The notes below the pieces were generated by a model. It saw nothing but the letters and a program-made list of their open reading frames with translations. It was not told the origin of the DNA and did no database searches. From a virus, in the IMG/VR virus record IMGVR_UViG_3300025276_000020: a stretch of 64,000 nt of DNA; one strand, 5' to 3'. Numbering within the stretch: position 1 is the stretch's first letter; every line of letters starts with the position of its first letter. This document shows, piece after piece, positions 1 through 64,000 of the stretch. The translations under genes were made by a program, and so were the position numbers.

Positions 1-8
1 TTATCGGA

Positions 9-239
9 ATGAAAGATATGCGAATAGAGATAGAAGAGGGAAATCTATCTGAGATGTGGCAGATACGCATGATTCTATTGATGGCAATGTTCATCGTGTA
101 TGAGCTTGGTTACATTGAACTATTCTACTACTGTCTTCCATACATCTTAATGGGCACAGTTGGTGACATATTTGCGACTCTTATGTTAATAGGATTCATA
201 GAATATAGTGGTGATAGGGATCCAGACGAGGAAGACTGA
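9..239 (+). CDS. hypothetical membrane protein
   Basis: 76-aa ORF with two hydrophobic segments, followed by a terminator. Confidence 0.5.
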   Translation: MKDMRIEIEEGNLSEMWQIRMILLMAMFIVYELGYIELFYYCLPYILMGTVGDIFATLMLIGFIEYSGDRDPDEED

Positions 240-266
240 GTATCTTCACACTTATTTACTAATTTT

Positions 267-290
267 AAAGGCTCTAACGAGCCTTTTTTT
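267..290 (+). terminator. intrinsic terminator
   Basis: AAAGGCTC-TAAC-GAGCCTTT hairpin plus T-run. Confidence 0.75.
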
Positions 291-297
291 ATAAATA
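290..297 (+). promoter_or_regulatory. T4-type late promoter heading the curli-like cluster
   Basis: TATAAATA, followed by AAGGAG SD and ATG at 320. Confidence 0.75.
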
Positions 298-319
298 ACT
301 ATAGTAAAGGAGTGAATTT

Positions 320-598
320 ATGGACGTGCTAAGTTTGATAGCAGATGTTGGGTTTCCAATTGCGGCAGCCCTGTCAGGTGGATTTTTCGTGTTTCTTACG
401 CTAAGGTTTATCCTCGACGGAGTATTGTCGGACATCAAAACACAAAGAGGCTTTGCACAAGCCTTAGATAATAGAATTAAGACGATGAACAATGAAGTCA
501 TGAGAATAGACCTCATGATTTGTCACGCTCACAATGTAAGCCCAGACCTGGATAGAGTGGCGAGAGCCGATGGTCAGAAAGATGCGAGGAAAGATTAA
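320..598 (+). CDS. small single-TM/coiled-coil protein (paralog of 975..1298)
   Basis: GFPIAAA TM segment then coiled coil LDNRIKTMNNEVMRID; strong SD. Confidence 0.75.
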   Translation: MDVLSLIADVGFPIAAALSGGFFVFLTLRFILDGVLSDIKTQRGFAQALDNRIKTMNNEVMRIDLMICHAHNVSPDLDRVARADGQKDARKD

Positions 599-801
599 TG
601 TACTATAAAGACTACGACTTAATGAAGTTCGATAACGGGTTTAGGGTTGTCAAAAAAGACAATCCAGACGATAAGTTTCATATGATCGATGAAGGTCTAT
701 TGAAGATAGGGGATACGTTTGTAGTTGGTCCTAGTGGCTACTTCGAACATAGAGGCAATATTATGGACGCATTTGAGGATACAGATAATGCTTTGGCTTG
801 A
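598..801 (+). CDS. hypothetical protein (paralog of 788..982)
   Basis: TAATG coupling; KIGDTFVVGPSGY motif shared with next ORF. Confidence 0.65.
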   Translation: MYYKDYDLMKFDNGFRVVKKDNPDDKFHMIDEGLLKIGDTFVVGPSGYFEHRGNIMDAFEDTDNALA

Positions 802-982
802 TTATAATATTAACCAAGTTGGCGCACATTTTAAAGTTGAGGGAGAGTGGGAAGGAGAAGTCATGGGTGTTCAAAAAGATGGAACAGCTAAAAACAACCA
901 CTTATATAAGCCAGGAGATACTTTCGTTGTAAACGAAAATGGATGGTTAATGAAAATAGGATCAGATAAAGAAGATGCCTGA
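788..982 (+). CDS. hypothetical protein (paralog of 598..801)
   Basis: Likely start ATG 788 (MLWLDY); KPGDTFVVNENGW motif. Confidence 0.65.
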   Translation: MLWLDYNINQVGAHFKVEGEWEGEVMGVQKDGTAKNNHLYKPGDTFVVNENGWLMKIGSDKEDA

Positions 983-1298
983 GGCAGAAACACTTAATAT
1001 TGCTGAGATGATCTCGCAATACGGCTTTCCAATTATAGCCGCAGTAGGACTAGGGTACTTCATATACTATATCTGGAACTGGGTAACGGAAGAGGTCGAT
1101 CCGGTTATTGGCGAGTCACATATGACACTGATAGCACTGATCGATAGAGTAAGAATGTTAGATAATGACTTGATTAGGCTCAAAACTAAACTGGACATGA
1201 TCTTACAACAACAGGATAAAAACGATTATGAAAAAATATTTGATAACAACCGTGATAGTACTAACAGCGGTGATGACATCTCATTCGACAGCAAGTGA
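975..1298 (+). CDS. small single-TM/coiled-coil protein (paralog of 320..598)
   Basis: GFPIIAAVGLGYFIYYIW then LIDRVRMLDNDLIRL. Confidence 0.75.
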   Translation: MPEAETLNIAEMISQYGFPIIAAVGLGYFIYYIWNWVTEEVDPVIGESHMTLIALIDRVRMLDNDLIRLKTKLDMILQQQDKNDYEKIFDNNRDSTNSGDDISFDSK

Positions 1299-1701
1299 GC
1301 TGACGCATGTATTTGTATCTCCAGCTTTTAATGGCAACGGTTACAGTTCGCACATACTGACAATAGAGCAGTTAGAGGCTAATAGAAGAAAAGAGATTAA
1401 GGACGAGAAAAAGGCACGGGAAGACGAAGCAGAACGTGATTTGAAATCTACCAATGCGTATAAGTTCCAGAACAATTTAGAGTCTAGAATTTATGCAACC
1501 CTCTCTAAGAATATAGCGGACTCGCTATTCGGTGAAGGTGGTGGAGAAACAATAGAAGGAGAATGGTACGAAGCAACTACTCCATTTGGAGATATAATTG
1601 CATGGAAACAAGAGGGCGGTAGAATATACGTAACTGTCACAGATTCCAATGGTGATATCGTTTCCGAATTTGACGTTCCTGTAGGAGATTTTTCGTTCTA
1701 A
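1228..1701 (+). CDS. csgF: curli assembly protein CsgF-like
   Basis: Signal peptide; mature N-terminus ELTHVFVSPAFNGNG resembles the CsgF N-terminal F-x-N-P-x-F-G-G motif; directly upstream of csgG. Confidence 0.75.
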   Translation: MKKYLITTVIVLTAVMTSHSTASELTHVFVSPAFNGNGYSSHILTIEQLEANRRKEIKDEKKAREDEAERDLKSTNAYKFQNNLESRIYATLSKNIADSLFGEGGGETIEGEWYEATTPFGDIIAWKQEGGRIYVTVTDSNGDIVSEFDVPVGDFSF

Positions 1702-2489
1702 TGAAACAATTTCTTGCGCTATTAGCATTAGTACTGACTACAAGTGGATGTGCTACACTGACCGAAGACTTTGGATTTAAGCCCGAGCCAGAAACAGCAA
1801 AAGTAGTTAAGAATGAAAATACGGAATTTCTTACTATGCCAGCTCCTTCTACAGGTAAAGCAGTTGTAGCAGTATATGGGTTCACTGATAAGACAGGACA
1901 GAGAAAGCCTAGTGAAAGAATGGCTAACATTAGTACCGCTGTCACGCAGGGCTCTGAAGTTTGGCTGATCAAGGCGCTTCAAGAAGTTGGAGGAGGCACT
2001 TGGTTTCAAGTAGTAGAGAGAATAGGGTTAGAAAATCTAACTAAAGAAAGGCAAATAATTCGTCAGAGCCGAGCGGCTGTGAAGGATACAAGAGAATTGA
2101 GACCGATGCTATTTGCAGGGGTCTTAGTAGAGGGAGGCATAATTGGATATGATTCCAATGTGCTAACCGGTGGTGCAGGTGCTCGATACTTAGGTGTCGG
2201 TCCCAGTACCCAATACAGACAGGACATAGTGACTGTAACTATTAGAATGGTAAGCGTACAAAGCGGAGAAGTGTTGTTAAGTGTTTCAACTACAAAAACT
2301 ATTATAAGCACTGGAACAAGCATGACATTCTTTAGATTTTTCGATATGGGCACAAACTCGCTAGAGGCAGAAATGGGTCATTCTATTAATGAACCCGTCA
2401 ATTATGCCGTAAGAGTTGCTATAGAGCAAGCCGTCGTTGAGTTGATTAAAGAAGGAGAAAGGAAGGAATACTGGCAATACGTTAAGTAG
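1701..2489 (+). CDS. csgG: curli secretion channel lipoprotein CsgG
   Basis: Lipobox TSGC; VAVYGFTDKTGQRKP, STAVTQG, WFQVVER.GL.NL.KERQIIR, EGGIIGYDSN, NEPV motifs. Confidence 0.93.
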   Translation: MKQFLALLALVLTTSGCATLTEDFGFKPEPETAKVVKNENTEFLTMPAPSTGKAVVAVYGFTDKTGQRKPSERMANISTAVTQGSEVWLIKALQEVGGGTWFQVVERIGLENLTKERQIIRQSRAAVKDTRELRPMLFAGVLVEGGIIGYDSNVLTGGAGARYLGVGPSTQYRQDIVTVTIRMVSVQSGEVLLSVSTTKTIISTGTSMTFFRFFDMGTNSLEAEMGHSINEPVNYAVRVAIEQAVVELIKEGERKEYWQYVK

Positions 2490-2587
2490 ACCTTTATAAA
2501 ATTATAACACCTTTGATATGAGGAGTAAGTAAAACTAAAAAAATATGTTCGTTGTCGGGAGAGATCGAACAAAACGGAGTAATACAT

Positions 2588-3280
2588 ATGAGCAATTTAA
2601 AGCTTTACACTATAGCACTGATCGCATTTGCGGCTTTTGCTACAACCACACACGCTAGTGACGTGTACATTGTGCAGGCTGGTTCTAGCAGTACAATCGA
2701 TATCACTCAAACCGGTAATGGCAACACCGTGGGTAATTCAACAACTGCCACAACCTTAAATGGCGATAGTCAGGACATAGATATCAGTCAACAAGGTAAT
2801 TCCAACAAAACGGATATATCCACGAGTGCAGGATCTAGTTCAACAACCATCAATATATTGAATACTGGTGACTCGAACGAAACTGTGATGGGTATTGCCA
2901 CAACCGGAACGACCTTCACTTCAACGGTGACAGGCGACAGCAATCTGGTAACAGTCTGCGGTACCAACGACAACTCTGGAGTTGCATCTGTAGGATCAGT
3001 TACGGACGGAGTATCGACTGCTTCTACCACAGGCACAATAGCAACCTGTACAACAGAGGTCAGCGTTACTGATACGACTACAACTCTAGCGACCACTGGT
3101 GATTATAACACAGTCAATCTAGAATTGGATGCTGCCGATGCAGTGAATACTATAACAGTTGGCGGTAATGTGTCTAGTAACTTCAATGAGATAAATCTCA
3201 CACAATCTACTACAGATATTCCTGTAGTTACTATGACAGTTGATGGTGATAGTAATGCGATTAACATCATACAGAATTAA
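2588..3280 (+). CDS. secreted curlin-repeat protein (CsgA/CsgB-like)
   Basis: Signal peptide; repeats ITQTGNGNTV, ISQQGNSNKT, NTGDSNET, VTGDSNLV, TTGDYNTV, VDGDSNAI; start at ATG 2588 after GGAG. Confidence 0.75.
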   Translation: MSNLKLYTIALIAFAAFATTTHASDVYIVQAGSSSTIDITQTGNGNTVGNSTTATTLNGDSQDIDISQQGNSNKTDISTSAGSSSTTINILNTGDSNETVMGIATTGTTFTSTVTGDSNLVTVCGTNDNSGVASVGSVTDGVSTASTTGTIATCTTEVSVTDTTTTLATTGDYNTVNLELDAADAVNTITVGGNVSSNFNEINLTQSTTDIPVVTMTVDGDSNAINIIQN

Positions 3281-4358
3281 TCTACTATTTACATTTATAC
3301 TATGTTTTGCTAGTTCCTTTGCGTTGGGTAATACTACGGAAACGATTGGTAGTATTACTTCGCAAAAGGGCAACCCTGCACAAATAACGAGAGATGGTGA
3401 TAGCATTTCTACGGAGAAGGGAACTGGTTTATCTATGGACGATGAGATCGTTACAGCAAAAACCAAACTGGGACTCACATTCATAGACGATACTAGAGTA
3501 AGTGTCACCGAACAATCCGTACTAATCATCGATGACTTTATCTATGATCCAAGTACTGGTACAGGCAAACTAGCAATGAACATCGCACTCGGCACTGTTA
3601 AGTACTCATCTGGTGCAATCGCAAGAAACTCAAGAGAAAATGTATCCCTAAAAACGCCCACTGCGACAATATCTGTTCGTGGTACTGACTTCACTATGAC
3701 CGTAGATGAACTGGGCAGAAGTATTGTTATTCTGTTACCGAGTTGTCCTCCCGTGGGCGATTGCTGGACAGGTGAGATTATGGTCTCTACCGAAGTGGGA
3801 CAGGTCATATTAAATCAGGCATATCAAGCAACATTAGTATCGAACAAAATGGCTACTCCGACTAAGCCTAAGATACTAGACATCACGGAAGCCAATATTG
3901 GTAACATGTTAATCATCACACCACCGCCAGAATTGAAAGGTATAGGATACATAGTTCAAGCAGAAGTTGCCGAATACTTAGATAGTGATTTGCTAGAATA
4001 TGCTGAACTAAATTCAGACGAATTAGAAGAAGATAAACTAGAATTCAAAGAGCTTGATGTAAACAGGCTAGACATAGATTTTCTATTCAACGTGCTAGAC
4101 GCTACTGCTATGCTACAAGACGAACAATTGGCTATTGACCCAGTTCTTCCTACAATAAATGCATATAGGACCACAGTTCAAGCATTCTACGATGAGGAAA
4201 AGATAGGCATTTATAGTGAAAGCTCTGTACACATTTCAGACGTAACTACCGAGCGTATAACAGACGGTGACGTAAACCTATACAAAGACAATGTGCCTGC
4301 ACTCATTCAGCTAAACGGAGGTGGAGATGTTATCATCAATATTACGCAAAGCCAGTAG
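3255..4358 (+). CDS. secreted FecR-domain protein
   Basis: Signal peptide; LTFIDDTRVSVTEQSVLIID and KTPTATISVRGTDF FecR motifs; acidic C-terminal half. Confidence 0.85.
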   Translation: MRLTSYRINLLFTFILCFASSFALGNTTETIGSITSQKGNPAQITRDGDSISTEKGTGLSMDDEIVTAKTKLGLTFIDDTRVSVTEQSVLIIDDFIYDPSTGTGKLAMNIALGTVKYSSGAIARNSRENVSLKTPTATISVRGTDFTMTVDELGRSIVILLPSCPPVGDCWTGEIMVSTEVGQVILNQAYQATLVSNKMATPTKPKILDITEANIGNMLIITPPPELKGIGYIVQAEVAEYLDSDLLEYAELNSDELEEDKLEFKELDVNRLDIDFLFNVLDATAMLQDEQLAIDPVLPTINAYRTTVQAFYDEEKIGIYSESSVHISDVTTERITDGDVNLYKDNVPALIQLNGGGDVIINITQSQ

Positions 4359-5313
4359 TATTATAATTCTAGCGTGGTTCATATCCTCAGACGCTTATGC
4401 TGATACGGGTACTCCAGTGATGAACGTAAGTTCACAAGGCTCTACTTATATCTACGTCTATAATGGCAATGATACAACAACCTTTGCTGATCTAGTAGCC
4501 TTAGGCAATAGTATTGTTGGATGGATTGCTACTATGACATCTTATAGCGGCTTTGGATCTGGTTCGGTAGGAGATACTGCTTTTGTATGCAGTGTCAGTG
4601 GCAGTGGCGACAATCTATTTTTAACTATGTGTGACGCTGATGGCAATAGTTTTACCCCTGCGGCAGGTTCCTGGTACTCCTTTTCAGCTCCTGCAGCCGA
4701 CGCAACTCCAGTTTACGGATCAACTGCGCCAACTACCGCACAGCAGACTAAAATAAATGCAAAACTCGCATTAGCCGCCGCAGGACAAGGTGACACAGTT
4801 GAAGCAAGCATAACAGGTAGCTTTAATGATATATTCATAACACAAGCTGGTGGTATAAGTTACCTAGACTTAATAATTACCGGCAATCTTAATAATGTCG
4901 ATACTGAGCAGGATCTAAATTCAGGATCACACGGATATATCGATGCCACTATAATTGGTAACAGTAATGACATAGACATACTACAAAAAGGCATCGGCAA
5001 CAAAGCCGCTGTACTTACCGTAACGGGAGATAGTAATGATGTCGATATAGCGCAACACGGTCTTGGTGATAAATTTATAGACTTAGAGATTACTGGCGAT
5101 AATCACAAGGCAGATATATTTCAAAACGGATCAGGCGCTCATTCTGCTAGAGTCGAACTCGATGGCTCACAGCCATGGGATTTCAAGTTAGAGCAAAGAG
5201 GAGCAACCGATAAGAATTACACATTGCCACATACCATGAGTGATGGAGCTGGAGTTAGTGGAACTTGTAATGCTTCAGGCGGTTGCAACCTAATAGTATA
5301 TCAAAATGACTAG
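4327..5313 (+). CDS. secreted curlin-repeat protein
   Basis: Signal peptide; ~22-24 aa repeats ITGSFNDIFITQ, ITGNLNNVDTEQ, IIGNSNDIDILQ, VTGDSNDVDIAQ, ITGDNHKADIFQ. Confidence 0.75.
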   Translation: MLSSILRKASSIIILAWFISSDAYADTGTPVMNVSSQGSTYIYVYNGNDTTTFADLVALGNSIVGWIATMTSYSGFGSGSVGDTAFVCSVSGSGDNLFLTMCDADGNSFTPAAGSWYSFSAPAADATPVYGSTAPTTAQQTKINAKLALAAAGQGDTVEASITGSFNDIFITQAGGISYLDLIITGNLNNVDTEQDLNSGSHGYIDATIIGNSNDIDILQKGIGNKAAVLTVTGDSNDVDIAQHGLGDKFIDLEITGDNHKADIFQNGSGAHSARVELDGSQPWDFKLEQRGATDKNYTLPHTMSDGAGVSGTCNASGGCNLIVYQND

Positions 5314-5473
5314 AGTCGATAAATCTCCTGTTGTTTACTGGACATCAGAATGGGTGAAAACTGGTAAGACAGAAGTCTATGCAGATAAGAACGGTGACAA
5401 GCGTACTAGACCCGAACTTAGTCTGGTAGGCGAACGAAATCCCAATTGGAAACCTATAGCAAGACGTTACTAA
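5306..5473 (+). CDS. 55-aa hypothetical protein (not in ORF track)
   Basis: MTRVDKSPVVYWTSEW...WKPIARRY*, overlapping the upstream stop. Confidence 0.5.
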   Translation: MTRVDKSPVVYWTSEWVKTGKTEVYADKNGDKRTRPELSLVGERNPNWKPIARRY

Positions 5474-5667
5474 ATAGATGTACAAAAGATACACATAGAA
5501 GAGTATATGTTGTGCGAATAGATAAAACATGGGGAGAGTGGCACTGGGTTAACGATGATGGTGTTACTGTAAGTCCTCGCTTTATAACAAAACAAGAGGC
5601 TTGCTACTGGCTAGTGCAATTCGAATGCGATAGATCAGAGCCAATGAAAGTAGATACAGAGACATGA
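5446..5667 (+). CDS. hypothetical protein (true start probably a later GTG)
   Basis: ORF coupled by ATGA overlap to the cyclase gene. Confidence 0.5.
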   Translation: METYSKTLLNRCTKDTHRRVYVVRIDKTWGEWHWVNDDGVTVSPRFITKQEACYWLVQFECDRSEPMKVDTET

Positions 5668-7700
5668 AAATCATCCTTTCGCCATTATTTGCTATTATCA
5701 CTACGCTAATTCTAGCGTGGGTAACACTATCTAATCCAACTCTACTACAAAGCATTGATCTAAAGATCGCAGATCAACTCATAGTCGAAGAAAAGCAATT
5801 CATCGATGATGTGGTATTAGTAGACATATCAGAAAAGACTTTAGAAACTCATGGGCAATACCCACTACCAAGAGACATCTACGGGGATTTAATCCTCAGA
5901 TTGCGTCAAGCGAATGCAGGCATTATCGTATTTAATCTATCATTCCCAGAAGAAGATCGAACAGGTCAAGACGAATATTTCACGGATATGCTCGGGCAAG
6001 GCGTCATCTTATCTCATTTCCCTAGTAATAAGGCTCAAAACAGATCAGCATACAGTACTGCTATTGTACAGGTTGGCGGTGATGCTTTGGATTATATTTA
6101 CAATTATCCTGGTATAGCCGCAAACTTAGAGAAGTACGAGAACGTAGCAACAGGCATTGGAATTGCAAATACTCTACCAGAAATTGATGGAGTAGTAAGA
6201 CGATTACCCATGCTTGCTGGAGTACAGGAATCCTTATATCCTTCAATCGTTTTAGAGATATTCAAGGCTTACACTGGATCAAATACCTTTCAAGTAAAAA
6301 ACAGCGAATTTGGTGTGACAGCAGTTAGAGTAAAAGGGTTTCCAATCATCAATACGGATTCCTTAAGCCGCATATGGATGAACCCAAACTATGATTTTAC
6401 TCGATATGATCTAACGGATACGATGCCAGATTTGAATGGAGCAACAGTTTTTGTTGGGGTTACTGCTGACGGCATATCAAACCCCGTACCTACGGCTTCT
6501 GGTGCTGTCTATGGGCACGATCTTACTGCTAGGGCATTCACATCCGTAAAGAATCAGTATAATATTGTTACTCACCCATTAGAAGAATTCATTAAACTTA
6601 TCGGAATCATTGTGCTAGGTCTTTCTATTATTGGTCTGAGCTATGTTAGATTTGGTTGGGCATTGTCTATAGGCATGACAGGCGCACTGATCTATCTTCC
6701 TGTATATTTCTTCAATACTGATCTATCACTACTGATCACTACAGTTCAAGGATTGATGGGCATCATGATTTTCACTCATGTCTATGCCGTCAAGTATGGA
6801 CAAGAATACTTTCAAAAGATGGCTATCAAGAAGCAGTTTGCTGGATATGCATCTCCTGCGGTCGTCAAGATGCTTCAAGAAAACCCTGCCTTAGTCAAGG
6901 ATGGAGTTAAGAAAGAAGTGTCAATTGTGTTCTCTGATCTTCGTGGCTTCACGCCTCTTGGTGAGTCGTTTGGTGACGATGTAAAGGGTCTTACTCAAGT
7001 GATGAACGGATACATGGATGCAATATCTAAACCAATTCTAGATGTAAATGGAATGGTTATCAAGTATATCGGTGATGCGTCTATGCACATACACAATGCT
7101 CCCATAGACGATCCAGATCACCCTAAGACTGGCATACAGACATGTCTCAACATGCTAAGAGCAGTGGAGGAATTCAATGAAGAACTTACAAAAACTGGTC
7201 GCCCACCAGTCGGCATGGGTGCCGGTATTAATACTGGTCTTGGTTATATTGGCGAAATGGGCTCTACTGCACGACACTCCTACGACATTCTCGGAGACGC
7301 AGTTAGTACGGCAGCCAGATTAGAAAGTTCGTGCAAAGCATATGGTGTTGTTCTGATCGTAGGTCCATCAACATATCAAGCAACCCGTGAAGACTTTTTC
7401 TACTTAAAATTAGATGATTTGGCAGTTAAAGGTAAGACAGTAGGACTAGACATATACACAGTACTTGATCTAGATTCCGAAGAGCATTACGGAGTTGAGA
7501 TCGCTAAACACGGGTACATGCATCATAAATACAGTTCTAGACAGTTCAATGAAGCTATTGAGCTATGCAAAGAACTCAAAGGAAGCTTCGAAGGTCATAT
7601 GGACGGGTACTACGACATATGGATAGAACGCTGTGCCTACATGGAAACACTGAACCTTCCAGACGATTGGGACGGAATCTTTAGAGCCACTAGCAAGTAA
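5664..7700 (+). CDS. CHASE2-domain class III adenylate/guanylate cyclase
   Basis: N-terminal TM; CHASE2 (VLVDISEKTL, DGVVRRLP); 3 TMs; cyclase motifs FSDLRGFT, KYIGDA, GINTG, YDILGDAVSTAARLE. Confidence 0.93.
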   Translation: MKIILSPLFAIITTLILAWVTLSNPTLLQSIDLKIADQLIVEEKQFIDDVVLVDISEKTLETHGQYPLPRDIYGDLILRLRQANAGIIVFNLSFPEEDRTGQDEYFTDMLGQGVILSHFPSNKAQNRSAYSTAIVQVGGDALDYIYNYPGIAANLEKYENVATGIGIANTLPEIDGVVRRLPMLAGVQESLYPSIVLEIFKAYTGSNTFQVKNSEFGVTAVRVKGFPIINTDSLSRIWMNPNYDFTRYDLTDTMPDLNGATVFVGVTADGISNPVPTASGAVYGHDLTARAFTSVKNQYNIVTHPLEEFIKLIGIIVLGLSIIGLSYVRFGWALSIGMTGALIYLPVYFFNTDLSLLITTVQGLMGIMIFTHVYAVKYGQEYFQKMAIKKQFAGYASPAVVKMLQENPALVKDGVKKEVSIVFSDLRGFTPLGESFGDDVKGLTQVMNGYMDAISKPILDVNGMVIKYIGDASMHIHNAPIDDPDHPKTGIQTCLNMLRAVEEFNEELTKTGRPPVGMGAGINTGLGYIGEMGSTARHSYDILGDAVSTAARLESSCKAYGVVLIVGPSTYQATREDFFYLKLDDLAVKGKTVGLDIYTVLDLDSEEHYGVEIAKHGYMHHKYSSRQFNEAIELCKELKGSFEGHMDGYYDIWIERCAYMETLNLPDDWDGIFRATSK

Positions 7701-7778
7701 TTAGTCCCATACCTTGGGACCGTGACCTGAGTATGTCGTAAAACTGCTCACTTTCCTCAAAAAACTTCAAAATAATGG

Positions 7779-7806
7779 TTGACTTTTCTGCCAGCCATGC
7801 TATAAT
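7779..7806 (+). promoter_or_regulatory. sigma70-type early promoter
   Basis: TTGACT-16nt-TATAAT with TG extension and A-rich upstream tract. Confidence 0.7.
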
Positions 7807-7838
7807 AGTTGTATAAAATAATGAAAGAGAGTGATAAT

Positions 7839-8129
7839 ATGACAGCATTTACCAAAGAAGACTTTACCTGGGACGGAATGTACCTAATGTATAGAGGCAG
7901 ACACACCCAGAGTGTGAACATGGAAGTCGCAAGACCTACTTGTCACCCATCTTGGCATGGGTTACCAAAGCCAGAATTCATCGCTAGATTCAAGTACGGA
8001 TATAAGCCTTGGAAAGCTTGGGTCAACTTCTTAGTTAAGAACACTACTGTTGAGCAATACTTGGCTCTACAAGAAGCAGAGCATCCAGTCGGTGCGATGA
8101 AAGCCTTAGGTTACAAGGGGAAGTGTTAA
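7839..8129 (+). CDS. hypothetical early protein
   Basis: ATG 7839 after GAGAG SD, downstream of early promoter. Confidence 0.65.
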   Translation: MTAFTKEDFTWDGMYLMYRGRHTQSVNMEVARPTCHPSWHGLPKPEFIARFKYGYKPWKAWVNFLVKNTTVEQYLALQEAEHPVGAMKALGYKGKC

Positions 8130-8314
8130 TGATAGAGTATTTTAAAGAAATCACGGTGTGGGATAGCAATATCCCAAATCACACATACATGATCGATAAA
8201 GACGGTCATCTCGTTGGGTACATCAAAACAGGTACCACCGAAGAAATCATCTTCGGCAAGCCCATGAAGCAGTTTTCTAAGTCCCGCAGAAAATTCGTCA
8301 AGCTAAAAAGGTAG
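8123..8314 (+). CDS. hypothetical protein
   Basis: Coupled to the upstream ORF (likely ATG 8129); basic C-terminus FSKSRRKF. Confidence 0.6.
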   Translation: MLMIEYFKEITVWDSNIPNHTYMIDKDGHLVGYIKTGTTEEIIFGKPMKQFSKSRRKFVKLKR

Positions 8315-8372
8315 TATAAATATCTCACTTTTGCATAAAAAGACTTGACACAGGATTTATATCGTGTATAAT
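8315..8372 (+). promoter_or_regulatory. tandem late (TATAAATA) and sigma70 (TTGACA-16-TATAAT) promoters
   Basis: TATAAATA 8315-8322; TTGACA 8345-8350; TATAAT 8367-8372. Confidence 0.7.
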
Positions 8373-8415
8373 AAAGTTATAGACTTAGAAGTATAATCAA
8401 CAGAGGCTAATCTAA

Positions 8416-9009
8416 ATGAATATTAAAACAACTGGATATTGGTTATCGGGTGCTATGTCAGTAGCATGTTTACTTGGTTTGTCGTACATGGGTGTTCATG
8501 TTGCTCAAGTGCAAGCTAATGAAGTTGCGACAATAAAGAAAGCTCAAGAAGTCTCTATTGTCCAAGCACAAATACTCCGTGAAGAAAGAGAGTATGAGTA
8601 CGCAACTCAACATCGCTGTCTAGCGTTAAATATATATCACGAGGCTAGAAGTGATGGAGACTTAGGTCAACAAGCAGTTGGCTTTGTTACTATGAATAGG
8701 GTAGAGAATGATAGGTATCCTGAGACCATATGTGACGTTGTGTATCAAGCACACGTGAACGCAAAGGGTAGTCCAATCATAAACAAGTGCCAATTTTCTT
8801 GGTATTGTGACGGTAAATCAGACACCCCAAAAGATAAAGAACGTATTCATACTGCCATGTTAGTGGCAGAATATGTCATGTCGCAATATAATAAGATACC
8901 TGATATGACAGGTGGTGCTATTATGTACCATGCTCACTACAGTAATCCATACTGGTCTAAGGCATACGAGCGTACAGTACGAATAGATAGTCATATATTC
9001 TACAAATAA
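8416..9009 (+). CDS. SleB-like cell wall hydrolase (Hydrolase_2)
   Basis: CLALNIYHEARS, V.MNRV, YP.TIC.VVYQ, CQFSWYCDG, YHA.Y..P.W, HIFY; N-terminal TM anchor. Confidence 0.92.
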   Translation: MNIKTTGYWLSGAMSVACLLGLSYMGVHVAQVQANEVATIKKAQEVSIVQAQILREEREYEYATQHRCLALNIYHEARSDGDLGQQAVGFVTMNRVENDRYPETICDVVYQAHVNAKGSPIINKCQFSWYCDGKSDTPKDKERIHTAMLVAEYVMSQYNKIPDMTGGAIMYHAHYSNPYWSKAYERTVRIDSHIFYK

Positions 9010-9029
9010 GATAGGTGTGAAAGTTAGTA

Positions 9030-10238
9030 ATGATAGATACAAGCAAGTTCCAGGACGTGATAACAGGCTTAAAAAATAGCGGTAATTACAGAGTCTTTAA
9101 TGACATAATACGTGAGAGAGGTGAATTCCCTCAAGCATTATATTACGGTCCATATAACATTAAGAACATAGTTAATTGGTGTAGTAATGACTATCTGGGC
9201 ATGGGACAACACAAAGTAGTATTAGATGCAATGCACACGGCTTTAGATCAGACTGGTGCAGGTAGTGGCGGTACTAGAAATATTGCAGGTACTAGCCACT
9301 ATCATGTTGCATTAGAGCGTGAACTTGCCGAATTGCACAATAAAGAAAGCGCACTGTTGTATACTAGTGCTTATGTGGCAAACGAGTGGACGTTAATTGC
9401 TCTCAGTAAGATTATTCCAGATATAGAATTTGTGAGCGACAGTAAGAACCACGCAAGTCTTATTCAAGGCATGAAACACAGTGGTGCACCCAAGCACGTA
9501 TTTGAACACAATAACATGGAACAGTTGCGTGAAGTCCTATCTAATATAAAGGGTACTCCTTGCATTGTGTTTGAAAGCGTGTATAGTATGGATGGATATG
9601 TAAGCTTAATCGAAGAGATACTGGATATAGCTGAAGAATATAAAGCTATGACGTATATAGATGAAGTACATGCTGTTGGATTATATGGAAATACTGGCGC
9701 AGGATTCACTGAGTTATTGGGAGTGCAACATAGAGTTGACTTCATCAATGGAACGCTAGGTAAGGCTTTTGGTTGTCAAGGAGGATACATATCTGGCGAT
9801 GCCATTGCTATCGATGCTATACGCAGTATTGCGAGTGGATTCATATTTACAACAAGTCTAAGCCCAGTGATGTGTGCAGGTGCATTGAGTGCTATCAAGT
9901 ATCTTAAGAGCAGTAATGGTGTGGAGCTGAGAGCTATTCACCAAGAACGTGCAAAGAAACTAAAAGACGTACTCAAGGAAAGAGATATAGATGTGCTAGA
10001 GAATGAAACTCATATCGTGCCTGTTATGATAGGAGATGCTGTAAGATGTAAGTCTGTCAGCGATGAACTTATTACACGTTACGATATATATGTACAACCT
10101 ATAAATTATCCGACAGTATCTATGGGAACTGAAAGACTTAGATTTGCGCCTACTCCACTACACACAGATGCTATGATGCTCGATTTAGCTGAAAAACTCA
10201 AAGAAATAATAGGATTTAGAAAGTCAAACTTTTTATAA
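9030..10238 (+). CDS. hemA: 5-aminolevulinate synthase (PLP-dependent, C4 pathway)
   Basis: WCSNDYLGMGQH, GAGSGGTRNI, NHASLIQG, ESVYSMDG, DEVHAVGLYG, GTLGKAFG, FIFTTSL, YVQPINYPTV, ERLRFAP. Confidence 0.95.
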   Translation: MIDTSKFQDVITGLKNSGNYRVFNDIIRERGEFPQALYYGPYNIKNIVNWCSNDYLGMGQHKVVLDAMHTALDQTGAGSGGTRNIAGTSHYHVALERELAELHNKESALLYTSAYVANEWTLIALSKIIPDIEFVSDSKNHASLIQGMKHSGAPKHVFEHNNMEQLREVLSNIKGTPCIVFESVYSMDGYVSLIEEILDIAEEYKAMTYIDEVHAVGLYGNTGAGFTELLGVQHRVDFINGTLGKAFGCQGGYISGDAIAIDAIRSIASGFIFTTSLSPVMCAGALSAIKYLKSSNGVELRAIHQERAKKLKDVLKERDIDVLENETHIVPVMIGDAVRCKSVSDELITRYDIYVQPINYPTVSMGTERLRFAPTPLHTDAMMLDLAEKLKEIIGFRKSNFL

Positions 10239-10241
10239 ATA
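10234..10241 (+). promoter_or_regulatory. T4-type late promoter
   Basis: TATAAATA upstream of 10275. Confidence 0.7.
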
Positions 10242-10274
10242 AGACTAGTAAATCAAATAATAAGGAACCCAATC

Positions 10275-10979
10275 GTGTTAACGTTTGAAAATTATCTTAA
10301 AGAAGAGTTTGTTACCCTTAAGAGGGAACTAGAAGAAGGTGTCAACGATCCAGCTATTTTTAAAGCAGTGTTCTTAGCCGGTGGACCTGGCTCTGGTAAA
10401 TCATTCATTGTTGGTAAGACTGGACTCACATCGCTTGGATTCAAAGTTGTCAACTCTGATGACGCATTCGAGAAAGCAATGGCTAAAGCAGGTATGGAGA
10501 TGGACCCAGAGAATATCTTCTCTGTGCAAGGTCAAGAGTTACGTGGTAAAGCAAAAGTCTTAACAGGCGTTAAGCAAGCAATGTATATTAAAGGTCGTTT
10601 AGGGTTAGTCATCGATGGTACTGGTAAAGATACTCAGAAGTTGATCAAACAGGCAAAATCGTTAAAATCTATTGGGTATGACACTAGTATGATCTTTGTT
10701 AACACCGATCTAGCTACAGCGCAGTCACGTAATAAAGCACGTAAACGTACACTACCTGAAGATGAAGTAGAGCAGTATTGGACAACAGTTCAGAAAAACA
10801 TTGGTGCATTCCAGACGTTTTTCGGCAAGCAAAAGTTTACTGTAGTAGATAACTCTGAAGGTAAAGACTACGGCGTAGAGACTCTACGAGCTTATAAAGA
10901 AGTCACTAAATTCGTGAAAGCAAAGCCTGATAATTCCAGTGCTAAAGCATGGATTAAGGCACAACGAAAAACAAGGTAA
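10275..10979 (+). CDS. P-loop kinase, zeta-toxin/AAA_33-like
   Basis: Walker A GGPGSGKS, VNSDD, LVIDGTG, R-N-x-x-R-x-R lid. Confidence 0.8.
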   Translation: MLTFENYLKEEFVTLKRELEEGVNDPAIFKAVFLAGGPGSGKSFIVGKTGLTSLGFKVVNSDDAFEKAMAKAGMEMDPENIFSVQGQELRGKAKVLTGVKQAMYIKGRLGLVIDGTGKDTQKLIKQAKSLKSIGYDTSMIFVNTDLATAQSRNKARKRTLPEDEVEQYWTTVQKNIGAFQTFFGKQKFTVVDNSEGKDYGVETLRAYKEVTKFVKAKPDNSSAKAWIKAQRKTR

Positions 10980-10993
10980 TCTTAGGAGGCAAT

Positions 10994-11143
10994 ATGTCTA
11001 ACGTGATCGAATTTCCTACAAAGCCGAAGCCTACCGAAGTTGAACTTCAAGCTACACAAATAGGAGAACAGGCTACCCTTATTGAATTGCAGATGCTAGA
11101 GATACAAAAACTCCAGCGTCTTATGGAAGAGAAAGATATTTAA
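10994..11143 (+). CDS. 49-aa coiled-coil protein (not in ORF track)
   Basis: AGGAGG SD; MSNVIEFPTKPKP...LMEEKDI*. Confidence 0.6.
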   Translation: MSNVIEFPTKPKPTEVELQATQIGEQATLIELQMLEIQKLQRLMEEKDI

Positions 11144-11178
11144 TGTAACGCATTGAGCGTTTGAATTGGAGATGTTAA

Positions 11179-11715
11179 TTGAATTTAAAAGAACTAACGT
11201 GGGATAACCACAGAGATGCTGAACGCAAGAAGTTTGCATCAATCCTAATGAGTGGCAAGATAGACCCAGCCCTCTATCATCGATACCTCGTAAATCAATT
11301 TTATAACTACGTTTCACTAGAGTACAAGTTACCTCTAACGGAACTTGGTCTGACCGATATTGCCAGGTCTCAATTGATAGGAGAAGATATTCGTGAACTC
11401 GAAGACTTATATGGATTTGATAGAATGGATATTACAATCGCACAATGTACTAAGGATTATACCGAGTACTGCGAGAACTTATATGAGAATGATAAAGATG
11501 GTCTAGTGGCACATATGTATGTCCGACACTTTGGAGATATGTACGGCGGAGCTATGATCGCTAAACGTATTCCTGGTAGTGGCAAGATGTACCAGTTTGA
11601 GAAAGTAGAAGAACTAAAAACGAATGTTCGTAATCTGTTGAGTGACAGTATGGCACCAGAGGCTAATAGATGTTTTAAATTTGCAATAAGGCTATTTGAG
11701 GAGTTATTACAATGA
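11179..11715 (+). CDS. hemO: heme oxygenase (biliverdin-producing)
   Basis: LKELT..NH..AE proximal His; AHMYVRHFGDMYGG distal helix. Confidence 0.92.
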   Translation: MNLKELTWDNHRDAERKKFASILMSGKIDPALYHRYLVNQFYNYVSLEYKLPLTELGLTDIARSQLIGEDIRELEDLYGFDRMDITIAQCTKDYTEYCENLYENDKDGLVAHMYVRHFGDMYGGAMIAKRIPGSGKMYQFEKVEELKTNVRNLLSDSMAPEANRCFKFAIRLFEELLQ

Positions 11716-11864
11716 AAGAAAGTAAGAGCGAACTTGACGCAACATACGAGAAAGTCATGGAAGCATTCGATAGGCGAGAACATCGCCAAAAACGAATGAA
11801 CCTGATGATCTTAGGTCTATATGCAGTAATAGTGATTACTATGTTTGTGGGAGCATGGTTATGA
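11712..11864 (+). CDS. 50-aa C-terminally anchored membrane peptide (not in ORF track)
   Basis: MKESKSELDA...LMILGLYAVIVITMFVGAWL*; ATGA overlaps with both hemO and pcyX. Confidence 0.65.
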   Translation: MKESKSELDATYEKVMEAFDRREHRQKRMNLMILGLYAVIVITMFVGAWL

Positions 11865-12544
11865 GTATAGTATGGAAAAGTCTCATCGATCTACAAGATC
11901 ACTTCATAGAGGAGTTTTCTGGCAGTGGAATCGAAGTACAAGAACCTGGTATGGAGCAGTTCAACAAACCTGGTTGGGTAAATAGAGTTTGGACATCCCA
12001 AGACTATCGTAGGGCACACGTTGATGTTGTCGATATGCGTGAAGAGAAGAAGATGTGGATGATGCACGTCTGTGTGTTTCCTCACACCGATAGTGATGCA
12101 CCTATCTATGGATTTGATGTAATAGCTGGTGCTAATAAGATGACTGGCGCATTCCACGATTTCTCTGCTACGACTAATATAGAACACCCAATGATTGATT
12201 GGTTTGGTACGGTCGCATCTGCACTATCATGGAAGAGAGAGCGAGAGTTACCTGAATGGGCTAAAGCTATATTCACTGATCATATGATTGCCGCAGGTAT
12301 GGTTAAAGATCCTATAGAGATTGCACAGATAACTGGCACGGCAATGGAAACACTATCATATTATCTCAAAGAAATCGGTAACTATAACGGATACTCTTCA
12401 CAAGAATTGGGCATAGCCACACAGAATAACTATGCACATTATCAGAAACAGAATCCTCACACACCTAACGTAATGAAGAGCCTAGGCATCGATCCTGATG
12501 ACGTAGACTTATTCATTCAGAAGTGTCTTTTTCCAGAGCTTTAA
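11861..12544 (+). CDS. pcyX: ferredoxin-dependent bilin reductase, PcyX-type
   Basis: WVNRVW, RRAHVDVVD, HVCVFP, PIYGFDVIAG, GAFHDFS, ERELPEWAKAIF, QKQNPHTP, LFP; adjacent to heme oxygenase. Confidence 0.88.
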   Translation: MSIVWKSLIDLQDHFIEEFSGSGIEVQEPGMEQFNKPGWVNRVWTSQDYRRAHVDVVDMREEKKMWMMHVCVFPHTDSDAPIYGFDVIAGANKMTGAFHDFSATTNIEHPMIDWFGTVASALSWKRERELPEWAKAIFTDHMIAAGMVKDPIEIAQITGTAMETLSYYLKEIGNYNGYSSQELGIATQNNYAHYQKQNPHTPNVMKSLGIDPDDVDLFIQKCLFPEL

Positions 12545-12630
12545 TAGTCTTTCGTATACATAGAAAGTAGGGTAATTCTGCCCTACATTTTGTGAGCGAC
12601 AGGGTAAAGCTGTCAAACAAGGAGAAAGAT

Positions 12631-12945
12631 ATGAAATCATTACTAGTTGTAATACTAGCAGTACTGTCTACGAGCGCATTCGCCGCACCATACGTAGAAT
12701 ATTCGAATCAACAACGATACACAGACCTGGACTACTCAGGTAAGTACAATCATGTACGCATTGGATACAAAGCAGACAATGGAATATACCTCGAAGCAGG
12801 TAGAGATCAAGACGGCAACGCTTTTGAGACTGGATATAGTTTCAATTTTAACGAGCGACTGAGCATTAATGGTAAGTGGGAAGGTTCCAATACCGATAAG
12901 CTGAGACACACTGTTGAGACTGAGATCAGGTACACATTTAAGTAA
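12631..12945 (+). CDS. small outer-membrane beta-barrel-like protein
   Basis: Signal peptide ending AFA; alternating aromatic strands; C-terminal EIRYTFK beta-signal. Confidence 0.7.
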   Translation: MKSLLVVILAVLSTSAFAAPYVEYSNQQRYTDLDYSGKYNHVRIGYKADNGIYLEAGRDQDGNAFETGYSFNFNERLSINGKWEGSNTDKLRHTVETEIRYTFK

Positions 12946-12954
12946 GGATATATT

Positions 12955-13914
12955 ATGGAACTACTAACTATCTGGAGCCTTATTGGGTTTCTTTTTGCCG
13001 CTTATGCAGTAATTGCAAATGATTCAGTGCAGACGCTCGGCACTTGGATGGCATCAAACAATGAGCGATTCAACTACAAGACTATGTGGGCAGCCGCAAG
13101 TGCTGTGCTACTAGCAACACTGTGGTATGGTTGGACTGTAAATGGTGGAGACATCAGTTATGGTCGATTGAATAAGATTCCCTGGCAAGAAGTTCAGTGG
13201 TATCATGCCGCCGCACCAGGAATACTCGTACTACTTACAAGACTAGGTGTACCGGTATCAACATCCTTTCTAGTGTTGAGTGCTTTTGCAAGTACTTTTG
13301 TGCTAGAAAAGATGTTGATGAAGAGCATCATGGGTTATGGTATTGCCGCTCTGTTTGCATACGGTGTGTGGTACGTTGTATCACGTACACTTGATGAGGC
13401 AGAACCAGTACAAGAAAAGAACAAAAACTATTGGCGAATAGCGCAGTGGTTTGCAACAGGCGGATTATGGTGGACTTGGTTGTCGCATGATATGGCTAAT
13501 ATTGCTGTGTTCTTACCTCGTGTTGTGCCAGTCGATCTAATGTTCTTGATATCATCTGTTTTCGTGATTGGTCTATTCTTTATGTTTAAAGAACGAGGTG
13601 GTAAGATTCAACAGATTGTACTAGAGAAGCACAACACAAGATATGTCCGTAGTGCAACTCTGATCGATTTGTTCTATTGGTTATGTCTGTACTTCTTCAA
13701 AGAACTTAATGATATTCCTATGTCAACTACGTGGGTCTTTGTTGGTATGCTTGCTGGTCGTGAACTTGCTATCGCAACGTTTACAGGTAAGATGAAAATA
13801 AAATCTGTATTCCCTTTAGTGGGAAGAGACTTTATGAAGATGATGATTGGACTCGGTGCTTCAGTTGCTATCGTCTTAACAATACATTATGTACTGATAC
13901 CAAACGGACTATAA
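12955..13914 (+). CDS. PiT/PHO4-like membrane transporter
   Basis: Multi-TM with duplicated signatures ANDSVQTLG / HDMANIA and GVPVSTS / IPMSTT. Confidence 0.65.
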   Translation: MELLTIWSLIGFLFAAYAVIANDSVQTLGTWMASNNERFNYKTMWAAASAVLLATLWYGWTVNGGDISYGRLNKIPWQEVQWYHAAAPGILVLLTRLGVPVSTSFLVLSAFASTFVLEKMLMKSIMGYGIAALFAYGVWYVVSRTLDEAEPVQEKNKNYWRIAQWFATGGLWWTWLSHDMANIAVFLPRVVPVDLMFLISSVFVIGLFFMFKERGGKIQQIVLEKHNTRYVRSATLIDLFYWLCLYFFKELNDIPMSTTWVFVGMLAGRELAIATFTGKMKIKSVFPLVGRDFMKMMIGLGASVAIVLTIHYVLIPNGL

Positions 13915-13915
13915 A

Positions 13916-14062
13916 ATGATAGATAGGGTCAGGAAAGCATTGACAGGTAAAAGATCACGTGTTATACTGATCCTATCCTTCACATTCTTCTTAGTGAAGG
14001 GTCTCGCATGGTTAGCTCTATGGGCATATGCGATGTATTTTGGTTACACATTTTTTGATTAA
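13916..14062 (+). CDS. 48-aa membrane peptide (not in ORF track)
   Basis: MIDRVRKALTGKRSRVILILSFTFFLVKGLAWLALW...*. Confidence 0.5.
   Translation: MIDRVRKALTGKRSRVILILSFTFFLVKGLAWLALWAYAMYFGYTFFD
13940..13968 (+). promoter_or_regulatory. sigma70-type promoter upstream of tmRNA
   Basis: TTGACA-17nt-TATACT with TG extension. Confidence 0.55.
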
Positions 14063-14066
14063 TGTC

Positions 14067-14104
14067 TTGACAAGTGCGTCAAAATGGTGTAAACTGTATA
14101 AATA
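14067..14104 (+). promoter_or_regulatory. stacked sigma70 and T4 late promoters for tmRNA
   Basis: TTGACA(14067)-17-TAAACT(14090); TATAAATA 14097-14104. Confidence 0.65.
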
Positions 14105-14110
14105 AGACGT

Positions 14111-14402
14111 AGGTTGACAGTTGTTAATCTACAATTTGATTTGTTGAAGCAGATTGATACTGAACAGGACTCGGGTTCGAATCCCGACAGCTCCACCAAA
14201 AGCATACTGAATATGGCTAGTATGTTTTTGATGGGGCTGAACTGGGAATCGACTGGCAGGGTAGAAAAGTGGAGAATCCGGGTACGAGCTCCGTTAACGC
14301 AAGAAACTAAAGTAAACGCAAACGATAATTTTGCTCCTGTAGACTACGCCCTAGCGGCATAGTTGTACGGGGTTCGCCAGTACCTGTCAACAGAAACTGG
14401 CA
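14111..14402 (+). ncRNA. ssrA: circularly permuted (two-piece) tmRNA
   Basis: T-arm and acceptor 3' strand CAGCTCCACCA ending 14198 precede the 5' strand GGGGCTG at 14233 (G3.U wobble); hairpin intervening segment; tag frame 14318-14362 ANDNFAPVDYALAA*; outer ends approximate. Confidence 0.93.
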
Positions 14403-14435
14403 CCTTTTTACGAAACAAACAAAGAAAGAAAACAG

Positions 14436-14798
14436 ATGAAAAACGTAATTTTGGCTACGGCCGCACTAGTAGCCTCAGCATCAGCAGTCGCCGCATTCGA
14501 TGTGACTGACACATTTAGTATTGACAGCGAAGTAAAAACGTGGTATAATACAAGTCAATCAACATGGACTGCACACTACGAAGTTAAACCAACTTACTCA
14601 CCCTCGGCTCTACCAGGTATGGCTGTATATGTGATGAACGATGGCGATCTACGTGATGTAAAGTATGATGGCGTTGAACTTGGAATGGAATACAAAATGG
14701 ATAACTCAATGGTTAGCCCAGTATTGAAAGCCAAGGTAGGATATGATGAAGATTGGAATCGTGGTGACATTTTTGTCGGTGCAACTTTCAACTTCTAA
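14436..14798 (+). CDS. small outer-membrane beta-barrel-like protein
   Basis: Signal peptide; amphipathic strands; C-terminal FVGATFNF. Confidence 0.7.
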   Translation: MKNVILATAALVASASAVAAFDVTDTFSIDSEVKTWYNTSQSTWTAHYEVKPTYSPSALPGMAVYVMNDGDLRDVKYDGVELGMEYKMDNSMVSPVLKAKVGYDEDWNRGDIFVGATFNF

Positions 14799-14807
14799 AG
14801 TATAGGC

Positions 14808-14834
14808 TTGGTGCACCTTAACGCACCAACTTTT
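14808..14834 (+). terminator. probable intrinsic terminator
   Basis: TTGGTGC-8nt-GCACCAA then CTTTT. Confidence 0.55.
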
Positions 14835-14862
14835 AACATTAACTACAACACGGTGAAAAATT

Positions 14863-15120
14863 ATGACAGGTATTATTATCCCCTCAAGCGATCACGACAA
14901 AAAGCGTATCAAAGAATGTATGCAAGAGATAAGTAACTCTTATCTACGACAGGAAGCTGAACGTGAGTTTGTCAAAGAAGCCCTAATCTCTCTAGAAGAC
15001 GATGTAGGCATCCCCAAAAAATATCTAGGTAAAATGGCTCGTATCTATCATAAGCAGAACATGAGCGAATTGCTGTCCGAAATCTGTGAGATCGAAGCTT
15101 TATTGGAAAGTGTTCAATAA
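14863..15120 (+). CDS. dsbA: T4 DsbA-like dsDNA-binding protein
   Basis: EISNSY.R.EAER, KMARIYHKQN motifs; synteny dsbA-33-59-32. Confidence 0.75.
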   Translation: MTGIIIPSSDHDKKRIKECMQEISNSYLRQEAEREFVKEALISLEDDVGIPKKYLGKMARIYHKQNMSELLSEICEIEALLESVQ

Positions 15121-15124
15121 ACAC

Positions 15125-15153
15125 TTGACACGAGCCCAATTCGATGTTATACT
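15125..15153 (+). promoter_or_regulatory. sigma70-type promoter
   Basis: TTGACA-17nt-TATACT with TG extension. Confidence 0.7.
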
Positions 15154-15184
15154 ATACAAGTATAAACAATAGAGGAGTATCTTA

Positions 15185-15394
15185 ATGAATCATATCAAGA
15201 CATATTTCAAAGAAGGCACCGATGGTGCGAGAGCAGAAGTCTTCTTAGAAGAAGGGGTCTACTGTATTCGATATTACATGGGTATTGGAGATACTGAGTT
15301 TTTCCGTAGAGAGGAGTTTGAAGACAAGTCTAGGCAATATGTCGAAGATGCGGCTGAGAATTGGGCTTTAGGAATTAAGGTACTAAATGGCTAG
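15185..15394 (+). CDS. hypothetical phage protein
   Basis: GAGGAG SD; C-terminal YVEDAAENWALG. Confidence 0.7.
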   Translation: MNHIKTYFKEGTDGARAEVFLEEGVYCIRYYMGIGDTEFFRREEFEDKSRQYVEDAAENWALGIKVLNG

Positions 15395-15575
15395 AGTTAC
15401 ATATAACGAGCCAACACTCTATAACGTTGATATAGACCCTAAAGAAGGCAAAGTAATCTTAGGTGGTGAAGAGTATATTATTAATAATAAACGTGAAGCA
15501 AGCGTTTTTAAAACAGCCTATTTACTGGGCAGGGAGCATAAAAAATCGCAAATACTAAAGACATTGGGCTTATAG
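15387..15575 (+). CDS. hypothetical protein
   Basis: Overlaps the upstream stop; operon context. Confidence 0.6.
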   Translation: MARVTYNEPTLYNVDIDPKEGKVILGGEEYIINNKREASVFKTAYLLGREHKKSQILKTLGL

Positions 15576-15598
15576 CACAACTAAATTCTGAAACGATA

Positions 15599-15793
15599 AT
15601 GAAAGAAATTTCAGCAAATATCGCTAAGGGTGTACCATACATTGATGCAGTGATTGTATACGCAGAATCGTATGGACTGGAAGTAGAGGTAGTTGGAGAG
15701 ATCATTCGAAGATCACCTGTACTTAAGGCAAAGATTTATAGAGAAGCAGAAGAACTAAATATGGTAGAGAAGTTAACAAGGCTGCCAGTGTGA
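15599..15793 (+). CDS. 33: late transcription coactivator gp33
   Basis: YIDAVIVYAE...LKAKIYREAEELN...LP; upstream of gp59; the frame stays open 5' of 15599, so the start may be earlier. Confidence 0.85.
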   Translation: MKEISANIAKGVPYIDAVIVYAESYGLEVEVVGEIIRRSPVLKAKIYREAEELNMVEKLTRLPV

Positions 15794-16395
15794 CAGACCG
15801 ATCAATGTACTCAACTAGAGAGGCGTTTGAACTCTATAGCTACTACATTGCTCTGAAGAAGCACTTTACCACTTCGTATGATTTTCACAAATATGGTGGT
15901 AAGATGAGGTTGTCTGTAGATAGTTTTGAACGCAGAAAAGATAAGTTCTTCTTCTATAAGTTGGGAAAGCGTAAGGACTCTAAAGAGTTTCTACTCGCTA
16001 ATGTGATTGATAATCCAGAAATATGGATTGGCAATTTGATAGATAACAAGACCGCTGATGAGATATTCAGAGAGTGGTCAAAGAGACAACAGTCTTTGGG
16101 ATACGTGTTTGGCAATGAGCTAGATGAATTGAACGAAGACTTTAACTCTAACTTTATTGTTGAAGACGGACAGTACTCTAGGGTATTACAACTCTACAAC
16201 ATGAAGCGACTGAGCATCGAAACTCTAGTCATCTTAGATGATCTGACAGGATGCTTTAAATATTGGGATAAGAATATCAACGATACCATCGTTTATCCTA
16301 ATATAAATAAGATTGTTAAGAAATATCGACCTTTTTTAAATTATGATAAAGTGAAAATGAAGAAAATATGTCTTGACAAATACACCGCGGTCTAG
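15790..16395 (+). CDS. 59: helicase loader gp59
   Basis: YIALKKHFTTSYDFHKYGGK, RKDKFFF.KL, SIETLVILD, KY.PF. Confidence 0.92.
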   Translation: MTDRSMYSTREAFELYSYYIALKKHFTTSYDFHKYGGKMRLSVDSFERRKDKFFFYKLGKRKDSKEFLLANVIDNPEIWIGNLIDNKTADEIFREWSKRQQSLGYVFGNELDELNEDFNSNFIVEDGQYSRVLQLYNMKRLSIETLVILDDLTGCFKYWDKNINDTIVYPNINKIVKKYRPFLNYDKVKMKKICLDKYTAV

Positions 16396-16401
16396 TATAA
16401 T
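16302..16401 (+). promoter_or_regulatory. late and sigma70 promoters for gene 32
   Basis: TATAAATA 16302-16309; TTGACA(16373)-17-TATAAT(16396). Confidence 0.75.
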
Positions 16402-16468
16402 AGACCAATACAACGATATACATCGTAACATAAACCGCTATATATAGCATAATACAGGAAATACTAAT

Positions 16469-17407
16469 ATGACAACATCATTCTCTGCCTTAAAGAAGGC
16501 ACGTACTTCATCTTTCGATAAACTGAATTCTCAGTTACAGAAGATGGGATCACCCAATAACAACAAAGGCGATGATCGCTTCTGGAAACCAGAAGTAGAC
16601 AAAGCTGGCAATGGTTATGCCGTGATTCGCTTTTTACCAGCACCGTCAGGTGAAGATATGCCATTCGTTCGTGCGTGGGACCATGGCTTTCAAGGACCAG
16701 GTGGTTGGTACATTGAAAACTCTCTTACAACTTTAGGTCAAGACGATCCAGTCTCTGAGTACAACTCAAAGCTTTGGAACTCTGGTCATGACGAAGATAA
16801 AGAAACTGCTCGTAAGCAGAAGCGCAGGTTATCATACACTGCTAACATCTATATCGTGAAGGATAGTGCTAACCCATCACGTGAAGGTCAAGTTTATCTT
16901 TATAAGTTTGGTAAGAAAATCTTCGACAAGCTGAACGATGCAATGAATCCTCAGTTTCAAGACGAAGATCCGATCAACCCATTTGACTTTTGGGAAGGTG
17001 CAGATTTCAAATTGAAGATCCGTCAAGTAGAAGGCTATCGTAACTACGATAAGTCTGAGTTTGACTCGATTTCTCCTATCAGTGATTCATCTGGTACAGC
17101 GTTATCAGACGAAGCCATGGAAGAAAATTGGAATAAGCAACATTCTCTAGCAGATATTGTCGATCCTAAAAACTTCAAGTCTTATAATGAACTGAAAGCT
17201 AAATTGTATAAGGTTCTAGGTCTTGATGGCAGTAAACACGCACCCACAACAACTGCTGAGGACGATAGTACGGGTATGAACTTTGCTCCTAACTTTAAAG
17301 AGCGTGAAGCTCCTGAAGTGAGCGAGGCTTCATCCCCAACTCTTGCGAGTGACGACGGAGACGGAGAGTCTCTAGATTTCTTCAAGAGTCTAGCTGAAGA
17401 TAGTTAA
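16469..17407 (+). CDS. 32: single-stranded DNA-binding protein gp32
   Basis: DDRFWKP, GNGYAVIRFLPAP, WYIENSLTT, FGKKIFDK, NPFDFWEGADFKLK, NYDKSEF; acidic tail. Confidence 0.97.
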   Translation: MTTSFSALKKARTSSFDKLNSQLQKMGSPNNNKGDDRFWKPEVDKAGNGYAVIRFLPAPSGEDMPFVRAWDHGFQGPGGWYIENSLTTLGQDDPVSEYNSKLWNSGHDEDKETARKQKRRLSYTANIYIVKDSANPSREGQVYLYKFGKKIFDKLNDAMNPQFQDEDPINPFDFWEGADFKLKIRQVEGYRNYDKSEFDSISPISDSSGTALSDEAMEENWNKQHSLADIVDPKNFKSYNELKAKLYKVLGLDGSKHAPTTTAEDDSTGMNFAPNFKEREAPEVSEASSPTLASDDGDGESLDFFKSLAEDS

Positions 17408-17425
17408 GCTATCTAGTTAGGGGAG

Positions 17426-17462
17426 AAAGGCGGCTTACATGGATGTGAGTCGCCTTTTTTTT
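17426..17462 (+). terminator. intrinsic terminator between convergent genes
   Basis: AAAGGCGGCTTACAT-GG-ATGTGAGTCGCCTTTTTT inverted repeat plus T-run. Confidence 0.85.
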
Positions 17463-17483
17463 GTTTAAGAATTGGGATTCTAA

Positions 17484-19259
17484 TTAGAAGCCCATGGCGT
17501 TTGATAGATTACCAGGCATTCCTAATGTCGTGTTTTGATTTCTCACATTAACGTTATTTACAGGTGCAATAACAGGTGCGGCAACACTCACTTGAGAGCC
17601 TTTAGAATCTGCTCTGCCCATGGCGTCTGCTTCTACAGCAAGAGCGGTTATCGCATCTCCCCTACTAGAGGCTGCGCCCGGCAACAATTCACCTGTCTTT
17701 GCGTCTAATCCTGCATATGTATACACTGAGTTTGGTATCGCTTTCGCAACGAGGCGGGAGGGATCATACCATGCTCTATCTGAGTCAGGATCAGGCAATA
17801 TCATTCGTAAAATACTTTTGATGAAGTTTTCACCCATCTCACCTGCACCCTTTGCGATGCCCATTACAGTACCACCTGGATCAGTAAACATTTTCTTAAA
17901 GAAGTTTTTAACTGCTTCCCATGCAGGATCGACTAATGCAGTAAGACTGAAGCTTTTAAGTGTCTCAGCGATACCGTCAAAACCTAGTTTCTCCATCAAC
18001 CAAGCAGGGAGCTTGATAAAGATTAGATCGATTGCTTCAGTGAAGCCTTTGATAATTCCTTTAATACCACCTTCTATACCAGCTTTAAGCTTATCGCCAA
18101 AACTACCATCTTCGCTAGTGAAGCCTTGATAGAATCCAGTAACAAAGTCGATGATGCTTAACAGTACTTGCGTGAATGGTCTCATAACTGTCTTAAGAAT
18201 GATCTCGAAAGGCGCAAGTAGAGGCTTAAGAAACCCGCCAACTTTGCCTAAGAATCCTAATATACCGCCACCGTCAATGGCACCGAATGCTGTCTTCACG
18301 CTATCTGTTATACCAGCTAAGCCTACAGGCATAGTTAATTTAATTCTAGGTATTCCATCGAAGAACTTTCCGACACCATCCTTAATACTAGTAAGTTTAT
18401 CTCCAAATGCTGTAGCTGGTCCAGCAAACTTCTCAGTCATTCCCAACTTGACTCCATCGAAGAATCCATTGATACTGTTCTTAATCGCAGTTATCTTTCC
18501 ACCGAATGCTTCTATTGGGCTTGCAAACTTCTCAGTCATTCCTAGCTTAATTCCATCAAAGAATGTGTTAGCGGCTGTTTTAATGCCAGTTATCTTTCCA
18601 CCAAATGCTTCGGCAGCCATAGTCCATTTCGTGTTTATACTAGCCTGTATGCTGTCAAAGAATGCGTTAGTTCCAGTTTTGATTAAATCTATTTTAGGAC
18701 CAACAGATATGCTGAGTTTAGTTTTGGTAAAATCATACGGCATACCCTTAGCATCTACAAATGATATTTTAGGTATATCGGGGAATCTAGGTTTAAAGGC
18801 TTTAACTTTTTTCCCGAACTCTTCAATGCGAATGCCCATGTAAACAATCTCATCAGTAAATTTTGTCCAACCCATGTTGAAAGTTTTGAACTTTCCTGGT
18901 AGCGCCATAGCTTTAATAGCCGCATCGAATCCAGTCAAAGATGCGGCAATTGCCACAATTCCAGATCCTAAACCCATCATTCCCATACCCATACCGCCGG
19001 ATCCACCATCTCCGCCATCCATACCTTTACTAGCAACTGATTCTGTTACAGCTTGCTTAGTAATTTTAGCCGTTGCTTTTGATTGAGCTAGATTGGCAGC
19101 CATTTGAGCTTTTCTTGCGGCATTAGCCGTCAGGTCAAAAGTAGCTTGTAGTATCTTAGTCTGGTTATCCATAGAATCACGCATAGACTTCAGATGTGGT
19201 GCTATCTGGTCTGTAGTGTCACTTGATAAATTGACTGTGGGCAGAGACGTGGTTGCCAT
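17484..19259 (-). CDS. tail length determinator / baseplate hub gp29-like
   Basis: Ala/Gly-rich amphipathic protein with 33-aa repeats, APV..NN.N C-terminus; downstream of 26 and 51. Confidence 0.65.
   Translation of the reverse strand: MATTSLPTVNLSSDTTDQIAPHLKSMRDSMDNQTKILQATFDLTANAARKAQMAANLAQSKATAKITKQAVTESVASKGMDGGDGGSGGMGMGMMGLGSGIVAIAASLTGFDAAIKAMALPGKFKTFNMGWTKFTDEIVYMGIRIEEFGKKVKAFKPRFPDIPKISFVDAKGMPYDFTKTKLSISVGPKIDLIKTGTNAFFDSIQASINTKWTMAAEAFGGKITGIKTAANTFFDGIKLGMTEKFASPIEAFGGKITAIKNSINGFFDGVKLGMTEKFAGPATAFGDKLTSIKDGVGKFFDGIPRIKLTMPVGLAGITDSVKTAFGAIDGGGILGFLGKVGGFLKPLLAPFEIILKTVMRPFTQVLLSIIDFVTGFYQGFTSEDGSFGDKLKAGIEGGIKGIIKGFTEAIDLIFIKLPAWLMEKLGFDGIAETLKSFSLTALVDPAWEAVKNFFKKMFTDPGGTVMGIAKGAGEMGENFIKSILRMILPDPDSDRAWYDPSRLVAKAIPNSVYTYAGLDAKTGELLPGAASSRGDAITALAVEADAMGRADSKGSQVSVAAPVIAPVNNVNVRNQNTTLGMPGNLSNAMGF
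18345..18695 (-). repeat. ~3.5 x 99-nt (33-aa) tandem coding repeat
   Basis: KIT.IK....FFDG.KLGMTEKFA....AFG; GCAAACTTCTCAGTCATTCC occurs at 18424 and 18523. Confidence 0.85.
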
Positions 19260-19269
19260 TTAAACTATC

Positions 19270-19596
19270 CTATTGAGACTTATTTGAGTAAGCTTGAGTT
19301 GTGTAAAATGCCGCAACGATAGCCGCTACTGACACAAAGTACGTTGGTGCGATATCGCCCAATGTTTTAGATGCCTGATCTAGTCCCATAAGAACGGCAA
19401 GTACTACTGCAAACGGGTATAAGAGCATGCCGAATAGTGCAAACCAAGCCATGTTACGCTGTGCGTCTTCACGCTTATCAGCATTTTCGATTTGTATCAT
19501 TCGTTCGTGTTTAGATAGCTCTTCGTTTGATACGATTCCATCACCGTCTAGATCAGCGTCATTTAACATGCTGTCTACTGGTAGTTTTTTAGCCAT
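19270..19596 (-). CDS. EF-hand plus two-TM protein (holin-like?)
   Basis: DLDGDGIVSNEE EF-hand loop; two hydrophobic helices. Confidence 0.65.
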   Translation of the reverse strand: MAKKLPVDSMLNDADLDGDGIVSNEELSKHERMIQIENADKREDAQRNMAWFALFGMLLYPFAVVLAVLMGLDQASKTLGDIAPTYFVSVAAIVAAFYTTQAYSNKSQ

Positions 19597-19605
19597 GTCT
19601 TTCTC

Positions 19606-19773
19606 CTAGCTTTGTTGTTGATTCGTTGTTTCTATAAAGTCCACTAACATATCCATATAAAGATCACGCTCATACGGTATTAAGTTTTCTATATCACTTA
19701 TACTATATTTATGATGTTGAGCCACTGCGAAGATATTTTTATAGTATGCCATAAGGTTATTATGGCTCAACAT
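19606..19773 (-). CDS. 51: baseplate hub assembly catalyst gp51-like (55 aa, not in ORF track)
   Basis: MLSHNNLMAYYKNIFAVAQHHKYSISDIENLIPYERDLYMDML...; TAATG coupling to gp26. Confidence 0.8.
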   Translation of the reverse strand: MLSHNNLMAYYKNIFAVAQHHKYSISDIENLIPYERDLYMDMLVDFIETTNQQQS

Positions 19774-20486
19774 TATGTAAAAAAAGAGTCCATACCCTCC
19801 ACAACAAATTCTTTATCCTTATCATTCTTATCTTTATACTGGATCGTGTGCGTAAGCTTAGGCATAGTGTCAAAGAATGTCTTAATATCTCCAATAACAG
19901 CGCCATTAAATCCATCTACGAAATCACTAATTTCAACTTTACTGAAGTCTTCTAGCTTGAATATCTCATCAGTATTATTATCCACCAATATATCAATACA
20001 TCCAGTCATAGTCGAGAACATTTGATCGGTCTGAGAAAGATTATCATCAACCTCTTGTAACATTTTAACTTCGGATAAAGTTGGATATTTCATCATAATA
20101 TGGTATTGATCATTCAGTACAATTTTCTTGTTATGACCCTCAGGAGTCTTTACGCTAATGTCATTTATGTCAATTTCGACATTCACATTCTCTTCAGTTT
20201 CTTCGTCTACGAATCCAAACTTCATCATATTGTCTACTGACTTGCCACGAATCATTAGAATAAGATACTCTAAATCAAATGTAGCAAGCTTATCTACGTC
20301 AACGCCTGTTGTACAGTTGTTAATGATCTGTTTTACTGCTAGAAAGATTTGATTCTGATCTTCTGATTCTTGTGCTATCAGAAGAATTTTCTCTTCTTTA
20401 ACCGTAAATGGTCGAAATTTTGCCTTTTTGTCTGTAGACGGAACAGTAACCTCAAATAAAGGTTGGTCAATTTTAGGTAAACCCAT
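19773..20486 (-). CDS. 26: baseplate hub subunit gp26
   Basis: LPKI..P, FRPFTVKEEKILL.AQE, FDLEYL...IR.KSV, MKYPT, FF.TMPKL. Confidence 0.9.
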   Translation of the reverse strand: MGLPKIDQPLFEVTVPSTDKKAKFRPFTVKEEKILLIAQESEDQNQIFLAVKQIINNCTTGVDVDKLATFDLEYLILMIRGKSVDNMMKFGFVDEETEENVNVEIDINDISVKTPEGHNKKIVLNDQYHIMMKYPTLSEVKMLQEVDDNLSQTDQMFSTMTGCIDILVDNNTDEIFKLEDFSKVEISDFVDGFNGAVIGDIKTFFDTMPKLTHTIQYKDKNDKDKEFVVEGMDSFFT

Positions 20487-20515
20487 AGTGTTATACTCCT
20501 ATTGTATAGTAATAA

Positions 20516-21256
20516 TTAAAAAGATTTCAAAATAGTAGAGACATTAGATGCTTGGTTAATAGCATCTTGAATGCTTCTAGGTCGCTTCAATCCTCGAATC
20601 GCTTGTGTGAAAGTATTTATTGTAGATAGATAGCTTAATAATCCATTAACTCCACCTCTGCCATCTATCATAGAACCTGTGTCTGCGCCTGTAACTTTAA
20701 TTTCATCGTATGTGAATCCTACAGGCAGTGTCATTATCTCAGTGTTTCCCCAAGATTCTGTTACATTACCCACTTGAACTGGGTATGCGCCACTCATCGT
20801 GTATGTGTATGTGATACTTTCTGACGCATAAGAATATACTACAACCTCTACAGTAGAGGCATAATCAGACTTGTATCCTAATTCGTACGGTAGTTGTCCG
20901 TCAACTGCTGACATTGGTCCACCAGACGTGTCGTAGTTAATCTGCAACTGCATCCATCTGTGAAAGAATTTCATAATTTCGAAATTGCTATCTACCATAA
21001 AAACTGTAGGCAGAATAGGAAATAACATAGAAGTTGGTCGTCTAGTAGTCGCACCAAATCCTTGAACTTGATAATCAGTTGTTACTACGTCAAACTCTGG
21101 AAGTGTAACAGTTCGGCAGAAGAAGCGTAGATCAGGAATAATACCCTCATCGTTTCTTAGGGATTTAGGGGGTGTTATATTGACCATAAACAGGTTATCT
21201 TTAGCTAAACCGTGTCTACTAATAGTTGAATTAAATTCTTGAATGTTAAACGCCAT
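20516..21256 (-). CDS. 54: baseplate tail-tube initiator gp54-like (gp19 fold)
   Basis: N.F.V.I.PP, FC..VTLP, FF..W, AYP.QVG, L.V.F.Y tube-fold motifs. Confidence 0.7.
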   Translation of the reverse strand: MAFNIQEFNSTISRHGLAKDNLFMVNITPPKSLRNDEGIIPDLRFFCRTVTLPEFDVVTTDYQVQGFGATTRRPTSMLFPILPTVFMVDSNFEIMKFFHRWMQLQINYDTSGGPMSAVDGQLPYELGYKSDYASTVEVVVYSYASESITYTYTMSGAYPVQVGNVTESWGNTEIMTLPVGFTYDEIKVTGADTGSMIDGRGGVNGLLSYLSTINTFTQAIRGLKRPRSIQDAINQASNVSTILKSF

Positions 21257-21260
21257 TGCC

Positions 21261-21851
21261 TTATCCTATTTTTCTTTTTGAGTCTGACCAGACTTGAGTC
21301 TTCGATGCACCCTGGAATCTTTCTAGTGGTAAGAACAGTGCAACGTCCCATTCTGAGGGATATATGTACATGAACTTGCTACGTACCTGTGTAGTAAGAT
21401 AGCGTTTAATGCATGGTTGAAATTCTTTATACTTAGCCGCACTCTCTAACATCTGATAGCTAATTTTAAGTCTAGTAGACTCATCAAATCGAGTGTTGCT
21501 TGCCGTGTCATATAGTGCGTCCATCAACTTAGCACGTAATGGCAAAGGAAGATAGTGCATATTTAATCCGTAGAACCCACCCTTTACTTTCTTAAAAGGA
21601 AATACTAACGGGAATCTATCAAAATATGGTAGAGTTGCTTTACCCTTTGCGTCATAATAATACATGTACATCTGTCCAACGAGAGGTCTAGCTGTTAAAC
21701 GATCTGCATCGCCTTTTAACAGTTTACCATCGTTGATTCTCTTATAGTCACTAGCACTTTTTCTATACCAGTCACGTGCCTTTGCTGTACGAGCTGGTAT
21801 TTGTCCAGCCCGAACACCTTTGGTGAGAATTTCGTCAAACAGAATTGCCAT
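21261..21851 (-). CDS. 2: DNA end protector protein gp2
   Basis: YDAKGK.TLPYFDRFPL, GLNMHYLP..LR, CIKRYL, W..ALFLP. Confidence 0.92.
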   Translation of the reverse strand: MAILFDEILTKGVRAGQIPARTAKARDWYRKSASDYKRINDGKLLKGDADRLTARPLVGQMYMYYYDAKGKATLPYFDRFPLVFPFKKVKGGFYGLNMHYLPLPLRAKLMDALYDTASNTRFDESTRLKISYQMLESAAKYKEFQPCIKRYLTTQVRSKFMYIYPSEWDVALFLPLERFQGASKTQVWSDSKRKIG

Positions 21852-22279
21852 TAGAGTACAACCACACCTTCGTTAATTAAACGCTCACGGTTGACTAGGT
21901 GAGCCGCATCGACATCATCTTTACTACCACCAAAATATGCAACAGCATGACCCTCATCAATAAGAACCTCTGTTACTTTACGACCATCTTCTAGTATAAA
22001 ATCGCCTAGAATACGACCAAATTTGCCCTTCATGTCTTCGCCCTTCTTAGACACTTGAGTCTTTAGAATAGAGCCATTCTTTAATAATTCTTTTAGCTTG
22101 GCTTTAGACGCTAGACCGAACTTCTTCTCGACTTTATCACGTGTCCGTGACTCAGGAGTATCGATGCCCATAATTCTAACACGCTCTTTTCTCAGCCAAA
22201 CGCCAAACCCTAGATCGATGTCTACATCTACTGTATCACCGTCTATTACTCTTACTACTTTACATTTATATTCATACAT
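21851..22279 (-). CDS. thermonuclease (SNase)-like nuclease
   Basis: VIDGDTVD, RVRIMGIDTPESRT, GKFGRILG. Confidence 0.88.
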   Translation of the reverse strand: MYEYKCKVVRVIDGDTVDVDIDLGFGVWLRKERVRIMGIDTPESRTRDKVEKKFGLASKAKLKELLKNGSILKTQVSKKGEDMKGKFGRILGDFILEDGRKVTEVLIDEGHAVAYFGGSKDDVDAAHLVNRERLINEGVVVL

Positions 22280-22299
22280 ATTGTTGTCCTTTAACTTAA

Positions 22300-22743
22300 T
22301 TATTTTATCCCTAAATGATCTTCATGCATTATCTGCCAGATGAATCCATGATCTTTACAATACTCTTCTGCCGCCGCCCATTTCGCTTGGTTAACACCCC
22401 AAGTCTTTACTTCATTAATATATCTTTTAGTAGGCTTCTTACCTCTCTGAACTGTGGGTGGTACAGTTTGATACTTAGGTTTGACTTCTATTAAAATCTT
22501 TTCTTTCTTCTTACTTCTATTTATCTGTTCCACATAGAAGTCTGGGAAATATCTGTGCCATCTCCCATCAATAGGACTTTTATACGGTATAACAATTTCT
22601 TCACTACACCACTTAATAACGTGTGGATGTTTGTCTAAATAAGACATAAGCTTCAATTCCCAATGCGATCTGTAAATCACATTAGTTGGATCACCTAGAT
22701 ACTTATTTGGATTTCTAGGTCTAAAACTTCCCTGATACGCCAT
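22300..22743 (-). CDS. 4: head completion nuclease gp4
   Basis: KYLGDPTNVIYRS.WE, SEE..IPY.SP.D, YFPDF, IEVKP, N.AKW.AA. Confidence 0.93.
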   Translation of the reverse strand: MAYQGSFRPRNPNKYLGDPTNVIYRSHWELKLMSYLDKHPHVIKWCSEEIVIPYKSPIDGRWHRYFPDFYVEQINRSKKKEKILIEVKPKYQTVPPTVQRGKKPTKRYINEVKTWGVNQAKWAAAEEYCKDHGFIWQIMHEDHLGIK

Positions 22744-22752
22744 CTGATCTCA

Positions 22753-22788
22753 TATAAATAATTGTAGTTGTATTAACTAATATTTATA
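22753..22788. promoter_or_regulatory. face-to-face T4 late promoters for genes 48 and 4
   Basis: TATAAATA (+) 22753-22760 and TATTTATA (-) 22781-22788. Confidence 0.75.
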
Positions 22789-22801
22789 AAGGTCGAAAAC
22801 C

Positions 22802-23869
22802 ATGTCTACAGGCAGAATAACACCAGCGGAAACTGTAATAGATCAGAGAATGAAGAAGCGTAATAGCTCTACTCTGACTTTCCCGCACACGCTTGGTCAC
22901 CATGCCATGATATTTAACTTTAAAGAGTATAGCTACGGCAATTCTGCTCACGCTACAGTAGTAAATACCGAGAGCATCGTTTTACCTTTGCCTAAAAATC
23001 TTCAAGACAATATGAATATCAAAGTCGGCGCTGATGAGATTGGAGTAGCTGGATCAATGGCAGCAAATGCCGCTAAAGGCATGAAGAATATTGGCGGTAT
23101 AGGAGGGTTAGCGACAAAGATATCAGGTATGTTTAATACGACTCTAGATGCGGCTAAAGGAGCGTCTGCGGCTGATATTAATGTCGCAAATGCACAAGCA
23201 GTTGTATCAGGAGCGACAGACACTGCCTTATTTCTTGCGAGTGCAGGACTAGGTGCTATCGGACCAGACCTTGCGAAAGGTATTGGAGCAGGAACAGGAA
23301 CTGCTGTTAACCCGTATGCAACATTAGTATTCAGCGGAGTCGATCTAAAAGTACACACATTCGAATGGACATTATCACCTGATAGTCCTGAAGAAGCAGA
23401 TACGTTAAGACGAATTATTGGCACTATTCAAAATCAGATCACTCCCGAGATGTCTGGAGTTGGTGGAGTTAAAGTAGAAGAATCTCTTAGTTCTGTAGGA
23501 GAGACTACACTATCAAGAGGTCTATTAAAATATCCTTCGATGGTTGATTGCTTCTTTTACGGTATTGATAGCAATTTCTTCTATAAAATGAAGACGTGTA
23601 TGATCAGTCAGTTTAATGTTGACTATGCACCTAACGGTATTGCATTAAATAGAGGTGGTAAGCCAAGCGCAGTGAGAATTAATATGGTTATGACAGAGGC
23701 AGCTATTCATACGAAAGCTGACTACGGTGCTGAACTGTTTCTACCACCTGCTGTAGCAGAAGAAGAGAGCGAAGAGACCGCAACAAACGAGACACAAGAC
23801 GGATCAGGAGATAAATTAGACAGCAATGGTGTTCCGATACCTGCAAATCAAGGAGGAGCAACACCATGA
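22802..23869 (+). CDS. 48: baseplate tail-tube cap gp48
   Basis: IVLPLP..LQD, NPY..LVFSGV....HTFEW.L.P, V.Y.PNG motifs; position before gp53. Confidence 0.8.
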   Translation: MSTGRITPAETVIDQRMKKRNSSTLTFPHTLGHHAMIFNFKEYSYGNSAHATVVNTESIVLPLPKNLQDNMNIKVGADEIGVAGSMAANAAKGMKNIGGIGGLATKISGMFNTTLDAAKGASAADINVANAQAVVSGATDTALFLASAGLGAIGPDLAKGIGAGTGTAVNPYATLVFSGVDLKVHTFEWTLSPDSPEEADTLRRIIGTIQNQITPEMSGVGGVKVEESLSSVGETTLSRGLLKYPSMVDCFFYGIDSNFFYKMKTCMISQFNVDYAPNGIALNRGGKPSAVRINMVMTEAAIHTKADYGAELFLPPAVAEEESEETATNETQDGSGDKLDSNGVPIPANQGGATP

Positions 23870-24414
23870 GTTACTTCAGCAAATTCCCGCTAGTATTAAG
23901 AGATAAAGAATATGTGGTCGATATCACGAGAAGAGCAAAGCTATCAGACTCTATCGCTAACACGAATTATCTTCCCTACACAGTTAAAGAAGGCATGAGA
24001 CCAGAAGATGTTGCCTACTTATACTATGGAGATGCAGAGTTAGCATGGTTGGTGCTATTAGCTAATAATATACTTGATCCATATACTCAATGGCCTAAGT
24101 CACAAGCCAATTTAGACGCATTTATTATAAAAGAATACGCTACACAATCAGGTACAACTAATGAAGCAGTCCTCACGTGGGCACAGAACACATCATTAAC
24201 AAATAATATCAAATACTATAAGAGTAAATACGTACCTGAAATACAAATCAATCACGCAACATACTCAGCTAATCCAACGTCAGAATGGTTACCAGTAAGA
24301 GTATATGACTACGAGTTCGAATTAAATGAGAAGCGTAGAATCATATCACTATTTAATGCGAACTATGTCGGTGAGATAGGTAAGTTGCTAGAGAAGAGAT
24401 TAAATGGAAAGTAA
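23866..24414 (+). CDS. 53: baseplate wedge gp53
   Basis: YFSKFP, RPEDVAY.YYG....WLVLLANNI.DP..QWP, YE..LNEKRR.I. Confidence 0.92.
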   Translation: MSYFSKFPLVLRDKEYVVDITRRAKLSDSIANTNYLPYTVKEGMRPEDVAYLYYGDAELAWLVLLANNILDPYTQWPKSQANLDAFIIKEYATQSGTTNEAVLTWAQNTSLTNNIKYYKSKYVPEIQINHATYSANPTSEWLPVRVYDYEFELNEKRRIISLFNANYVGEIGKLLEKRLNGK

Positions 24415-25762
24415 TAATGTAAATGTCGCTGAAGCAGGTTACTATGAACTGATCAGCTTTAAGATACGCACACTCAAATCAAAGCCAGATGAGGGTATTG
24501 AATTAAATCAAATCGTCACTAACTGGCTTATAACTGAAGGTATCGATAGTCCTAATATAATGGGATCGTGTATCGTAGTAGACTCAGAAGGACTCTTAAG
24601 AAAACTTCCTATATTAGGCGAAGAATACATTACTATCGAATATAAAGACTTCTTTGGTAAGACAAGCAAGAAAGAATTCTATTGCTTCTCGGTACGTGAC
24701 GTTAAACCCTATGATGAGAGCAAAGATAACCTATTGAGCTACAGCTTAGACTTCACATCAATCGAGAACTTCAACGCTAATCAACAAGAAGTCGCTAAAT
24801 CATACAGTAATATGCTTGTATCAGATATGGTAAAGAATGTCTATGAGGAATTCTTTCTTAGACAAGAGAACACCTCTAGTGCAAAGCCGATTGAAATCGA
24901 ACCTACAGTAGGCAACCAATCGTTCTGTATCCCAACGCTGTCGCCCGCCAGAGCGATAGACTTCCTCGCCAGAAGAGCATACGGCGGTGATAAGTCAACA
25001 AACAATTATAAGTTCTTTGAGACAAGAGAAAGCTTTTATTTCTGTACACCTAACTACCTGGCTGAGAAGTATAAGGACATGACATCAACACCTCAGGCGA
25101 TAAGTGATAATAATCTTTTATTTAATACAAATAAGGTGTATGATAACAATACTCCCGAAGGACAACTCTCGGCACAACAAACAATCATGCAGATGAGCTA
25201 TGGTAATCCCACTAATACTATAGAAGAGATAGGATCAGGTCAATATAAGAGATCAGTATTCGAAGTAGATATATTAAATAGAACCACATCAAGAACAGCA
25301 TTCGATTATAGAGAGTATGCAGACAGAAACAATCTAGGTGATATCAAGATCAATCATAGCGAAGACTTTATTAGCGATAAAATGCCTCGTATTGCAGAGA
25401 CATTCGTTATAAAGGACTATAATACACCTGGTCAGATAGAGAGAAGCGATAGAAGTTATCCCTTTTACGCAGAGGTAATTAATTCACGCAGGGTATTTAA
25501 TTCTCACCTTGCTAAGTATGCAATTAATTGCGGCATAAACGGTCGAATTGCACTGGTTCCAGGAATGGTTATATTTATAATGGTTGATCGAATCGAAGTG
25601 GCTAAGAATCCACAGGCAGACAAAGAGCGAGACGGCTTCTATATGATCACAAACATAACGAATGTACACGAAGACGATAACTATATGCAGATGATAACGA
25701 TGACCAAAGGCGGTCTATCACAGTCCTATGATAGAGTCTTGTTCAGTGAGGGAGGAGAATAG
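24404..25762 (+). CDS. baseplate hub protein (gp27-like)
   Basis: Position between 53 and 5; LPILGEE, FFET...F.F, G.Y.IT...H motifs. Confidence 0.65.
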   Translation: MESNNVNVAEAGYYELISFKIRTLKSKPDEGIELNQIVTNWLITEGIDSPNIMGSCIVVDSEGLLRKLPILGEEYITIEYKDFFGKTSKKEFYCFSVRDVKPYDESKDNLLSYSLDFTSIENFNANQQEVAKSYSNMLVSDMVKNVYEEFFLRQENTSSAKPIEIEPTVGNQSFCIPTLSPARAIDFLARRAYGGDKSTNNYKFFETRESFYFCTPNYLAEKYKDMTSTPQAISDNNLLFNTNKVYDNNTPEGQLSAQQTIMQMSYGNPTNTIEEIGSGQYKRSVFEVDILNRTTSRTAFDYREYADRNNLGDIKINHSEDFISDKMPRIAETFVIKDYNTPGQIERSDRSYPFYAEVINSRRVFNSHLAKYAINCGINGRIALVPGMVIFIMVDRIEVAKNPQADKERDGFYMITNITNVHEDDNYMQMITMTKGGLSQSYDRVLFSEGGE

Positions 25763-25763
25763 T

Positions 25764-27845
25764 ATGAGCGGAGGGTTTAGAAATCCATTGTGGTTCGTTG
25801 GTGTTGTAGAGTATCGTCACGATGCCACTAATGATGGTCGTGTGAAAGTGAGAGCATTTGGTATTCATAGCGAAGACAAAGAAGCAATGCCTACTGAAGC
25901 CTTACCATGGGCTATTGTTATTGATGGGTCATACGGAGCCTCTTCTAGCATACCTGATACTGGTGAATGGGTGTTTGGTTTCTTTATGGACGGACGAGAC
26001 GCACAGCATCCTATGATACTAGGCAGGATACCAGGCATTAACTTGCAATTACCACCAGAAGCAGGTGCGCCTAATGAAGTGTCTATGATACCAATGGCGT
26101 CTATAGATAAGTATGGTAAGCCTCCTTTGCATCGAGCGATGGGTGGTGAAGACGCAGAGATAGGTCAAGCAACTATACAAGCCGCATCACAGAAGAACGA
26201 TATCGAATCAGCTACAGGCGAAACATGGTCTGAGCCACCTATTATAACACCAGAAAAGAATCTTGACAATAGAATTTATACCAGTAAGAATGACAATAAC
26301 TTTGTAGTCCTATCTGATAGTGAAGACGGAGATGGTACATATATCTTAGTATCACATAGTAGTGGTTCTGCTATACAGATAGATGGTAACGGTACTGTCT
26401 TTATTAAGTCCTTTGGTGACACATACAATAGCTCTGAAGGGTTTACTATGAACCGTACTGAGAACGATCACGTGACCAATGTTGGTGGTGATTATCTTCT
26501 TAAGGTAGAGCGTGGATCAGGTAAGGTATGGATTAATGGCGACTTAGATATCGAGTGCGAGAACTTTAATGTTACAGCCCGTGGTACCGCCAATATTAAT
26601 GCCGCTGTCTCTACGAACATATCTGGTGGTAAAGTAGGAATCTTTGGTACTAGTGATGATATTAACTTAGCCGCTCAAGCAAACATTAAGATGAAAGCGG
26701 GTACTGCCTTGAACTTTGGTGGTATATATGGACAAGCATTATATGGTGATATACATCTTGACAGTTATAAGATGAATCTGTATAGTAGTGCTTATACTAA
26801 GATACACAGCTTAGGTACTCCTGCTGTCTCTACACAGACATTACCGTTTCCTGATGTGGGTCATCTGGGGATCGATATCAATAGTACGACATCATTGCGT
26901 ATGAATTCTCTCCTTACTATGGACATTAATGCTGTTGGTGCGCTTGGTATTAACGCAGGAGCTGCCCTAGGAGTCAAGTCTGTTGGTACTATGGACTTAT
27001 CAGCGGGTGCACAGCTAGGCATAGGCGCTGGTGGACTCGTTAATATGGACGGATCATTAGTGCTTATTGGTAATGGTACTGCAAGTGCTACAGCAGGCGT
27101 AGCGACAAGCACAATCACAGCATCTAAGGCAGCACAGCTAGTTCAGTCTGGTACGGCTGCAATACCTCCTTTAAGTATAACAGAAGTTGCCGCTGTTGTC
27201 AACCCCGGAGATATCCCTGCTTCACGTATTGGTGTAGGGTATTCGACAGGTGCTAATAAGCGAACAAGGAAGCCTGTACACTTGACAAGTCGCATGACTG
27301 ATGATACAACAGACGGAGCATCCATACCAGGTGCAGTTACCTCTGCGGCGAATGCCGCTACTGCTGTCACTAAGGCAGGTACGTATGAGTCGAAAGAAGA
27401 ACTAGAAGCAGACGTGTCGTTCCAAGATAAGTTAAAGTCTATGATAGAGAAGTTCCCTGGTCTTACGAAAGATGAACTGTATAGAGTTGTACAAGGCGAA
27501 AGTAATTTCAACACATCTGCACTAAATAGTGATAGTGGTGCAACTGGTCTATTCCAATTTATACCAGGCACTGCTGATTTCTTGGGCTATACGACAGGCA
27601 AGATACAGAATATGAATGCTACAGAACAGCTAGGCGTCTATGATGAATACCTCACTAAGTTTGATTATCGTGGGGGTGATCTAGGAATCATGCAAGCCGC
27701 ACCAGCATATGCTAACAAGCCTAAAGACTATGAGGTTTATGCATACGGCACTAAAGCATGGGAACAGAATAAAGGATGGAGAGATACCTCTGGTAAGATA
27801 ACAGTGTCGAGTATCAATGACTATTATAAAAATCAAAACGTTTAG
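25764..27845 (+). CDS. 5: baseplate central spike gp5 with C-terminal lytic transglycosylase
   Basis: OB-fold WFVGVVE...GRVKVR.FG.H, WVFGFFMDG..AQ.P; beta-helix repeats; ESNFN..A...ATGLFQF.P.TA SLT motif. Confidence 0.88.
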   Translation: MSGGFRNPLWFVGVVEYRHDATNDGRVKVRAFGIHSEDKEAMPTEALPWAIVIDGSYGASSSIPDTGEWVFGFFMDGRDAQHPMILGRIPGINLQLPPEAGAPNEVSMIPMASIDKYGKPPLHRAMGGEDAEIGQATIQAASQKNDIESATGETWSEPPIITPEKNLDNRIYTSKNDNNFVVLSDSEDGDGTYILVSHSSGSAIQIDGNGTVFIKSFGDTYNSSEGFTMNRTENDHVTNVGGDYLLKVERGSGKVWINGDLDIECENFNVTARGTANINAAVSTNISGGKVGIFGTSDDINLAAQANIKMKAGTALNFGGIYGQALYGDIHLDSYKMNLYSSAYTKIHSLGTPAVSTQTLPFPDVGHLGIDINSTTSLRMNSLLTMDINAVGALGINAGAALGVKSVGTMDLSAGAQLGIGAGGLVNMDGSLVLIGNGTASATAGVATSTITASKAAQLVQSGTAAIPPLSITEVAAVVNPGDIPASRIGVGYSTGANKRTRKPVHLTSRMTDDTTDGASIPGAVTSAANAATAVTKAGTYESKEELEADVSFQDKLKSMIEKFPGLTKDELYRVVQGESNFNTSALNSDSGATGLFQFIPGTADFLGYTTGKIQNMNATEQLGVYDEYLTKFDYRGGDLGIMQAAPAYANKPKDYEVYAYGTKAWEQNKGWRDTSGKITVSSINDYYKNQNV

Positions 27846-27853
27846 GACATAAC

Positions 27854-29527
27854 ATGAGTGCGATTTGCGAAAATACAACACCACTAGCATCTAGATTCGA
27901 TTCTTCGATATTAAGACTTGACAGTGGAGCCTTTTCTGATATAATAGATATAACTAAGCTGGCAGATACTAACCCTGTTGAGAAAGTCAATAGGCAATCA
28001 TTAGTAGATGTTACGAAGAAGACTAACGCTATATTAGGTGGTCTTGATCTATCTAACTATGATACACTAAGGGACCGATACGAGCAAGCACCATTAAGCT
28101 TTGTTGACATCGCTGACTTTGTGGTAGATAATAACTATAGTATAACAGACCTTGACGATGATATCAAGAACTATAATCCATTTAATCCAACAGAAGTCGT
28201 ACCCGTACCTGTCGATTCATACTTAACTGACTTAGACTATCACCTGAATAAGAACTTAGGCAAGTCGATCTCATCTGGTATGTGTGGTGCATTCGCTAAT
28301 GTATTCGGACAACTCACTGCCTTATTCATTCTTATTGATACTGCTAGTGAATTAATGGGTGACATTAAGAACTTATTAGAGAAAGATCCCTTAAAAAAGG
28401 TCAAAGCTATCACTCTGAACCAAGTTATTACGAAGATAAAGGACTTGGTGCTTGAGATTATAGACAAAGTTGTAGAACAATTACTTAAACAGATAGAGAA
28501 AGCAGTGACTGCCACCGTTGGAGCACTCAATGATATACACGGTACTGGTCAAAAAGCATTCAAAAAGATACAAGAGATAGCAGAAGACATCAAAGAACTA
28601 TTCTCCGAAGAAGGTATTAAGGACTTTAAGAAGAAAGTAGAAGCCTTTCTAGCTAAGACTTCAGCACAGTTCGAACGCCTTACTGTAGAGAACGTTGCTC
28701 TATTGATGTTTAGATTCTGTCAACTGACTGAAGTGATTCAAGGCTTACTCAAGGGACCTGTTGATGGACTCAAAGCTCTCTCTAGTGCTATGATCGCAGA
28801 ACATGCTGTACTGAGTGCCCTGAGTCTACGAGAGACAGAGAAGGCAGTCAAAGCAGGTGCTATACGTATTGATCCTAAAGAACGTAGAGACGCTAAGACT
28901 AAAGCTCAAGAGACAGTGAATGCATCAGCACCAACTATTAAAGAAGTAGTAGCTGACGCTTCAATACAATCTAATTATATCACACCTTCTGAACTAAGTC
29001 AAGTAGAAATTAAAACTATTTCCGATAATCGTACAGAAGCAGGCGTACCAGGGAAGTTCACATACACAAGTGCTGTTATTAATCAGAACGACTACGAAGG
29101 TAAAGAGCTTAAGGGTGCGGGATATAAGAAGATAGATCCAGTAGTACTAGGTAAGCTACTACGCATATGTGAGCAGACAGGACAGTCATACGTTATTAAC
29201 TCTGGCTATAGATCGCCTAAGAAGAATAAGAAAGTTGGTGGTGCTAAATTGTCACAGCACATGACAGGTAAAGCCATTGACGTACAAGTAAAAGGATCGT
29301 ATGAAGACAGAGCAGAGTTTGTTGTGGCAGCGAGTCGAGCAGGCTTTACTGGCATTGGTGTATACTCATCATTCATACATCTAGACATACGTGACTATAG
29401 AGTCAGTTGGGTCGGGGGTGAGAGATATACTCCTAGCGATTACCCTGTACCAGATAGTCAACTCAGTAAATGGGTCGCTCATGTAGATAAGCATGATAAA
29501 GATTTATTCCGTACGAAAACAGCATAA
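27854..29527 (+). CDS. coiled-coil protein with C-terminal peptidase M15A domain
   Basis: SGYRSP..N..VGGA..SQH..GKAID, GIGVY..FIHLD Zn-binding motifs. Confidence 0.85.
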   Translation: MSAICENTTPLASRFDSSILRLDSGAFSDIIDITKLADTNPVEKVNRQSLVDVTKKTNAILGGLDLSNYDTLRDRYEQAPLSFVDIADFVVDNNYSITDLDDDIKNYNPFNPTEVVPVPVDSYLTDLDYHLNKNLGKSISSGMCGAFANVFGQLTALFILIDTASELMGDIKNLLEKDPLKKVKAITLNQVITKIKDLVLEIIDKVVEQLLKQIEKAVTATVGALNDIHGTGQKAFKKIQEIAEDIKELFSEEGIKDFKKKVEAFLAKTSAQFERLTVENVALLMFRFCQLTEVIQGLLKGPVDGLKALSSAMIAEHAVLSALSLRETEKAVKAGAIRIDPKERRDAKTKAQETVNASAPTIKEVVADASIQSNYITPSELSQVEIKTISDNRTEAGVPGKFTYTSAVINQNDYEGKELKGAGYKKIDPVVLGKLLRICEQTGQSYVINSGYRSPKKNKKVGGAKLSQHMTGKAIDVQVKGSYEDRAEFVVAASRAGFTGIGVYSSFIHLDIRDYRVSWVGGERYTPSDYPVPDSQLSKWVAHVDKHDKDLFRTKTA

Positions 29528-29554
29528 ATAGATATAACACAAAGGTAATTACTA

Positions 29555-29968
29555 ATGGCAGAGACGATCACACCACGCACTAGATTCAAAGCTGTATACT
29601 CAGACTTCCATAAGGATCTTTCGCCTATTCCAGGCAGGGGTGATATAGCACGTAGACTGAATGAGAACTCTGTACGAGAAGCTATTAAGAACCTCATACT
29701 ATTAGACAAAGGAGAGCGACTGTTTCAGCCTAACTTAGGCAGCGATATTCGTGCATCGTTATTCGAGAACGTTACACCTACTACTATCATTCTACTCAAA
29801 GACAAAGTACGTGAGGCACTTAACGCATATGAACCACGCTGTAATCTATTAGATGTAGAAGTACTAGGTGACATAGACGAGAATGCGATAACAGTCAACG
29901 TTGTTTTCAACGTCATAAATAGTGAAGCACCACAATCAATTTCAATAGGCATCGACAGGGTAAGATAA
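29555..29968 (+). CDS. 25: baseplate wedge gp25
   Basis: NLIL..KGER.FQP.LGS, LFE, YEPR. Confidence 0.92.
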   Translation: MAETITPRTRFKAVYSDFHKDLSPIPGRGDIARRLNENSVREAIKNLILLDKGERLFQPNLGSDIRASLFENVTPTTIILLKDKVREALNAYEPRCNLLDVEVLGDIDENAITVNVVFNVINSEAPQSISIGIDRVR

Positions 29969-31726
29969 ATGGCAAACATATCACCAGTAACTAACTTAGA
30001 TTTCTTCGCTACGAAGACAGCACTTAAGACGTTTCTTAAGAATCAGGATAGGTTTGCTGACTACGACTTCGAAGGATCGAACATGAATGTTCTCCTAGAT
30101 GTACTATCATATAATACGTTCTATAACAACTACTATTATAACATGGCTATTAGCGAGATGTTTCTCGACTCAGCACAAGAACGTAATAGTATTATATCAC
30201 ATGCCAAGGAATTAAACTACCTACCACGTTCACGTAGATCCTCGATGGCTACTGTTACGTTGAATATCACTGCTACACAAGACTCGAACTACTTTACTAT
30301 TCCTGCTAATACATCACTGTCAGGTAAGTGTGGTAATACTACATTTTCTTTCTTGACAGACAAGACAAATACTGCTATACGTAATGCTAACACAAACACG
30401 TTTACTATCACAGGCATGCAAGCATTTCAAGGGCGTCTTATGAGTGAGACGCTATCTGTATCAGACTCTATTCTATCTAACTCATGGATTGACACACGCT
30501 CATTGTATGTTACAGTGAATGGTGTAGAGTACGTACAGAAGAGCGACATCTTTGGCATTAGTGCTACACAGAAAGTATTCTATCTCCAGCCCGAAGAAGA
30601 TGGCAAGTATAGCCTACAGTTTGGTCAGAACACGTTTGGTGCTCAGCCAGAGACTGCTGACGTTATCGTTGCTACGTATAGGATATGTAATGGTGGTGAT
30701 GCTGATGGTGTCAAGTCGTTTACGATAGCACAGAACATTGGCGGCGCCTCATCTATATCAACAAACGTTACAGTACCTTCTACTGGTGGATTTCTTTCTG
30801 AGACTATCGAGTCTATACGAACATTCGCACCTAAGGCATTACAAGTACAAGATCGTGCTGTTACAAAGAGTGACTATGAAGTACTACTGAGAAATCGATT
30901 TCCTAACATTCAAGCTATATCTGTATACGGTGGTGATGAAGTTATACCACCACAATATGGTAAAGTGATTATCTCTGTAGACGTTACTGGTGGACAGGGA
31001 GCGGCAGACTTTGAGATCGCTGACTTTAAAGAGTATCTGAAAGACAAGACACCACTGACTATCGAACCAGTATTCGTAGCGGCTAAGTTCTTATTCATTG
31101 ACACAGTAGTCAATGTAGTGTATGATGCAAACATCACTACGAAGAGTGCGGCTCAGATACGAAGCGAAGTTATTGCTTCTATTGTAGCATACCAGACTAC
31201 GAATCTCAATGACTTTAATAAGACATTGCGCCAGTCTAGGTTATCTGCTACACTTGATGCTCTCGATAACTCTATCATCTCTACTGATATCTTTGCACAG
31301 CCTATCATTGAGATCAAGCCTACATTGTCTATTGTCCAGAATCCCGCATTCTCTTATGAGTCTACGCTAGTACAGCCGTATCCATTTGATGCTGTTACTG
31401 GCTTCTCATCATTCACACCAGCTATTAAGACTACTAAGTTCACGATAGAAGGATCTCTTGTCACACTACAAGACGACGGTAAGGGCTCTATCATGGCTGT
31501 GACAGCAGGTACTACTATAGAAGGTGTATTCAAACGTAACGTTGGTACAGTTGATTATAGCACAGGTGCTGTTAAGTTGTCAAATCTTATTGTTGATTCA
31601 TATGAAGGCGATGCTATTAAGTTCACTGCTAACACAATTAATAAAGATGTCAAGTCTCCTAAGGACAGAATCATCTCTATACGCAACCAAGACATTACAG
31701 TTAACGTAACACAATTAACGGAATAA
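29969..31726 (+). CDS. 6: baseplate wedge gp6
   Basis: LDF, DYDFEGSN..VLLDVLSYNT, E.FLDSA..R.S..SHAK.L.Y.P.S, QDRAVT..DY, YGKV.IS. Confidence 0.93.
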   Translation: MANISPVTNLDFFATKTALKTFLKNQDRFADYDFEGSNMNVLLDVLSYNTFYNNYYYNMAISEMFLDSAQERNSIISHAKELNYLPRSRRSSMATVTLNITATQDSNYFTIPANTSLSGKCGNTTFSFLTDKTNTAIRNANTNTFTITGMQAFQGRLMSETLSVSDSILSNSWIDTRSLYVTVNGVEYVQKSDIFGISATQKVFYLQPEEDGKYSLQFGQNTFGAQPETADVIVATYRICNGGDADGVKSFTIAQNIGGASSISTNVTVPSTGGFLSETIESIRTFAPKALQVQDRAVTKSDYEVLLRNRFPNIQAISVYGGDEVIPPQYGKVIISVDVTGGQGAADFEIADFKEYLKDKTPLTIEPVFVAAKFLFIDTVVNVVYDANITTKSAAQIRSEVIASIVAYQTTNLNDFNKTLRQSRLSATLDALDNSIISTDIFAQPIIEIKPTLSIVQNPAFSYESTLVQPYPFDAVTGFSSFTPAIKTTKFTIEGSLVTLQDDGKGSIMAVTAGTTIEGVFKRNVGTVDYSTGAVKLSNLIVDSYEGDAIKFTANTINKDVKSPKDRIISIRNQDITVNVTQLTE

Positions 31727-31729
31727 AAC

Positions 31730-34426
31730 ATGCTAGACGTTTCAAGTAATATTTCGACATTCATCGAAGAACAGTATCCTGCTCTCTATAGGGAAGAGGG
31801 TAACTTTCTTGTTGAGTTCACGAAAGCATACTACGACTTCAACGACTCTACTATGGATAGAAATATTCCAAAGCTACGAGACCTTGATACGACACTAGCT
31901 AATTTTCTCATCTTCTTTAAGAAGAAGTTTCTGCATGAGTTACCTCTTGATACGATAATCGATACTAAGTTTATTATAAAACATATTCAAGACTTATACA
32001 AGAGAAAAGGTTCTGAAGAATCACTCCGCTTGCTATTTCAAATGTTCTATGATACAGAGATCGAAGTCTTCTATCCTAGTCAGAACATATTAAAGCCTTC
32101 GGACTCAGTATGGGGTGGGGCAATCTATCTAGAACTCCAAGCTGTTGCGACTGTGATAGGATATCCTATTCAACGTGGTGACAAGCTGAACGGAGACATC
32201 TCTGGTGCTGTAGGCTTTGTAGATGAGATCGTCTTCATTAACTTCACTGGTTCATTAATACCTATTGCATATATCTCTAATGTATCAGGAACATTTACTT
32301 CAGACGATGGCATACTAGTTACACGTGGTACAGCATCGCCTGTTAATCGTGGTAAGCTAATACAGGGTTCTGTTAGTACAGTTACAGTAGACTCAAGTAG
32401 TAGAATAGCTGGACAGCAAGTCGGTGATAAACTAAAGCTACAATCAAACGAGAGTGGTACCTCTGCTACAGCATCAGTTAAATCAGTATCTACTGTAAGC
32501 ACTGGTCAGATAGACTTCGCTATATCAGATACTGGATATGGATACGCTTTACCTACTACTAATAACGATATCTTAATATCTAATCAAGTTGTTGTGCTTC
32601 AGCAGTCCTTAACGCCTACGGTCAATGTCGGTGATTGGATCTATGCAGAAGGGCATTCCTCTGCTGTGACTCAGATCAGTACTGCGTCTGGAGCGGCTTC
32701 TGTATCTGGTAATATCACAGGTGGCGGGCGAATCGTTGGATATGAACACCCCCTCATCTATGTGAATACCATAGATAGAACACGTACCGAGTTTCTTACC
32801 TATGTTCATGCTCAGATTACTTTAGCGGCAAACAAAGACTCATCGATTGATCCTAAGATGAGTGCGGTATTTAATCGCAATCATAGTACAGGTTATAGAC
32901 TAGGTGATATCAGCAACTCAGGATACGTTGCGGCTCAAGATAGACATATCACTCAAACTGATGTTAATGCTATGAATTCATATAAGAATGGCACAACTCT
33001 CTCAGCGGCTAAGACTGCTTGGATAGAAAACATATTATTACCTAACATCTTTGCTACTGGATACGGACACGACTTTAACGTATTACCTACTAATGGTCAA
33101 GCTGATTTTATTGTGGGCACACAAACATTAAACGCTGTGAGTATCGGAGCCTTTAATGCCACTGCTTCTTATACTATCGACTCTATCTCTGCGACTGATC
33201 GAGAAAATGTAGATATCATTGTTGACTTGATTGGAGACTTTACTAACACACCACTTCAAGTTACTGTCAATGCTACAGCAATGGTTAATCCTAAAGTGTA
33301 TGAGATCAATGTTGTAGGCAACACTAACTTTACATTAGTCGGTGCGGCTGATAACAATGTAGGTACTCGATTCACAGCGACAGCCGCTGGAACTGGAACT
33401 GGTACTGTTGTTGATGTTGTAGAGACTAACTATAGGATGAGTGGTGCTACAGAAGAGACGTTGAATACTAAATTCAAAGACGCATTTATTCCTCTTAATG
33501 TTACAATAGGCTCTATCGATAATATTATTAATGGTAACTCGGGCAGTCGATACACTAGTGATGTATTTACTGAGGCAAACTTTGCTGACGTATCACGATT
33601 TGATAAGAAAGATCCTATTCTGACATTTAATACTCCTGACTTCTTACTAGAAGTAGGTGATACTGTGACTCAAAATCTTACTATCGAGAACCCTGATCTC
33701 AGTTCTGCTACAGCTACTATAGCTTATGTCGCTAAGGGAAGGTTCTTGAAGCGAGAGGGCAACGACTTCTACTTTAAGCAACTCAGCTTCTATGACTTCC
33801 AAGTTGGTGTAGGAGTTAATATACGAGGTAACTTAGAAACTCTATCAGCGATTACTCGTGATAACACATCTTTACCTATGGGACGCAATGCAGTCATTGA
33901 TGGTCCAGCTAGTTTTCAGACTGGTCAGATTGAATCAGTTGATATATTAAACACTGGCTATAGATACGCTGACAACGAAAGAGTTGAGTTACTCGACACA
34001 GATGATATAGTTGTTGCTACAGCAAAGATAAGAACACAGGGACCTGGCTTGACTGAGGGTAGATGGAGAACCACTACTTCATTCTTAAGCGAGAACACTA
34101 AGAAGCTTGCAGACAACTATTACTATCAAGAGTATTCATATGACATCGGATCTATTGTTGATCCTGATAAGTACAAGTCGCTCATCGATAATGTAGTAGG
34201 AGTTGCTGGCACAAAACTCTTCAGTTCCCCTCTCATAAATAGTAATAACGATCTATCATCAAAGCTTGATGTCGAGTTTGAGGTTTGGGATATAACAGAA
34301 AATGGACTTCAGAACGAAGAAGGTACACAGACTATTAACACTGAACAGAATACAGGACTAGTAGCTACAATAATAACACTTGACACTTCAACGAGTGCTT
34401 CAATAACAACATCGATAGGAACTTAA
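31730..34426 (+). CDS. 7: baseplate wedge gp7-like
   Basis: FVEF.KAYY-like N-terminus, LY.RKGSEES...LF, DNYYYQEYSY, AGTKLF; between gp6 and gp8. Confidence 0.7.
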   Translation: MLDVSSNISTFIEEQYPALYREEGNFLVEFTKAYYDFNDSTMDRNIPKLRDLDTTLANFLIFFKKKFLHELPLDTIIDTKFIIKHIQDLYKRKGSEESLRLLFQMFYDTEIEVFYPSQNILKPSDSVWGGAIYLELQAVATVIGYPIQRGDKLNGDISGAVGFVDEIVFINFTGSLIPIAYISNVSGTFTSDDGILVTRGTASPVNRGKLIQGSVSTVTVDSSSRIAGQQVGDKLKLQSNESGTSATASVKSVSTVSTGQIDFAISDTGYGYALPTTNNDILISNQVVVLQQSLTPTVNVGDWIYAEGHSSAVTQISTASGAASVSGNITGGGRIVGYEHPLIYVNTIDRTRTEFLTYVHAQITLAANKDSSIDPKMSAVFNRNHSTGYRLGDISNSGYVAAQDRHITQTDVNAMNSYKNGTTLSAAKTAWIENILLPNIFATGYGHDFNVLPTNGQADFIVGTQTLNAVSIGAFNATASYTIDSISATDRENVDIIVDLIGDFTNTPLQVTVNATAMVNPKVYEINVVGNTNFTLVGAADNNVGTRFTATAAGTGTGTVVDVVETNYRMSGATEETLNTKFKDAFIPLNVTIGSIDNIINGNSGSRYTSDVFTEANFADVSRFDKKDPILTFNTPDFLLEVGDTVTQNLTIENPDLSSATATIAYVAKGRFLKREGNDFYFKQLSFYDFQVGVGVNIRGNLETLSAITRDNTSLPMGRNAVIDGPASFQTGQIESVDILNTGYRYADNERVELLDTDDIVVATAKIRTQGPGLTEGRWRTTTSFLSENTKKLADNYYYQEYSYDIGSIVDPDKYKSLIDNVVGVAGTKLFSSPLINSNNDLSSKLDVEFEVWDITENGLQNEEGTQTINTEQNTGLVATIITLDTSTSASITTSIGT

Positions 34427-34437
34427 CGGGTACAATA

Positions 34438-36300
34438 ATGGCAAAAATTATTACTGAAAATTTTAAAGTAGAGACTACGAATGAGTTGTTTAACTCTTTC
34501 CTTAGTACTAATGCAACCGTTGGGTCTAACTTTGCAACATCTTTGGCAGCGTACAACACCACCAGCAGTTTAAGTCTTTCTTCTGGCAACCAGACTGCTA
34601 TAACTGGATTTGTTAATACGCAACTAGCATCATTAAAACCAGAGTCTGATTATTATATCATGGGCTCTAGTGTCGATAAAGCTAATGATATATTAAACAC
34701 TCAATTCGAAAAGCGAGAGTTTCAACGAAGAGTTATATTCGGTAACAAGGTTACTGATGACGATGTTAGATATATGTTTATGCTGAATGATTGGACATCT
34801 GGTACTATCTATGATGACTTCGATGACACTCAAGATTCAAGTCTTCTTAACATGTTCGTCACTATCACTAATGACGAAGGAAACTATTACGTCTATAAGT
34901 GTATCAGCAATAGTAACGCAACGGCTTCTACAGTAGCACCAAGTATTAATGTTGGAGTTGATGGAGGAGTGAGCGCAAGCACATACGAGACAGTAACATC
35001 TAGTGATGGATACGTATGGAAATATATGTTCTCAGTAACTAACTCAGATGCTAAGGTATTTGCCACGACCGATAGTTTACCTCTACCTTATCCTGCTTAT
35101 GGAGATGCGGCAGTTAAGGCTGCGGCAAAAGAAGACGTATCACAAGTTATAATCACCAATACTCCTAATAGTTTATTCGCTTCATGCACATTCGGACCAG
35201 GCACAGTTGAAGAGACTGATCCTACTGGGATAGCCTCAGCCTCTACAGTAACACTAGACTCAGTTGTGGTAGATGGCACTGACACTAATAAGAAAAGTAT
35301 TAGAGTTAAAATATCTCCTAAGTCTGGAAACTTTCTAGCTACTGCAAATAACTTCTATACGAATTTGTATCTATGGAGAAGTGATGGTAAAGTGTTTGAT
35401 ATCTTAACATCTGTTGTGCCTTCTGCTAGTGGAGTTTTTATTGACGTTGTTATATCTACGACAGAGACTAAAGCTTCTTTCGATGATGGGGCAAAGACAT
35501 ATAAACTTCTGCCTAAAATTTCTGTGAGTAGAAGTGTAAGCACTGGTATACCTTGTATTGCATATGGCATTATAGATAGATTCGGAACTCTTGTAAATGT
35601 TGAATTTCAAAATAAGGGTACTAAGTATAAACATGCCACAGCAACTCTTCTTTTACCACCTGGAGTAGCAGAGGCAGCTAGTACAGCTAGTTTAACACCT
35701 ACGTCACTGAGAGCAGTAGTGTCGCCTAAAGGTGGTCACGGATCAAACCCGATTAATGAAATGTCGATGAGTAGATTAGCAGTCATCACAAACTTCTCGG
35801 GTGAAGACGTGCTGATACCAGACTCTAACAACTACACCAAAGTAGCACTGTTAAAGAATCCTACATTCAGTGATGGAACAAACCCAACACAGTTCGACAA
35901 TAGAACAGTGATAACAATAGCGGGTAATGTAACATCCACTGCTGTTGTCGGTAGTTATATAACACAATCAGTTACATTGTCAGGAGGTACTGGCACAGAG
36001 AGCGAGACTGTAATAGGCAGAATACATGAGAGCGTTTATGATGGTAGCACCAATACGCTAATATATTTGGTTGACTATTCTGGAGATTTTCAGAATATAT
36101 ATCAGACGGGCGATGTTTATGTAAGAACTACCCCAACCTCATCAGATGCTAATGTATTGAGTATAAATAATGCTAGTAATGATGTTGTTTATGGGAAGTA
36201 TTCTCCATACACTGGAGAGATTCTACACTTCGTAGATTTTGATCCTATTGAACGGCAAGCAGATCGTAAAGAAAAAATAAAGTTTATCTTCGACTTTTAA
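34438..36300 (+). CDS. 8: baseplate wedge gp8
   Basis: W.SGT.YD, VYKCI.N, DGYVWKYMF, P.GGHGS, YTGEIL, R...RKE.IK..FDF. Confidence 0.85.
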   Translation: MAKIITENFKVETTNELFNSFLSTNATVGSNFATSLAAYNTTSSLSLSSGNQTAITGFVNTQLASLKPESDYYIMGSSVDKANDILNTQFEKREFQRRVIFGNKVTDDDVRYMFMLNDWTSGTIYDDFDDTQDSSLLNMFVTITNDEGNYYVYKCISNSNATASTVAPSINVGVDGGVSASTYETVTSSDGYVWKYMFSVTNSDAKVFATTDSLPLPYPAYGDAAVKAAAKEDVSQVIITNTPNSLFASCTFGPGTVEETDPTGIASASTVTLDSVVVDGTDTNKKSIRVKISPKSGNFLATANNFYTNLYLWRSDGKVFDILTSVVPSASGVFIDVVISTTETKASFDDGAKTYKLLPKISVSRSVSTGIPCIAYGIIDRFGTLVNVEFQNKGTKYKHATATLLLPPGVAEAASTASLTPTSLRAVVSPKGGHGSNPINEMSMSRLAVITNFSGEDVLIPDSNNYTKVALLKNPTFSDGTNPTQFDNRTVITIAGNVTSTAVVGSYITQSVTLSGGTGTESETVIGRIHESVYDGSTNTLIYLVDYSGDFQNIYQTGDVYVRTTPTSSDANVLSINNASNDVVYGKYSPYTGEILHFVDFDPIERQADRKEKIKFIFDF

Positions 36301-36317
36301 GGAAAAGAGTATAATAC

Positions 36318-39300
36318 ATGGGCATTAACACAGACTTAAACGTTGATCCGTACTATGATGACTTTGCTGAAGCAAAACAGTTTAACCGTATTCTGTTTAA
36401 ACCAGCGAAGGCAGTTCAAGCACGTGAATTAACACAATTACAAACTATTCTCCAAAAGCAGGTTGAACGCTTTGGCTCAAACATCTATAAGGAAGGTACG
36501 ATTGTTACCGGTATTAATATTACCGCTCGTCCTGACATCTTCTATGTTAAGCTAAATGACCAAGCAGACTTTACGGATCCTACAATCTTTGATCAGACTG
36601 GTAAAGTGACATACACTGTTACCGGCGGAACATCTAAGCTTGTTGCTAATATCTTTAAAGGCGAGAATGGTTTTCAAACTCAAGATCCTAATCTTAAAAC
36701 TTTTTATGTCAACTACATCGGCTATGATGGAACTCAGTCTGCAACAACAGACGTTAAAGAGTTTCAGCAAGGTGAAGTTCTAACTGTCAAGGTTGCTAGT
36801 GTAGCTGATTCAGCGTCAGCAACTCTTTACGGTGCTGTAGGCACAACTGTCAAAACCGTTACTGTCGCTACTGTGTCTGCCCACGCAGGAAGATCGTTCG
36901 GTGTTACTTGTGAAGAAGGTGTTCTATATCAGAAGGGTCACTTCATCTTTGTTACTGCACAGTCAATCATTGTTTCTAAGTACTCGACTATTCCTGGTAA
37001 TGTGTCTGTTGGTTTTACAATCAATGAAAACATTATCACATCTGGTCTAGACTCAACTCTATTAGACAATGCCGCTGGATTCAATAACGAGAATGCTCCT
37101 GGTGCTGATAGACTTAAATTAGTTCCTACTCTCATCGTATACACAACTGCTACAGAGCCTGAAGAATTCTTTGCACTCATTAGATATGTTGATGGTAACC
37201 CTGTACGTATTCGTACTGAGACACAGTTCAACTCTATCTCTGATGAAATGGCACGTAGAACATATGATGAATCTGGAAACTATATCACGAACGGATTGAA
37301 TGTCACAGTAGAGCAAATAGCAGGCAGTGCATACGCTGTTGTTGCTCCTGGTAAAGCATACGTATTCGGTAACGAAGTACGAAACATTTCTTCTAGAAAG
37401 ATTTTAATTAATCCTACAACTCTAACACAGTCTAAGACGAATCAACATACTGGCGTATCTTACGGACAATATCATACCTATAATCATACAACTGGTCAAA
37501 TAGTAGATAAGTTTGCCACAGACGGCACAAGATATGCGCTGTATAACGGCTCAACTAATATTGGATCATGTTCAGTATCTAACATTACTCCTGGTAAAAT
37601 CTTTGTCTACGCTGTAGTAAAAGCTTCGACAAAAGAGAATACTGTTATTACTAAAATTGCTAACACCACTCTGACAAACTCTGGAGAATTATTCGGCGCT
37701 AATAGTGGTGGTAAAATATTCGATGCTGGTAAATCGAATCTGGCTTCTACATCTGCCGTTAAGTTCACACAGAGAATAAGACTTGCAGTTGCTGATAGCA
37801 CCACTCACACAATCAGCGCAACAAGCACACACAGCCCTATATCAAACTCATCAATATTTGCTGTAAAATCTGACAACACTGTGATAGCACTTCAATCATC
37901 AGGTTATACAGGAAGCGATGTTGATGTAGTGTTAGCCGCTTCTGGATCCGAGTTCTTATATTACGATGCAATAGTATCTGGTACAAGCGAAGATGGTTTA
38001 CAAGAACTAGACGTTTACGTGAAGTCAACTTGGTCTAACGGTCAAGCAACTATAGGTCTACCCAATGCGATCAAGCTATTAGAAGTTATAGATGATGATG
38101 GCGCAGGCGCTGACGTAACAGGAAAGTTTAGACTTGTAAATAACCAAAATGATAACTTCTACGGAATATCATATATCACAACTAAGTCGGGTGCAACTGT
38201 ATCCAACAACAATCTCAGGATTAAAGTTAAGGTACTGAAGAGAACTTCTAACTTGGGTAGTGGATACATTTCAAGTTCAAGCTACAATACTGTTTCTAGT
38301 AAAAATCTTATACAGAATTATGTGGGTAAGAACGGCGTTACTTATACTTTAATAGACAGCTTTGACTTCAGACCATATCTCAGCCCAGTTGTATCGTATG
38401 CTGTAGGCATCTCGGGTGCACCTTCGGCTTCTGTCGTAGCGACAACAGTAGTTTTAGGAGTTCAGCCATCTAACGATAGCTCGATTACATCAACCCAGTC
38501 TTACTACATGTCTAGAATGGATAGCGTGGTAATAGATGAGTTGGGAGACATCACGCTATATGAAGGCGGTGAAGCAGAGAATCCTAGTATACCTAAACTT
38601 CAAGGGTTATATGCAATTAACAATATATTTGTGCCTGGAAATATAACGACAGTATCAGGTAACAATAGAATAAAACTTTCAGACGTATCGAATAAAAACT
38701 ATACGATGAAACAGATAGGAGCTATTGAAGATAAGATTGATAGGCTTGTCGATCTAGTATCATTGAGTTTGCTAGAGACAAACGCTAAAGACTTTTATAT
38801 CGATGATGGATCAGGTAGTAATAGATTTAAGAATGGAATATTGGTAGATGCATTCAAAGGAATGCAGAACGCCGCTCTAGCTGACCCAGAATTTAAGGCA
38901 GCGGTTGATAAGACAAGAACAATTGCCTCTCCTTCTGTGATGCAATTCCCAGTTGATCTAAAGGTTGGAGCATCTAGTGGTGCTAACAGCTTTAAAGATA
39001 TCGTAACTTTAGCAGATACTGGCACAAGGGTCACGATGATCTCACAGCCATATGCAACTAACTTTAGAAACTGTGTATCAAACTACTACAGCTATGATGG
39101 CAAGGCTGCGATCAGTCCTCCTTTTGACGCAGGGTATGACGTAGTTCAGAATCCAGCGATCAATATAGAGATAGACGTTGCTGGACCAATATTAGACTTG
39201 ATTGATAATCTTCAAGAGTTTGTTCCTCTGACAAACGAGACTTCTACGTCTAGTTCTAGTGGCGTTACAACTCGAAATCCTGCTGGCGGTCTGACACAGA

Positions 39301-41504
39301 CTACTACTACAAACACTACTACACAAACAAGTGTCTTAACAAGCGCCACCTCTTCGTTGACCGAAACCGTAGGTAATTTCGTCACTGACATTTCAATGAC
39401 TCCTTATATACAGTCTAGAGAAATGAAGATACTGGTAACAGGTCTACGTCCTAACGTCAGACACTACTTTTATTTTGAAGAGCAAGACATCAATGCCCAC
39501 GTTTTTCCTGCATCAGTCAATTCTACAGTAGTAGGATCTGGCACAGAGTACAACGTAGAAGATGTTGAGATTAATGGAATTCTAGGCGCATCTGTGCGAA
39601 CTGATTCAGAGGGTACGCTATCAGCAGTCTTCGTTATTCCTGAAGGAAAGTTCTTCGTAGGCGAATCAACTCTAGAGATAGCAGATGTTAGTCAATACAG
39701 TAGTATAACTTCAGCTAAGACTTCTTACAGTAAAGCAATATACAGAGCTTACAACTTCTCTATAGGCAAGTCCGAGTTAAGTACGACTACTCGTACAATT
39801 GATTTTGATGTTGAGACTAGTATTTCACGTAGAAGTATTCAGAGAGACAGAAATTTTGATCCGATTGCACAGACCTTTGTAGTTCGTGCATCTCAAACAT
39901 CTGGAGCATCAGTCGCTTTCATTAGTGACCTAGACTTATTCTTTAATACCAAGTCTACGACCACAGGCATCACTGTTGATATTCGAGAAGTTATTAATGG
40001 ATATCCTTCTAGCGTAGTTTTACCTTTTGGTAGAAAACATCTTAGATCGGATCAGGTAGCAGTATCGGCAGACGGATCTGCTGTAACAACTGTTACATTC
40101 AAAAATCCTGTTAAGCTTCAAGTAGAAAAAGAATATTGCTTTGTTGTTATTCCAGATCAGAATTCTCCCGACTACTTAATCTACACGTCTAAGGTTGGTG
40201 GTAATGACTTAGCTTCAGGATCTGCAATCACAAACGATTGGGGTGATGGAGTACTATTCACATCTACTAATGACAGCGCATGGAAATCTTATCAAGACGA
40301 AGATATTAAATTCAAGTTGAAAAGATATCAATTCCAATCAGCGGCAGGTTACGTAGACTTAGAACCTAACGATATGGAATTCTTATCTATAACTGGAACA
40401 ACTCTTTCTTTCAGAAATGACGAATTGGCATATGTTCAGAAAACAACACAGTACTCAGCTGGAGTCACAGCAAGAGCATTGACCATTACCGGCGGAAGCG
40501 CATTCTCTATAGGAGATTATGTTCTTCTCGTAGACGGCTCTAACAAGTTCTTATCTGAAATTGTGGGAGCTACTAATAGTGGAGCAAACTTGACATTGAG
40601 AACTCCTTATAATTTAACAGCGACTACTTCAGCGACAGCATACTTTGCGGTAGCTGGCAGAGTTTCTTACTTCAACAGTAGAGATGATGCAAGATTATTC
40701 TTACGCAAGAGTTCTGCGACAGCAACAAATTTCATTGTACCTACTGATGTTATAAGAGGATACTCAACTGGAGCATATGCAACTGTGGGAACTATTGACA
40801 ATGAAGATATCTCATATTTTCAACCACAGGTATTTACCAATAACTCTATCAAGACATCTACTAGTCTTACTCTATATAATGGATCAGTAATCGATAAGAG
40901 TATAGAAGATAATGGAAACGTCTACACGACAAATCTGCCTAGAAGTCTAAAGAGCTTGAGTAATATTGTTAATCCAAGTCTAAGTGTCACTCAAGATTTT
41001 AAGATTAGAGTTGCCATGAAGAACAATGGTTTTCAAACGGCTTCTCCTATAGTTGACTCTGACATATCTCTACTCAATGTGTATAAGTATAACATAACAA
41101 ACACTGCAACAACATCGTCTAATTGGGTAACAAACGAAGTAATTCTTGCTGAGAAACTTGATGCCGCAGGGTTGAAGGTTCTAGTAAGTGCATTCAGACC
41201 AGCTGGCACAATGATCGATGTTTATGCGAGATTTGTTTATCCTACAAACGTTGATACCCAGAGTGCTTGGATCCAGTTAGTGAATGCTTATCCTGAAATG
41301 TATTCTAACCCGTCTAACACTAAAGACTATAGAGAGTTCGAATATAATCTTTCTGATGAGACTAATGAGTACAGCACTTTTCAAGTGAAGTTTGTGCTAA
41401 GACATGCAACTAGTACGGAGATAAACGCAAGTGACCTAACAGTCACTCCGGCAATTAATATCTTTCCGCACTTGTATGACTACAGAGCGATTGCACTGAC
41501 ATGA
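36318..41504 (+). CDS. large virion structural protein (DUF4815/VrlC-like)
   Basis: PYYDDF, LFKP..AVQARELTQLQ, APGADRLK, ARRTYDESGNY, RFKNG.LVD.F, DPIAQTF. Confidence 0.85.
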   Translation: MGINTDLNVDPYYDDFAEAKQFNRILFKPAKAVQARELTQLQTILQKQVERFGSNIYKEGTIVTGINITARPDIFYVKLNDQADFTDPTIFDQTGKVTYTVTGGTSKLVANIFKGENGFQTQDPNLKTFYVNYIGYDGTQSATTDVKEFQQGEVLTVKVASVADSASATLYGAVGTTVKTVTVATVSAHAGRSFGVTCEEGVLYQKGHFIFVTAQSIIVSKYSTIPGNVSVGFTINENIITSGLDSTLLDNAAGFNNENAPGADRLKLVPTLIVYTTATEPEEFFALIRYVDGNPVRIRTETQFNSISDEMARRTYDESGNYITNGLNVTVEQIAGSAYAVVAPGKAYVFGNEVRNISSRKILINPTTLTQSKTNQHTGVSYGQYHTYNHTTGQIVDKFATDGTRYALYNGSTNIGSCSVSNITPGKIFVYAVVKASTKENTVITKIANTTLTNSGELFGANSGGKIFDAGKSNLASTSAVKFTQRIRLAVADSTTHTISATSTHSPISNSSIFAVKSDNTVIALQSSGYTGSDVDVVLAASGSEFLYYDAIVSGTSEDGLQELDVYVKSTWSNGQATIGLPNAIKLLEVIDDDGAGADVTGKFRLVNNQNDNFYGISYITTKSGATVSNNNLRIKVKVLKRTSNLGSGYISSSSYNTVSSKNLIQNYVGKNGVTYTLIDSFDFRPYLSPVVSYAVGISGAPSASVVATTVVLGVQPSNDSSITSTQSYYMSRMDSVVIDELGDITLYEGGEAENPSIPKLQGLYAINNIFVPGNITTVSGNNRIKLSDVSNKNYTMKQIGAIEDKIDRLVDLVSLSLLETNAKDFYIDDGSGSNRFKNGILVDAFKGMQNAALADPEFKAAVDKTRTIASPSVMQFPVDLKVGASSGANSFKDIVTLADTGTRVTMISQPYATNFRNCVSNYYSYDGKAAISPPFDAGYDVVQNPAINIEIDVAGPILDLIDNLQEFVPLTNETSTSSSSGVTTRNPAGGLTQTTTTNTTTQTSVLTSATSSLTETVGNFVTDISMTPYIQSREMKILVTGLRPNVRHYFYFEEQDINAHVFPASVNSTVVGSGTEYNVEDVEINGILGASVRTDSEGTLSAVFVIPEGKFFVGESTLEIADVSQYSSITSAKTSYSKAIYRAYNFSIGKSELSTTTRTIDFDVETSISRRSIQRDRNFDPIAQTFVVRASQTSGASVAFISDLDLFFNTKSTTTGITVDIREVINGYPSSVVLPFGRKHLRSDQVAVSADGSAVTTVTFKNPVKLQVEKEYCFVVIPDQNSPDYLIYTSKVGGNDLASGSAITNDWGDGVLFTSTNDSAWKSYQDEDIKFKLKRYQFQSAAGYVDLEPNDMEFLSITGTTLSFRNDELAYVQKTTQYSAGVTARALTITGGSAFSIGDYVLLVDGSNKFLSEIVGATNSGANLTLRTPYNLTATTSATAYFAVAGRVSYFNSRDDARLFLRKSSATATNFIVPTDVIRGYSTGAYATVGTIDNEDISYFQPQVFTNNSIKTSTSLTLYNGSVIDKSIEDNGNVYTTNLPRSLKSLSNIVNPSLSVTQDFKIRVAMKNNGFQTASPIVDSDISLLNVYKYNITNTATTSSNWVTNEVILAEKLDAAGLKVLVSAFRPAGTMIDVYARFVYPTNVDTQSAWIQLVNAYPEMYSNPSNTKDYREFEYNLSDETNEYSTFQVKFVLRHATSTEINASDLTVTPAINIFPHLYDYRAIALT

Positions 41505-41686
41505 GTATGGAAGCAACATTCGAAAGACGTGAATCAGGAATAGTCAACACTGATGTTTCTGCATTTCGTTCAGCTAAAGCCAGAATAGAACAGACCAAGT
41601 TTATCAAATCTATGGAGCAACGCATATATAAATTAGAGTGTGCGGTAGAATCGCTACAACAAACATGTAAAGAGAAATCGAAATGA
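41501..41686 (+). CDS. small coiled-coil protein
   Basis: ATGA-coupled on both sides. Confidence 0.65.
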   Translation: MSMEATFERRESGIVNTDVSAFRSAKARIEQTKFIKSMEQRIYKLECAVESLQQTCKEKSK

Positions 41687-42972
41687 GCATAACATTATCC
41701 CAAATCACAAACGAAAATACTTTTGGTATCTGGAAAGATAGAACAAACGCTATCATCACCGGTCTAGGAACTGTTGTAACTCTCGGAGATACTGCCGCAA
41801 ACAATACAGGCAATATCGCTTTGACTGGTAATGTAACTGCTGGAGGCAAACTTGTCTCAAACACTATAGACTCGGTGAACGGCACTTTGATAACAGTTGA
41901 CGATAACGTTCATATTAAAGGCTACCTAGACCTAAACTCCCAGTCTTCTGGCACAGCTTCAGCATTGAACATGAAGAATAACGGAACACTTACTTGGGTA
42001 ATGACAACTAGTGCCAATCACGCAGATTTATTATTTAAAAATGGACTAAAAGTTCTTCAAATTGATGGCGATGGAGTGGACGCTTCTACTGCAAGCTTGA
42101 CTGGTACGAATATCAAAATAGATAACTCTATTTTACCAACTACCCTTACACAAAACACAAGTGGTAATGCCGCAACAGCATCACAATGGGCAACAGGAAG
42201 ATTAGTAACTTTTGCAGGTGGCGATGTCACTGGATCATTTACTATCGATGGATCCGCTGCCGTTCCTGACATTGCATTGACTGTAGCAAATAATAGCCAC
42301 ACTCACCTAGCCGCTAACATCACAGACTTAAGTACAGCTTTATCTGGTTATGCTCTTAAATCTGGAGCCAGTTTTGTAGGTGCAAACGGAGTTATCAAAG
42401 TAGGATACAACGATTACATTCAACTCGGTGGGATCGCTGGATCAGGCGGCGCAGGCAGTGGGATCGGTGAAGCTTATATTAAATATGGATCAAGTATAGG
42501 TGGTAGTCCCAGGTTACTAACAATAGGTCTAACCCCAACTGGCACTCCTAGTACTACACCAGCTGGTATGATACTTGAGTTACAGGGTAAGAGTTTGAGT
42601 ATTAGAAATAATGATGCTATTGTGATTGCTATGGATGGAACAGCTGGCAGCATCACAACGATTGGCGACATCACAGCATTCGGCTCTTTCTCCGATCGAA
42701 GACTGAAAGAAAATATTGTTAAGATTGAAAATCCTTTAGATAAAATATTGCAGATTTCTGGATACACATTTAACTATATTGGTGATGATAAGCCTATGAC
42801 TGGTGTGATCGCACAAGAAATCGAAGAAGTTTTACCTGAGGTTGTTTATGAGACAGAAGCAATCGATGGCACGTCAGCTAAAGCTGTAAGACATGGAAAC
42901 ATAGTTGGACTTCTCATAGAGGCAATTAAAGAACTTAAGGCGGAAGTCGAAGAACTCAAGAAGGATAAGTAG
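41683..42972 (+). CDS. tail fiber with C-terminal intramolecular chaperone (peptidase S74)
   Basis: SDRRLKENI, GVIAQEIE.VLPEVV, LLIEAIKEL. Confidence 0.88.
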   Translation: MSITLSQITNENTFGIWKDRTNAIITGLGTVVTLGDTAANNTGNIALTGNVTAGGKLVSNTIDSVNGTLITVDDNVHIKGYLDLNSQSSGTASALNMKNNGTLTWVMTTSANHADLLFKNGLKVLQIDGDGVDASTASLTGTNIKIDNSILPTTLTQNTSGNAATASQWATGRLVTFAGGDVTGSFTIDGSAAVPDIALTVANNSHTHLAANITDLSTALSGYALKSGASFVGANGVIKVGYNDYIQLGGIAGSGGAGSGIGEAYIKYGSSIGGSPRLLTIGLTPTGTPSTTPAGMILELQGKSLSIRNNDAIVIAMDGTAGSITTIGDITAFGSFSDRRLKENIVKIENPLDKILQISGYTFNYIGDDKPMTGVIAQEIEEVLPEVVYETEAIDGTSAKAVRHGNIVGLLIEAIKELKAEVEELKKDK

Positions 42973-42974
42973 AG

Positions 42975-44261
42975 ATGGCTGTAAAGTCTTTTGATCCAGA
43001 TAACAATCCAGCAACAGCTCCGCCTTCATTAGCACTATCTGAAGTTGCATCCGAGTTTGGAGATCCTATAAAGGATTCCGGAGCCGCATCTAATACTGGG
43101 CATAAGATGAGCGAGTTCTATAGAGACGGCGCCTACGTTCCATCAAATTCGCCTTCTACCAATGCAGGCGTTTATGTAACAGAATCCTTAAGAGTACCTA
43201 ATACTGTTCTATTAGCAGGCAGTCCAGCGTATGCCTATCCTGGTGGATATCCACGTGATGAAATTATTGTCATTGATGTTGGCAATGAAGGCGGACAAGG
43301 TGGTGGCGTCACAACAGAATTGTATCAGCCTTCACTTAATGGCGACCCATTCTACGTTAGAGTTTTGAATATAAATCGTTATAGAGCAGGGTTCCCAAAT
43401 AATGGCGAAGTGAAATTTGTTTGGGGCACAAACATAGAAATAAATGTGACAGGTTTAGGGTTTGCAGGGCATTTGATTACACGTCCAGAGTATGAGGGGT
43501 TTATTTACTCAATATCATTTGAAATGTCACAGATCCCTGAGCTTGGAAATACAGGTTATAATACAGAATACTTATACCACCCGATTATGAGGAAACCAGT
43601 TGCGGCAGATGCAGAAGTTAATGATGATGTTCCCACAAGTGGTCCAATAAGCTTCTCTCAACTATATAGTAGTCAACAAGCAATAGTACGAACAATTACT
43701 GTACCTGCATTAGAGGTCAATAATCTTGAGAGTCAAAGAGGAGTCGAGGCTGGTGGGCTAGAGGGCGATCTATTCGGATCAGGAAAAAGGGGTAGTTGGC
43801 CAGGAATAGCGTCAGGCGCACCCAACGCTGTATTGAAAAGAGTTAGTTTTAATATAGGATTTAATTCTAAGATGACTGTTACGGCAAGTGGCGGTGTTGT
43901 GCCTGTTGAAATTAGAGGAAGTAGGCTTCAAAATAATGGAAACATGCAATCTCTTTCTATACGAGCTCCAGGCTGGAGAATAATTAGTCCTACTGGAGGT
44001 GTAGTTCTAGAAAGCAAAGCCGAAACTCTTACAAGCATCGGGACATACACGTCAGCAAATGGAGGCCAAAATGCCTCACCATTGGCTACTGGTAATATTC
44101 CAACAGCAACAGTGGATAATCTAACAGAAAAAGGCGTATATTATTTAGAGTTCGTTGCTCAAGTGCAAAATGACCAAACTGTCGGTCCCACACCAGAATT
44201 TTTAAATGTTGGAATTTACTGGAAAACACCAGCATTTGATATAAAGATAGAGACAACTTAA
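42975..44261 (+). CDS. fiber-tip/adhesin-like protein
   Basis: LSEV..EFG, MSEFYR.G.YVP and VPTSGPISFSQLY motifs; follows the S74 fiber. Confidence 0.6.
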   Translation: MAVKSFDPDNNPATAPPSLALSEVASEFGDPIKDSGAASNTGHKMSEFYRDGAYVPSNSPSTNAGVYVTESLRVPNTVLLAGSPAYAYPGGYPRDEIIVIDVGNEGGQGGGVTTELYQPSLNGDPFYVRVLNINRYRAGFPNNGEVKFVWGTNIEINVTGLGFAGHLITRPEYEGFIYSISFEMSQIPELGNTGYNTEYLYHPIMRKPVAADAEVNDDVPTSGPISFSQLYSSQQAIVRTITVPALEVNNLESQRGVEAGGLEGDLFGSGKRGSWPGIASGAPNAVLKRVSFNIGFNSKMTVTASGGVVPVEIRGSRLQNNGNMQSLSIRAPGWRIISPTGGVVLESKAETLTSIGTYTSANGGQNASPLATGNIPTATVDNLTEKGVYYLEFVAQVQNDQTVGPTPEFLNVGIYWKTPAFDIKIETT

Positions 44262-44279
44262 TATCCGTCTAGCAATAAC

Positions 44280-44287
44280 TATAAATA
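44280..44287 (+). promoter_or_regulatory. T4-type late promoter
   Basis: TATAAATA upstream of 44321. Confidence 0.75.
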
Positions 44288-44320
44288 AGATTAGATAACA
44301 AACATTAAAGGCAACAGAAG

Positions 44321-47300
44321 ATGACCATAAAATTTAGCGGATTAGATGCGATTACGATACCAGCAAATGCTGATCTCTTTGCCTTGTCCGATACTTCAGA
44401 AACAGCAACTAAGAAGATTACGTTTGCTAATCTTAAAACGTCTATCATCGATGCTAGTACGTTCTCAGCCTCTGGTCCTAATATACCTCTAATCATCACT
44501 GGATTAAATGCTTACGATGCTGGTACGGGTAACTCACTTAAAGCTTCACAGTTATACTCTGGTGGTGCATATAGAGATGCTTCATACTTCTTAACATACG
44601 CTAACATTGCTGGAACACCTACTGTACCATCAGATGTAAAAGATTTAACCAACACTACCGGATACGTAAGATTTCAAGGAGCTGTAGCAAACTCGGGCAA
44701 TGGACTTGTTTGGAGTGGCGCAGGGGCTAATAATACTGGTAACTCATCAACGATATCTACTAGTAATATACCAGAAGGTACAAATCAATATTACACTCTT
44801 GCTAGAGGAGCTGAAGCTGTAGTAGCTAATTTCGGCACACAGTTCAATATCTATAACAGCACTTTTGACAAAGGTGATGTGAGAGATAGTCTCGATGCAG
44901 AGGCAGCAACATTCATAAACACTCAAGTCACTGACGGACAGAATCAATCTAAGACTTTGCGCTTTGCCGCTGGTAGCTATGCTAAGAAAGCCAACTACGC
45001 TAAAGATCAAGTTCTAAGACTTTACGGAGCATCTACACTGTTTGCCTCTGACGCAATAGCAACATCATTCTCTGTTACTGTTACAGGCTTTGCAACAACT
45101 AGCGGCACTTCTAAGCCTGGCACAGGCGGTGTGATCAGCTATAGTTATAAGATTGCAGAGTTTGATGTAGTCACTGGAGAAATATCAGCGGCTTCTGCGG
45201 CGATTGTTAAGCCTATAGGAGTTCCAACAACTTCTGGAGCAAGTACAGTTGCTGGAGCATTCAATGCATCAGTGTTTAACAAATTATTATTCTCTAGTGT
45301 ACCTGCTGATAAAGGTGTACTCGTATACAGACAGATAGCGTCTGGTGGATACGAACTCACAGCAGTTCTTGGAAGAAAAGAAATGGACGCTGGATATTGG
45401 ATAGACTATCAAGCATTCGATTTCACAGCGTGGTCTGGAAAAGATGTTGTCACAAACACATATACTAGCATTACTCATTTCCCACTAACACCTCCTAGCA
45501 CTTCTAGAAGAGGTTGGGTAGACAAAACTATAACGTCTGTAGTAGATAACGGTGGAACATTCGATGTTATCGTAGACGATTTTGTATTCGTCAATACAGG
45601 CAATACCGTTCAAGTGTCACATAATGATACACAAATTATACAATCAGCTATCAACTCAAACGCCGCTGTCGGTAAAAAGAGTATCGTGCTTAACGCAAAA
45701 ACTTATAACTCTTCACAAATATCTATGCCTAATAACTTTGGACTAGTGGGTACATCATACATCACTAAGCTTAAGAAGTTAGCTTGGTCAGGAGGAGAAG
45801 CTGGTGCGGTAAACGCTAAGTTCATCAGATCAGCGGCAGCAACTGGAGCTACTTCACTGTCTATAGTGGGATTAGATATCGAAGGTAATGCTCCTAATCA
45901 ATTTTTATTCCCAGATGATACTACAAAAAACGCTAACTATCTCTTAGATTTTGGAATTAACTGTAGCTCACTATTATTAGACAGAGTTCGTATTAATAAT
46001 GCAGTAGCTGGTGGAGTCTGGGCAACATCACCTATTGAGATGAAGATGAATACCAGTGAGATCATAAACAGTGGGACATCAGATAGATACAGCTATTCTC
46101 CTCTAGTTGCTGACTTCGGTCAAGACACTATGATCGTGGGTAATAGATTTCAGAACTACACAAACTATCTCGATACTTCTGTAACCAATAAAGGTATTGT
46201 TGCCAACAACGTCATCAATAACTGTGGTAGTGGATTGTTTGTTTACGGATCAGTATTCTTTATATCATCGCCCAATGTTTTAATGGGACCAGCACAAGAG
46301 TTCTTACCAACTCCAGATATCCTCAACTCAGAGTACGACTTGATTAACATCGATCTAAGCTCTGCGGCAGGATCAAACTCTGTATACAATAGTCCTATAC
46401 ACGTCTATCAAGAAGACGGCGCAATATTTGACCTGTCTACAACGGCAGGATCAATAGTGAATGTAGAATATAGAGCATTCTATCTATCGAAGACTGCCGG
46501 AGGTGTTGAAGAGATTTACGGCACTACAACAAATTCAGGTTCGTTCGTTATCGGTAAGAGATACACAATTCTTACTGAAGGAAACACAACTCAGGCTAAC
46601 TGGAATAAAGCCGCAGGCACAGGTGGTTCTAATGGCACCACAACGACAGGAATACCTTTGCCAGCAAGAACTTACTCTGTAGGAGATGATTTCATAGCGG
46701 CTACAGTAGGCACAGGTGGATCAGGTATGGGTACAGCAACTAGTGGCGGTGTTGATACTATAGTAATCAACGATAGACCAGGCGATGCAACTAGAGCTAA
46801 CGGAGAATTTGCCTTTCAGATTCCATCAGCAACGGTGCAAGCAATTAAAACAGCAAATGGAGCATACTCGTACTCTACACTGAAAGCGGCTAACACTCTA
46901 CATGTAGGAATAGGTTGGACAGCATCTCAGAGAACAGAAGTTGCCGCCGGCACTATAAGTACTGCTGCCGGGGCTTGGTTTGTCGATTCTAATAATGGGG
47001 TAAACAACAACCCTCTAACAACAAGTAACGACGGGACTAGTCCAACATACAGAATTAGTGTTACGAATCTTAAGTACCTAGCTATAGGACAGAAGGTTAA
47101 ATTCAAAGATCATACAGGTTTCGCTAATCCTGGAGGTATAACAACAGGAACAGTAAAAACAATAACTACCAATAGCGCAGGTATTTCGGTTATAGAAATT
47201 CAATTCGTGGGTGCCGGTGGTGGAGAAGTCAACTCAGCATCTTTGAGTGCGGGTTTAGTTCCAAGCACAGCAGGCGGAACAATAAATATAATCGATACCT

Positions 47301-47329
47301 TTGTGATGGCACAAGGAAGGATAATCTAA
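44321..47329 (+). CDS. virion protein with right-handed beta-helix (pectin-lyase-like) domain
   Basis: NDTQIIQSAIN helix cap; IVGNRF and IVANNVINNCGSGL repeats; TSNIPEGTNQYYT fiber motif. Confidence 0.65.
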   Translation: MTIKFSGLDAITIPANADLFALSDTSETATKKITFANLKTSIIDASTFSASGPNIPLIITGLNAYDAGTGNSLKASQLYSGGAYRDASYFLTYANIAGTPTVPSDVKDLTNTTGYVRFQGAVANSGNGLVWSGAGANNTGNSSTISTSNIPEGTNQYYTLARGAEAVVANFGTQFNIYNSTFDKGDVRDSLDAEAATFINTQVTDGQNQSKTLRFAAGSYAKKANYAKDQVLRLYGASTLFASDAIATSFSVTVTGFATTSGTSKPGTGGVISYSYKIAEFDVVTGEISAASAAIVKPIGVPTTSGASTVAGAFNASVFNKLLFSSVPADKGVLVYRQIASGGYELTAVLGRKEMDAGYWIDYQAFDFTAWSGKDVVTNTYTSITHFPLTPPSTSRRGWVDKTITSVVDNGGTFDVIVDDFVFVNTGNTVQVSHNDTQIIQSAINSNAAVGKKSIVLNAKTYNSSQISMPNNFGLVGTSYITKLKKLAWSGGEAGAVNAKFIRSAAATGATSLSIVGLDIEGNAPNQFLFPDDTTKNANYLLDFGINCSSLLLDRVRINNAVAGGVWATSPIEMKMNTSEIINSGTSDRYSYSPLVADFGQDTMIVGNRFQNYTNYLDTSVTNKGIVANNVINNCGSGLFVYGSVFFISSPNVLMGPAQEFLPTPDILNSEYDLINIDLSSAAGSNSVYNSPIHVYQEDGAIFDLSTTAGSIVNVEYRAFYLSKTAGGVEEIYGTTTNSGSFVIGKRYTILTEGNTTQANWNKAAGTGGSNGTTTTGIPLPARTYSVGDDFIAATVGTGGSGMGTATSGGVDTIVINDRPGDATRANGEFAFQIPSATVQAIKTANGAYSYSTLKAANTLHVGIGWTASQRTEVAAGTISTAAGAWFVDSNNGVNNNPLTTSNDGTSPTYRISVTNLKYLAIGQKVKFKDHTGFANPGGITTGTVKTITTNSAGISVIEIQFVGAGGGEVNSASLSAGLVPSTAGGTINIIDTFVMAQGRII

Positions 47330-47330
47330 T

Positions 47331-50300
47331 ATGTCAAGTATAACAAATGTTAATAATAATGCCAGCGTAGTAAACGTAGGAAGAACAACTCCGGTATCAC
47401 CGGGAGTTCAACCAGCGGCCAAATCTATTCCTGTCGTAGTCGCATCTGATCAGGTAGCAATTCCTGTAGAAGAGCAAAACAAAGTACAGTCTGAAGTAGC
47501 ACTGTCGCTTCTAGGTATTCCACGTGCTGAAGTCGCTTTAGGTATCTTTGCAGACGTTAACACATATGATGTTAACCCAACAGAGTGGTCATCTAGTCCT
47601 CAATATCACATTACTGGTTACGGTATTAAGCATCTTCCAAACGAAGCTGGTGCATTAGTAGAAGCTCCTAGAAATAAGACATCAGTCTTGACCTCTAAGC
47701 GTTTCTTCAGATATCAGCCTGGTCGTGTATCAGCCGCAACATTCGGCGTTAAGAGTACTACGAGTTCAGCCAACTTCTGTCAGAATCCGTCTATCAAAAA
47801 GTTTGGAATCTATGATAACTTTGATGGATACTTCTGGGAAACTAGAAACGATTCTCAAGAAGATAACTTCTCTGTAGTAAGACGCTCACAATCAATGATT
47901 AAAGCTCCTACTTCACCAACAGGTATTGCAGGTCAATACTTAAAAGGCGGATCACCTGGGAACGACACATTAGGCACAACACAGAACGATGACTATAGAG
48001 TTATCGGTCAAGGTCAGAAAGAAACTGTTACAGAAAGCACAGTTCTCGTAAAAGACAGAAAACTAATCACAGATAATAGATTTTCAATTGTCGATACCGC
48101 ACTCGCAGCCGCAGTATCAGCTTACAGTACTACGGGCAATGTTAATGTCACATCGCCTAAAAATGGTACCACTGTAAACGGATACACTATTACATCAGGA
48201 AGCTATACTGCAAGTGGAAACTTCTATGCTGACCTAGCAGTATCGATTAACACTGTTACCAATGCTCCTGATATTACAGCCGCACAAGTTGAGCTAAAGT
48301 GTAAACGTGACATGGATTACTGGATAGAAAACTATCTACTAGATATGGAATACGGTGGAACTGCACATACTAATCTAAACGTGAGTAACTATGCAACTGG
48401 TTTGTTCCCACAGATTGCTACATTTGAAAAAGCTATTCACGCACAACTTAAAAGTGTTCTAGATGGATATGCTGGAATTACTTCTGCAGGTGATACTAAA
48501 ATCACAGCACTTACTACTATCACTCAAACAGCATTTAACCGTAATAATGGCCAGTCTGTACTAGTACCTTCTGTGCCCACTTCTGGAGCATATGGAACAA
48601 GAAACAAACTAGAAACGGTCTTCGCAGTCAAGAAAGAGTATTGGGCATATGTTGTATCTGTATCAACAGGTGCCAATGCCGCTATCACATACACAGTTCC
48701 AGCTGATGGATTGAGTTCTGGACTTACTGCACTTGATATTAAATATAAGTGTCAGCGAGACGTTGGATACATCATCGATGGATACTCAAATGACATATCT
48801 GGTGGAGGTGATGCTGAGACAAAGTACAACATGACTATGTACTTCAAGAATGGTCGACCTTCTTCTTCTACAAATGGTGCAGGAATGTCTATCTATTCAC
48901 AGACAGCCGGCGGTGTTTTAGCGGAGATCGAAAGACACACGCACCTTAGAGATAAGATTAAAGCAGATTTAGTAACATATGGCTTTGCTACAACAACAGC
49001 AGAATACAAAAAGCTTGTAATTCTTGCAGACAGAGTTATATCTAACTTCTCTATCGAGAATCAGCAAAGCATGGATTTAGGAGAAAAAGGATTTGCAGGT
49101 AACTTAGTTGCTTTACGTGACGGACTAGTTGTAACTCACGCCGCAGTCTTTGACCCTACACTTCTCAAGACTGCTGAAAGCATCGTTACAGTTGCTATTG
49201 GATCAAATGCAGAAGCTAATCTGGGCACACCTAATTCGTTCAAGCTATCTAAAGGACACGTAACATTCGGACAACATGTTAGAGTTAAGACTTGGGCAAA
49301 TGCAGAATCAGTAGCGGCTTGCGGTACATTAGTGCCAGGCACAGTATACAAAGTTGTTAAAGTATATGGTCCTAAAGGTAACGAGTTTACGTTGCAGGAT
49401 GAAAGTGGTACCGCACAGGCATTCACTGTAGCTCAAGCAACAGCGGCTGGCACAATGTATCTTGAGACAGTCGTACCGTTCATCTTCCCTAAAGTGTATC
49501 AGCCTGCAACAGGAGCAGGATATTGGGATAACTTTACGCCTAACTTAGATATTAACTCAGACGTATTCCCTAAAGGAATGGTATTCCCATACATGTATGC
49601 AAGTGACTATAATCTTCTCAGCGATGATGTATCTTCTCTGAAAGTTGGATACATCAATACTGCATTAGATTTATCCAATGGCACAAACCTTAATACAGTG
49701 TGTACACAAATGGATACTGTAAACTTTGAGCCAGAATATATCAACTGGATTAAGAATAATGTTAAGCCAGAGTACTACGGCGTTTATGATTATCGTGTTC
49801 CTAGATCACGCTTCAGTCATGACACTTTAGATGGAAAGAGTTCTGCCGCAGGCACATCTAAGAATAGAGTATACAGTGATCTCGCAACTGGAGAAAATGG
49901 TATTGCTCGACCTGGTCAGAGATATACAATAGGAACATCTCCAAACGAAGTGGCACAGTTCACAGATAGTCTTTACAGCTTTGACTTCACTAAAGTTACC
50001 ATGCTTAAGATTGAATTCTCTTGGTACGGTGCTGTTGGTGCATTGTTCTTAGCATATGTTCCAGTAGCGAACGGAGAAGCAAGATGGGTAAGAGTACATC
50101 ATCTTCGTGCATCGAATCAGTTGAAAATTGCCTCTTTAGGTAATGCGACACTTCCTATTACGTACACGACATTTGGTGGAGGAGATGCTAAGTCTCTAGG
50201 TGATGGAGAAGATGCTAACTTTACTGATAGAGGATACGGAGCCGATTCACACTCTATCGTTAAGTATGGTGCTTCTTACTATATTGATGGTGGAGATAGA

Positions 50301-51404
50301 GGTACTGTTCGTCTATACAGTCATAATAACGAAGATACTGCAACTGCATACGGTAAGCAATGGACTATTAAGAACGGTAGTTATGTATCAAGTGGTAATA
50401 AAGTTGCAATCAACTCTACATCACTTGAGGCAGGTAACCCTACAGTTAACGTTGACCCTAGATTCTTTATGGGCGCAAGACTTAAAACATCTAACAAGAC
50501 TGACCAAAACATTAAAGTCGTTTGGGCAGATTCTACTCATGTGTACTTGTCTTCAGCACCTAGCTCAACTACTAGTCTTAAGTTACTTGTAGATCGTGCT
50601 AACTCCACATTCGGTCTAGAGACTAAGAAAGTTATTCTAAGCACACGAGAGTCTAATGCTGTACGTAACAGAGTACAAGTTTATCCTACTAAACTGTCTA
50701 CATCTAACTTAGGCGACAATCCAGTTAGAATGAGATTTAAGAAAACTCCATTATTCCAAACAGACACAGTTTACTTAGGAAGCATTTCTACTTCAGCAGA
50801 ATACACGATTACGGCAGCAAATCTTCCGTTAGCTGTGACAGAATCGGGTGGAGCAGGTACGTTCATGGATAATGCAGACAGCCTATATGGATGGTTTCAA
50901 GCTACAGTCGGTGTTGACAACATCACAGTCTTTGGTAGATTATATAAAGAAGCGGATCTATATTACTATGAACTTCTCGAATCTTACAATGCAGAGGTTA
51001 TTATTAAGGTAGGAATATTCTTACCAGATGTAAGATTTAGCGCAGATGGTGTATATGCAACCGGTACTGCTTATAGCACAAGCGGAAGTAACTATTTGTT
51101 ACGCCCTCCACTAGCGCAATCAACGGTAACTAAAGTAACATCAGAGAAAGAAGGATTAAGTTCAGTAAAAATTGCTAACGATACTGTAGTTCCTATTCCA
51201 GGAACTGGTATAAACGTAGCGACTATATACTTACAGGCGGGAACAGAACAACTTGACCTTGCACCTTATTTCGATTACAATAAAGAGTATCTATCATTCC
51301 CGTTGACAGATCAAGCAGATAGTCTTTATTTTACAGTAGACTCCGATACAGCGGCGAATACTTCAGATGAAATAAGTTTGGGTTGTACGTGGGAAGAGCA
51401 GTAA
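47331..51404 (+). CDS. large virion protein with two phycobiliprotein-like CxRD repeats (paralog of 51408)
   Basis: FRYQPGR, KIEFSWYGA and YGASYYIDGGD blocks shared with the next gene; KCKRDMDYWI and KCQRDVGYII inserts. Confidence 0.7.
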   Translation: MSSITNVNNNASVVNVGRTTPVSPGVQPAAKSIPVVVASDQVAIPVEEQNKVQSEVALSLLGIPRAEVALGIFADVNTYDVNPTEWSSSPQYHITGYGIKHLPNEAGALVEAPRNKTSVLTSKRFFRYQPGRVSAATFGVKSTTSSANFCQNPSIKKFGIYDNFDGYFWETRNDSQEDNFSVVRRSQSMIKAPTSPTGIAGQYLKGGSPGNDTLGTTQNDDYRVIGQGQKETVTESTVLVKDRKLITDNRFSIVDTALAAAVSAYSTTGNVNVTSPKNGTTVNGYTITSGSYTASGNFYADLAVSINTVTNAPDITAAQVELKCKRDMDYWIENYLLDMEYGGTAHTNLNVSNYATGLFPQIATFEKAIHAQLKSVLDGYAGITSAGDTKITALTTITQTAFNRNNGQSVLVPSVPTSGAYGTRNKLETVFAVKKEYWAYVVSVSTGANAAITYTVPADGLSSGLTALDIKYKCQRDVGYIIDGYSNDISGGGDAETKYNMTMYFKNGRPSSSTNGAGMSIYSQTAGGVLAEIERHTHLRDKIKADLVTYGFATTTAEYKKLVILADRVISNFSIENQQSMDLGEKGFAGNLVALRDGLVVTHAAVFDPTLLKTAESIVTVAIGSNAEANLGTPNSFKLSKGHVTFGQHVRVKTWANAESVAACGTLVPGTVYKVVKVYGPKGNEFTLQDESGTAQAFTVAQATAAGTMYLETVVPFIFPKVYQPATGAGYWDNFTPNLDINSDVFPKGMVFPYMYASDYNLLSDDVSSLKVGYINTALDLSNGTNLNTVCTQMDTVNFEPEYINWIKNNVKPEYYGVYDYRVPRSRFSHDTLDGKSSAAGTSKNRVYSDLATGENGIARPGQRYTIGTSPNEVAQFTDSLYSFDFTKVTMLKIEFSWYGAVGALFLAYVPVANGEARWVRVHHLRASNQLKIASLGNATLPITYTTFGGGDAKSLGDGEDANFTDRGYGADSHSIVKYGASYYIDGGDRGTVRLYSHNNEDTATAYGKQWTIKNGSYVSSGNKVAINSTSLEAGNPTVNVDPRFFMGARLKTSNKTDQNIKVVWADSTHVYLSSAPSSTTSLKLLVDRANSTFGLETKKVILSTRESNAVRNRVQVYPTKLSTSNLGDNPVRMRFKKTPLFQTDTVYLGSISTSAEYTITAANLPLAVTESGGAGTFMDNADSLYGWFQATVGVDNITVFGRLYKEADLYYYELLESYNAEVIIKVGIFLPDVRFSADGVYATGTAYSTSGSNYLLRPPLAQSTVTKVTSEKEGLSSVKIANDTVVPIPGTGINVATIYLQAGTEQLDLAPYFDYNKEYLSFPLTDQADSLYFTVDSDTAANTSDEISLGCTWEEQ

Positions 51405-51407
51405 CTC

Positions 51408-54400
51408 ATGCCAAAGCAGATAAAACTTGGACTGGATAAAGTACCAGCTCCAGTTACGAAGCAGTTTACCCAGTTAATAGATATTGAAGGCAACCTGCTT
51501 TACGATGCGGCTGGTAATCCTGTAATAACTGAAGACGAAGCTACGCTAGGGTCATTCTCGACCTCAGCTGGCTCGACTTCTGTCTATATTAATAATAGGG
51601 ATAATAATCCTATTATTTCTATACCTATAGCAGAACAATTCTCTGAAACGTCAGAGGTGAGTAGTTCACTACTAGGTATTCCAAGAGCAGAAGAACAACT
51701 CAGTCTATTCTCAGATGTTTCAACGTATGGCTTAGACGAAGATAACTGGAACTATTATACATTTAGCGGTGCTACTTCACCAGGAGAATGGTACAATAAA
51801 GAAAATCCTATATTCGGCAGTAGACAAAATCCTGAATTCTATGAAGGATCAGAAGAGCAAGCATTATATCTAAAATCTTTTCCATCACAATATGCCTTTC
51901 CAGGAAGTACAATAGCAGAGAACTCGGCTACTCCATCAGAGACGATGAAGCAGTACATGAACTTCATTGCTATGGGTCGATACCTTTACGGATATTTTTA
52001 TCCAATCAATCCGGTATTCGCAGAAAGCAATTTTTTAAATGCCAATATTGAAGTTGTGAATTCTACAGGCACAACAGTTACTACTAGCACAAGTGGATCA
52101 TTCTTAACTATCGCACTAACTTTTAATGGAGACGGTAACTTCTTTGATGTCGAATACGGAAGTGACTTTCAAGATTCTTGTAATCAAATAGAAAGATTTA
52201 CATATATATTTGGAAGAATAGTTGACGGAGATGCATCATTTCCAGATTTAGTTGGTTCTGCTACAACAGATTTTAAACTTACCGCAGAATTTCCTGCAAT
52301 ACGTAGCTTCTTATCTACAAGATGTAGACCTGGTGGAAGTTCTACATCAGAAAAATTTGCGATTCTTCAGAGTAATAAGACCTTTAGGTATCAGCCAGGT
52401 AGAGCTAGTGGGTTCACATTCGGAGTTAGACAGCAGACAGATACGGCTTCTAGCGCAAGCTTTATTGAGTGGGGTTGCTCAAACGACACAGATGAGTACA
52501 TGTTTCAGTTAAGAGGATCTAGCTTTAATATTATTCGAAGAAGTACCATTAAAATGCCAGACGCATTACTAGTGCGACAGGGACTAGAAGTAACTGATCA
52601 GGGTTCTTCAGCAGTTCAGCCTAAAGGAGTTGGCGTTGGCGATGCTCTATGGGAAACAACTATACCTAGAACGAAGTTCAATGGCGATAGCATGTTGGGC
52701 AGTGGTAAATCTGGGTACATTCTATCGTTTGAAGACGTTACTATGTACAAGATCGAATTCTCTTGGTATGGTGCTATTGGTGCCAAGTTCTACGCATATG
52801 CTCCTGCTGATGTAGGTGAAGCAAGATGGATACTTATGCACACATTCGTAATTGAGAATGGATTGGGCAAACCAGTGCTAAATAATCCAGACTTTAAATT
52901 TAAGTATCTAATATATACTGCTGATACCTCAACTCTCAAATACCCTATATATCTTTACAAGTACGGAAGCAGTTATTATGTTGACGGCGGTGATGAAGGT
53001 ACTATTAATCTAACAAGTGTGACAGCAGATAGTAAAGAGTTCACGCAAAGAACCCCTATCATAGGAGTTTTACCTAAACAAGAAATTAGAAATACTGATG
53101 GAGTTGGGATAAAAAACTTTAAGAAAGCTTACCCAACAACACTATCAGTATCAAGCGATATAGCGAGTAGAGTAGATATAGAAACTATATCAGGATCTCC
53201 AGACGGAGTGCATTATAGTTTTGCACCTTCTCTTCATAACGGAGTACATGCATTATCTAGAAACTTGAATTTCAAGTTTAATGGCACATCTGGACTAACC
53301 TTAGACCTTCCGACTGGAAATACTGTATCAGGTGGTAGTTTTGTCGTAGGCACATTATATAAAATAACAAGTCTTGGAAACACAACTCAAGCACAGTGGA
53401 ATACTGCCGCTGGCACAAGTGGTGTAGCGTATACAGTTAACGGTACATACAATTGCTTTACTGCCGCAACAACTGGAACAGGAACAGGAACAGTTGTCGA
53501 TAATATATTCGCAGTTACAGATGATGGTGGCAAGATTATTGCAGATGGAATATATAACGCATATGTTCAATACAATGAGAACGACAAAAGTAGTGCTAAT
53601 ATTAGACGAAAGAATGGATACAATCTAACTTCACCCAACTCTGCAGGCTCTAAGATCAGTAAATCGATGAAGCTCGATGGCACTGTTATTGATACGTCTA
53701 CTTCTCCTACGTTTACCGGAAAGGTAACAAACTTTCATTCGATCTCCACTTCGACAGTACCCATTCAATCTAATAATTTTAGAGTACATTGGCTAGATCC
53801 AAACAGTTACTCAGCCATCACTGGTAGACATTTTACAGATTACGCTATATGCATAGGAACTAATTTAGGATTTGTAGACGGTACGGATAGTAATAAGCTT
53901 AAGTTCACTAAAGACGATAGTAGTACTGTACCATTTAGCTTCGATGACGTGCTTTCAGTTAAAGGATCTCAGGTTGGCACAGCAATAAACTATTCTACTA
54001 AGGCTGAATACGTTGAGTGGGATCCATCCTACGGAGATAGATTTGACGTTGATGTTCGTTTGCCTGCGCCATCAGGTGCTGACACCGGAACTATCAGTGC
54101 CCTCAAGGGCGAAGTCAGAGTAGTTACTTATGATGTCGCCTCAGTAGAAGCAGGAACAGGAACCTTTGCAGGTAAATTTAAAATAACTTTTAGTAGTTCT
54201 GCTCCCTCTGCATCTATGTTTCCAGTAGACTCAAACGGAGATGTTATCGCAGGAGCATCTGAAGTGGGCGTAAACGGTATAGGACTAGGATTATATTACG
54301 TGACTGCTCCGGCATTCAACTCTAGTAACCAATATTTCGTCTACGTTGATCAGAATCCAAATACGTTTGGAGGTACAAGAGACATAACAGCCACTGGTGT

Positions 54401-54938
54401 ACAAACTAAAACAATTACTCTAACTGATGATTGGCAACTGGCGGACAGATTTGCGTCTGCACAGTTTACTGTATCGAAGGCAGTTAAGTTTAACGCACAG
54501 CCATTATATCTCACTATTGCAATGCACGATGACGCTAAAATAAATAGCATTGTCGTTGAAGAAATCACAGAAGATAATGTACAAGTAAAGACTCCTAAGT
54601 TTATTAAAGGCGATGAGTGTCCTAACTTGTCTATTGTAGCAAGTGGACTATCTAGTAACATATTATCTCCATCTGCTTTTCAGTCAGACGATAGAACTTC
54701 TAGTATCAGGTTCGATACACAGACATTGAATCCTCTTAGACCAGGAGTTAAGATATACTCTTTCTACATTGCGCCTAATAAGCCAGCACAGTTCGACCTA
54801 TCTAACATATTCGGCAGAGACAGAAAAGGATTAGCTAGAGGTTTGCTAAATAATCAAGCACTATTCTTAACTGCATCAGCAGTTGACGGAGTATCTACGG
54901 GTAATATTGAAATGACTCTTACGGCGAAGGAACAATAA
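51408..54938 (+). CDS. large virion protein (paralog of 47331)
   Basis: SLLGIPRAE, FRYQPGR, KIEFSWYGA, YGSSYYVDGGD; both paralogs end -EQ. Confidence 0.7.
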   Translation: MPKQIKLGLDKVPAPVTKQFTQLIDIEGNLLYDAAGNPVITEDEATLGSFSTSAGSTSVYINNRDNNPIISIPIAEQFSETSEVSSSLLGIPRAEEQLSLFSDVSTYGLDEDNWNYYTFSGATSPGEWYNKENPIFGSRQNPEFYEGSEEQALYLKSFPSQYAFPGSTIAENSATPSETMKQYMNFIAMGRYLYGYFYPINPVFAESNFLNANIEVVNSTGTTVTTSTSGSFLTIALTFNGDGNFFDVEYGSDFQDSCNQIERFTYIFGRIVDGDASFPDLVGSATTDFKLTAEFPAIRSFLSTRCRPGGSSTSEKFAILQSNKTFRYQPGRASGFTFGVRQQTDTASSASFIEWGCSNDTDEYMFQLRGSSFNIIRRSTIKMPDALLVRQGLEVTDQGSSAVQPKGVGVGDALWETTIPRTKFNGDSMLGSGKSGYILSFEDVTMYKIEFSWYGAIGAKFYAYAPADVGEARWILMHTFVIENGLGKPVLNNPDFKFKYLIYTADTSTLKYPIYLYKYGSSYYVDGGDEGTINLTSVTADSKEFTQRTPIIGVLPKQEIRNTDGVGIKNFKKAYPTTLSVSSDIASRVDIETISGSPDGVHYSFAPSLHNGVHALSRNLNFKFNGTSGLTLDLPTGNTVSGGSFVVGTLYKITSLGNTTQAQWNTAAGTSGVAYTVNGTYNCFTAATTGTGTGTVVDNIFAVTDDGGKIIADGIYNAYVQYNENDKSSANIRRKNGYNLTSPNSAGSKISKSMKLDGTVIDTSTSPTFTGKVTNFHSISTSTVPIQSNNFRVHWLDPNSYSAITGRHFTDYAICIGTNLGFVDGTDSNKLKFTKDDSSTVPFSFDDVLSVKGSQVGTAINYSTKAEYVEWDPSYGDRFDVDVRLPAPSGADTGTISALKGEVRVVTYDVASVEAGTGTFAGKFKITFSSSAPSASMFPVDSNGDVIAGASEVGVNGIGLGLYYVTAPAFNSSNQYFVYVDQNPNTFGGTRDITATGVQTKTITLTDDWQLADRFASAQFTVSKAVKFNAQPLYLTIAMHDDAKINSIVVEEITEDNVQVKTPKFIKGDECPNLSIVASGLSSNILSPSAFQSDDRTSSIRFDTQTLNPLRPGVKIYSFYIAPNKPAQFDLSNIFGRDRKGLARGLLNNQALFLTASAVDGVSTGNIEMTLTAKEQ

Positions 54939-57427
54939 TGGCTAGTTTTAGAGGATTAAATGTCCAGAAAGCGATGAACGATGTCGATAATAAGGCACAA
55001 TCGCTAGTCAATCTAGGTCTAGACCAACGAGATTTGGCTTTAATAAGTGGAATTGCTGCCGCTGGAATAACGACTAACGAACTACACACTCTAGCAGGTT
55101 TAGTAGTAGATCAGAAGAAATCTCTGTATTCTTTAGGCGAATCTGCTGAAACTCTTGGAGGCATATTAACGGGCTTGCAAGATATTCAAGTACCTCAGGC
55201 ATATAATATACAGTACGATGATCAAGTGCGAGCCTCTGCAATCAAGTATAACTATTTAGATTTTGCCCGTTATGGCGCACTTGATGAAACACAAAGCGCA
55301 GACATATCAACATCACGAGTATCTTCTTGGTCAACTATTGGCACAACAATACTATACGGCGGTGAGATTAAAGTCACTGGCTCACAGATCGAGCTATCTT
55401 CTTTGAAAGCAACGACGGCTCCAGTAACGAAACTATTCAGATCAGAAATACCTACACATACGTTAAAATTAAATATTAATGGTTCACCGCAAACTTTTCT
55501 TGCGATGAAAGGCATACCGATGGAACTTCAAGGGTTCTTTAGAAACGCTAATTTTAGTCATGCAGTTACGGCAGTGACCGACAGTCTTGGTCAAGTCCCA
55601 GGCACATGGAGAATAGTTAATAACGATAACGGACAAACATATAACTCAGGCGATGGCACTGCGGCACCAAACAACGGTAACCTTGGAGTTGGAGCATTGG
55701 GTAGTCCAGCAACTTATGCATTCAGAGATAGTTCTAATAGATCGAGAACAGTACAGTTCTACTATGATCCATCTAAGATACTTGAACTACGTACACCTGG
55801 AATAAACATCACTAACTGGACAACATCTAAGTTGCCCGCTTTGCGGAGACTAGACATAAACAATAATGACTTATACGTTCTACCCAGTTTCAGAGGAGAT
55901 GCCACCAGTAAAGACGGCATATTGACTCCTGGAGGTCTAGCTCCAGTTCTAGAGCAAATAGTATTAACTGCTAACAACTTATCGAGAGCAATACACGCTG
56001 ATGGCACCCAAATTGTTGCCACTCATCAGCTAAACACTTTACCCACAACTCTTACACATTTGACTATGAATGGAGTCTTTTCTGATAGCACAGATATCGA
56101 TCTTTTAGACTATCAAAATCTATCTGTTCTCAATTTTCACACGTACTATTCACGTAATGCACAGAGAAGAATGACTGGAGGCACAGTATCTCCAAAAGTT
56201 TACACTAATGTTGCGGCAGGAAAAGGCATAGCATCTTACAGCATGTATCATCAGCCGTATTCCCAGTTGGCTGACGGAGTATGCACAAGTAATAATTTAG
56301 CATATCTATACTTTCCTTGGTGTGGTACTAGTGCTAAAGAAGGCGGTGGTGATATCACTATTGCCAGCCCAGTGATAGGCAGTTTTCTGTCTTATGGTAA
56401 TGGTCATAACGTAGTCGATATGAATAGTAAGAGTAGTCTGATCACTTACATTCAACAATATTCGAGTGGCGGTTCAACTGCCGCTCAAAAAGCTATAGGT
56501 AGTAAGTTCGCTGGATGTTCATCATTAGGACAGCTAAACTTTTACTCATCTGCTGTTACTGGCAATATAGAGACTGCGTTTTCATCACTACAATCTTTAA
56601 CTTATCTGGAACTTAGATGGACAGGGGTCAGTGGAAGACTAGATGATAATAGTTTTGCGAATACCAATTCACTACAATATCTGCTTCTTGCAGGATCTGG
56701 TTATAACACTTCAGACTTTTTCGGCACACAAGATTCGATTGACAATAACTCTGGTAGCGGAGAAGTATTTAAAAACACACTCGATCTTAGGTGGATGTAT
56801 CTTTATAATAATGGTAGCGCCGCAGGCAAGTTGCCAGACTTCAGCTCTAACGTTAATCTAACTGGATTATATTTTCACAGCACAGGAATTAATGGACCAC
56901 TTCAAACCTTTGCGAATAACACAAGTCTCTACTATTTAAGAATAAGTAATTGTCAAGTTAGCGGTACTGTTCCTGCATTCACAGGCAACGGTCTTAAGTA
57001 CATATACTTGTACTCTAATCAGCTTGCCGGTCAAGTTCCTAAATTTACTACTCCATATCTCTACCAGTTATACTTACAGTACAACAATCTTACTGGCAAT
57101 ATTCCAGACCTGTCTGGGTGTACTCGATTGCAGAGAGTTTATCTAAATAATAATAGTATAAATGGATATACTCCAGGTGCGTTGCAGTACAACTCATCAC
57201 TGTCTGTCATAGATTTCAGTAATAATCAGTTATCTAATACTGCGGGGTCAAATATTATAGCGGATCTATATGAGAACCTAAGTCTTAATCCCAGAACTGG
57301 TGTATCTGTTAACTTACTGGGTAATTCAATGACTAGGGAAGGCATACAAAACGATGGCACAACAGGAGACACAAGCACAGCTAATAAACTAAGCTTCTTG
57401 GAAAACTTCTGGACTATTCTAATATAA
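54938..57427 (+). CDS. leucine-rich repeat protein
   Basis: LxxLxLxxNxLxGxIP-type repeats, e.g. LYQLYLQYNNLTGNIPDLS. Confidence 0.85.
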   Translation: MASFRGLNVQKAMNDVDNKAQSLVNLGLDQRDLALISGIAAAGITTNELHTLAGLVVDQKKSLYSLGESAETLGGILTGLQDIQVPQAYNIQYDDQVRASAIKYNYLDFARYGALDETQSADISTSRVSSWSTIGTTILYGGEIKVTGSQIELSSLKATTAPVTKLFRSEIPTHTLKLNINGSPQTFLAMKGIPMELQGFFRNANFSHAVTAVTDSLGQVPGTWRIVNNDNGQTYNSGDGTAAPNNGNLGVGALGSPATYAFRDSSNRSRTVQFYYDPSKILELRTPGINITNWTTSKLPALRRLDINNNDLYVLPSFRGDATSKDGILTPGGLAPVLEQIVLTANNLSRAIHADGTQIVATHQLNTLPTTLTHLTMNGVFSDSTDIDLLDYQNLSVLNFHTYYSRNAQRRMTGGTVSPKVYTNVAAGKGIASYSMYHQPYSQLADGVCTSNNLAYLYFPWCGTSAKEGGGDITIASPVIGSFLSYGNGHNVVDMNSKSSLITYIQQYSSGGSTAAQKAIGSKFAGCSSLGQLNFYSSAVTGNIETAFSSLQSLTYLELRWTGVSGRLDDNSFANTNSLQYLLLAGSGYNTSDFFGTQDSIDNNSGSGEVFKNTLDLRWMYLYNNGSAAGKLPDFSSNVNLTGLYFHSTGINGPLQTFANNTSLYYLRISNCQVSGTVPAFTGNGLKYIYLYSNQLAGQVPKFTTPYLYQLYLQYNNLTGNIPDLSGCTRLQRVYLNNNSINGYTPGALQYNSSLSVIDFSNNQLSNTAGSNIIADLYENLSLNPRTGVSVNLLGNSMTREGIQNDGTTGDTSTANKLSFLENFWTILI

Positions 57428-57437
57428 GGGCTGAGAG

Positions 57438-58391
57438 ATGGCACAAGGATTTGTAAGAACATTAAATTTCCAAGAAAGTGATACTGGTGCGCTAGATAGA
57501 GGCATACTAGATAACTTGGGAGGACTAAACATAACAAATGATTTGCTACTCTTTGATGGCAACTCCAAATTTGTATCTAAACTTGTTGCCGCTGACTATA
57601 GTGTCGCAAATAATATCGTAACTGTTACAGGTGAAGGTAAGGTCGCTTTCTCTGACGGAACTAAGCTGTCTTTTAACTCAGCGCCAGCATCTTTCATATA
57701 CACTGTATTTAATTCTAATGGCATTGATAAGTTCCAAGTAAAGAATGGTGGAGGCTCAACAGTAACTCCATCTGGTACTTTGCGTAGAAGTGACTATATC
57801 ACTCAAGCAAATTTAGCCAATCTCAGTGTTAAGAGACTGGAGACTAATGGAGGAATTAGCTCTGGAATATCAGTAGACAGTGATGGAGGAGGAGATGTAT
57901 TCAACTCTTTCACGTCCAACGCACAGGTTGCGTATATTGAAGATTTACTAGGACTGTTCTACTATAAAAGGTCTAGAATACCTCGTAACTACGAACTGAG
58001 TACTTTCAGCATTCCTGTTAAATTTTCTGGTGCAATCACAATAATGAACAGTGTAGCTACGTCTAGCACTGTACCTAGTGCCACTAGTCCAGGTTTGTTT
58101 ATTGTAGATGCGTCAAATCCTTCAGCCACTGCTGTACGTGCATTCAGCGATTCATCAAATCCCTGGTCTACAGTTTCTGGCGCTCTTCATACAGACGAAG
58201 ATAACGCTCAAGCTAACAGACTATTCTTTGATCCAGCCTCACAGCCTACTACTCCAAATATTAAAACTGTGAATGCTTCAGGAACTCAAGTCACCTTAGT
58301 GACAACTGAGACAAACGTAGTATCAACAGCGACTCATAAATTGCCTGTAGAAGTTAACGGTGAAACGTACTTTCTACTTCTTAAAGTTTAA
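57438..58391 (+). CDS. virion structural protein, hypothetical
   Basis: S/T-rich; C-terminal THKLPVEVNGETYFLL fiber-type end. Confidence 0.6.
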   Translation: MAQGFVRTLNFQESDTGALDRGILDNLGGLNITNDLLLFDGNSKFVSKLVAADYSVANNIVTVTGEGKVAFSDGTKLSFNSAPASFIYTVFNSNGIDKFQVKNGGGSTVTPSGTLRRSDYITQANLANLSVKRLETNGGISSGISVDSDGGGDVFNSFTSNAQVAYIEDLLGLFYYKRSRIPRNYELSTFSIPVKFSGAITIMNSVATSSTVPSATSPGLFIVDASNPSATAVRAFSDSSNPWSTVSGALHTDEDNAQANRLFFDPASQPTTPNIKTVNASGTQVTLVTTETNVVSTATHKLPVEVNGETYFLLLKV

Positions 58392-60805
58392 GTCATTAAT
58401 ATCTTATAAGTGGTTCCCGATGAAGTCTGAAGTGGAAAATACTTGCCCGCATTTGTTGGTGGAGATATTGCCACAATATGATTAGTGGGTAAAGTAATTG
58501 CCATTTCACCGAAAGCTAAACCCTCTACTTCTAAATTTGCATTAGAAGCAGGCGTAGCAAGACCCAAGGCTGTACCAGCAAATGGCGGTGCAGTGTTCAG
58601 AGGAATAATACAGAACTCTTTGTTTGTACTGCCTGGATTATTAGCGTTTTTAATAAAGACTAACGTTGAGGCAGCATTTAACGCACTATTGACGGGAGCT
58701 GAAAGTGTGATAGTAGTTGCATTAACAACAGACAAAACAGTTGTGCCGTAAGTAATAACTGGACTTCCAGAGTTTGATCCTACGAACTGTACAAAGTCAT
58801 TTTGTGCAACTCCACTAGTGGTTGTTAACACGACTGAATTGCCACTAGATGTAGTCGATGCAACTTCTCTACCATAAACTCCTGCACACGAAAGAACTGA
58901 AGACTTATCATCTAATCCACGACTAGCGTATACAGCAACTATAGAGCCTCCGGCAGGTCCTGATAGGTTTCCTCCAGATACAGTAATGTTGTTTTGTGAT
59001 CCAGCTATAGTCGATACAGTAGTTCTTCTTCTTGTTGTAGAATTCGATGTTCCGTTATCAGCAACGCCAAATAATAACATATCTTCATACACTTTAGCGG
59101 GTAAAGCTCCTTCTCCAGACATTTTATATAAAGAACCTGCTGTAGTGCCGCCAGCACTGGATAGTTTGTAGACTCCCACCAGTCCAAGGTTCTTCCATAT
59201 CATTGCACTGAACGTACCATTAATAGCTATGCCAGTATCTGACTCGATAGTATCTTTCAGATATGCAAACTGGACTGTGTTGTCAACATTCGCACCACTT
59301 ATCTCTAATATCTGATAAGTGTAGTACGTAGATCCGTTTTTAAATGTTACCCAGTCTCCTACTGAACATCCGTCCCAGTTTGCTGCCCCAACTTTACCGA
59401 ACGTGTCGATTATTGTCACTGCTTTCATAGTCACCGCAGTGTTGTTTCCTGTGACAGACACAAGTTTCTCACTGTGAAGTTTTGGTATAGTATATGGCAT
59501 AGACAAAGTATTGTTAACTCTAATCGGGCTAGTAGATAGCTGGTTTAGAGGACTAGCTTTAAAGTCTTCAAAGTATTTGTACGTGTATGGTCCAAATACC
59601 TGATTTCTATCAAAGGAAGAATACAATCTATTGAACGGTAGTTTGTCGCTATTCTCAGAAGTTTCAGAAAACATTTTAGTCTGATAGTTAGATCCATCGC
59701 CTGGATTTGGATACCAAACAGTGAATCTAACTCTCAGTCTATTTCCTCTTTTCTGAGGAGTGAACACTATTGGACTTTCTGCAGGGTCTACACCGCCTAC
59801 ATGATCAAACGTTAATGTGCCCGAGAATCCTGTTCCTGGAACTGTACAGGTCTTGCCTGTTATGCTCATATTTTCTACAATTTGACCAGCCGATTTGGCA
59901 GCGGCATAACTCTGACCAGGCTTTCTAACTATCATGCCATTACACACATACTTTTCAACACCTAATGTAGTTCCAATTTTACCTGGAGCTAAGTTTATAG
60001 TTGTTGTTGATCCGTCATCTGTAAAAGTCAATAGCGTTATTGCTTGACTGAAATTGAATACACTCTTTAGCTTTACCCAATTATTTTCATTTCCTGCATC
60101 AACCACGTCCTCCTCGATCATAAATAACCCAGTAGACTCCCACACTTGTGAGTAGTCTCCAGATAAGTATCCTATCCATTGAATAAGACCGTATGTGTCC
60201 GGCATAGATGGGTGTAACTTAGCGGCAAAATCGAATACACCGTCGTTCCAAAAATCGACGGGATACACCATGGCTTGATAGTCGTTAACAAGAGAAGTGG
60301 AGAATAGATTGGTACCTAAAGAGCCTATCGCACTAGAACTTAAATTACCGGTTGTGGCAAAAGATATAGTTGCGTTGATTCTATCGGCAGTAACGAATCT
60401 AGCTATAGGACCATCACCGCCGTCTATCCATGGAGGATCGCCTAAGACTGATTTAAAATTGCTGATATGGTCTTGTAGAGTTCTTCTAGGCTGTACTTCT
60501 AGAATAGTACCAGGAGAGACTCCACTTAGACTTGTTCCTACGCCTACAGTGAACTCAACTAGACTGTTATTGAGAGCAACTAAGTCTAAGGATTGTCCGT
60601 TATCGTTTACGCTATCAGATAGCCCAGTGTTTCTCAGTCCTTGCGTAGGCTTTATATCGTCTACAGAGAATCCAGTGGGTGCACTGTTTTCATCTAGGGC
60701 TGAAGATAAATTATCTAGTACGTTAGATAATGCTGAATTTGGATTGGTTAGATCCGCTAAATTTTTATCTGCTCTTAGGCCGAATTTTAAGTATTTTGTG
60801 GTCAT
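58388..60805 (-). CDS. virion structural protein, opposite orientation
   Basis: Likely start ATG 60805 (MTTKYLKFGLRADKNLADL); own late promoter. Confidence 0.7.
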   Translation of the reverse strand: MTTKYLKFGLRADKNLADLTNPNSALSNVLDNLSSALDENSAPTGFSVDDIKPTQGLRNTGLSDSVNDNGQSLDLVALNNSLVEFTVGVGTSLSGVSPGTILEVQPRRTLQDHISNFKSVLGDPPWIDGGDGPIARFVTADRINATISFATTGNLSSSAIGSLGTNLFSTSLVNDYQAMVYPVDFWNDGVFDFAAKLHPSMPDTYGLIQWIGYLSGDYSQVWESTGLFMIEEDVVDAGNENNWVKLKSVFNFSQAITLLTFTDDGSTTTINLAPGKIGTTLGVEKYVCNGMIVRKPGQSYAAAKSAGQIVENMSITGKTCTVPGTGFSGTLTFDHVGGVDPAESPIVFTPQKRGNRLRVRFTVWYPNPGDGSNYQTKMFSETSENSDKLPFNRLYSSFDRNQVFGPYTYKYFEDFKASPLNQLSTSPIRVNNTLSMPYTIPKLHSEKLVSVTGNNTAVTMKAVTIIDTFGKVGAANWDGCSVGDWVTFKNGSTYYTYQILEISGANVDNTVQFAYLKDTIESDTGIAINGTFSAMIWKNLGLVGVYKLSSAGGTTAGSLYKMSGEGALPAKVYEDMLLFGVADNGTSNSTTRRRTTVSTIAGSQNNITVSGGNLSGPAGGSIVAVYASRGLDDKSSVLSCAGVYGREVASTTSSGNSVVLTTTSGVAQNDFVQFVGSNSGSPVITYGTTVLSVVNATTITLSAPVNSALNAASTLVFIKNANNPGSTNKEFCIIPLNTAPPFAGTALGLATPASNANLEVEGLAFGEMAITLPTNHIVAISPPTNAGKYFPLQTSSGTTYKILMT

Positions 60806-60840
60806 TTTAAATCCAATGTTGTTAATGGCTCTGTTCTTAT

Positions 60841-60852
60841 TATTTATAAATA
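60841..60852. promoter_or_regulatory. overlapping divergent T4 late promoters
   Basis: Palindrome TATTTATAAATA contains TATAAATA on both strands. Confidence 0.75.
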
Positions 60853-60878
60853 CATGTAGCATACATTAGGGAAAAATC

Positions 60879-61220
60879 ATGGCAATTAAAGCAAATATTG
60901 TAATAGATCAAGGCACTGATTTCTCAGCTTTGATTGATGTAGAATCATCAGCCGGAGGCTCCATCGGGGTTTACGATTTAACGGGTTTCACAGTAGCCTC
61001 TCAGATGAGAAAAACTTACGCATCTGCATCACCAGCGGCAACTTTTGGTTGTTCACACAATGGAGCTCTTGGACAGATATCTATAACTCTGGCTAATTCA
61101 GTAACAAATGCATTAGAACCAGGAAGATATATGTACGATATAGAGATCACTTCTAGCGGAGGCGCAAAACAGCGAGTCGTAGAAGGAGTCGTAACAGTAA
61201 CAGCAGGAATGACGAGATAA
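60879..61220 (+). CDS. small Ig-like virion protein (BppU N-terminal-like)
   Basis: IDQGTDF, DLTG.T..SQMRK, GRY.YD.EI, RVVEG.VTV. Confidence 0.75.
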   Translation: MAIKANIVIDQGTDFSALIDVESSAGGSIGVYDLTGFTVASQMRKTYASASPAATFGCSHNGALGQISITLANSVTNALEPGRYMYDIEITSSGGAKQRVVEGVVTVTAGMTR

Positions 61221-61226
61221 AGCAAA

Positions 61227-61445
61227 ATGGCAAATATAAAAGCGAAGCTTACTCCGCAACAGAATTTTTTAGTAACCAATTACCAGATCAATGCCGCCAC
61301 TATCAGACTCGGTGACCTCTTTGACGTAGACGGAACTGGGCAAACAGACGGGGCTATCATTGTCTACAATGGTACCAGTACGAAGTGGGAAGCTTCTACT
61401 GAACTCGATAATATAAATACAATTATAAATGGAGGCAACTTTTAA
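61227..61445 (+). CDS. small fiber-associated protein
   Basis: LGDL.DVD...DG.I.VYN....KW motif; ends INGGNF. Confidence 0.7.
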   Translation: MANIKAKLTPQQNFLVTNYQINAATIRLGDLFDVDGTGQTDGAIIVYNGTSTKWEASTELDNINTIINGGNF

Positions 61446-63718
61446 TGTCTATAATTAAGATCAGAAGATCCACCGGTACGGCCGCACCATCTAGCGTTCT
61501 CGCATTAGGCGAGATGGGATATGCGTACGGCAGTGGTACACAAGCAAACGGCGGTGATAGACTATTTATCGGTACCGGCGGCGAAACAGACAACATAGCG
61601 AATGTCGTTGATGTTATTGGCGGTAAGTATTTTACAAACTTACTAGATCACGTTCACGGAACTAGAACCGCTAGTTCTGCGTTAATCGTAGACTCTAACG
61701 GTAAACTAGACGTATTAGATGTAGATAACTTAAAGTTAGACACAAACACTCTATCATCTACTAACACTAACGGAAACATTATACTTAATCCTGCCGGCAC
61801 AGGTACGATTGAGATGGATGCTATTACCAACTTTGCGTCTAGTGCAACATTCACTGGATTAGTCAATGCAAACGCTGGTATAGCCGTAGACACAAATAAA
61901 TTTACTGTAGCAGATACAACTGGTAACACGTTAATCGCAGGCACATTAGGTGTCACGGGTGAGACTACATTATCATCCGCAATCGTTAGTGACTTAACAG
62001 ATAACAGGATCACAATCGCTGGCACATCAGGCGCACTAGAAGATGATGCTAAATTCCGCTTTGATGGAACTAACTTCCATATTGGCGTTAGTGGCAGTGA
62101 AGTATTCGATGTAACTGTCGCAAATGGTAACACTCAAATCACTGGCACAATAAATGTTGACGGCGAGTCAACACTAGCAAGTGCAGTTGTCGAAGACCTG
62201 ACCAACAATCGAATTGTTATTGCAGGCGCAGGCGGCGCAATAGAAGATGATGCCAATCTAACATTCGATGGAACAACATTCACAGTTGCGGCTGCCACAC
62301 AACTTACTGGCGTAGCTACTGTAACAGGTCAATTGAACGTAGACAGCGTTCGCACTGATGGCAATACTATATCAACACTAGGCACAAACACTAACCTAGT
62401 ATTAGATCCAATTGGCACAGGATACGTGTCAATTACTGGAACAAATGGGTTTGTTATTCCAGTTGGTACAAATGCTCAACAGGGACCTAATGTTGCTGGT
62501 GCTATTAGATATAACAGTGAGAATACTCAATTCGAAGGATACTCAGGAGCTAACTGGTCATCCTTAGGTGGAGTAAGATCGGTTGATGGTCAAACATTCA
62601 TCATTGCTGAAACTAGTCCTGGTAACTCAGACGATACACTACACTTCTATACTGCAACAGGGGCTGCCTCTAATAAGAGAGCAATGTTCCTTGATGAAGA
62701 TCAGCTAAGTATTTTAAACACAACAACTTCTACGTCTAATGGAACTGGATCTCTTATCACTGCTGGTGGTGTGGGTATCGCAGAAAATCTATATGTAGGC
62801 GGAAACACTGTACTCACTGGAGACTTATTGGTTAAAGGTGGTGACATCACTACCGACCAAACAACATTCAATCTAGTTAACACTACAGCGACCACTCTTA
62901 ATATTGGTGGAGCAGGTACTGCAATTAGTATCGGTGCTTCTACTGGTAAGACAACGATTAATAACCCAACTGATGTAACTGGTAGCTTTAGAGTAGGAAC
63001 GACTAACTTTACCGTAGATGCATCAAACGGTAATCTCGAAACTGCTGGTAACGCAATCATCGGTGGCGACTTAACTGTTAACGGTACAACCACATCAGTA
63101 AACACAAATACATTAGATGTTGAAGATGCTCTTATTAGACTTGCATCAGGCAATACATCAGATAGTGTTGATATTGGTTTTGTAGGTAGATACAATGATG
63201 GCGCAGATAAGTTTGCTGGTATATACAGAGATGCTACATCGAATGAATTCTATATCTTTGATGAACTTGTAGATAGTAACTTAACCGATAACGTCATCAC
63301 ACAAGATGGAACTTTTGTTCTAGCTGATACAAATGTAAAAGCTATTAAGTTTGCTCAGAAGTCATTCGCTTTAACTGGTGATGTAACTGGTACTATCAAC
63401 ATGTCTGACATGGGTGATACTAACCACTCTATGGCAGTTACGATTCAAGCTAACTCAGTTGCTCTTGGTACTGATACGACTGGTAATTATATTGCTACTA
63501 TCGTACAAGCTACAGGCGGTGCTACAGACAACAATAGCACAACAAACAACGGACTAGTAATAACAGGAAATGGCACAGAAACTGCCGCAGTAACTCTAAA
63601 GAACAACTTAGCAGATGCGGCAGGTGGAATCGGTACATCTACATTTAACGCAACAAACTTTGACGTTAGTTCTGGAGGTGTTGTTACAGTAGACACCATA
63701 GATGGTGGAACGTTCTAA
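61445..63718 (+). CDS. tail fiber protein
   Basis: IKIRRS...LALGE.GY N-terminus; GAIRYNSE..QFEGY, G.L...GG.GI, GDLTVNGTTT motifs; internal duplication; ends IDGGTF. Confidence 0.8.
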   Translation: MSIIKIRRSTGTAAPSSVLALGEMGYAYGSGTQANGGDRLFIGTGGETDNIANVVDVIGGKYFTNLLDHVHGTRTASSALIVDSNGKLDVLDVDNLKLDTNTLSSTNTNGNIILNPAGTGTIEMDAITNFASSATFTGLVNANAGIAVDTNKFTVADTTGNTLIAGTLGVTGETTLSSAIVSDLTDNRITIAGTSGALEDDAKFRFDGTNFHIGVSGSEVFDVTVANGNTQITGTINVDGESTLASAVVEDLTNNRIVIAGAGGAIEDDANLTFDGTTFTVAAATQLTGVATVTGQLNVDSVRTDGNTISTLGTNTNLVLDPIGTGYVSITGTNGFVIPVGTNAQQGPNVAGAIRYNSENTQFEGYSGANWSSLGGVRSVDGQTFIIAETSPGNSDDTLHFYTATGAASNKRAMFLDEDQLSILNTTTSTSNGTGSLITAGGVGIAENLYVGGNTVLTGDLLVKGGDITTDQTTFNLVNTTATTLNIGGAGTAISIGASTGKTTINNPTDVTGSFRVGTTNFTVDASNGNLETAGNAIIGGDLTVNGTTTSVNTNTLDVEDALIRLASGNTSDSVDIGFVGRYNDGADKFAGIYRDATSNEFYIFDELVDSNLTDNVITQDGTFVLADTNVKAIKFAQKSFALTGDVTGTINMSDMGDTNHSMAVTIQANSVALGTDTTGNYIATIVQATGGATDNNSTTNNGLVITGNGTETAAVTLKNNLADAAGGIGTSTFNATNFDVSSGGVVTVDTIDGGTF

Positions 63719-63817
63719 ATACAATTATTAATGAGATGAAGATGTTCGGTATATACCATTAAGCATCTTTATTCTAACTTAGAAGCTATATAGCTATTAT
63801 ATCAGGTGTGAGGACAG

Positions 63818-64000
63818 ATGTCAACTATTAAATTAAAAAGAAGTGCGGTCGCAGGTAAAGTTCCTGCTACTTCCGATCTTGGCTTAGGCGAGGTAGCACT
63901 CAATACCTACGACGGTAGGATATATGTTAAGAAGTCGGTAGGTGGAACAGATTCCATCGTCACGTTTAGCGGTAGTAGCGCAAGTGAAAATAATGTTCAT
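63818..64000 (+). CDS. tail fiber-like protein, truncated by window end
   Basis: MSTIKLKRSAVAGKVP...LGLGEVALNTYDGRIY; AGGA SD. Confidence 0.75.
   Translation, partial: MSTIKLKRSAVAGKVPATSDLGLGEVALNTYDGRIYVKKSVGGTDSIVTFSGSSASENNVH

Follow-up and report, generated by a model that had tools for sequence, protein, structure and literature searches.

A predicted type VIII secretion (curli) module with genes for a FecR-fold protein and a CHASE2 adenylate cyclase in a marine T4-like myophage

Gene content and transcription signals of the block

The window analyzed here, a stretch of 64,000 nucleotides (IMG/VR record IMGVR_UViG_3300025276_000020), derives from an uncultured marine T4-like myophage with a G+C content of approximately 40%. 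Between positions 290 and 7720, its plus strand carries one same-strand unit of 12 ORFs behind a terminator hairpin and the octamer TATAAATA (Table 1). The initial annotation had described a same-strand operon here, comprising csgF and csgG, a FecR-domain gene between two curlin-type genes, and a CHASE2 cyclase gene; Pfam or profile matches confirm all six on the plus strand at the positions claimed. It had placed csgF first in the operon; four small ORFs, designated A, B, B' and A', precede csgF and had been missed.

The block resembles a single transcription unit behind a T4-type late-promoter motif. The window contains 13 copies of TATAAATA where 6.6 would be expected, so that the motif by itself is modestly enriched, about twofold. 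Among 14 related loci in which A heads the module, eight have the octamer 23 to 48 nt 5' of this gene. The promoter motif reported in the initial annotation is thus present, and the late expression that was read from it is a prediction from that motif only. The gene that follows the hairpin at the end of the block has its own sigma-70-like promoter (7779-7806).

Table 1. Features of the curli-type block and its flanks (all coordinates refer to the window)
Feature	Position	Strand	Description
Terminator-like hairpin of upstream gene	267-286 plus T run	+	Directly before TATAAATA
T4-type late-promoter octamer TATAAATA	290-297	+	23 nt 5' of first ATG (320)
Ribosome-binding site AAGGAG	308-313	+	
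A	320-598	+	92 aa; small membrane protein (predicted); phrog_18771 (PHROG E 5e-26)
B	598-801	+	67 aa; small soluble protein (predicted); paralogue of B'
B'	788-982	+	64 aa; paralogue of B via K.GDTFVV motif
A'	975-1298	+	107 aa; paralogue of A; phrog_18771 (PHROG E 2.6e-30); overlaps csgF start
CsgF homologue	1228-1701	+	157 aa; Pfam PF10614 E 1.9e-13, 51 bits; phrog_35372 E 1e-40
CsgG homologue	1701-2489	+	262 aa; Pfam PF03783 E 3.7e-54
Curlin-like protein 1	2588-3280	+	230 aa; family-profile matches to curlins
FecR-fold protein	3255-4358 (earlier TTG 3240)	+	367 aa from ATG 3255; Pfam PF04773 E 1.5e-7, 32 bits vs cut-off 24; phrog_37870 E 6e-89
Curlin protein 2	4327-5313 (4321 alternative start)	+	~328 aa; Pfam Curlin_rpt 31.6 bits vs cut-off 20.7
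Two small ORFs	5306-5473 and 5446-5667	+	Variable insertion point; not conserved module members
CHASE2 class III adenylate cyclase	5664-7700	+	678 aa; Pfam CHASE2 114 bits and Guanylate_cyc 58 bits; phrog_35576 E 6e-154
Hairpin GTCCCA-TACCT-TGGGAC	7704-7720	+	Directly 3' of cyclase stop; without T run

Predicted proteins of the module

The CsgF homologue begins with a signal peptide, and its mature N-terminus carries a P.F.G.N-type motif; the CsgG homologue has a lipobox (..TSGC). The latter matches CsgG of E. coli with an E value of 7.5e-49, and the lipobox Cys residues of the two proteins align; of the constriction-loop residues, the Asn is kept, whereas the Tyr and Phe are replaced. From these sequences, the CsgG homologue is predicted to be an outer-membrane lipoprotein channel with CsgF as its partner. 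A Pfam search of the module ORFs gave no match to the CsgE family.

Curlin-like protein 1 has a signal peptide, a mature start of SDVYIVQAG and a Thr/Asn/Ser-rich sequence that ends in ..AINIIQN. Searched alone, it scores 18.4 bits against Pfam Curlin_rpt, under the cut-off of 20.7; a profile built from 45 members of its family retrieves a solved protein with curlin repeats, 8c50, at an E value of 3.4e-11, and CsgA of E. coli (8enq) at 6e-4. It also matches NCBIfam CsgA (E 3e-4), and its AF2 model contains paired 7-residue strands (pLDDT 72.7). In curlin protein 2, which matches NCBIfam CsgA (E 2e-7) and CsgB (E 4e-7), a clade-specific N-terminal domain (~27-165) separates the signal peptide from the curlin repeats, and the sequence ends in C.....GCNLIVYQND. 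The block is best described as encoding two predicted Sec-exported curlin-repeat proteins.

In virtually every module, the FecR gene is flanked by the two curlin genes. Its product has a signal peptide and the C-terminus IINITQSQ, and the AF2 model comprises a beta-sandwich (residues 32 to 200), a disordered acidic linker (233 to 303) and a six-strand C-terminal beta domain. The beta-sandwich aligns with the PupR signaling domain 6ovk with a VIA-align Z score of 15.2. In contrast to iron-citrate-type FecR regulators, which have an N-terminal anti-sigma domain and a membrane anchor, the phage protein appears from sequence and model to be a Sec-exported FecR/PupR-type beta-sandwich with neither. 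A C-terminal motif (hydrophobic-x-hydrophobic-x-Q, then 0 to 3 residues) is present in 67 of 73 phage FecR proteins and 90 of 124 curlins, compared with 41 of 1618 background ORFs, and is missing from the bacterial stand-alone FecR partners described below. None of 48 members has a Pfam Curlin_rpt match in the C-terminal domain, and the modeled domain is like a small beta-sandwich, with weak Ig-like matches only; the term "curlin-like" for this end of the protein therefore refers solely to the terminal motif.

In the cyclase, hydropathy, Pfam and alignments with PDB cyclases indicate a transmembrane segment (residues 3 to 21), CHASE2 (~23-310), a hydrophobic block (310 to 380), the cyclase domain (~415-600) and a C-terminal tail of 75 aa. 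The catalytic residues D425, D471, K467, D541 and R552 are present, and D425, D471, K467 and R552 are invariant across 60 cyclase sequences. Ser548 takes the place of the usual class III transition-state Asn, a replacement shared by the cyclase clade of the window (30 of 59 sequences), and because of it activity could be low. The enzyme is predicted to be an inner-membrane receptor cyclase with a periplasmic CHASE2 domain and a class III domain carrying the adenylate-cyclase Lys-Asp pair; its predicted product is cAMP. Neither a cNMP-binding domain nor a cAMP receptor turned up in five related phage records, so the host would have to supply the protein that reads cAMP.

The pairwise divergence of the FecR domain follows that of CHASE2 (rho 0.44) and not that of the cyclase domain of the same protein (rho 0.12). 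Between the window and two related viral loci, L003 and L004, CHASE2 identity is 87%, whereas cyclase-domain identity is only 34 to 47%. The sensor and cyclase halves of the enzyme thus have separate histories, and FecR tracks the former, a co-variation that could reflect closeness on the DNA instead of contact.

As judged from sequence searches, A and A' are paralogous membrane proteins found only with the curli module. A has a GFPI-type hydrophobic segment at residues ~10-32 by hydropathy, followed in the alignment by a conserved helix (ALDNR..MN.D..RID); profile searches gave neither a Pfam family nor a histidine-kinase signal for it. The A/A' pair occurs in 33 of the 39 viral loci having both flanks, and 19 of 49 family members show weak YvrJ-family matches. 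Among 50,697 GenBank phage records, A/A' are confined to the six records with the module, and Melnitz and HTVC008M are the only GenBank phages with A itself. B has tblastn matches in loci L001 and L005 and lies 3' of the cyclase gene in Melnitz; B' has matches in L005, L009, L017, L024 and L034 and in relatives is often situated between A and A'. Pfam searches yielded no family for B and nothing above the cut-off for B'. The two small ORFs upstream of the cyclase gene, which the initial annotation had counted as module parts, are different: relatives of the first are limited to L003 and L004, tblastn found none for the second among related viral loci, and metagenome contigs diverge at this point (loose ends at 5517-5632).

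Conservation in phages and bacterial counterparts

CsgG relatives are encoded in at least 598 IMG/VR contigs, and gene neighborhoods were counted in the best 80 viral contigs of these, with informative loci as denominators. In these 80 contigs, CsgF is upstream of CsgG in 76 of 76 loci, FecR is downstream of it in 61 of 61, and a CHASE2 cyclase lies within 10 kb in 44 of 45. Melnitz and HTVC008M share the gene order of the window; in some phage loci the cyclase gene is inverted or several kilobases away. The FecR and cyclase genes are thus conserved beside csgFG, the point on which the initial annotation had made its proposal depend. It had also presented the substrates and the signaling output as new. 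The whole architecture was already in print in 2022: Wittmers et al. (PMC9599517) reported the pelagiphage order small genes-CsgF-CsgG-CsgA/B-FecR-CsgA/B-adenylate cyclase, with metatranscriptome detection, as well as podovirus modules without the cyclase. Judged by its genes, the block is an intact, divergent copy of this viral type VIII secretion (curli) module, which marine pelagiphage-like phages were already known to carry. We found no experiment on any module member in the literature.

In bacteria, a FecR gene adjoins a CHASE2 cyclase gene without CsgG in 18 loci from Omnitrophota, Myxococcota, Planctomycetota, Spirochaetota and Alphaproteobacteria. In all 18, the gene just upstream of FecR encodes a TPR protein that matches SlipAM weakly (20.5 bits, under the Pfam cut-off of 22); this protein has a barrel-like C-terminal part and is presumed to be an outer-membrane component. 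The FecR partners have ordinary signal peptides and no lipoboxes. Published FecR and CHASE2 pairs are those of the Burkholderia BiofilmReg operon (PMC5192318) and of cyaD1-smc02177 in S. meliloti (PMC5498481). In S. meliloti, a CyaD1 construct without CHASE2 leads to constitutive cAMP, and the FecR gene beside cyaD1 is dispensable for plant-signal perception and is itself a cAMP/Clr target (PMC5498481), which raises the possibility that the FecR neighbor is an output and not a co-sensor. One Henriciella chromosome harbors csgF-csgG-curlin-FecR-CHASE2 cyclase, flanked by ordinary metabolic genes, and another 66 bacterial CsgF-CsgG loci are without FecR and cyclase.

Proposed coupling of fiber export to cAMP synthesis

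We consider the chances somewhat better than even that the viral curli module joins fiber export to a cAMP-producing sensor in the envelope. Late in infection, the CsgG/CsgF pore would export both curlins, which would form amyloid-type surface fibers. The FecR-fold protein and the CHASE2 cyclase would constitute a sensor cassette acquired from bacteria, where the TPR/barrel gene adjoins, and in the phage and in Henriciella, CsgG/CsgF plus the curlins would replace this presumed outer-membrane partner. The FecR protein would have gained a C-terminal domain with an end like that of a curlin subunit; this end makes the pore, the subunits or the fiber the probable docking site of the protein. Docked FecR would then report the state of the envelope or surface to CHASE2 and set cytoplasmic cAMP synthesis, with a reader supplied by the host. 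Such coupling via FecR and CHASE2 is plausible, as it is consistent with the bacterial FecR-CHASE2 cassettes, the co-divergence of FecR and CHASE2, and the curlin-like FecR C-terminus. The module could serve to aggregate cells ("sibling capture"), to keep out other phages or to time lysis. Buchholz et al. observed no clumping among Melnitz-infected cells, which speaks against strong fiber-mediated aggregation under their conditions.

For Melnitz, Buchholz et al. (2022) proposed from structural modeling and synteny that CsgG/CsgF serve lysis timing as an outer-membrane pore with a gate, comparable to a pinholin or a secretin; in this scheme, the curlins and FecR would act as plugs or gates, A/A' would have a holin/antiholin-like role, and the cyclase would time opening. 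The absence of clumping and the replaced constriction Tyr and Phe agree with this, as do the size and build of A/A', which resemble those of small phage membrane proteins (Gly/Ala-rich hydrophobic segment plus helix), and their YvrJ-family matches. A gene for a SleB-type cell-wall hydrolase lies 3' of the block in the window and in L003-L005, but is non-adjacent in many loci. A/A' are missing from all other GenBank T4-like phages and are therefore not general lysis genes of the group, a pore of ~1 nm in the outer membrane alone does not depolarize the inner membrane, and two signal-peptide curlin-repeat proteins, retained in nearly all modules, would be costly for a mere plug. We regard a lysis pore without fibers as unlikely.

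It also seems improbable to us that two functions merely travel together, the curli part making fibers or a pore and the FecR-CHASE2 cyclase separately raising host cAMP and reprogramming metabolism, with no physical or signaling link. The curli-free bacterial cassettes, the bacterial CsgF-CsgG loci without FecR or cyclase, the displaced or inverted cyclase genes and the podovirus modules count in favor of such an arrangement. However, the position of FecR between the curlin genes, its curlin-type terminal motif, the joining of the same five genes in Henriciella and the co-occurrence in the best 80 contigs argue for a link.

That the FecR-fold protein is cargo, which would leave the cell via CsgG or alongside it and be presented on the fiber or cell surface as an adhesin or cap while CHASE2 senses something else, is decidedly doubtful. 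NCBIfam places the FecR domain nearest the Leptospira adhesin Lsa33 and lipoprotein LipL45, its N-terminal half matches the adhesin "cell surface anchoring domain" 5ix9 (Z 10.2, rmsd 2.3 Å, 73/76 residues), and its C-terminus is like those of the exported curlins. The bacterial FecR gene, moreover, always lies 3' of the TPR gene with the weak match to SlipAM, a surface-lipoprotein translocon family; that match is under the cut-off, however, and the FecR partners lack lipoboxes. A folded beta-sandwich of ~170 residues would also be too big for the narrow CsgG constriction unless exported unfolded. An uptake role, in which CsgG is an open, ungated pore for iron compounds or nutrients and FecR a regulator linked to iron, was suggested by Wittmers et al. 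(PMC9599517; see also PMC7029224) and fits the lack of a CsgE match, but is very improbable given a FecR protein without anti-sigma domain and membrane anchor, a block without a TonB-dependent transducer or ECF sigma factor in Pfam searches, and two curlin genes and CsgF left unexplained.

Coupling of fiber export to cAMP synthesis thus remains our preferred reading of the module. Beyond the published phage module, our analysis adds a curli-free bacterial FecR-CHASE2 cassette, the Henriciella locus in which curli and cassette genes are joined, the separate histories of the two halves of the cyclase, and phage FecR proteins with curlin-like ends.

Layout and conservation of the viral curli block

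The block belongs to a viral curli module that is already in the literature. A csgF/csgG cluster was described in pelagimyophages (Zaragoza-Solas et al. 2020, PMC7029224), the pore of Melnitz, a phage of OM43, was modeled and a role in lysis timing was proposed for it (Buchholz et al. 2022, PMC9004378), and the full region, HK-CsgF-CsgG-CsgA/B-FecR-CsgA/B-adenylate cyclase, was reported in podo- and myoviruses, with transcripts detected and all 65 GOV2.0 stations positive for the module (Wittmers et al. 2022, PMC9599517). The CHASE2 domain is absent from the account given in PMC9599517. Our results indicate that the window carries a new, divergent member of this published family. As in the type VIII secretion systems (T8SS) of pelagiphages and Melnitz, small membrane genes are followed by the genes for CsgF, CsgG, a curlin, FecR, a second curlin, and an adenylate cyclase; the same genes in the same order are annotated as such in both cultured phages, Melnitz and the SAR11 phage HTVC008M, and a PHROG family built from pelagiphages and Melnitz exists for every conserved gene of the window block. 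The window differs from the cultured phages in a pair of paralogous ORFs, B and B', located between the paralogous small membrane protein genes A and A', in two non-conserved ORFs ahead of the cyclase gene, and in an extra N-terminal domain in curlin 2. Protein identity to the cultured phages is 31 to 48%, and a megablast search of positions 1 to 8400 against GenBank phages gave no nucleotide match. The closest relatives are the uncultured viral contigs L003 to L005, with 86 to 90% identity in CsgG. The G+C content of the window genome is about 40%.

Positions 1 to 10,000 hold a single dominant series of reading frames on the + strand. The gene upstream of the block ends at 239 and is followed by a terminator-like hairpin (267 to 286) with a T run, beyond which a late-promoter octamer and a ribosome-binding-type AAGGAG site precede gene A. 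Twelve ORFs, assigned to families with Pfam, PHROG, and NCBIfam, extend across 320 to 7700 (see the table below) and overlap or abut one another, with the exception of a 98-nt gap ahead of curlin 1; csgF and csgG are adjacent on one strand, and base 1701 is common to the csgF stop and the csgG start. A 6-bp hairpin (7704 to 7720) follows the cyclase stop, and a strong sigma-70-like promoter (7779 to 7806, 11 of 12 matches) serves the gene after the block. With its overlapping ORFs, a promoter motif before them, and a hairpin and a new promoter after them, the block looks like one transcription unit. The genes named in the initial annotation were all correct, but the four small genes heading the operon had been left out.

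Features of the window block and of the corresponding operon in a Henriciella MAG (contig L166)
Locus	Feature	Coordinates	Strand	Remarks
Window	Late-promoter octamer TATAAATA	290-297	+	
Window	AAGGAG site	308-313	+	ATG at 320
Window	A	320-598	+	
Window	B	598-801	+	
Window	B'	788-982	+	
Window	A'	975-1298	+	
Window	CsgF	1228-1701	+	Above Pfam cut-off
Window	CsgG	1701-2489	+	Pfam 183.7 bits vs cut-off 20.8
Window	Curlin 1	2588-3280	+	
Window	FecR-domain protein	3240/3255-4358	+	Pfam 32.2 bits vs cut-off 24
Window	Curlin 2	4321/4327-5313	+	Above Pfam Curlin_rpt cut-off
Window	Small ORF 1	5306-5473	+	
Window	Small ORF 2	5446-5667	+	
Window	CHASE2 cyclase	5664-7700	+	CHASE2 Pfam 114 bits, residues 16-319
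L166	csgF	6466-6963		
L166	csgG	6960-7781		
L166	Curlin	7774-9288		504 aa
L166	FecR gene	9411-10451		
L166	CHASE2 cyclase	10414-12489		

The region between curlin 2 and the cyclase gene (5306 to 5667) is a variable insertion point, with two small ORFs in the window, a relative of the first in L003 and L004, and nothing in L005; in other loci it holds up to several kb of other genes, and metagenome contigs break off at this site. After the module, both in the window (8315 to 9009) and in L003 to L005, lies a gene for a SleB-type cell-wall hydrolase (Pfam Hydrolase_2, E 4.5e-23), a candidate endolysin. In the window, a separate TATAAATA (8315) and a sigma-70-like promoter with a perfect match (8345 to 8372) serve this gene, and a 5-aminolevulinate-synthase-like gene (9030 to 12544) is located directly 3' of it.

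A CsgG relative is present in at least 598 IMG/VR contigs, and neighborhoods were counted in the best 80. CsgF was encoded upstream of CsgG in 76 of 76 cases, FecR downstream of CsgG in all 61 loci with enough flank, and CHASE2 together with a cyclase within 10 kb in 44 of 45, with 42 on the same strand. The FecR and cyclase genes, which the initial annotation had drawn into one circuit with csgF and csgG, are thus conserved next to them. The A/A' pair was found in 33 of 39 loci, located upstream on the same strand in 11 and after the cyclase on the other strand in 21. A was found in six of 50,697 GenBank phage records, and all six carry the module; this distribution argues that A and A' are parts of the module and not general T4-like phage genes. 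The two paralogues precede csgF and may correspond to the one or two small genes called "histidine kinase" in the 2022 paper (PMC9599517), which lie ahead of csgF as well. The window data do not support this label, as A and A' match no Pfam or NCBIfam family and contain no histidine kinase motif, and their names in the source records are "hypothetical" or a spurious "FlaH." The automatic ESM Atlas name "MotA/TolQ/ExbB" is likewise without Pfam backing, and weak YvrJ matches, seen in 19 of 49 members of the A/A' family (best E 0.0038), offer no more than a lead.

The block had also been described as late-expressed. This prediction comes from TATAAATA, a motif that is about twofold enriched in the window and that precedes gene A in 8 of the 14 loci open to comparison. 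Near-identical DNA is present in marine metagenomes from about ten studies. One metatranscriptome run contains contigs that are 90 to 98% like parts of A, B/B', A'/CsgF, CsgG, curlin 1, FecR, and the cyclase; such contigs may stem from carried-over DNA, and they are no proof of transcription and give neither its strand nor its timing.

Phage-type modules complete with A/A' were also present in contigs L083 to L091, L164, L172, L180, and L190, which had been binned into Pelagibacter, Rhodobacteraceae, Flavobacteriaceae, Legionellales, Polynucleobacter, Luteolibacter, Pirellulales, and Sphingobacteriales MAGs. Mis-binning of contigs from phages is the most likely explanation. An odd arrangement of module parts, with no CsgG in reach, was seen in a contig of a "Rickettsiales" MAG (L096, 5180 to 15351), where a 1317-aa ORF with a FecR domain is followed about 4 kb on by a CHASE2 cyclase gene and then by A and A' on the same strand.

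Secretion pore, curlins, and the FecR protein

Like the curli system of E. coli (csgBAC-csgDEFG; CsgG/CsgF structures, 6l7a and 6si7; CsgA fibril, 8enq), the window encodes a CsgG lipoprotein, a member of the CsgF Pfam family, and subunits with curlin repeats. CsgG aligns to E. coli CsgG with an E value of 7.5e-49, and the lipoprotein (lipobox) Cys residues line up; its constriction loop retains the Asn but has other residues in place of the E. coli Tyr and Phe. A phmmer search of CsgF against the PDB gave nothing but a spurious match to a designed protein. Among the 12 block ORFs there is no family match to CsgE (the periplasmic gate), CsgC, or the regulator CsgD, in agreement with PMC9599517, and the window system further differs from that of E. 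coli in that its subunits are larger and Thr-rich and that a FecR-fold protein and a receptor cyclase are encoded inside the operon. The CsgG ORF comprises 385 to 415 aa in loci L022, L030, L031, L043, L048, L053, and L060, against 262 in the window, with a C-terminal extension of more than 100 residues.

Curlin 2 matches both the CsgA and the CsgB models of NCBIfam. Curlin 1 alone falls below threshold, but the profile of its 45-member family matches the solved curlin-repeat protein 8c50 (E 3.4e-11) as well as E. coli CsgA (E 6e-4). The AlphaFold model of curlin 1 is a run of paired 7-residue strands (pLDDT 72.7); a Foldseek search with this model gave no match at E <= 0.001, and the weak rows were beta-solenoid proteins, including FapC. 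By their repeats, the two proteins appear to be of the secreted-subunit type, with export through CsgG and amyloid formation both putative. The additional N-terminal domain of curlin 2 (residues about 27 to 165, window 4327 to 4820) is free of repeats, is found in the window and in L003 to L007, and is absent from Melnitz and HTVC008M. In nearly all curlin-2-type proteins, two Cys residues are located just ahead of the C-terminal strand (C.....GC...Q).

In its AlphaFold model (mean pLDDT 79.8), the FecR protein starts with a signal helix and continues with a beta-sandwich (residues 32 to 200, pLDDT about 95), a disordered acidic linker (residues 233 to 303), and a C-terminal beta domain of six strands (residues 308 to 365, pLDDT 81 to 86). 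The sandwich matches the PupR cell-surface-signaling domain 6ovk (Z 15.2, rmsd 2.5 A, 134 residues), and its N-terminal half resembles 5ix9, the "cell surface anchoring domain" of an adhesin (Z 10.2). In TonB-dependent cell-surface signaling, the FecR/PupR domain works from the periplasm, where it contacts an outer-membrane protein. The window protein has the periplasmic-domain fold of these regulators, but the signal peptide leads directly into the FecR domain, and it has neither a cytoplasmic anti-sigma domain nor a membrane anchor. Lacking both, it is no Fec-type iron regulator, and the label of iron regulator used in the papers is unsupported in the window data. An ECF sigma factor or a TonB-dependent transducer, which would accompany such a regulator nearby, was not found among the block ORFs.

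Both curlins and the FecR protein have the same type of C-terminal ending, consisting of hydrophobic-x-hydrophobic-x-Gln followed by 0 to 3 residues (..AINIIQN in curlin 1, ..IINITQSQ in the FecR protein, and ..NLIVYQND in curlin 2). This ending is present in 67 of 73 phage FecR proteins and 90 of 124 curlin ORFs, compared with 41 of 1618 background ORFs, and is absent from all bacterial stand-alone FecR partners examined. E. coli CsgA and CsgB likewise end in such a strand. As for the possibility that the C-terminal domain of the FecR protein is a true curlin repeat, the Pfam Curlin_rpt model matched 0 of 48 members, so that nothing but the ending is common to the FecR protein and the curlins; the structure matches of the domain were limited to Ig-like ones (Z about 3). 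Alphaproteobacterial FecR-domain proteins of about 510 aa (L101, L104, L125, and L139) have a common C terminus, ..N....(V/I)Q, which is unlike the phage motif and could serve as a further sorting signal.

The CHASE2 cyclase and its bacterial counterparts

The CHASE2 domain of the cyclase is flanked by an N-terminal transmembrane (TM) helix (hydrophobic residues 3 to 21) and a hydrophobic block from residue 310, after which the class III catalytic domain follows. Residues of class III adenylate cyclases are present, namely, the metal-binding Asp residues D425 and D471, the Lys-Asp specificity pair K467/D541, and the transition-state Arg R552. D425, D471, K467, and R552 are invariant among the 59 to 60 family sequences aligned per site, and the site of D541 varies among relatives (D/T/S). 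The transition-state Asn of the (V)N.A.R motif is replaced by Ser548 (VSTAAR) in the window and in 30 of 59 relatives, with Asn in the other 29. Two catalytic types are seen in the family: 30 members combine Lys-Asp with Ser, and 17 combine Lys-Thr/Ser with Asn. The window enzyme, with Ser548 in the Asn position, is predicted to have adenylate cyclase activity. A cNMP-binding domain (PF00027) was found in none of Melnitz, HTVC008M, and three large related contigs, so any reader of cAMP would have to be that of the host.

The two halves of the cyclase differ in their relationships. L003 and L004 are 81 to 90% identical to the window over the CHASE2 region and 34 to 47% over the cyclase domain, L006 and Melnitz display the reverse pattern, and the nearest relatives of the CHASE2 plus TM half are not those of the cyclase plus tail half (window versus L003, L004, L006, and the related locus L001). 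Judged from these identities, the halves have separate histories. Over 48 loci, rho was 0.44 between the FecR domain and CHASE2, 0.12 between the FecR domain and the cyclase domain, and 0.30 between CHASE2 and the cyclase domain, against 0.75 to 0.78 within each half. Along with the C-terminal ending common to the phage FecR proteins and the curlins, the co-variation of FecR and CHASE2 is a hint that the curli and sensor parts of the module work together; the co-variation is suggestive only, because linkage on the DNA could give the same pattern. Complex prediction with the periplasmic domain of CHASE2 (23-310) and the FecR domain (22-225), using 48-row alignments for each, gave a score of 0.16, below the mark of 0.32, which speaks neither for nor against an interaction.

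Neither the cyclase nor the FecR protein, used singly to scan bacterial genomes, gave a match, and profiles were required. A search with the FecR profile against one genome per prokaryotic species gave two tiers of matches: phage-type modules, eleven in number and assigned to MAGs from unrelated phyla, and true bacterial homologues. In 18 bacterial loci from Omnitrophota, Myxococcota, Planctomycetota, Spirochaetota, and Alphaproteobacteria, a CHASE2 cyclase gene is located within 1 to 2 kb of FecR, with no CsgG. Directly upstream of FecR, all 18 harbor a gene of about 480 aa with N-terminal TPR repeats and a weak C-terminal SlipAM match below the Pfam cut-off; this gene is in no phage locus, and CsgG/CsgF and a curlin stand in that place. 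The constant presence of the three genes argues that bacteria have a curli-free cassette composed of a TPR/barrel-like protein, one or more FecR proteins, and a CHASE2 cyclase. This cassette shares with the window a gene for an exported FecR-domain protein next to one for a CHASE2 receptor, and the receptors agree in membrane layout and in having a class III cyclase as output. Unlike the phage proteins, the bacterial FecR partners are without the curlin-type C terminus, and the cassette cyclases form a clade separate from the phage cyclases in the tree. In a deltaproteobacterial cassette (L127, 13573 to 15027, - strand), a gene for an MscS-type channel with a cNMP-binding domain adjoins the cyclase gene and may encode a local cAMP effector. 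Related FecR-CHASE2 pairs in the literature are the Burkholderia BiofilmReg operon, with LysM-FecR and a CHASE2 histidine kinase (PMC5192318), and S. meliloti cyaD1 (CHASE2 cyclase), which adjoins smc02177 (FecR domain) in cyaD1-smc02177-smc02178, described with Clr; a CyaD1 construct without CHASE2 led to constitutive cAMP, and smc02177 was dispensable for plant-signal perception (PMC5498481).

A CsgG profile search identified 66 bacterial CsgF-CsgG loci without FecR or cyclase, mostly from Sphingomonadales, Rhizobiales, and Balneolales, which agrees with Wittmers et al. The one exception is a Henriciella MAG, in which five genes in a row on a 397-kb contig are flanked by ordinary metabolic genes; the locus has a host-like G+C content of 48 to 55%. 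This operon has the same five gene families as the window, in the same order and on one strand, but is without A/A', has one curlin instead of two, and encodes a FecR protein that ends in ..SVFILE, without the terminal Gln. In a FastTree phylogeny, the Henriciella cyclase joins the polytomy at the base of the phage clade and is separate from the 18 stand-alone cyclases of bacteria. At the level of gene content, the operon shows that the joined curli-FecR-CHASE2 design exists also in a cell. With 1 of the 151 searched genomes of its family having it, the operon points to no particular donor or direction of transfer.

Working model and biological meaning

The most likely working model is that curli-type fiber export is joined to an envelope sensor, formed by the FecR-fold adaptor and the CHASE2 cyclase, that would make cAMP. 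The idea of a surface-amyloid sensing circuit, put forward in the initial annotation, is partly supported by the data and had been largely anticipated in 2022 (PMC9599517). A more specific reading, which we consider possible but rather improbable, is that the module is the phage version of a widespread, so far undescribed bacterial three-layer signaling design (outer-membrane component, exported FecR-fold adaptor, and inner-membrane CHASE2 receptor) in which the outer-membrane component would have been swapped for an amyloid secretion machine. Through its curlin-type C terminus, the FecR protein would attach to the pore, to the subunits, or to the fiber as it grows and would tell the CHASE2 cyclase of fiber export or of contact with another cell, a particle, or a phage. 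The infected cell would in this way convert the state of its surface amyloid into cAMP, and the module-specific A/A' membrane pair may represent further parts of the relay.

In comparison with the papers, the analysis newly identifies the sensor domain of the cyclase as CHASE2 and adds the three-gene cassette of bacteria, the operon in Henriciella, the mosaic of sensor and output halves, the curlin-type C termini of phage FecR proteins, and the restriction of the A/A' pair to the module. These additions are leads for experiments, not findings about function, and the value of the window is mainly confirmatory.

The block is very common in ocean viruses, as seen in the IMG/VR contigs (at least 598) and in its presence at every one of the 65 GOV2.0 stations (PMC9599517), and streamlined hosts without curli genes would gain a whole new envelope structure during infection. 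If the FecR-CHASE2 pair does read the state of the pore or fiber, this would provide the first ligand context for a CHASE2 domain and a first instance in which a virus connects amyloid secretion with the making of a second messenger.

Follow-up and report, generated by a model that had tools for sequence, protein, structure and literature searches.

Does a circularly permuted tmRNA gene found in a phage genome work for the phage, or is it host DNA that arrived there by accident? The question is raised by positions 14,111 to 14,402 of IMG/VR record IMGVR_UViG_3300025276_000020, a viral sequence of 64,000 nucleotides (hereafter, the window), which a first-pass annotation based on the letters alone had read as a phage-encoded, circularly permuted two-piece tmRNA of the alpha type. 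ARAGORN and Infernal searches with the Rfam alpha_tmRNA model, the checks suggested there, were both positive and bore this core reading out. ARAGORN called a permuted tmRNA at 14106–14453 with the tag ANDNFAPVDYALAA, the sole RNA gene found in the 64-kb window. Two Rfam models matched over their full length, i.e., RF04321 (tmRNA_permuted; 14138–14362, model positions 1–213, 99.2 bits vs a gathering score of 47) and RF01849 (alpha_tmRNA; 14083–14404, 83.4 bits vs a gathering score of 50), and the Rfam scan of the window gave no other match above threshold. RF01849 was the top model of its clan, the remaining clan models scoring lower. Taken together, ARAGORN and the two models place the gene at about 14109–14404. 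We consider it to be, with a probability of roughly 0.85, a functional, circularly permuted ssrA gene of the phage.

Anatomy and genomic setting of the permuted gene

The gene order in the window is permuted: the tRNA-like 3′ half with its CCA comes first, a spacer next, and the 5′ half with the tag frame last. The promoters and RNA elements are listed below.

14067–14095 (+): sigma-70-type early promoter, TTGACA-17-TAAACT (10/12 consensus matches)
14097–14104 (+): T4-type late promoter box TATAAATA, a few bases 5′ of the RNA start (read from the sequence)
14109–14132 (+): 5′ hairpin of the acceptor-piece transcript, 10 bp, loop AGUU (fold −9.8 kcal/mol, z = −4.6)
14113–14120 (+): GUUGACAG inside the 5′ hairpin, complementary to the 3′ loop
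14138–14198 (+): acceptor piece body, with P2 strand, T arm, acceptor 3′ strand, discriminator and CCA (Rfam alignment)
14171–14187 (+): T arm, loop UUCGAAU
14188–14194 (+): acceptor 3′ strand, CAGCUCC
14195 (+): discriminator A
14196–14198 (+): encoded CCA
14199–14232 (+): intervening segment (spacer), 34 nt (hairpin −14.2 kcal/mol, z = −3.2)
14199–14209 with 14218–14228 (+): closing helix of the spacer, loop 14210–14217
14229–14232 (+): leader UGAU ahead of G1
14233–14404 (+): coding piece, with acceptor 5′ strand, D-loop analogue, P2 strand, PK1 region, tag frame and 3′ pseudoknot
14233–14239 (+): acceptor 5′ strand, GGGGCUG, with G3.U
14318–14362 (+): tag frame, with resume codon GCA, ANDNFAPVDYALAA and stop TAG (ARAGORN)
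14370–14401 (+): alpha-type 3′ terminal pseudoknot and hairpin
14370–14373 with 14382–14385 (+): pseudoknot pairing, GGGU with ACCU
14376–14381 with 14396–14401 (+): terminal hairpin, GCCAGU/ACUGGC (hairpin z = −2.1)
14382–14395 (+): 14-nt loop of the terminal hairpin, containing CUGUCAAC (14384–14391)
14402–14409 (+): U-rich tail ACCUUUUU after the terminal hairpin (read from the sequence)

Inspection of the sequence confirmed the previously described order, in which the T arm, acceptor 3′ strand and CCA (to 14198) precede GGGGCUG (14233), as well as the 34-nt hairpin segment between them, the G3.U pair and the tag. None of 200 shuffles equalled the stability of the spacer hairpin. The terminal hairpin with its U-rich tail is likely an intrinsic terminator; it was omitted by a simple terminator scan owing to its loop of >8 nt. 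When the precursor and the two pieces were folded by plain minimum free energy, the acceptor stem and the hairpins were recovered. The T arm was not recovered in these folds, which counts against a working ssrA.

The body of the RNA is alpha-type, given that RF01849 fits best, the alpha pseudoknot is present, and the D-loop analogue is GAACUGGGAAUCGAC. Bacterial alpha tmRNAs (RF01849) share with it the gene order, G3.U, an ANDN... tag, P2, a 5′ hairpin right after the promoter, and a 3′ pseudoknot with a conserved ..CAACAGAA loop, which in the window reads ACCUGUCAACAGAA. They differ in having a short, tetraloop-capped 5′ hairpin where that of the window is longer, GGCAAC instead of GUCAAC in the 3′ loop, and the T-loop GGCRGUA. 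Two of the comparisons with bacterial genes count against the reading as a working ssrA: the T-loop of the window is UUCGAAU, and bacterial alpha tmRNAs score far higher with both models (225–297 bits for RF01849 and 118–170 for RF04321). Because of its T-loop, the gene is probably best filed as an alpha-derived phage variant rather than as a typical alpha member.

Both the sigma-70 and the T4 late promoter reported upstream of the gene were confirmed, and the pair is conserved in relatives. TTGACA and a −10 box were detected at the same spot in L001, L002, L128, L131 and L137, and the late box TATAAATA is kept in L001, L123, L128, L131, L137 and the Methylophilales (OM43) phage Melnitz, and reads GATAAATA in L002 and L004. 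The tmRNA of the window thus appears to be tied into both early and late phage transcription. Downstream of it lies a T4-like block, dsbA-gp33-gp59-gp32, that spans 14863–17407 (+).

14863–15120 (+): dsbA (PF11126, 32.5 bits)
15599–15793 (+): gp33 (PF16805, 34.2 bits)
15790–16395 (+): gp59, helicase loader (PHROGs, 3.8e-50)
16469–17407 (+): gp32, single-strand DNA-binding protein (PHROGs, 5.9e-117)

The large structural genes lie beyond this replication/transcription block. The GC content of the window is even (38–43%), and the base composition of the tmRNA is that of the phage. The gp32 protein is ~55% identical to those of cyanophages and of Melnitz, and no close relative of the window was found in the phage collection searched. 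Along with the T4-type neighbors, these observations point to an uncultured marine T4-like myovirus as the source; nothing supports a link to Caulobacter, in which complementation had been proposed.

Some other genes of the window deserve mention. An intact 5-aminolevulinate synthase gene (9030–10238; TIGR01821, 556.8 bits vs a cut-off of 338.55) hints at an alphaproteobacterial connection, without proving it, and a ferredoxin-dependent bilin reductase-like gene (11855–12544) follows downstream. Directly 3′ of the tmRNA, 14436–14798 encodes a 120-aa protein with a signal-peptide-like start that has no family match and shares only ~53% identity with its counterparts in relatives; a perfect TTGACA-17-TATAAT match (14521–14549) falls within its coding sequence.

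The absence of smpB from the window, also reported previously, was confirmed by searches with two SmpB proteins from Alphaproteobacteria (tblastn and hmmsearch), which found nothing credible there. A 10.8-bit match to the SmpB profile was dismissed, as it falls on the DsbA gene (Pfam, Phage_DsbA). An SmpB gene is likewise absent from the complete genomes of Melnitz and the Pelagibacter phage HTVC008M and from three large related contigs. With no SmpB encoded, the RNA must rely on that of the host.

Covariation, conservation and origin

The tRNA-like region was aligned for 13 phage and 9 bacterial genes, with the structure (two P2 segments, T stem, acceptor stem and spacer closing helix) fixed in advance. 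Across these 22 sequences, 93.3% of the cells were paired, compared with 71.7% in shuffles (0/500 as high) and 36–45% with slid partners; the covariation score was 0.527 vs 0.164, and both sides had changed at 21 of the 29 pairs. The T stem and the acceptor stem were 100% paired with compensatory changes, and G3.U was present in all 22. In the spacer closing helix, which begins directly after CCA and stops four bases 5′ of G1, both sides had changed at 11/11 pairs across the relatives. This helix holds 9–13 bp despite divergent phage sequences and spacer lengths of 32–142 nt, and appears to be the least expected structural part of the gene. Its covariation and the conserved UGAU leader suggest that the transcript matures into two pieces. 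The four-base pairing of the 3′ pseudoknot was detected in 38/38 alpha-type tmRNAs with compensatory types (CGGU/ACCG, GGGU/ACCU, CGGC/GCCG, CCGU/ACGG and GAGU/ACUU); all 26 distinct combinations had it, whereas 2000 shuffles averaged 9.9 and never exceeded 19.

In about a dozen independent virome and metagenome contigs from different samples, the gene is located at the same place. Where the flank suffices, the tmRNA comes after a 319-aa membrane protein and then a 48-aa frame, and is itself followed by the 120-aa exported protein, dsbA, gp33, gp59 and gp32. A 25-mer covering T arm, acceptor strand and CCA was found in six IMG/VR and seven metagenome contigs, a 17-mer from the 3′ loop in 16 viral contigs, and the same tag, ANDNFAPVDYALAA, in about a dozen contigs. 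Variants of the tag are in frame and conservative (ANDDFAPVDYALAA in L128 and ANDNYVPVDYALAA in Melnitz). A search of the literature for the tag peptides found nothing. The tmRNA core shares 98.9% identity with its L004 counterpart and the coding piece 100%, whereas DNA identity is 65–86% in the flanking genes and 71% in the stretch with the promoter and 5′ hairpin. The identity of the core and coding piece against that of the flanking genes points to strong purifying selection on the mature RNA.

These data bear on whether the region is merely a passenger, i.e., chance host DNA, the remnant of an integration site or an assembly chimera. tmRNA genes do commonly serve as integration sites (PMC9004378), which lends that explanation some plausibility. 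The gene, however, is syntenic across about a dozen contigs that come from different samples, is preceded by phage promoters of its own, and matches the phage in base composition. The exact 25-mer had no match in bacteria (one genome per species; 185,579 species), and BLAST of the gene against 151 alphaproteobacterial genomes returned just one weak 55-nt match, so the gene is not a recent host capture or a chimera. A degenerate search for the permuted pattern returned only beta-type tmRNAs and tandem tRNAs, and the nearest bacterial tmRNAs were those of genomes G087 (1.7 Mb, locus GC of 31%) and G047 (1.2 Mb). One genome of the sample, G049, is unpublished and was used in a tally alone; none of the conclusions depends on it. 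A passenger origin is thus extremely improbable and appears refuted for practical purposes by synteny and conservation, which also exclude the chimeric host insert that the first-pass annotation had raised against its own reading.

Possible module exchange and the putative clasp

The tRNA-like part of the gene has a mixed distribution among relatives. The T stem and acceptor of the window are identical to those of bacterial L089 (tag ANDNFAPVAVAA), and sister genes carry the T-loop GGCAGUA (L131 and L137, with the same tag as the window) or UGCGAAU (L128). The idea that the canonical T-loop was derived by recombination from a beta-type gene was dropped, as L128, L131 and L137 show both loop types on one body. 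The same T arm, acceptor and CCA, with a similar spacer base, are also found on other bodies (window:14168–14239 vs L003:1764–1897, L005 and L121:3354–3478). Of these, L003 and L005 have the tag ANANDYALAA and beta_tmRNA as the best model (88.5 bits), and L121 has a third body type with the tag AKANYSLAA (read by eye). The relative L080 is best fitted by beta_tmRNA (88.5 bits). This shared tRNA-like cassette suggests either exchange of modules from phage to phage or tuning to one host.

A second sign comes from L131, in which the downstream genes share ~88% DNA identity with the window (65–82% for L004) and the tmRNA core just 76%. At both L131:1754–2147 and L137:13119–13512, the ~88% downstream identity is accompanied by the T-loop GGCAGUA, the lack of a 5′ hairpin, and an 82-nt spacer, whereas contigs more distant than these two bear a tmRNA nearly identical to that of the window. 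The mix of T-loops, the cassette on three bodies, and the mismatch between flank and core in L131 together suggest allelic or modular exchange at the tmRNA locus.

The spacers of other relatives are longer, with 111 nt for the tmRNA at L123:5205–5386 and 142 nt for that of Melnitz (L083:2278–2489). In both, a small open frame comes after a Shine-Dalgarno-like GGAGAAG; the frame starts MIKWI... in L123 and MFKWL... in Melnitz and has a common ..AD..PKYL.G near its end; in the shared stretch the two frames differ by synonymous third-base changes. The 34-nt spacer of the window is the empty form.

The complementarity previously noticed between the 5′ hairpin and the 3′ loop is real. GUUGACAG (14113–14120) is the exact complement of CUGUCAAC (14384–14391), and a Watson-Crick run of 8 bp was attained in only 0.4% of shuffles (P about 0.004). 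The proposal that it clasps the two pieces, as a third contact or as a switch between hairpin and duplex, did not hold as a feature of the family, and a functional clasp seems unlikely to us. In its favor, genes of the L001 type form 9 bp via the other strand of the hairpin (0/500 shuffles), L123 forms 6 bp, and the predicted duplex is at −12.3 kcal/mol compared with −9.8 for the hairpin. That duplex is barely stronger than the hairpin that must open, however, and an 8-bp helix is hard to form in a 14-nt hairpin loop, of which bases 14382–14385, including two of the eight clasp bases, are already occupied by the pseudoknot. No excess over chance was found in 33 bacterial alpha tmRNAs, HTVC008M or Melnitz, and genes of the L002 type have just 5 Watson-Crick bp (P = 0.15). 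L128, L131 and L137 lack the 5′ hairpin, yet have an identical 3′ loop and a tag that is identical or almost so; the loop is also retained in L129 and L134, and in L130 and L132 with a different T arm. The hairpin stretch changes about as fast as the neutral-looking flanks (71–87% identity), and the shift of GUUGA to the opposite hairpin strand in L001 is explained by compensatory change within the G.U-rich stem. The 5′ hairpins of bacteria are short stems with GCAA or UUCG tetraloops, the signature of a self-contained hairpin. The putative clasp is dispensable.

The 5′ hairpin itself has its stem kept with changes in L001, L002 and L123, is missing in L128, L131, L137 and Melnitz, and has a tetraloop hairpin as its counterpart at the corresponding position of bacterial alpha tmRNAs. 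In many bacterial alpha tmRNAs (L095, L098, L101, L104, L105, L109, L110 and L118) the 5′ hairpin GUCGGGCAACCGAC contains GGGCAAC; the 3′ pseudoknot loop ..CGGGCAACAGAA conserves this motif too, in the same sense and not complementary. It is conceivable, though rather doubtful, that marine T4-like phages have a module-swapping tmRNA lineage of their own, in which the subclade of the window gained a hairpin with 8–9 bp to the invariant 3′ loop, maybe as a clasp or switch.

Possible roles in infection and relation to known phage tmRNAs

For a working phage ssrA, we propose the following route, in which the steps of processing, alanylation, delivery and tagging are modeled on what is known of tmRNA and of the two-piece tmRNA reportedly described by Keiler et al. 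in 2000 in Caulobacter, an alphaproteobacterium. A single transcript would start just after the overlapping early and late promoters and end at the terminal hairpin and U tail. Folding on the stem-closed spacer would bring the encoded CCA end and the GGGGCUG start together, and the tRNA-processing enzymes of the host, with RNase P acting at G14233 and 3′ trimming to CCA14198, would remove the 34-nt spacer. The products would be an acceptor piece (about 14109–14198) and a coding piece (14233 to about 14404), base-paired to each other in the acceptor stem (7 bp) and the P2 helices. Host AlaRS would alanylate the RNA through G3.U, and host SmpB and EF-Tu would deliver it to stalled ribosomes, assuming compatibility with the SmpB and AlaRS of the host. 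Translation would then restart on GCA and append ANDNFAPVDYALAA, a presumed ClpXP-type degradation tag.

During T4-like infection, host mRNA is destroyed and host transcription is stopped, so non-stop messages and stalled ribosomes should rise. With host ssrA transcription also off, the tmRNA of the host would no longer be renewed, and the phage copy would supply extra tmRNA throughout infection, freeing ribosomes and recycling truncated proteins. This is the likely benefit to the phage.

Such housekeeping may not be the whole role. The gene could serve counter-defence or retargeting more than housekeeping, either by rescue of ribosomes stalled by host abortive-infection nucleases (mRNA interferases and anticodon nucleases) or by proteolysis that is faster via the phage-specific DYALAA tag than via that of the host. 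DYALAA or EYALAA ends recur on different phage bodies (ANANDYALAA, ANDSEYALAA, ANFNEYALAA and ANDNYVPVDYALAA), the nearest bacterial tags end with AVAA (ANDNFAPVAVAA in L089 and L114), an early promoter suits an early need, and the idea of selective tagging has been raised (PMC9004378). The tag end, however, is a generic ClpX signal, the locus has no associated defence gene or toxin, and this role is compatible with plain boosting of capacity, from which the evidence does not separate it; we regard it as improbable. Far less probable is a decoy that titrates host SmpB and so blocks host trans-translation. The phage has no SmpB of its own, and there is a precedent in the TLD-only RNA of mycobacteriophage DS6A, for which such a role was proposed (cited in PMC4131195). 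In the window, the whole mRNA-like part is present with intact resume codon, stop and pseudoknots, and variants of the tag are conservative and preserve the frame; as no other part is as well conserved as the tag-coding one (100% to L004), a decoy is very unlikely.

Thus the reading as a working ssrA is preferred, and for such a gene there are precedents. The earlier statement that the known phage tmRNAs are one-piece fits the state of about 2014, when one-piece tmRNAs were described in mycobacteriophages (Bxz1 group) and Bacillus phage G (PMC4131195). Those are likewise phage ssrA genes without smpB that presumably use host partner proteins, but they have the standard gene order and a single mature RNA, and belong to unrelated phages and hosts. 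The statement is outdated by the HTVC008M gene and by the two-piece ssrA of Melnitz, reported to follow an early promoter and to lie directly 5′ of the late-transcription coactivator gene (Buchholz et al. 2022; PMC9004378). In 18,146 phage genomes, the same study counted 53 two-piece tmRNAs, of which 50 were marine or aquatic, and it found a permuted tmRNA in 17/47 Melnitz-like contigs, and a tmRNA database paper of 2025 lists 79 phage sequences. A blastn search of the window tmRNA against INPHARED phages gave no match at 1e-5, so sequence similarity alone overlooks known relatives.

We confirmed both precedents. The Melnitz gene (MZ577097; annotated SsrA 45984–46436, RF04321 113.4 bits) is, as in the window, a permuted two-piece gene of a marine T4-like myovirus just upstream of gp33-gp59-gp32, with a TTGACA box and TATAAATA in front, an alpha-type 3′ pseudoknot, no smpB, and a tag that agrees with that of the window at 12/14 residues. 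It differs in its T-loop (GGCAGUA), the lack of a 5′ hairpin, and the 142-nt spacer with a small open frame. Melnitz also has a glutamine riboswitch (RF01739, 52.8 bits; L083:2643–2691) just 3′ of the terminal hairpin of the tmRNA, outside the gene; none was detected at 13700–14900 of the window at E up to 10. The HTVC008M gene (KC465899; 145161–145370, 90.6 bits) lies ~2 kb before gp59. It shares with the window the permuted order, a stem-closed spacer, the GGGU/ACCU pseudoknot and the AACAGAA loop, and differs in its shorter tag (ANFNEYALAA), T-loop (UGCAAUA) and acceptor (GGGGGUG).

Given that Melnitz and HTVC008M already carry such genes, that of the window adds one more example to a known kind, i.e., a functional-looking, ordinary member of a published marine-phage class with a few lineage-specific details. 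By itself it opens no new question, since the phenomenon is already published. The newer points are modest: the combination of an alpha-type body with a canonical T-loop, signs of tRNA-like module exchange, and a covarying stem that closes the spacer. What the window adds is a clean, strongly selected example of the two-piece tmRNAs that are apparently common in T4-like phages of the ocean, which infect streamlined heterotrophs. Constraint falls on the mature pieces, tag, terminal pseudoknot and spacer-closing stem, and the spacer apex and the 5′ hairpin are free to vary. This map of constraint is useful for annotation and for designing experiments on why lytic phages invest in ribosome rescue.

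What the first reader, a model, noticed from the sequence alone, without database searches (positions are those of the whole stretch)
48297..48812. Two phycobiliprotein-like chromophore-binding motifs inside a putative virion protein: candidate bilin-decorated phage particle
Seen: the 1357-aa late protein 47331..51404 has KCKRDMDYWIENYLLDMEYGGT (Cys324, nt 48297) and KCQRDVGYIIDGYSNDISGGGD (Cys474, nt 48747), exactly 150 aa apart. Both lie in a helical-looking insert absent from its paralog 51408..54938. Known: the alpha-phycocyanin chromophore helix reads K-C84-A-R86-D87-I-G-Y-Y-L-...-G102-G103-T; Cys84 forms the thioether to the bilin and Arg86/Asp87 contact it. Both phage motifs align to this without gaps (K, C, R, D, hydrophobe, Y, GG in register), and 150 aa is about one globin-fold biliprotein domain. 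Inference: these are tandem phycobiliprotein-like domains that accept the phycoerythrobilin made by the phage's HemO/PcyX. To my knowledge the acceptor of PcyX pigment in phages of non-cyanobacterial hosts is unknown. Possible roles are a light-sensing, photoprotective or antioxidant virion appendage. No bilin lyase gene is visible in this window.
Basis: partly seen in the sequence, partly recalled or inferred. Interest (0 to 1): 0.95.

Follow-up and report, generated by a model that had tools for sequence, protein, structure and literature searches.

The report
Phycobiliprotein-like domains in phage virion protein
A structural protein of an uncultured marine T4-like phage carries two domains related to the pigment-carrying proteins of cyanobacterial antennae, with the pigment-attachment residues intact, and the same phage encodes the enzymes that make such a pigment, so its particles may carry a bilin pigment, which nobody has yet tested.

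Summary
ORF 47331..51404 (1357 aa) has KCKRD (Cys324) and KCQRD (Cys474), 150 residues apart, in an insert that its paralog 51408..54938 lacks.

The resemblance to phycobiliproteins is real homology, not chance:
- Two profiles built from relatives hit almost only phycobiliproteins among all PDB sequences (best E 5e-6). CxRD aligns on Cys84-Arg86-Asp87.
- The AlphaFold model of domain 2 is a globin fold whose best match is allophycocyanin (Z 12.1).
- Cys, Arg and Asp are kept in 97-99.9% of 928 domain copies.

The domain is a widespread repeat, with up to 31 copies in giant phage fibre proteins. I also found it in cultured cyanophages, including S-PM2.

The window also encodes 5-aminolevulinate synthase, heme oxygenase and a true PcyX. 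Of 21 PcyX-bearing viral contigs of 40 kb or more, 12 carry the domain on the same fragment. Pelagiphage Mosig has PcyX but not the domain.

Bilin binding is plausible (about 0.5) but untested, and no lyase gene is present. This scan has already reported the same domain family on many other phage DNAs. I found no paper describing it.

The parts
47331..51404 (+). P0001, a 1357-aa virion structural protein (phrog_1645 scaffold; homologue of cyanophage S-TIM5 gp120) in the baseplate/tail-fibre gene module
   Evidence: ORF and translation. phrog_1645 'virion structural protein' E 9e-25. tblastn to S-TIM5-group virion structural proteins at 40% identity. Upstream genes are baseplate wedge, hub and tail-fibre families.
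48168..48548 (+). Phycobiliprotein-like globin domain 1 (aa 280-406) with Cys324 (codon 48300-48302)
   Evidence: Matches the repeat profile A2, which was built without it, at positions 8-140 with E 5.6e-9. The domain-1 columns of profile A1 align to C-phycocyanin alpha residues 38-105. Helices are predicted at pLDDT 84-96.
48297..48362 (+). Motif 1, KCKRDMDYWIENYLLDMEYGGT (helix E-like; Cys324, Arg326, Asp327)
   Evidence: C, R and D are invariant in 25 homologous segments that were not chosen by motif.
48603..49070 (+). Phycobiliprotein-like globin domain 2 (aa 425-580) with Cys474 (codon 48750-48752)
   Evidence: Profile hit. In the AlphaFold models, VIA-align's best match is allophycocyanin 8or7_A (Z 12.1, rmsd 2.9, 121 aa; Z 10.3 for the single-domain model).
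48747..48812 (+). Motif 2, KCQRDVGYIIDGYSNDISGGGD (Cys474, Arg476, Asp477)
47454..47915 (+). N-terminal scaffold block shared with the paralog (aa 42-195)
   Evidence: BLASTP to 51408..54938.
49974..50345 (+). Central scaffold block shared with the paralog (aa 882-1005; FSWYGAVGA...YYIDGGD)
   Evidence: BLASTP 39% identity, E 4e-20. This is the best stretch of the phrog_1645 match.
51408..54938 (+). Paralog (1176 aa) with the same scaffold but without the globin domains
9030..10238 (+). 5-aminolevulinate synthase (vAlaS)
   Evidence: TIGR01821 at 556.8 bits (cut-off 338.55). PDB 7x98_A E 1e-130.
11179..11715 (+). Heme oxygenase (HemO)
   Evidence: PF01126 E 4.7e-17. It accompanies PcyX in 78 of 80 related loci.
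11855..12544 (+). Ferredoxin-dependent bilin reductase of the PcyX type (expected product phycoerythrobilin)
   Evidence: PF05996. PDB 5owg_A PcyX E 4e-67, against PcyA at 2.7e-13. 48.5% identity to the Pelagibacter phage Mosig enzyme.

Best explanation
P0001 is a baseplate- or fibre-associated virion protein. Its S-TIM5-type scaffold has acquired an insert with two tandem globin-fold domains. These domains are remote homologues of phycobiliproteins and other bilin-binding globins and keep the K-C-x-R-D bilin site.

The most likely mechanism runs as follows. During late infection the phage's AlaS, HemO and PcyX raise tetrapyrrole flux and make phycoerythrobilin. One bilin then becomes thioether-linked to Cys324 and one to Cys474, held by Arg326/Asp327 and Arg476/Asp477. 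Attachment probably needs no lyase, as in BBAG globins. The protein is finally built into the virion carrying pigment.

Shown: the homology, the fold, the motif conservation, the biosynthetic genes, and their co-occurrence with the domain.

Inferred: bilin attachment, lyase independence, and any downstream role. Candidate roles are fold stabilisation, light absorption, or light-dependent behaviour of the fibre.
For: 1. Sequence.
- A profile of the region (A1, 25 segments not chosen by motif) searched against all PDB sequences returns phycobiliproteins. The best is C-phycocyanin alpha, E 5.4e-6, over residues 38-105, with CxRD on Cys84-Arg86-Asp87 and no gaps from K83 to G103.
- An independent profile of 141 repeat units gives the same result: E 1.1e-4, and 34 of the 35 hits are phycobiliproteins.
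- Pfam PF00502 scores 44.8 bits (cut-off 22.2) on relative P0077.

2. Fold. Model residues 145-299 best match allophycocyanin (Z 12.1), the ApcE bilin domain (Z 11.4-11.5) and phycoerythrin (Z 10.2-10.3), followed by other globins. The single-domain model agrees.

3. Conservation.
- Over 928 domain hits in 139 proteins, Cys is kept in 98.9%, Arg in 96.8%, Asp in 99.9%, and a further Asp at +14 in 99.2%.
- 115 of 141 units have a single Cys, so an intradomain disulfide is excluded for most.

4. Pigment supply. AlaS, HemO and PcyX are all in this window.

5. Co-occurrence.
- Of contigs seeded on PcyX, 14 of 38 (30 kb or more) and 12 of 21 (40 kb or more) carry the domain 13-38 kb away, although they are only 9-41% complete.
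- In the window's own lineage, 6 of the 7 contigs that reach 35 kb or more upstream have the reductase; five of those six carry the CxRD insert (L073 does not).
- The complete 364-kb genome G052 has both.

6. Distribution. Among 50,697 cultured phage records the domain was found only in cyanophage or marine records, 416 in all. These are phages with access to bilins.

7. Lyase link. In S-PM2, Syn1 and S-CAM3 the lyase homologue cpeT lies 0.7-1.4 kb upstream of the giant CxRD fibre gene.

8. Precedent. BBAG globins with CXRD attach bilins without lyases (PMC10151467).
Against: - No experiment shows a chromophore on any phage protein.
- P0001 itself gets no PF00502 hit at E 0.1, and only 4 of 141 units reach E 0.01.
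- Foldseek E-values are not significant.
- By structure alone, sensor globins tie with phycobiliproteins in the single-domain model, and Z values near 10-12 are within what helical models can reach by arrangement alone.
- Pelagiphage Mosig has HemO and PcyX but no such domain, so PcyX must have another use at least there.
- Contig L059 has six domains and 42 kb of upstream sequence but no reductase.
- The co-occurrence counts are not corrected for shared ancestry or for the conserved gene order of T4-like genomes.
- No lyase was found in the window or in its relatives.
Confidence: 0.5

Rival explanations
1. The domains are apo structural modules. A phycobiliprotein-type globin was recruited as a rigid helical spacer in phage fibres and no longer binds a chromophore. 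The K-C-x-R-D, Asp+14 and Tyr+30 residues would then be kept for folding, inter-subunit contacts or an inter-chain disulfide.
For: - The domain occurs as 2 to 31 tandem copies in fibre-like giants, as structural repeats do.
- It lacks the X-Y helices of phycobiliproteins; structural alignments start at residue 35.
- Mosig has PcyX without the domain, and L059 has the domain without a reductase in 42 kb of upstream sequence.
- Note e1-5342815 found no pigment-gene link in cyanophages.
- No pigmented phage particle has been reported in the papers searched.
Against: - Near-total conservation of exactly the three bilin-contact residues plus the preceding Lys, over domains only about 15% identical overall, is hard to explain by packing alone.
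- Most units have a single Cys and so no intradomain partner.
- The domain is confined to phages whose host or own genes supply bilins.
- cpeT lies next to the fibre gene in three cyanophage genera.
Confidence: 0.3
2. The pocket binds something other than phage-made PEB. It could be biliverdin, heme or another tetrapyrrole, bound covalently or not. Alternatively the Cys/Arg/Asp/Asp cluster could bind a metal or a host surface ligand during adsorption.
For: - The fold is shared with heme-binding sensor globins and with biliverdin-binding photoglobins (8j2y, 8j2w; Z 8-9).
- BBAG-2 globins are specific for biliverdin (PMC10151467).
- Many carriers of the domain have no reductase on the sequenced fragment: 46 of 50.
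- An extra invariant Asp at +14 has no counterpart in C-phycocyanin alpha, where that position is Cys98.
Against: - Photoglobins and BBAG-2 lack CXRD, whereas the bilin-thioether families have it (PMC10151467).
- The specific sequence hits are to phycobiliproteins only.
- No proximal-His-type conservation is seen among the conserved columns.
Confidence: 0.15
3. The resemblance is chance or convergence: a short helical motif that happens to look like the phycocyanin chromophore helix.
For: Identity to phycobiliproteins is low (10-16%), Foldseek E-values are above 0.2, and P0001 alone finds nothing in the PDB by sequence.
Against: - Two independent profiles give E 5e-6 and 1e-4, with phycobiliproteins filling the hit lists over about 65 aligned residues that include the helix before the motif.
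- PF00502 passes its cut-off on a relative.
- The whole domain superposes on the globin fold, with phycobiliproteins on top.
Confidence: 0.03

Closest known systems
Light-harvesting phycobiliproteins (Pfam PF00502; C-phycocyanin alpha, allophycocyanin, the ApcE bilin domain)
   Same: Globin-type fold. Helices A/B and E align. K83-C84-x-R86-D87 and the GG turn are in register. Domain size is about 125-155 aa.
   Different: There is no X-Y N-terminal hairpin, so no alpha-beta protomer or ring assembly is expected. The domain is embedded in tandem inside a 1357-aa virion protein rather than standing alone. It falls below the Pfam threshold. It has extra invariant Asp(+14) and Tyr(+30). The host is probably not a cyanobacterium. 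Chromophore binding is unproven.
BBAGs, bilin biosynthesis-associated globins of heterotrophic bacteria (Rockwell, Martin and Lagarias 2023, PMC10151467)
   Same: Non-photosynthetic context. CXRD motif (BBAG-1 and BBAG-3). Encoded in genomes that also encode HO and an FDBR. BBAGs attach bilins without lyases, which is the mechanism proposed here.
   Different: BBAGs are small stand-alone cytoplasmic proteins in operons with the FDBR, V4R and Fe-S proteins. Here the domains are parts of a structural protein 35 kb from the cassette. No direct sequence comparison with BBAGs could be made.
Giant tail-fibre proteins of T4-like cyanophages (S-PM2 p091 and the 3779-aa T4-GC734 protein; Syn1_032; S-CAM3 gp237)
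   Same: They carry the same CxRD globin repeat: at least 9 copies in S-PM2, and 416 cultured records match. They lie in the baseplate/fibre module and are virion proteins.
   Different: They have many more copies in proteins of 3000-4000 aa on a different scaffold. Their hosts supply bilins, and cpeT lies just upstream. The window's phage instead brings AlaS, HemO and PcyX and has no cpeT.
Cyanophage S-TIM5 gp120 and its paralogs (phrog_1645 virion structural proteins)
   Same: The scaffold is the same, with 40% identity over the shared parts, and the genes form a similar tandem paralog array.
   Different: S-TIM5 and the complete cyanophage contig G023 lack the globin insert altogether.

Membership tests
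Phycobiliprotein family (Pfam PF00502) | Score above the Pfam gathering threshold | tested here: not met
   P0001 has no hit at E 0.1 and its domain 2 alone has none. Only 4 of 141 single units reach E 0.01. The multi-repeat relative P0077 does pass, with a summed 44.8 bits against a cut-off of 22.2.
Phycobiliprotein family (Pfam PF00502) | Detectable homology to solved phycobiliproteins at profile level | tested here: met
   Profile A1 gives E 5.4e-6 to 1i7y_A and its listed hits are phycobiliproteins. Profile A2 gives E 1.1e-4, with 34 of 35 hits phycobiliproteins.
Phycobiliprotein family (Pfam PF00502) | Globin-like fold (helices A, B, E, F, G, H) | tested here: met
   VIA-align gives 8or7_A Z 12.1, rmsd 2.9 over 121 aa, and 4xxi_A Z 11.4. 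The single-domain model gives Z 10.3. Nearly all top rows are globin-fold proteins.
Phycobiliprotein family (Pfam PF00502) | Chromophore-site residues Cys84, Arg86 and Asp87 on helix E | tested here: met
   They align without gaps, are invariant in 25 homologous segments, and are kept in 97-99.9% of 928 domain copies.
Phycobiliprotein family (Pfam PF00502) | N-terminal X-Y helix hairpin that builds the alpha-beta protomer and (alpha-beta)3 rings | tested here: not met
   Structural and sequence alignments begin at phycobiliprotein residues 33-51. Units of 108-160 aa follow one another directly.
Phycobiliprotein family (Pfam PF00502) | Covalently bound bilin | not testable with these tools
   This needs spectroscopy, a Zn blot or mass spectrometry.
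BBAG bilin-binding globins (PMC10151467) | Globin with a CXRD motif encoded together with a heme oxygenase and an FDBR | tested here: inconclusive
   The motif and the same-genome HemO and PcyX are present, and PcyX contigs often carry the domain. However, the genes are 35 kb apart rather than in one cluster, and no BBAG sequence was on hand for comparison.
BBAG bilin-binding globins (PMC10151467) | Lyase-independent self-attachment of a bilin | not testable with these tools
   Only the absence of CpeT/CpeS-type lyase genes could be checked.
phrog_1645 / S-TIM5 gp120 virion structural protein family | Shared scaffold blocks and position in the structural gene module | tested here: met
   phrog_1645 E 9e-25. 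tblastn to the S-TIM5 group. The paralog comparison. The neighbouring genes.
PcyX bilin reductases (for ORF 11855..12544) | Closer to PcyX than to PcyA or PebS, and paired with hemO | tested here: met
   5owg_A E 4e-67 against PcyA at 2.7e-13. hemO lies directly upstream. The pairing is seen in 78 of 80 related loci.

The most novel reading that the evidence does not exclude
Tailed phages of both cyanobacteria and marine heterotrophs build covalently pigmented virions. Their baseplate and fibre proteins would carry bilins on phycobiliprotein-derived domains. The long-unexplained phage bilin genes (ho1/hemO, pebS, pcyA, pcyX, cpeT, alaS) would then exist at least partly to load these domains, which could make fibre stability or adsorption depend on light.
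Probability: 0.3. Interest if true: 0.95.

Novelty: new variant of a known kind. Interest (0 to 1): 0.78.

Why it matters
The papers I read call the purpose of bilin-synthesis genes in phages 'a mystery' (PMC3037559), and for phages of non-photosynthetic hosts they leave it to future work (PMC11480375).

A phage-encoded protein that is a homologue of the natural bilin acceptors, and that keeps their attachment site, is a concrete and testable target. This window offers a small construct for that test: two domains, about 300 aa, together with the matching HemO and PcyX from the same genome.

If the domains bind pigment, phage particles would be the first known pigmented virions. The origin and spread of phycobiliprotein-type globins would then extend to viruses. 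Light-dependent adsorption of some cyanophages (cited in 10.1101/167650) would gain a candidate mechanism.

If the domains do not bind pigment, this is a striking case of a light-harvesting fold reused as a structural fibre module.

Tried and rejected
- P0001:230-640 searched alone against PDB sequences gave nothing, even at E 10. The signal appears only with profiles.
- Foldseek on the two-domain model gave no significant match. On the single-domain model the list is dominated by phycobiliproteins, but at E 0.25-1.5.
- tblastn of P0001:280-600 against cultured phages gave no match. This first suggested that no cultured phage has the domain, but the canonical repeat protein P0074 then found 416 records, so that idea was dropped.
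I used a degenerate DNA pattern instead.
- No whole genome is held for the window, so the rest of this phage could not be searched for a lyase or ferredoxin.
- The A2 profile against 5.8 billion proteins of 59-289 aa found only 13 fragments of larger proteins and no stand-alone bacterial relative.
- I first took the complete contig G023, which has a reductase but no domain, as a counter-example. It carries psbA and psbD and is a cyanophage of the S-TIM5 type, so it does not bear on PcyX phages. Mosig remains a true counter-example.
- The small beta-barrel ORF 12592..12945 (Phage_OMP) next to pcyX was considered as a possible lyase. It accompanies PcyX in only 2 of 80 loci, so I rejected it.
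- The C/R/D invariance in alignment A2 is circular, because the units were picked by the motif. I replaced it with the count over HMM hits and with alignment A1.
- I ran no complex prediction, RNA search or read mapping, because none would bear on chromophore binding.
Full report
**1. The observation**

ORF 47331..51404 on the + strand translates without stops to 1357 aa (P0001). It contains KCKRDMDYWIENYLLDMEYGGT, starting at nt 48297 with Cys324. It also contains KCQRDVGYIIDGYSNDISGGGD, starting at nt 48747 with Cys474. The two lie exactly 150 residues apart, and the two stretches are internal repeats (40% identity over 40 aa, E 4e-8).

The downstream paralog 51408..54938 shares only scaffold blocks with P0001: aa 42-195 and aa 882-1005 (FSWYGAVGA...YYIDGGD). 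So aa ~200-880 of P0001 is an insert. A six-frame scan of the whole window with a profile of the repeat finds it only in P0001, as two full-length copies at aa 280-406 and aa 425-580. No other ORF over 200 aa contains C-x-R-D.

**2. The phage and the gene module**

The window is a T4-like myovirus. It has a gp59-like helicase loader, gp32, baseplate and tail-tube proteins, gp25, gp5-, gp6-, gp7- and gp8-like wedge and hub proteins, and tail-fibre families just upstream of P0001.

P0001 and its paralog match phrog_1645, 'virion structural protein'. They also match the virion structural proteins of the cyanophage S-TIM5 group at about 40% identity, but only over the scaffold.

In IMG/VR there are 77 related loci. 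Most homologues carry 2, 4 or 6 CxRD domains, while the S-TIM5-like ones carry none.

psbA and psbD are present in S-TIM5, S-PM2 and the S-TIM5-like complete contig G023. They are absent from every contig of the window's own branch, including ones estimated 80% and 67% complete. The window phage is therefore probably not a cyanophage.

**3. What the domains are**

An exhaustive HMMER search with aa 200-880 found 139 relatives. In many of them the CxRD stretch matches 10-21 times. Counting the motif shows up to 31 copies per protein, at periods of 108-175 aa, in proteins of 2000-6400 aa. So this is a repeat domain of giant proteins.

Several lines of evidence tie it to phycobiliproteins:
- Pfam's Phycobilisome family (PF00502) scores 44.8 bits (cut-off 22.2) on one relative and E 2.4e-4 on another.
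- A profile of P0001:280-640 with 24 homologous segments chosen by BLAST, not by motif (A1), searched against all PDB chain sequences, returns phycobiliproteins. The best is C-phycocyanin alpha at E 5.4e-6. The alignment spans residues 38-105 and puts CxRD on Cys84-Arg86-Asp87, with no gap from Lys83 to Gly103.
- A second profile of 141 repeat units (A2) gives E 1.1e-4, and 34 of its 35 hits are phycobiliproteins.
- The AlphaFold model of aa 280-640 (pLDDT 78.9, pTM 0.78) was compared with 48,161 PDB representatives without Foldseek. For aa 424-578 the best matches are far-red allophycocyanin (Z 12.1, rmsd 2.9, 121 aa), the ApcE bilin domain (Z 11.4-11.5) and phycoerythrins (Z 10.2-10.3). Other globin-fold proteins follow.
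- A single-domain model built on the deep alignment gives the same picture. There, sensor globins (pXO2-61 at Z 10.0, a stressosome RsbR-type globin 3zta_A at 9.6) tie with allophycocyanin (10.3) and ApcE (9.6).

There are limits to this evidence:
- Foldseek E-values are not significant.
- P0001 itself does not reach PF00502.
- The alignments start around residue 35 of phycobiliproteins, so the X-Y hairpin that builds alpha-beta protomers is missing.

My reading is that these are true remote homologues of phycobiliprotein-type globins but not ordinary family members.

**4. Conservation of the site**

In A1 the Cys, Arg and Asp of both motifs are invariant. The invariance seen in A2 is circular, because I picked its units by the motif. 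I therefore counted over all 928 domain hits of the profile in 139 proteins:
- Cys in 98.9% of copies.
- Arg in 96.8%.
- Asp in 99.9%.
- A further Asp at +14 in 99.2%.
- Tyr at +30 in 95.6%.

Overall identity between units is only about 15%. In 115 of 141 units the motif Cys is the only Cys.

**5. Pigment supply in the same genome**

- ORF 11179..11715 is a heme oxygenase.
- ORF 11855..12544 is a PcyX. It matches 5owg_A at E 4e-67, against 2.7e-13 for PcyA, and is 48.5% identical to the enzyme of Pelagibacter phage Mosig.
- ORF 9030..10238 is a 5-aminolevulinate synthase (TIGR01821 at 556.8 bits against a cut-off of 338.55; 7x98_A at E 1e-130).

Together these are the alaS-hemO-pcyX set described for aquatic phages. 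The authors of that work list a BBAG-type acceptor only as one possibility and leave the role of these genes to future work (PMC11480375). PcyX makes phycoerythrobilin (same paper).

No CpeT, CpeS or E/F-type lyase family appears in any window ORF scanned. CpeT is also absent from 46 related or PcyX-bearing contigs.

**6.

- Starting from PcyX, I took 80 IMG/VR loci and searched their whole contigs with the domain profile. The domain was present in 14 of 38 contigs of 30 kb or more and in 12 of 21 contigs of 40 kb or more. It lies 13-38 kb from pcyX, in ORFs of 1597-2913 aa, although these contigs are only 9-41% complete.
- In the window's own lineage, the reductase is present in 6 of the 7 contigs that extend 35 kb or more upstream of the P0001 homologue (with coordinates). 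One of these six, L073, lacks the CxRD insert.
- Starting from the domain through a DNA pattern, 4 of 50 fragments (about 11.6 genome equivalents) carry a reductase. These include the one complete genome, 364 kb.

Counter-examples and caveats:
- Mosig has HemO and PcyX but no domain. The positive controls for that search did match.
- Contig L059 has six domains and 42 kb of upstream sequence but no reductase.
- These counts are not corrected for shared ancestry or for the conserved gene order of T4-like genomes. They are suggestive rather than proof.

**7. Cultured carriers**

The canonical repeat protein P0074 finds 416 records among 50,697 cultured phage genomes. By organism name they are 322 Synechococcus, 62 Cyanophage, 22 Prochlorococcus, 9 Marine and 1 uncultured.

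S-PM2 has at least nine copies in two giant fibre genes. In S-PM2, Syn1 and S-CAM3, which belong to three genera, the T-type lyase homologue cpeT lies 0.7-1.4 kb upstream of the giant CxRD 'short tail fiber' gene on the same strand. The role of phage cpeT and of pebS and pcyA is described as unresolved (PMC3037559).

As far as tblastn can see, the domain therefore occurs only in phages whose host makes bilins or that make bilins themselves.

**8. Mechanism and rivals**

My best reading, at about 0.5, is as follows. The phage makes PEB late in infection. PEB becomes thioether-linked to Cys324 and Cys474 without a lyase, as shown for BBAG-1 and BBAG-3 globins that carry the same motif (PMC10151467). 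The pigmented protein is then assembled at the baseplate.

What the pigment would do is open. From general knowledge, PEB lacks the C15=C16 double bond and so cannot photoisomerise as phytochrome chromophores do. For this phage I therefore rank a fold-stabilising or light-absorbing role above a photoswitch. Light-dependent adsorption is known for some cyanophages and has been attributed to possible changes in fibres or receptors (10.1101/167650).

By my own rough estimate, a few dozen chromophores per particle would be invisible to the eye in ordinary preparations. The lack of reports of coloured phage is therefore weak evidence against pigmentation.

The rivals are:
- An apo structural module (0.3).
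- Another ligand, or another use of the Cys/Arg/Asp/Asp cluster (0.15).
- Chance resemblance (0.03).

**9. Novelty**

I found no paper in the held library that describes phycobiliprotein-like domains in phage virion proteins.

This scan has already reported the same domain family on many other phage DNAs. One of those is a T4-like phage with the two pigment enzymes (e1-5363617).

This window adds:
- A minimal two-domain carrier on an S-TIM5-type scaffold, in a probable non-cyanophage that also encodes AlaS, HemO and PcyX.
- A PcyX-seeded co-occurrence count.
- The cpeT adjacency in three cultured genera.

Noticed in passing
window 1228..5313: The phage carries curli-type genes: CsgF (1228..1701), CsgG (1701..2489), two curlin-repeat proteins (2552..3280 and 4321..5313) and a FecR-domain protein (3240..4358). 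In related non-cyanophage contigs, including the complete 364-kb G052, CsgG lies only 2-8 kb from the bilin reductase. It is absent from S-TIM5, S-PM2, Mosig and G023. The reason for this linkage is unknown.
   Followed up: partly
window 9030..10238: This ORF is a 5-aminolevulinate synthase (TIGR01821 at 556.8 bits). It is separated from hemO-pcyX by a zeta-toxin/AAA-type kinase-like ORF (10275..10979). The arrangement is a 'broken' version of the three-gene cassette described in PMC11480375.
   Followed up: yes
window 5664..7700: A CHASE2 sensor domain is fused to an adenylate/guanylate cyclase domain. This phage-encoded membrane signalling protein lies between the curli genes and the tetrapyrrole genes.
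   Followed up: no
window 12592..12945: A small 'cyanophage outer membrane protein-like beta barrel' (PF24653) lies directly downstream of pcyX. It accompanies PcyX in only 2 of 80 related loci.
   Followed up: partly
window 54938..57427: An 829-aa protein with C-terminal leucine-rich repeats (LRR_8, E 1.4e-10) directly follows the two scaffold paralogs. It may be a receptor-binding part of the same appendage.
   Followed up: no
L280 3163..13179 and L281 5953..19268 (Synechococcus phage S-PM2): S-PM2 has at least nine copies of the globin repeat in two giant fibre genes. cpeT and a 2OG-Fe(II) oxygenase gene lie between gp5 and the second of these. The same order (GC730, cpeT, giant CxRD fibre gene) is found in Syn1 and S-CAM3; the 2OG-Fe(II) oxygenase is also present in Syn1, whereas S-CAM3 has a DNA endonuclease V gene in that position.
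   Followed up: partly
loci L001-L077 (IMG/VR homologues of P0001): The number of globin domains in P0001 homologues is always even (2, 4 or 6), which suggests that the unit of duplication is a pair of domains.
   Followed up: no
window 21851..22743 (- strand): A staphylococcal-nuclease-like ORF and a TnsA-like endonuclease ORF sit between the tail-tube and baseplate genes. They may be remnants of a mobile element.
   Followed up: no
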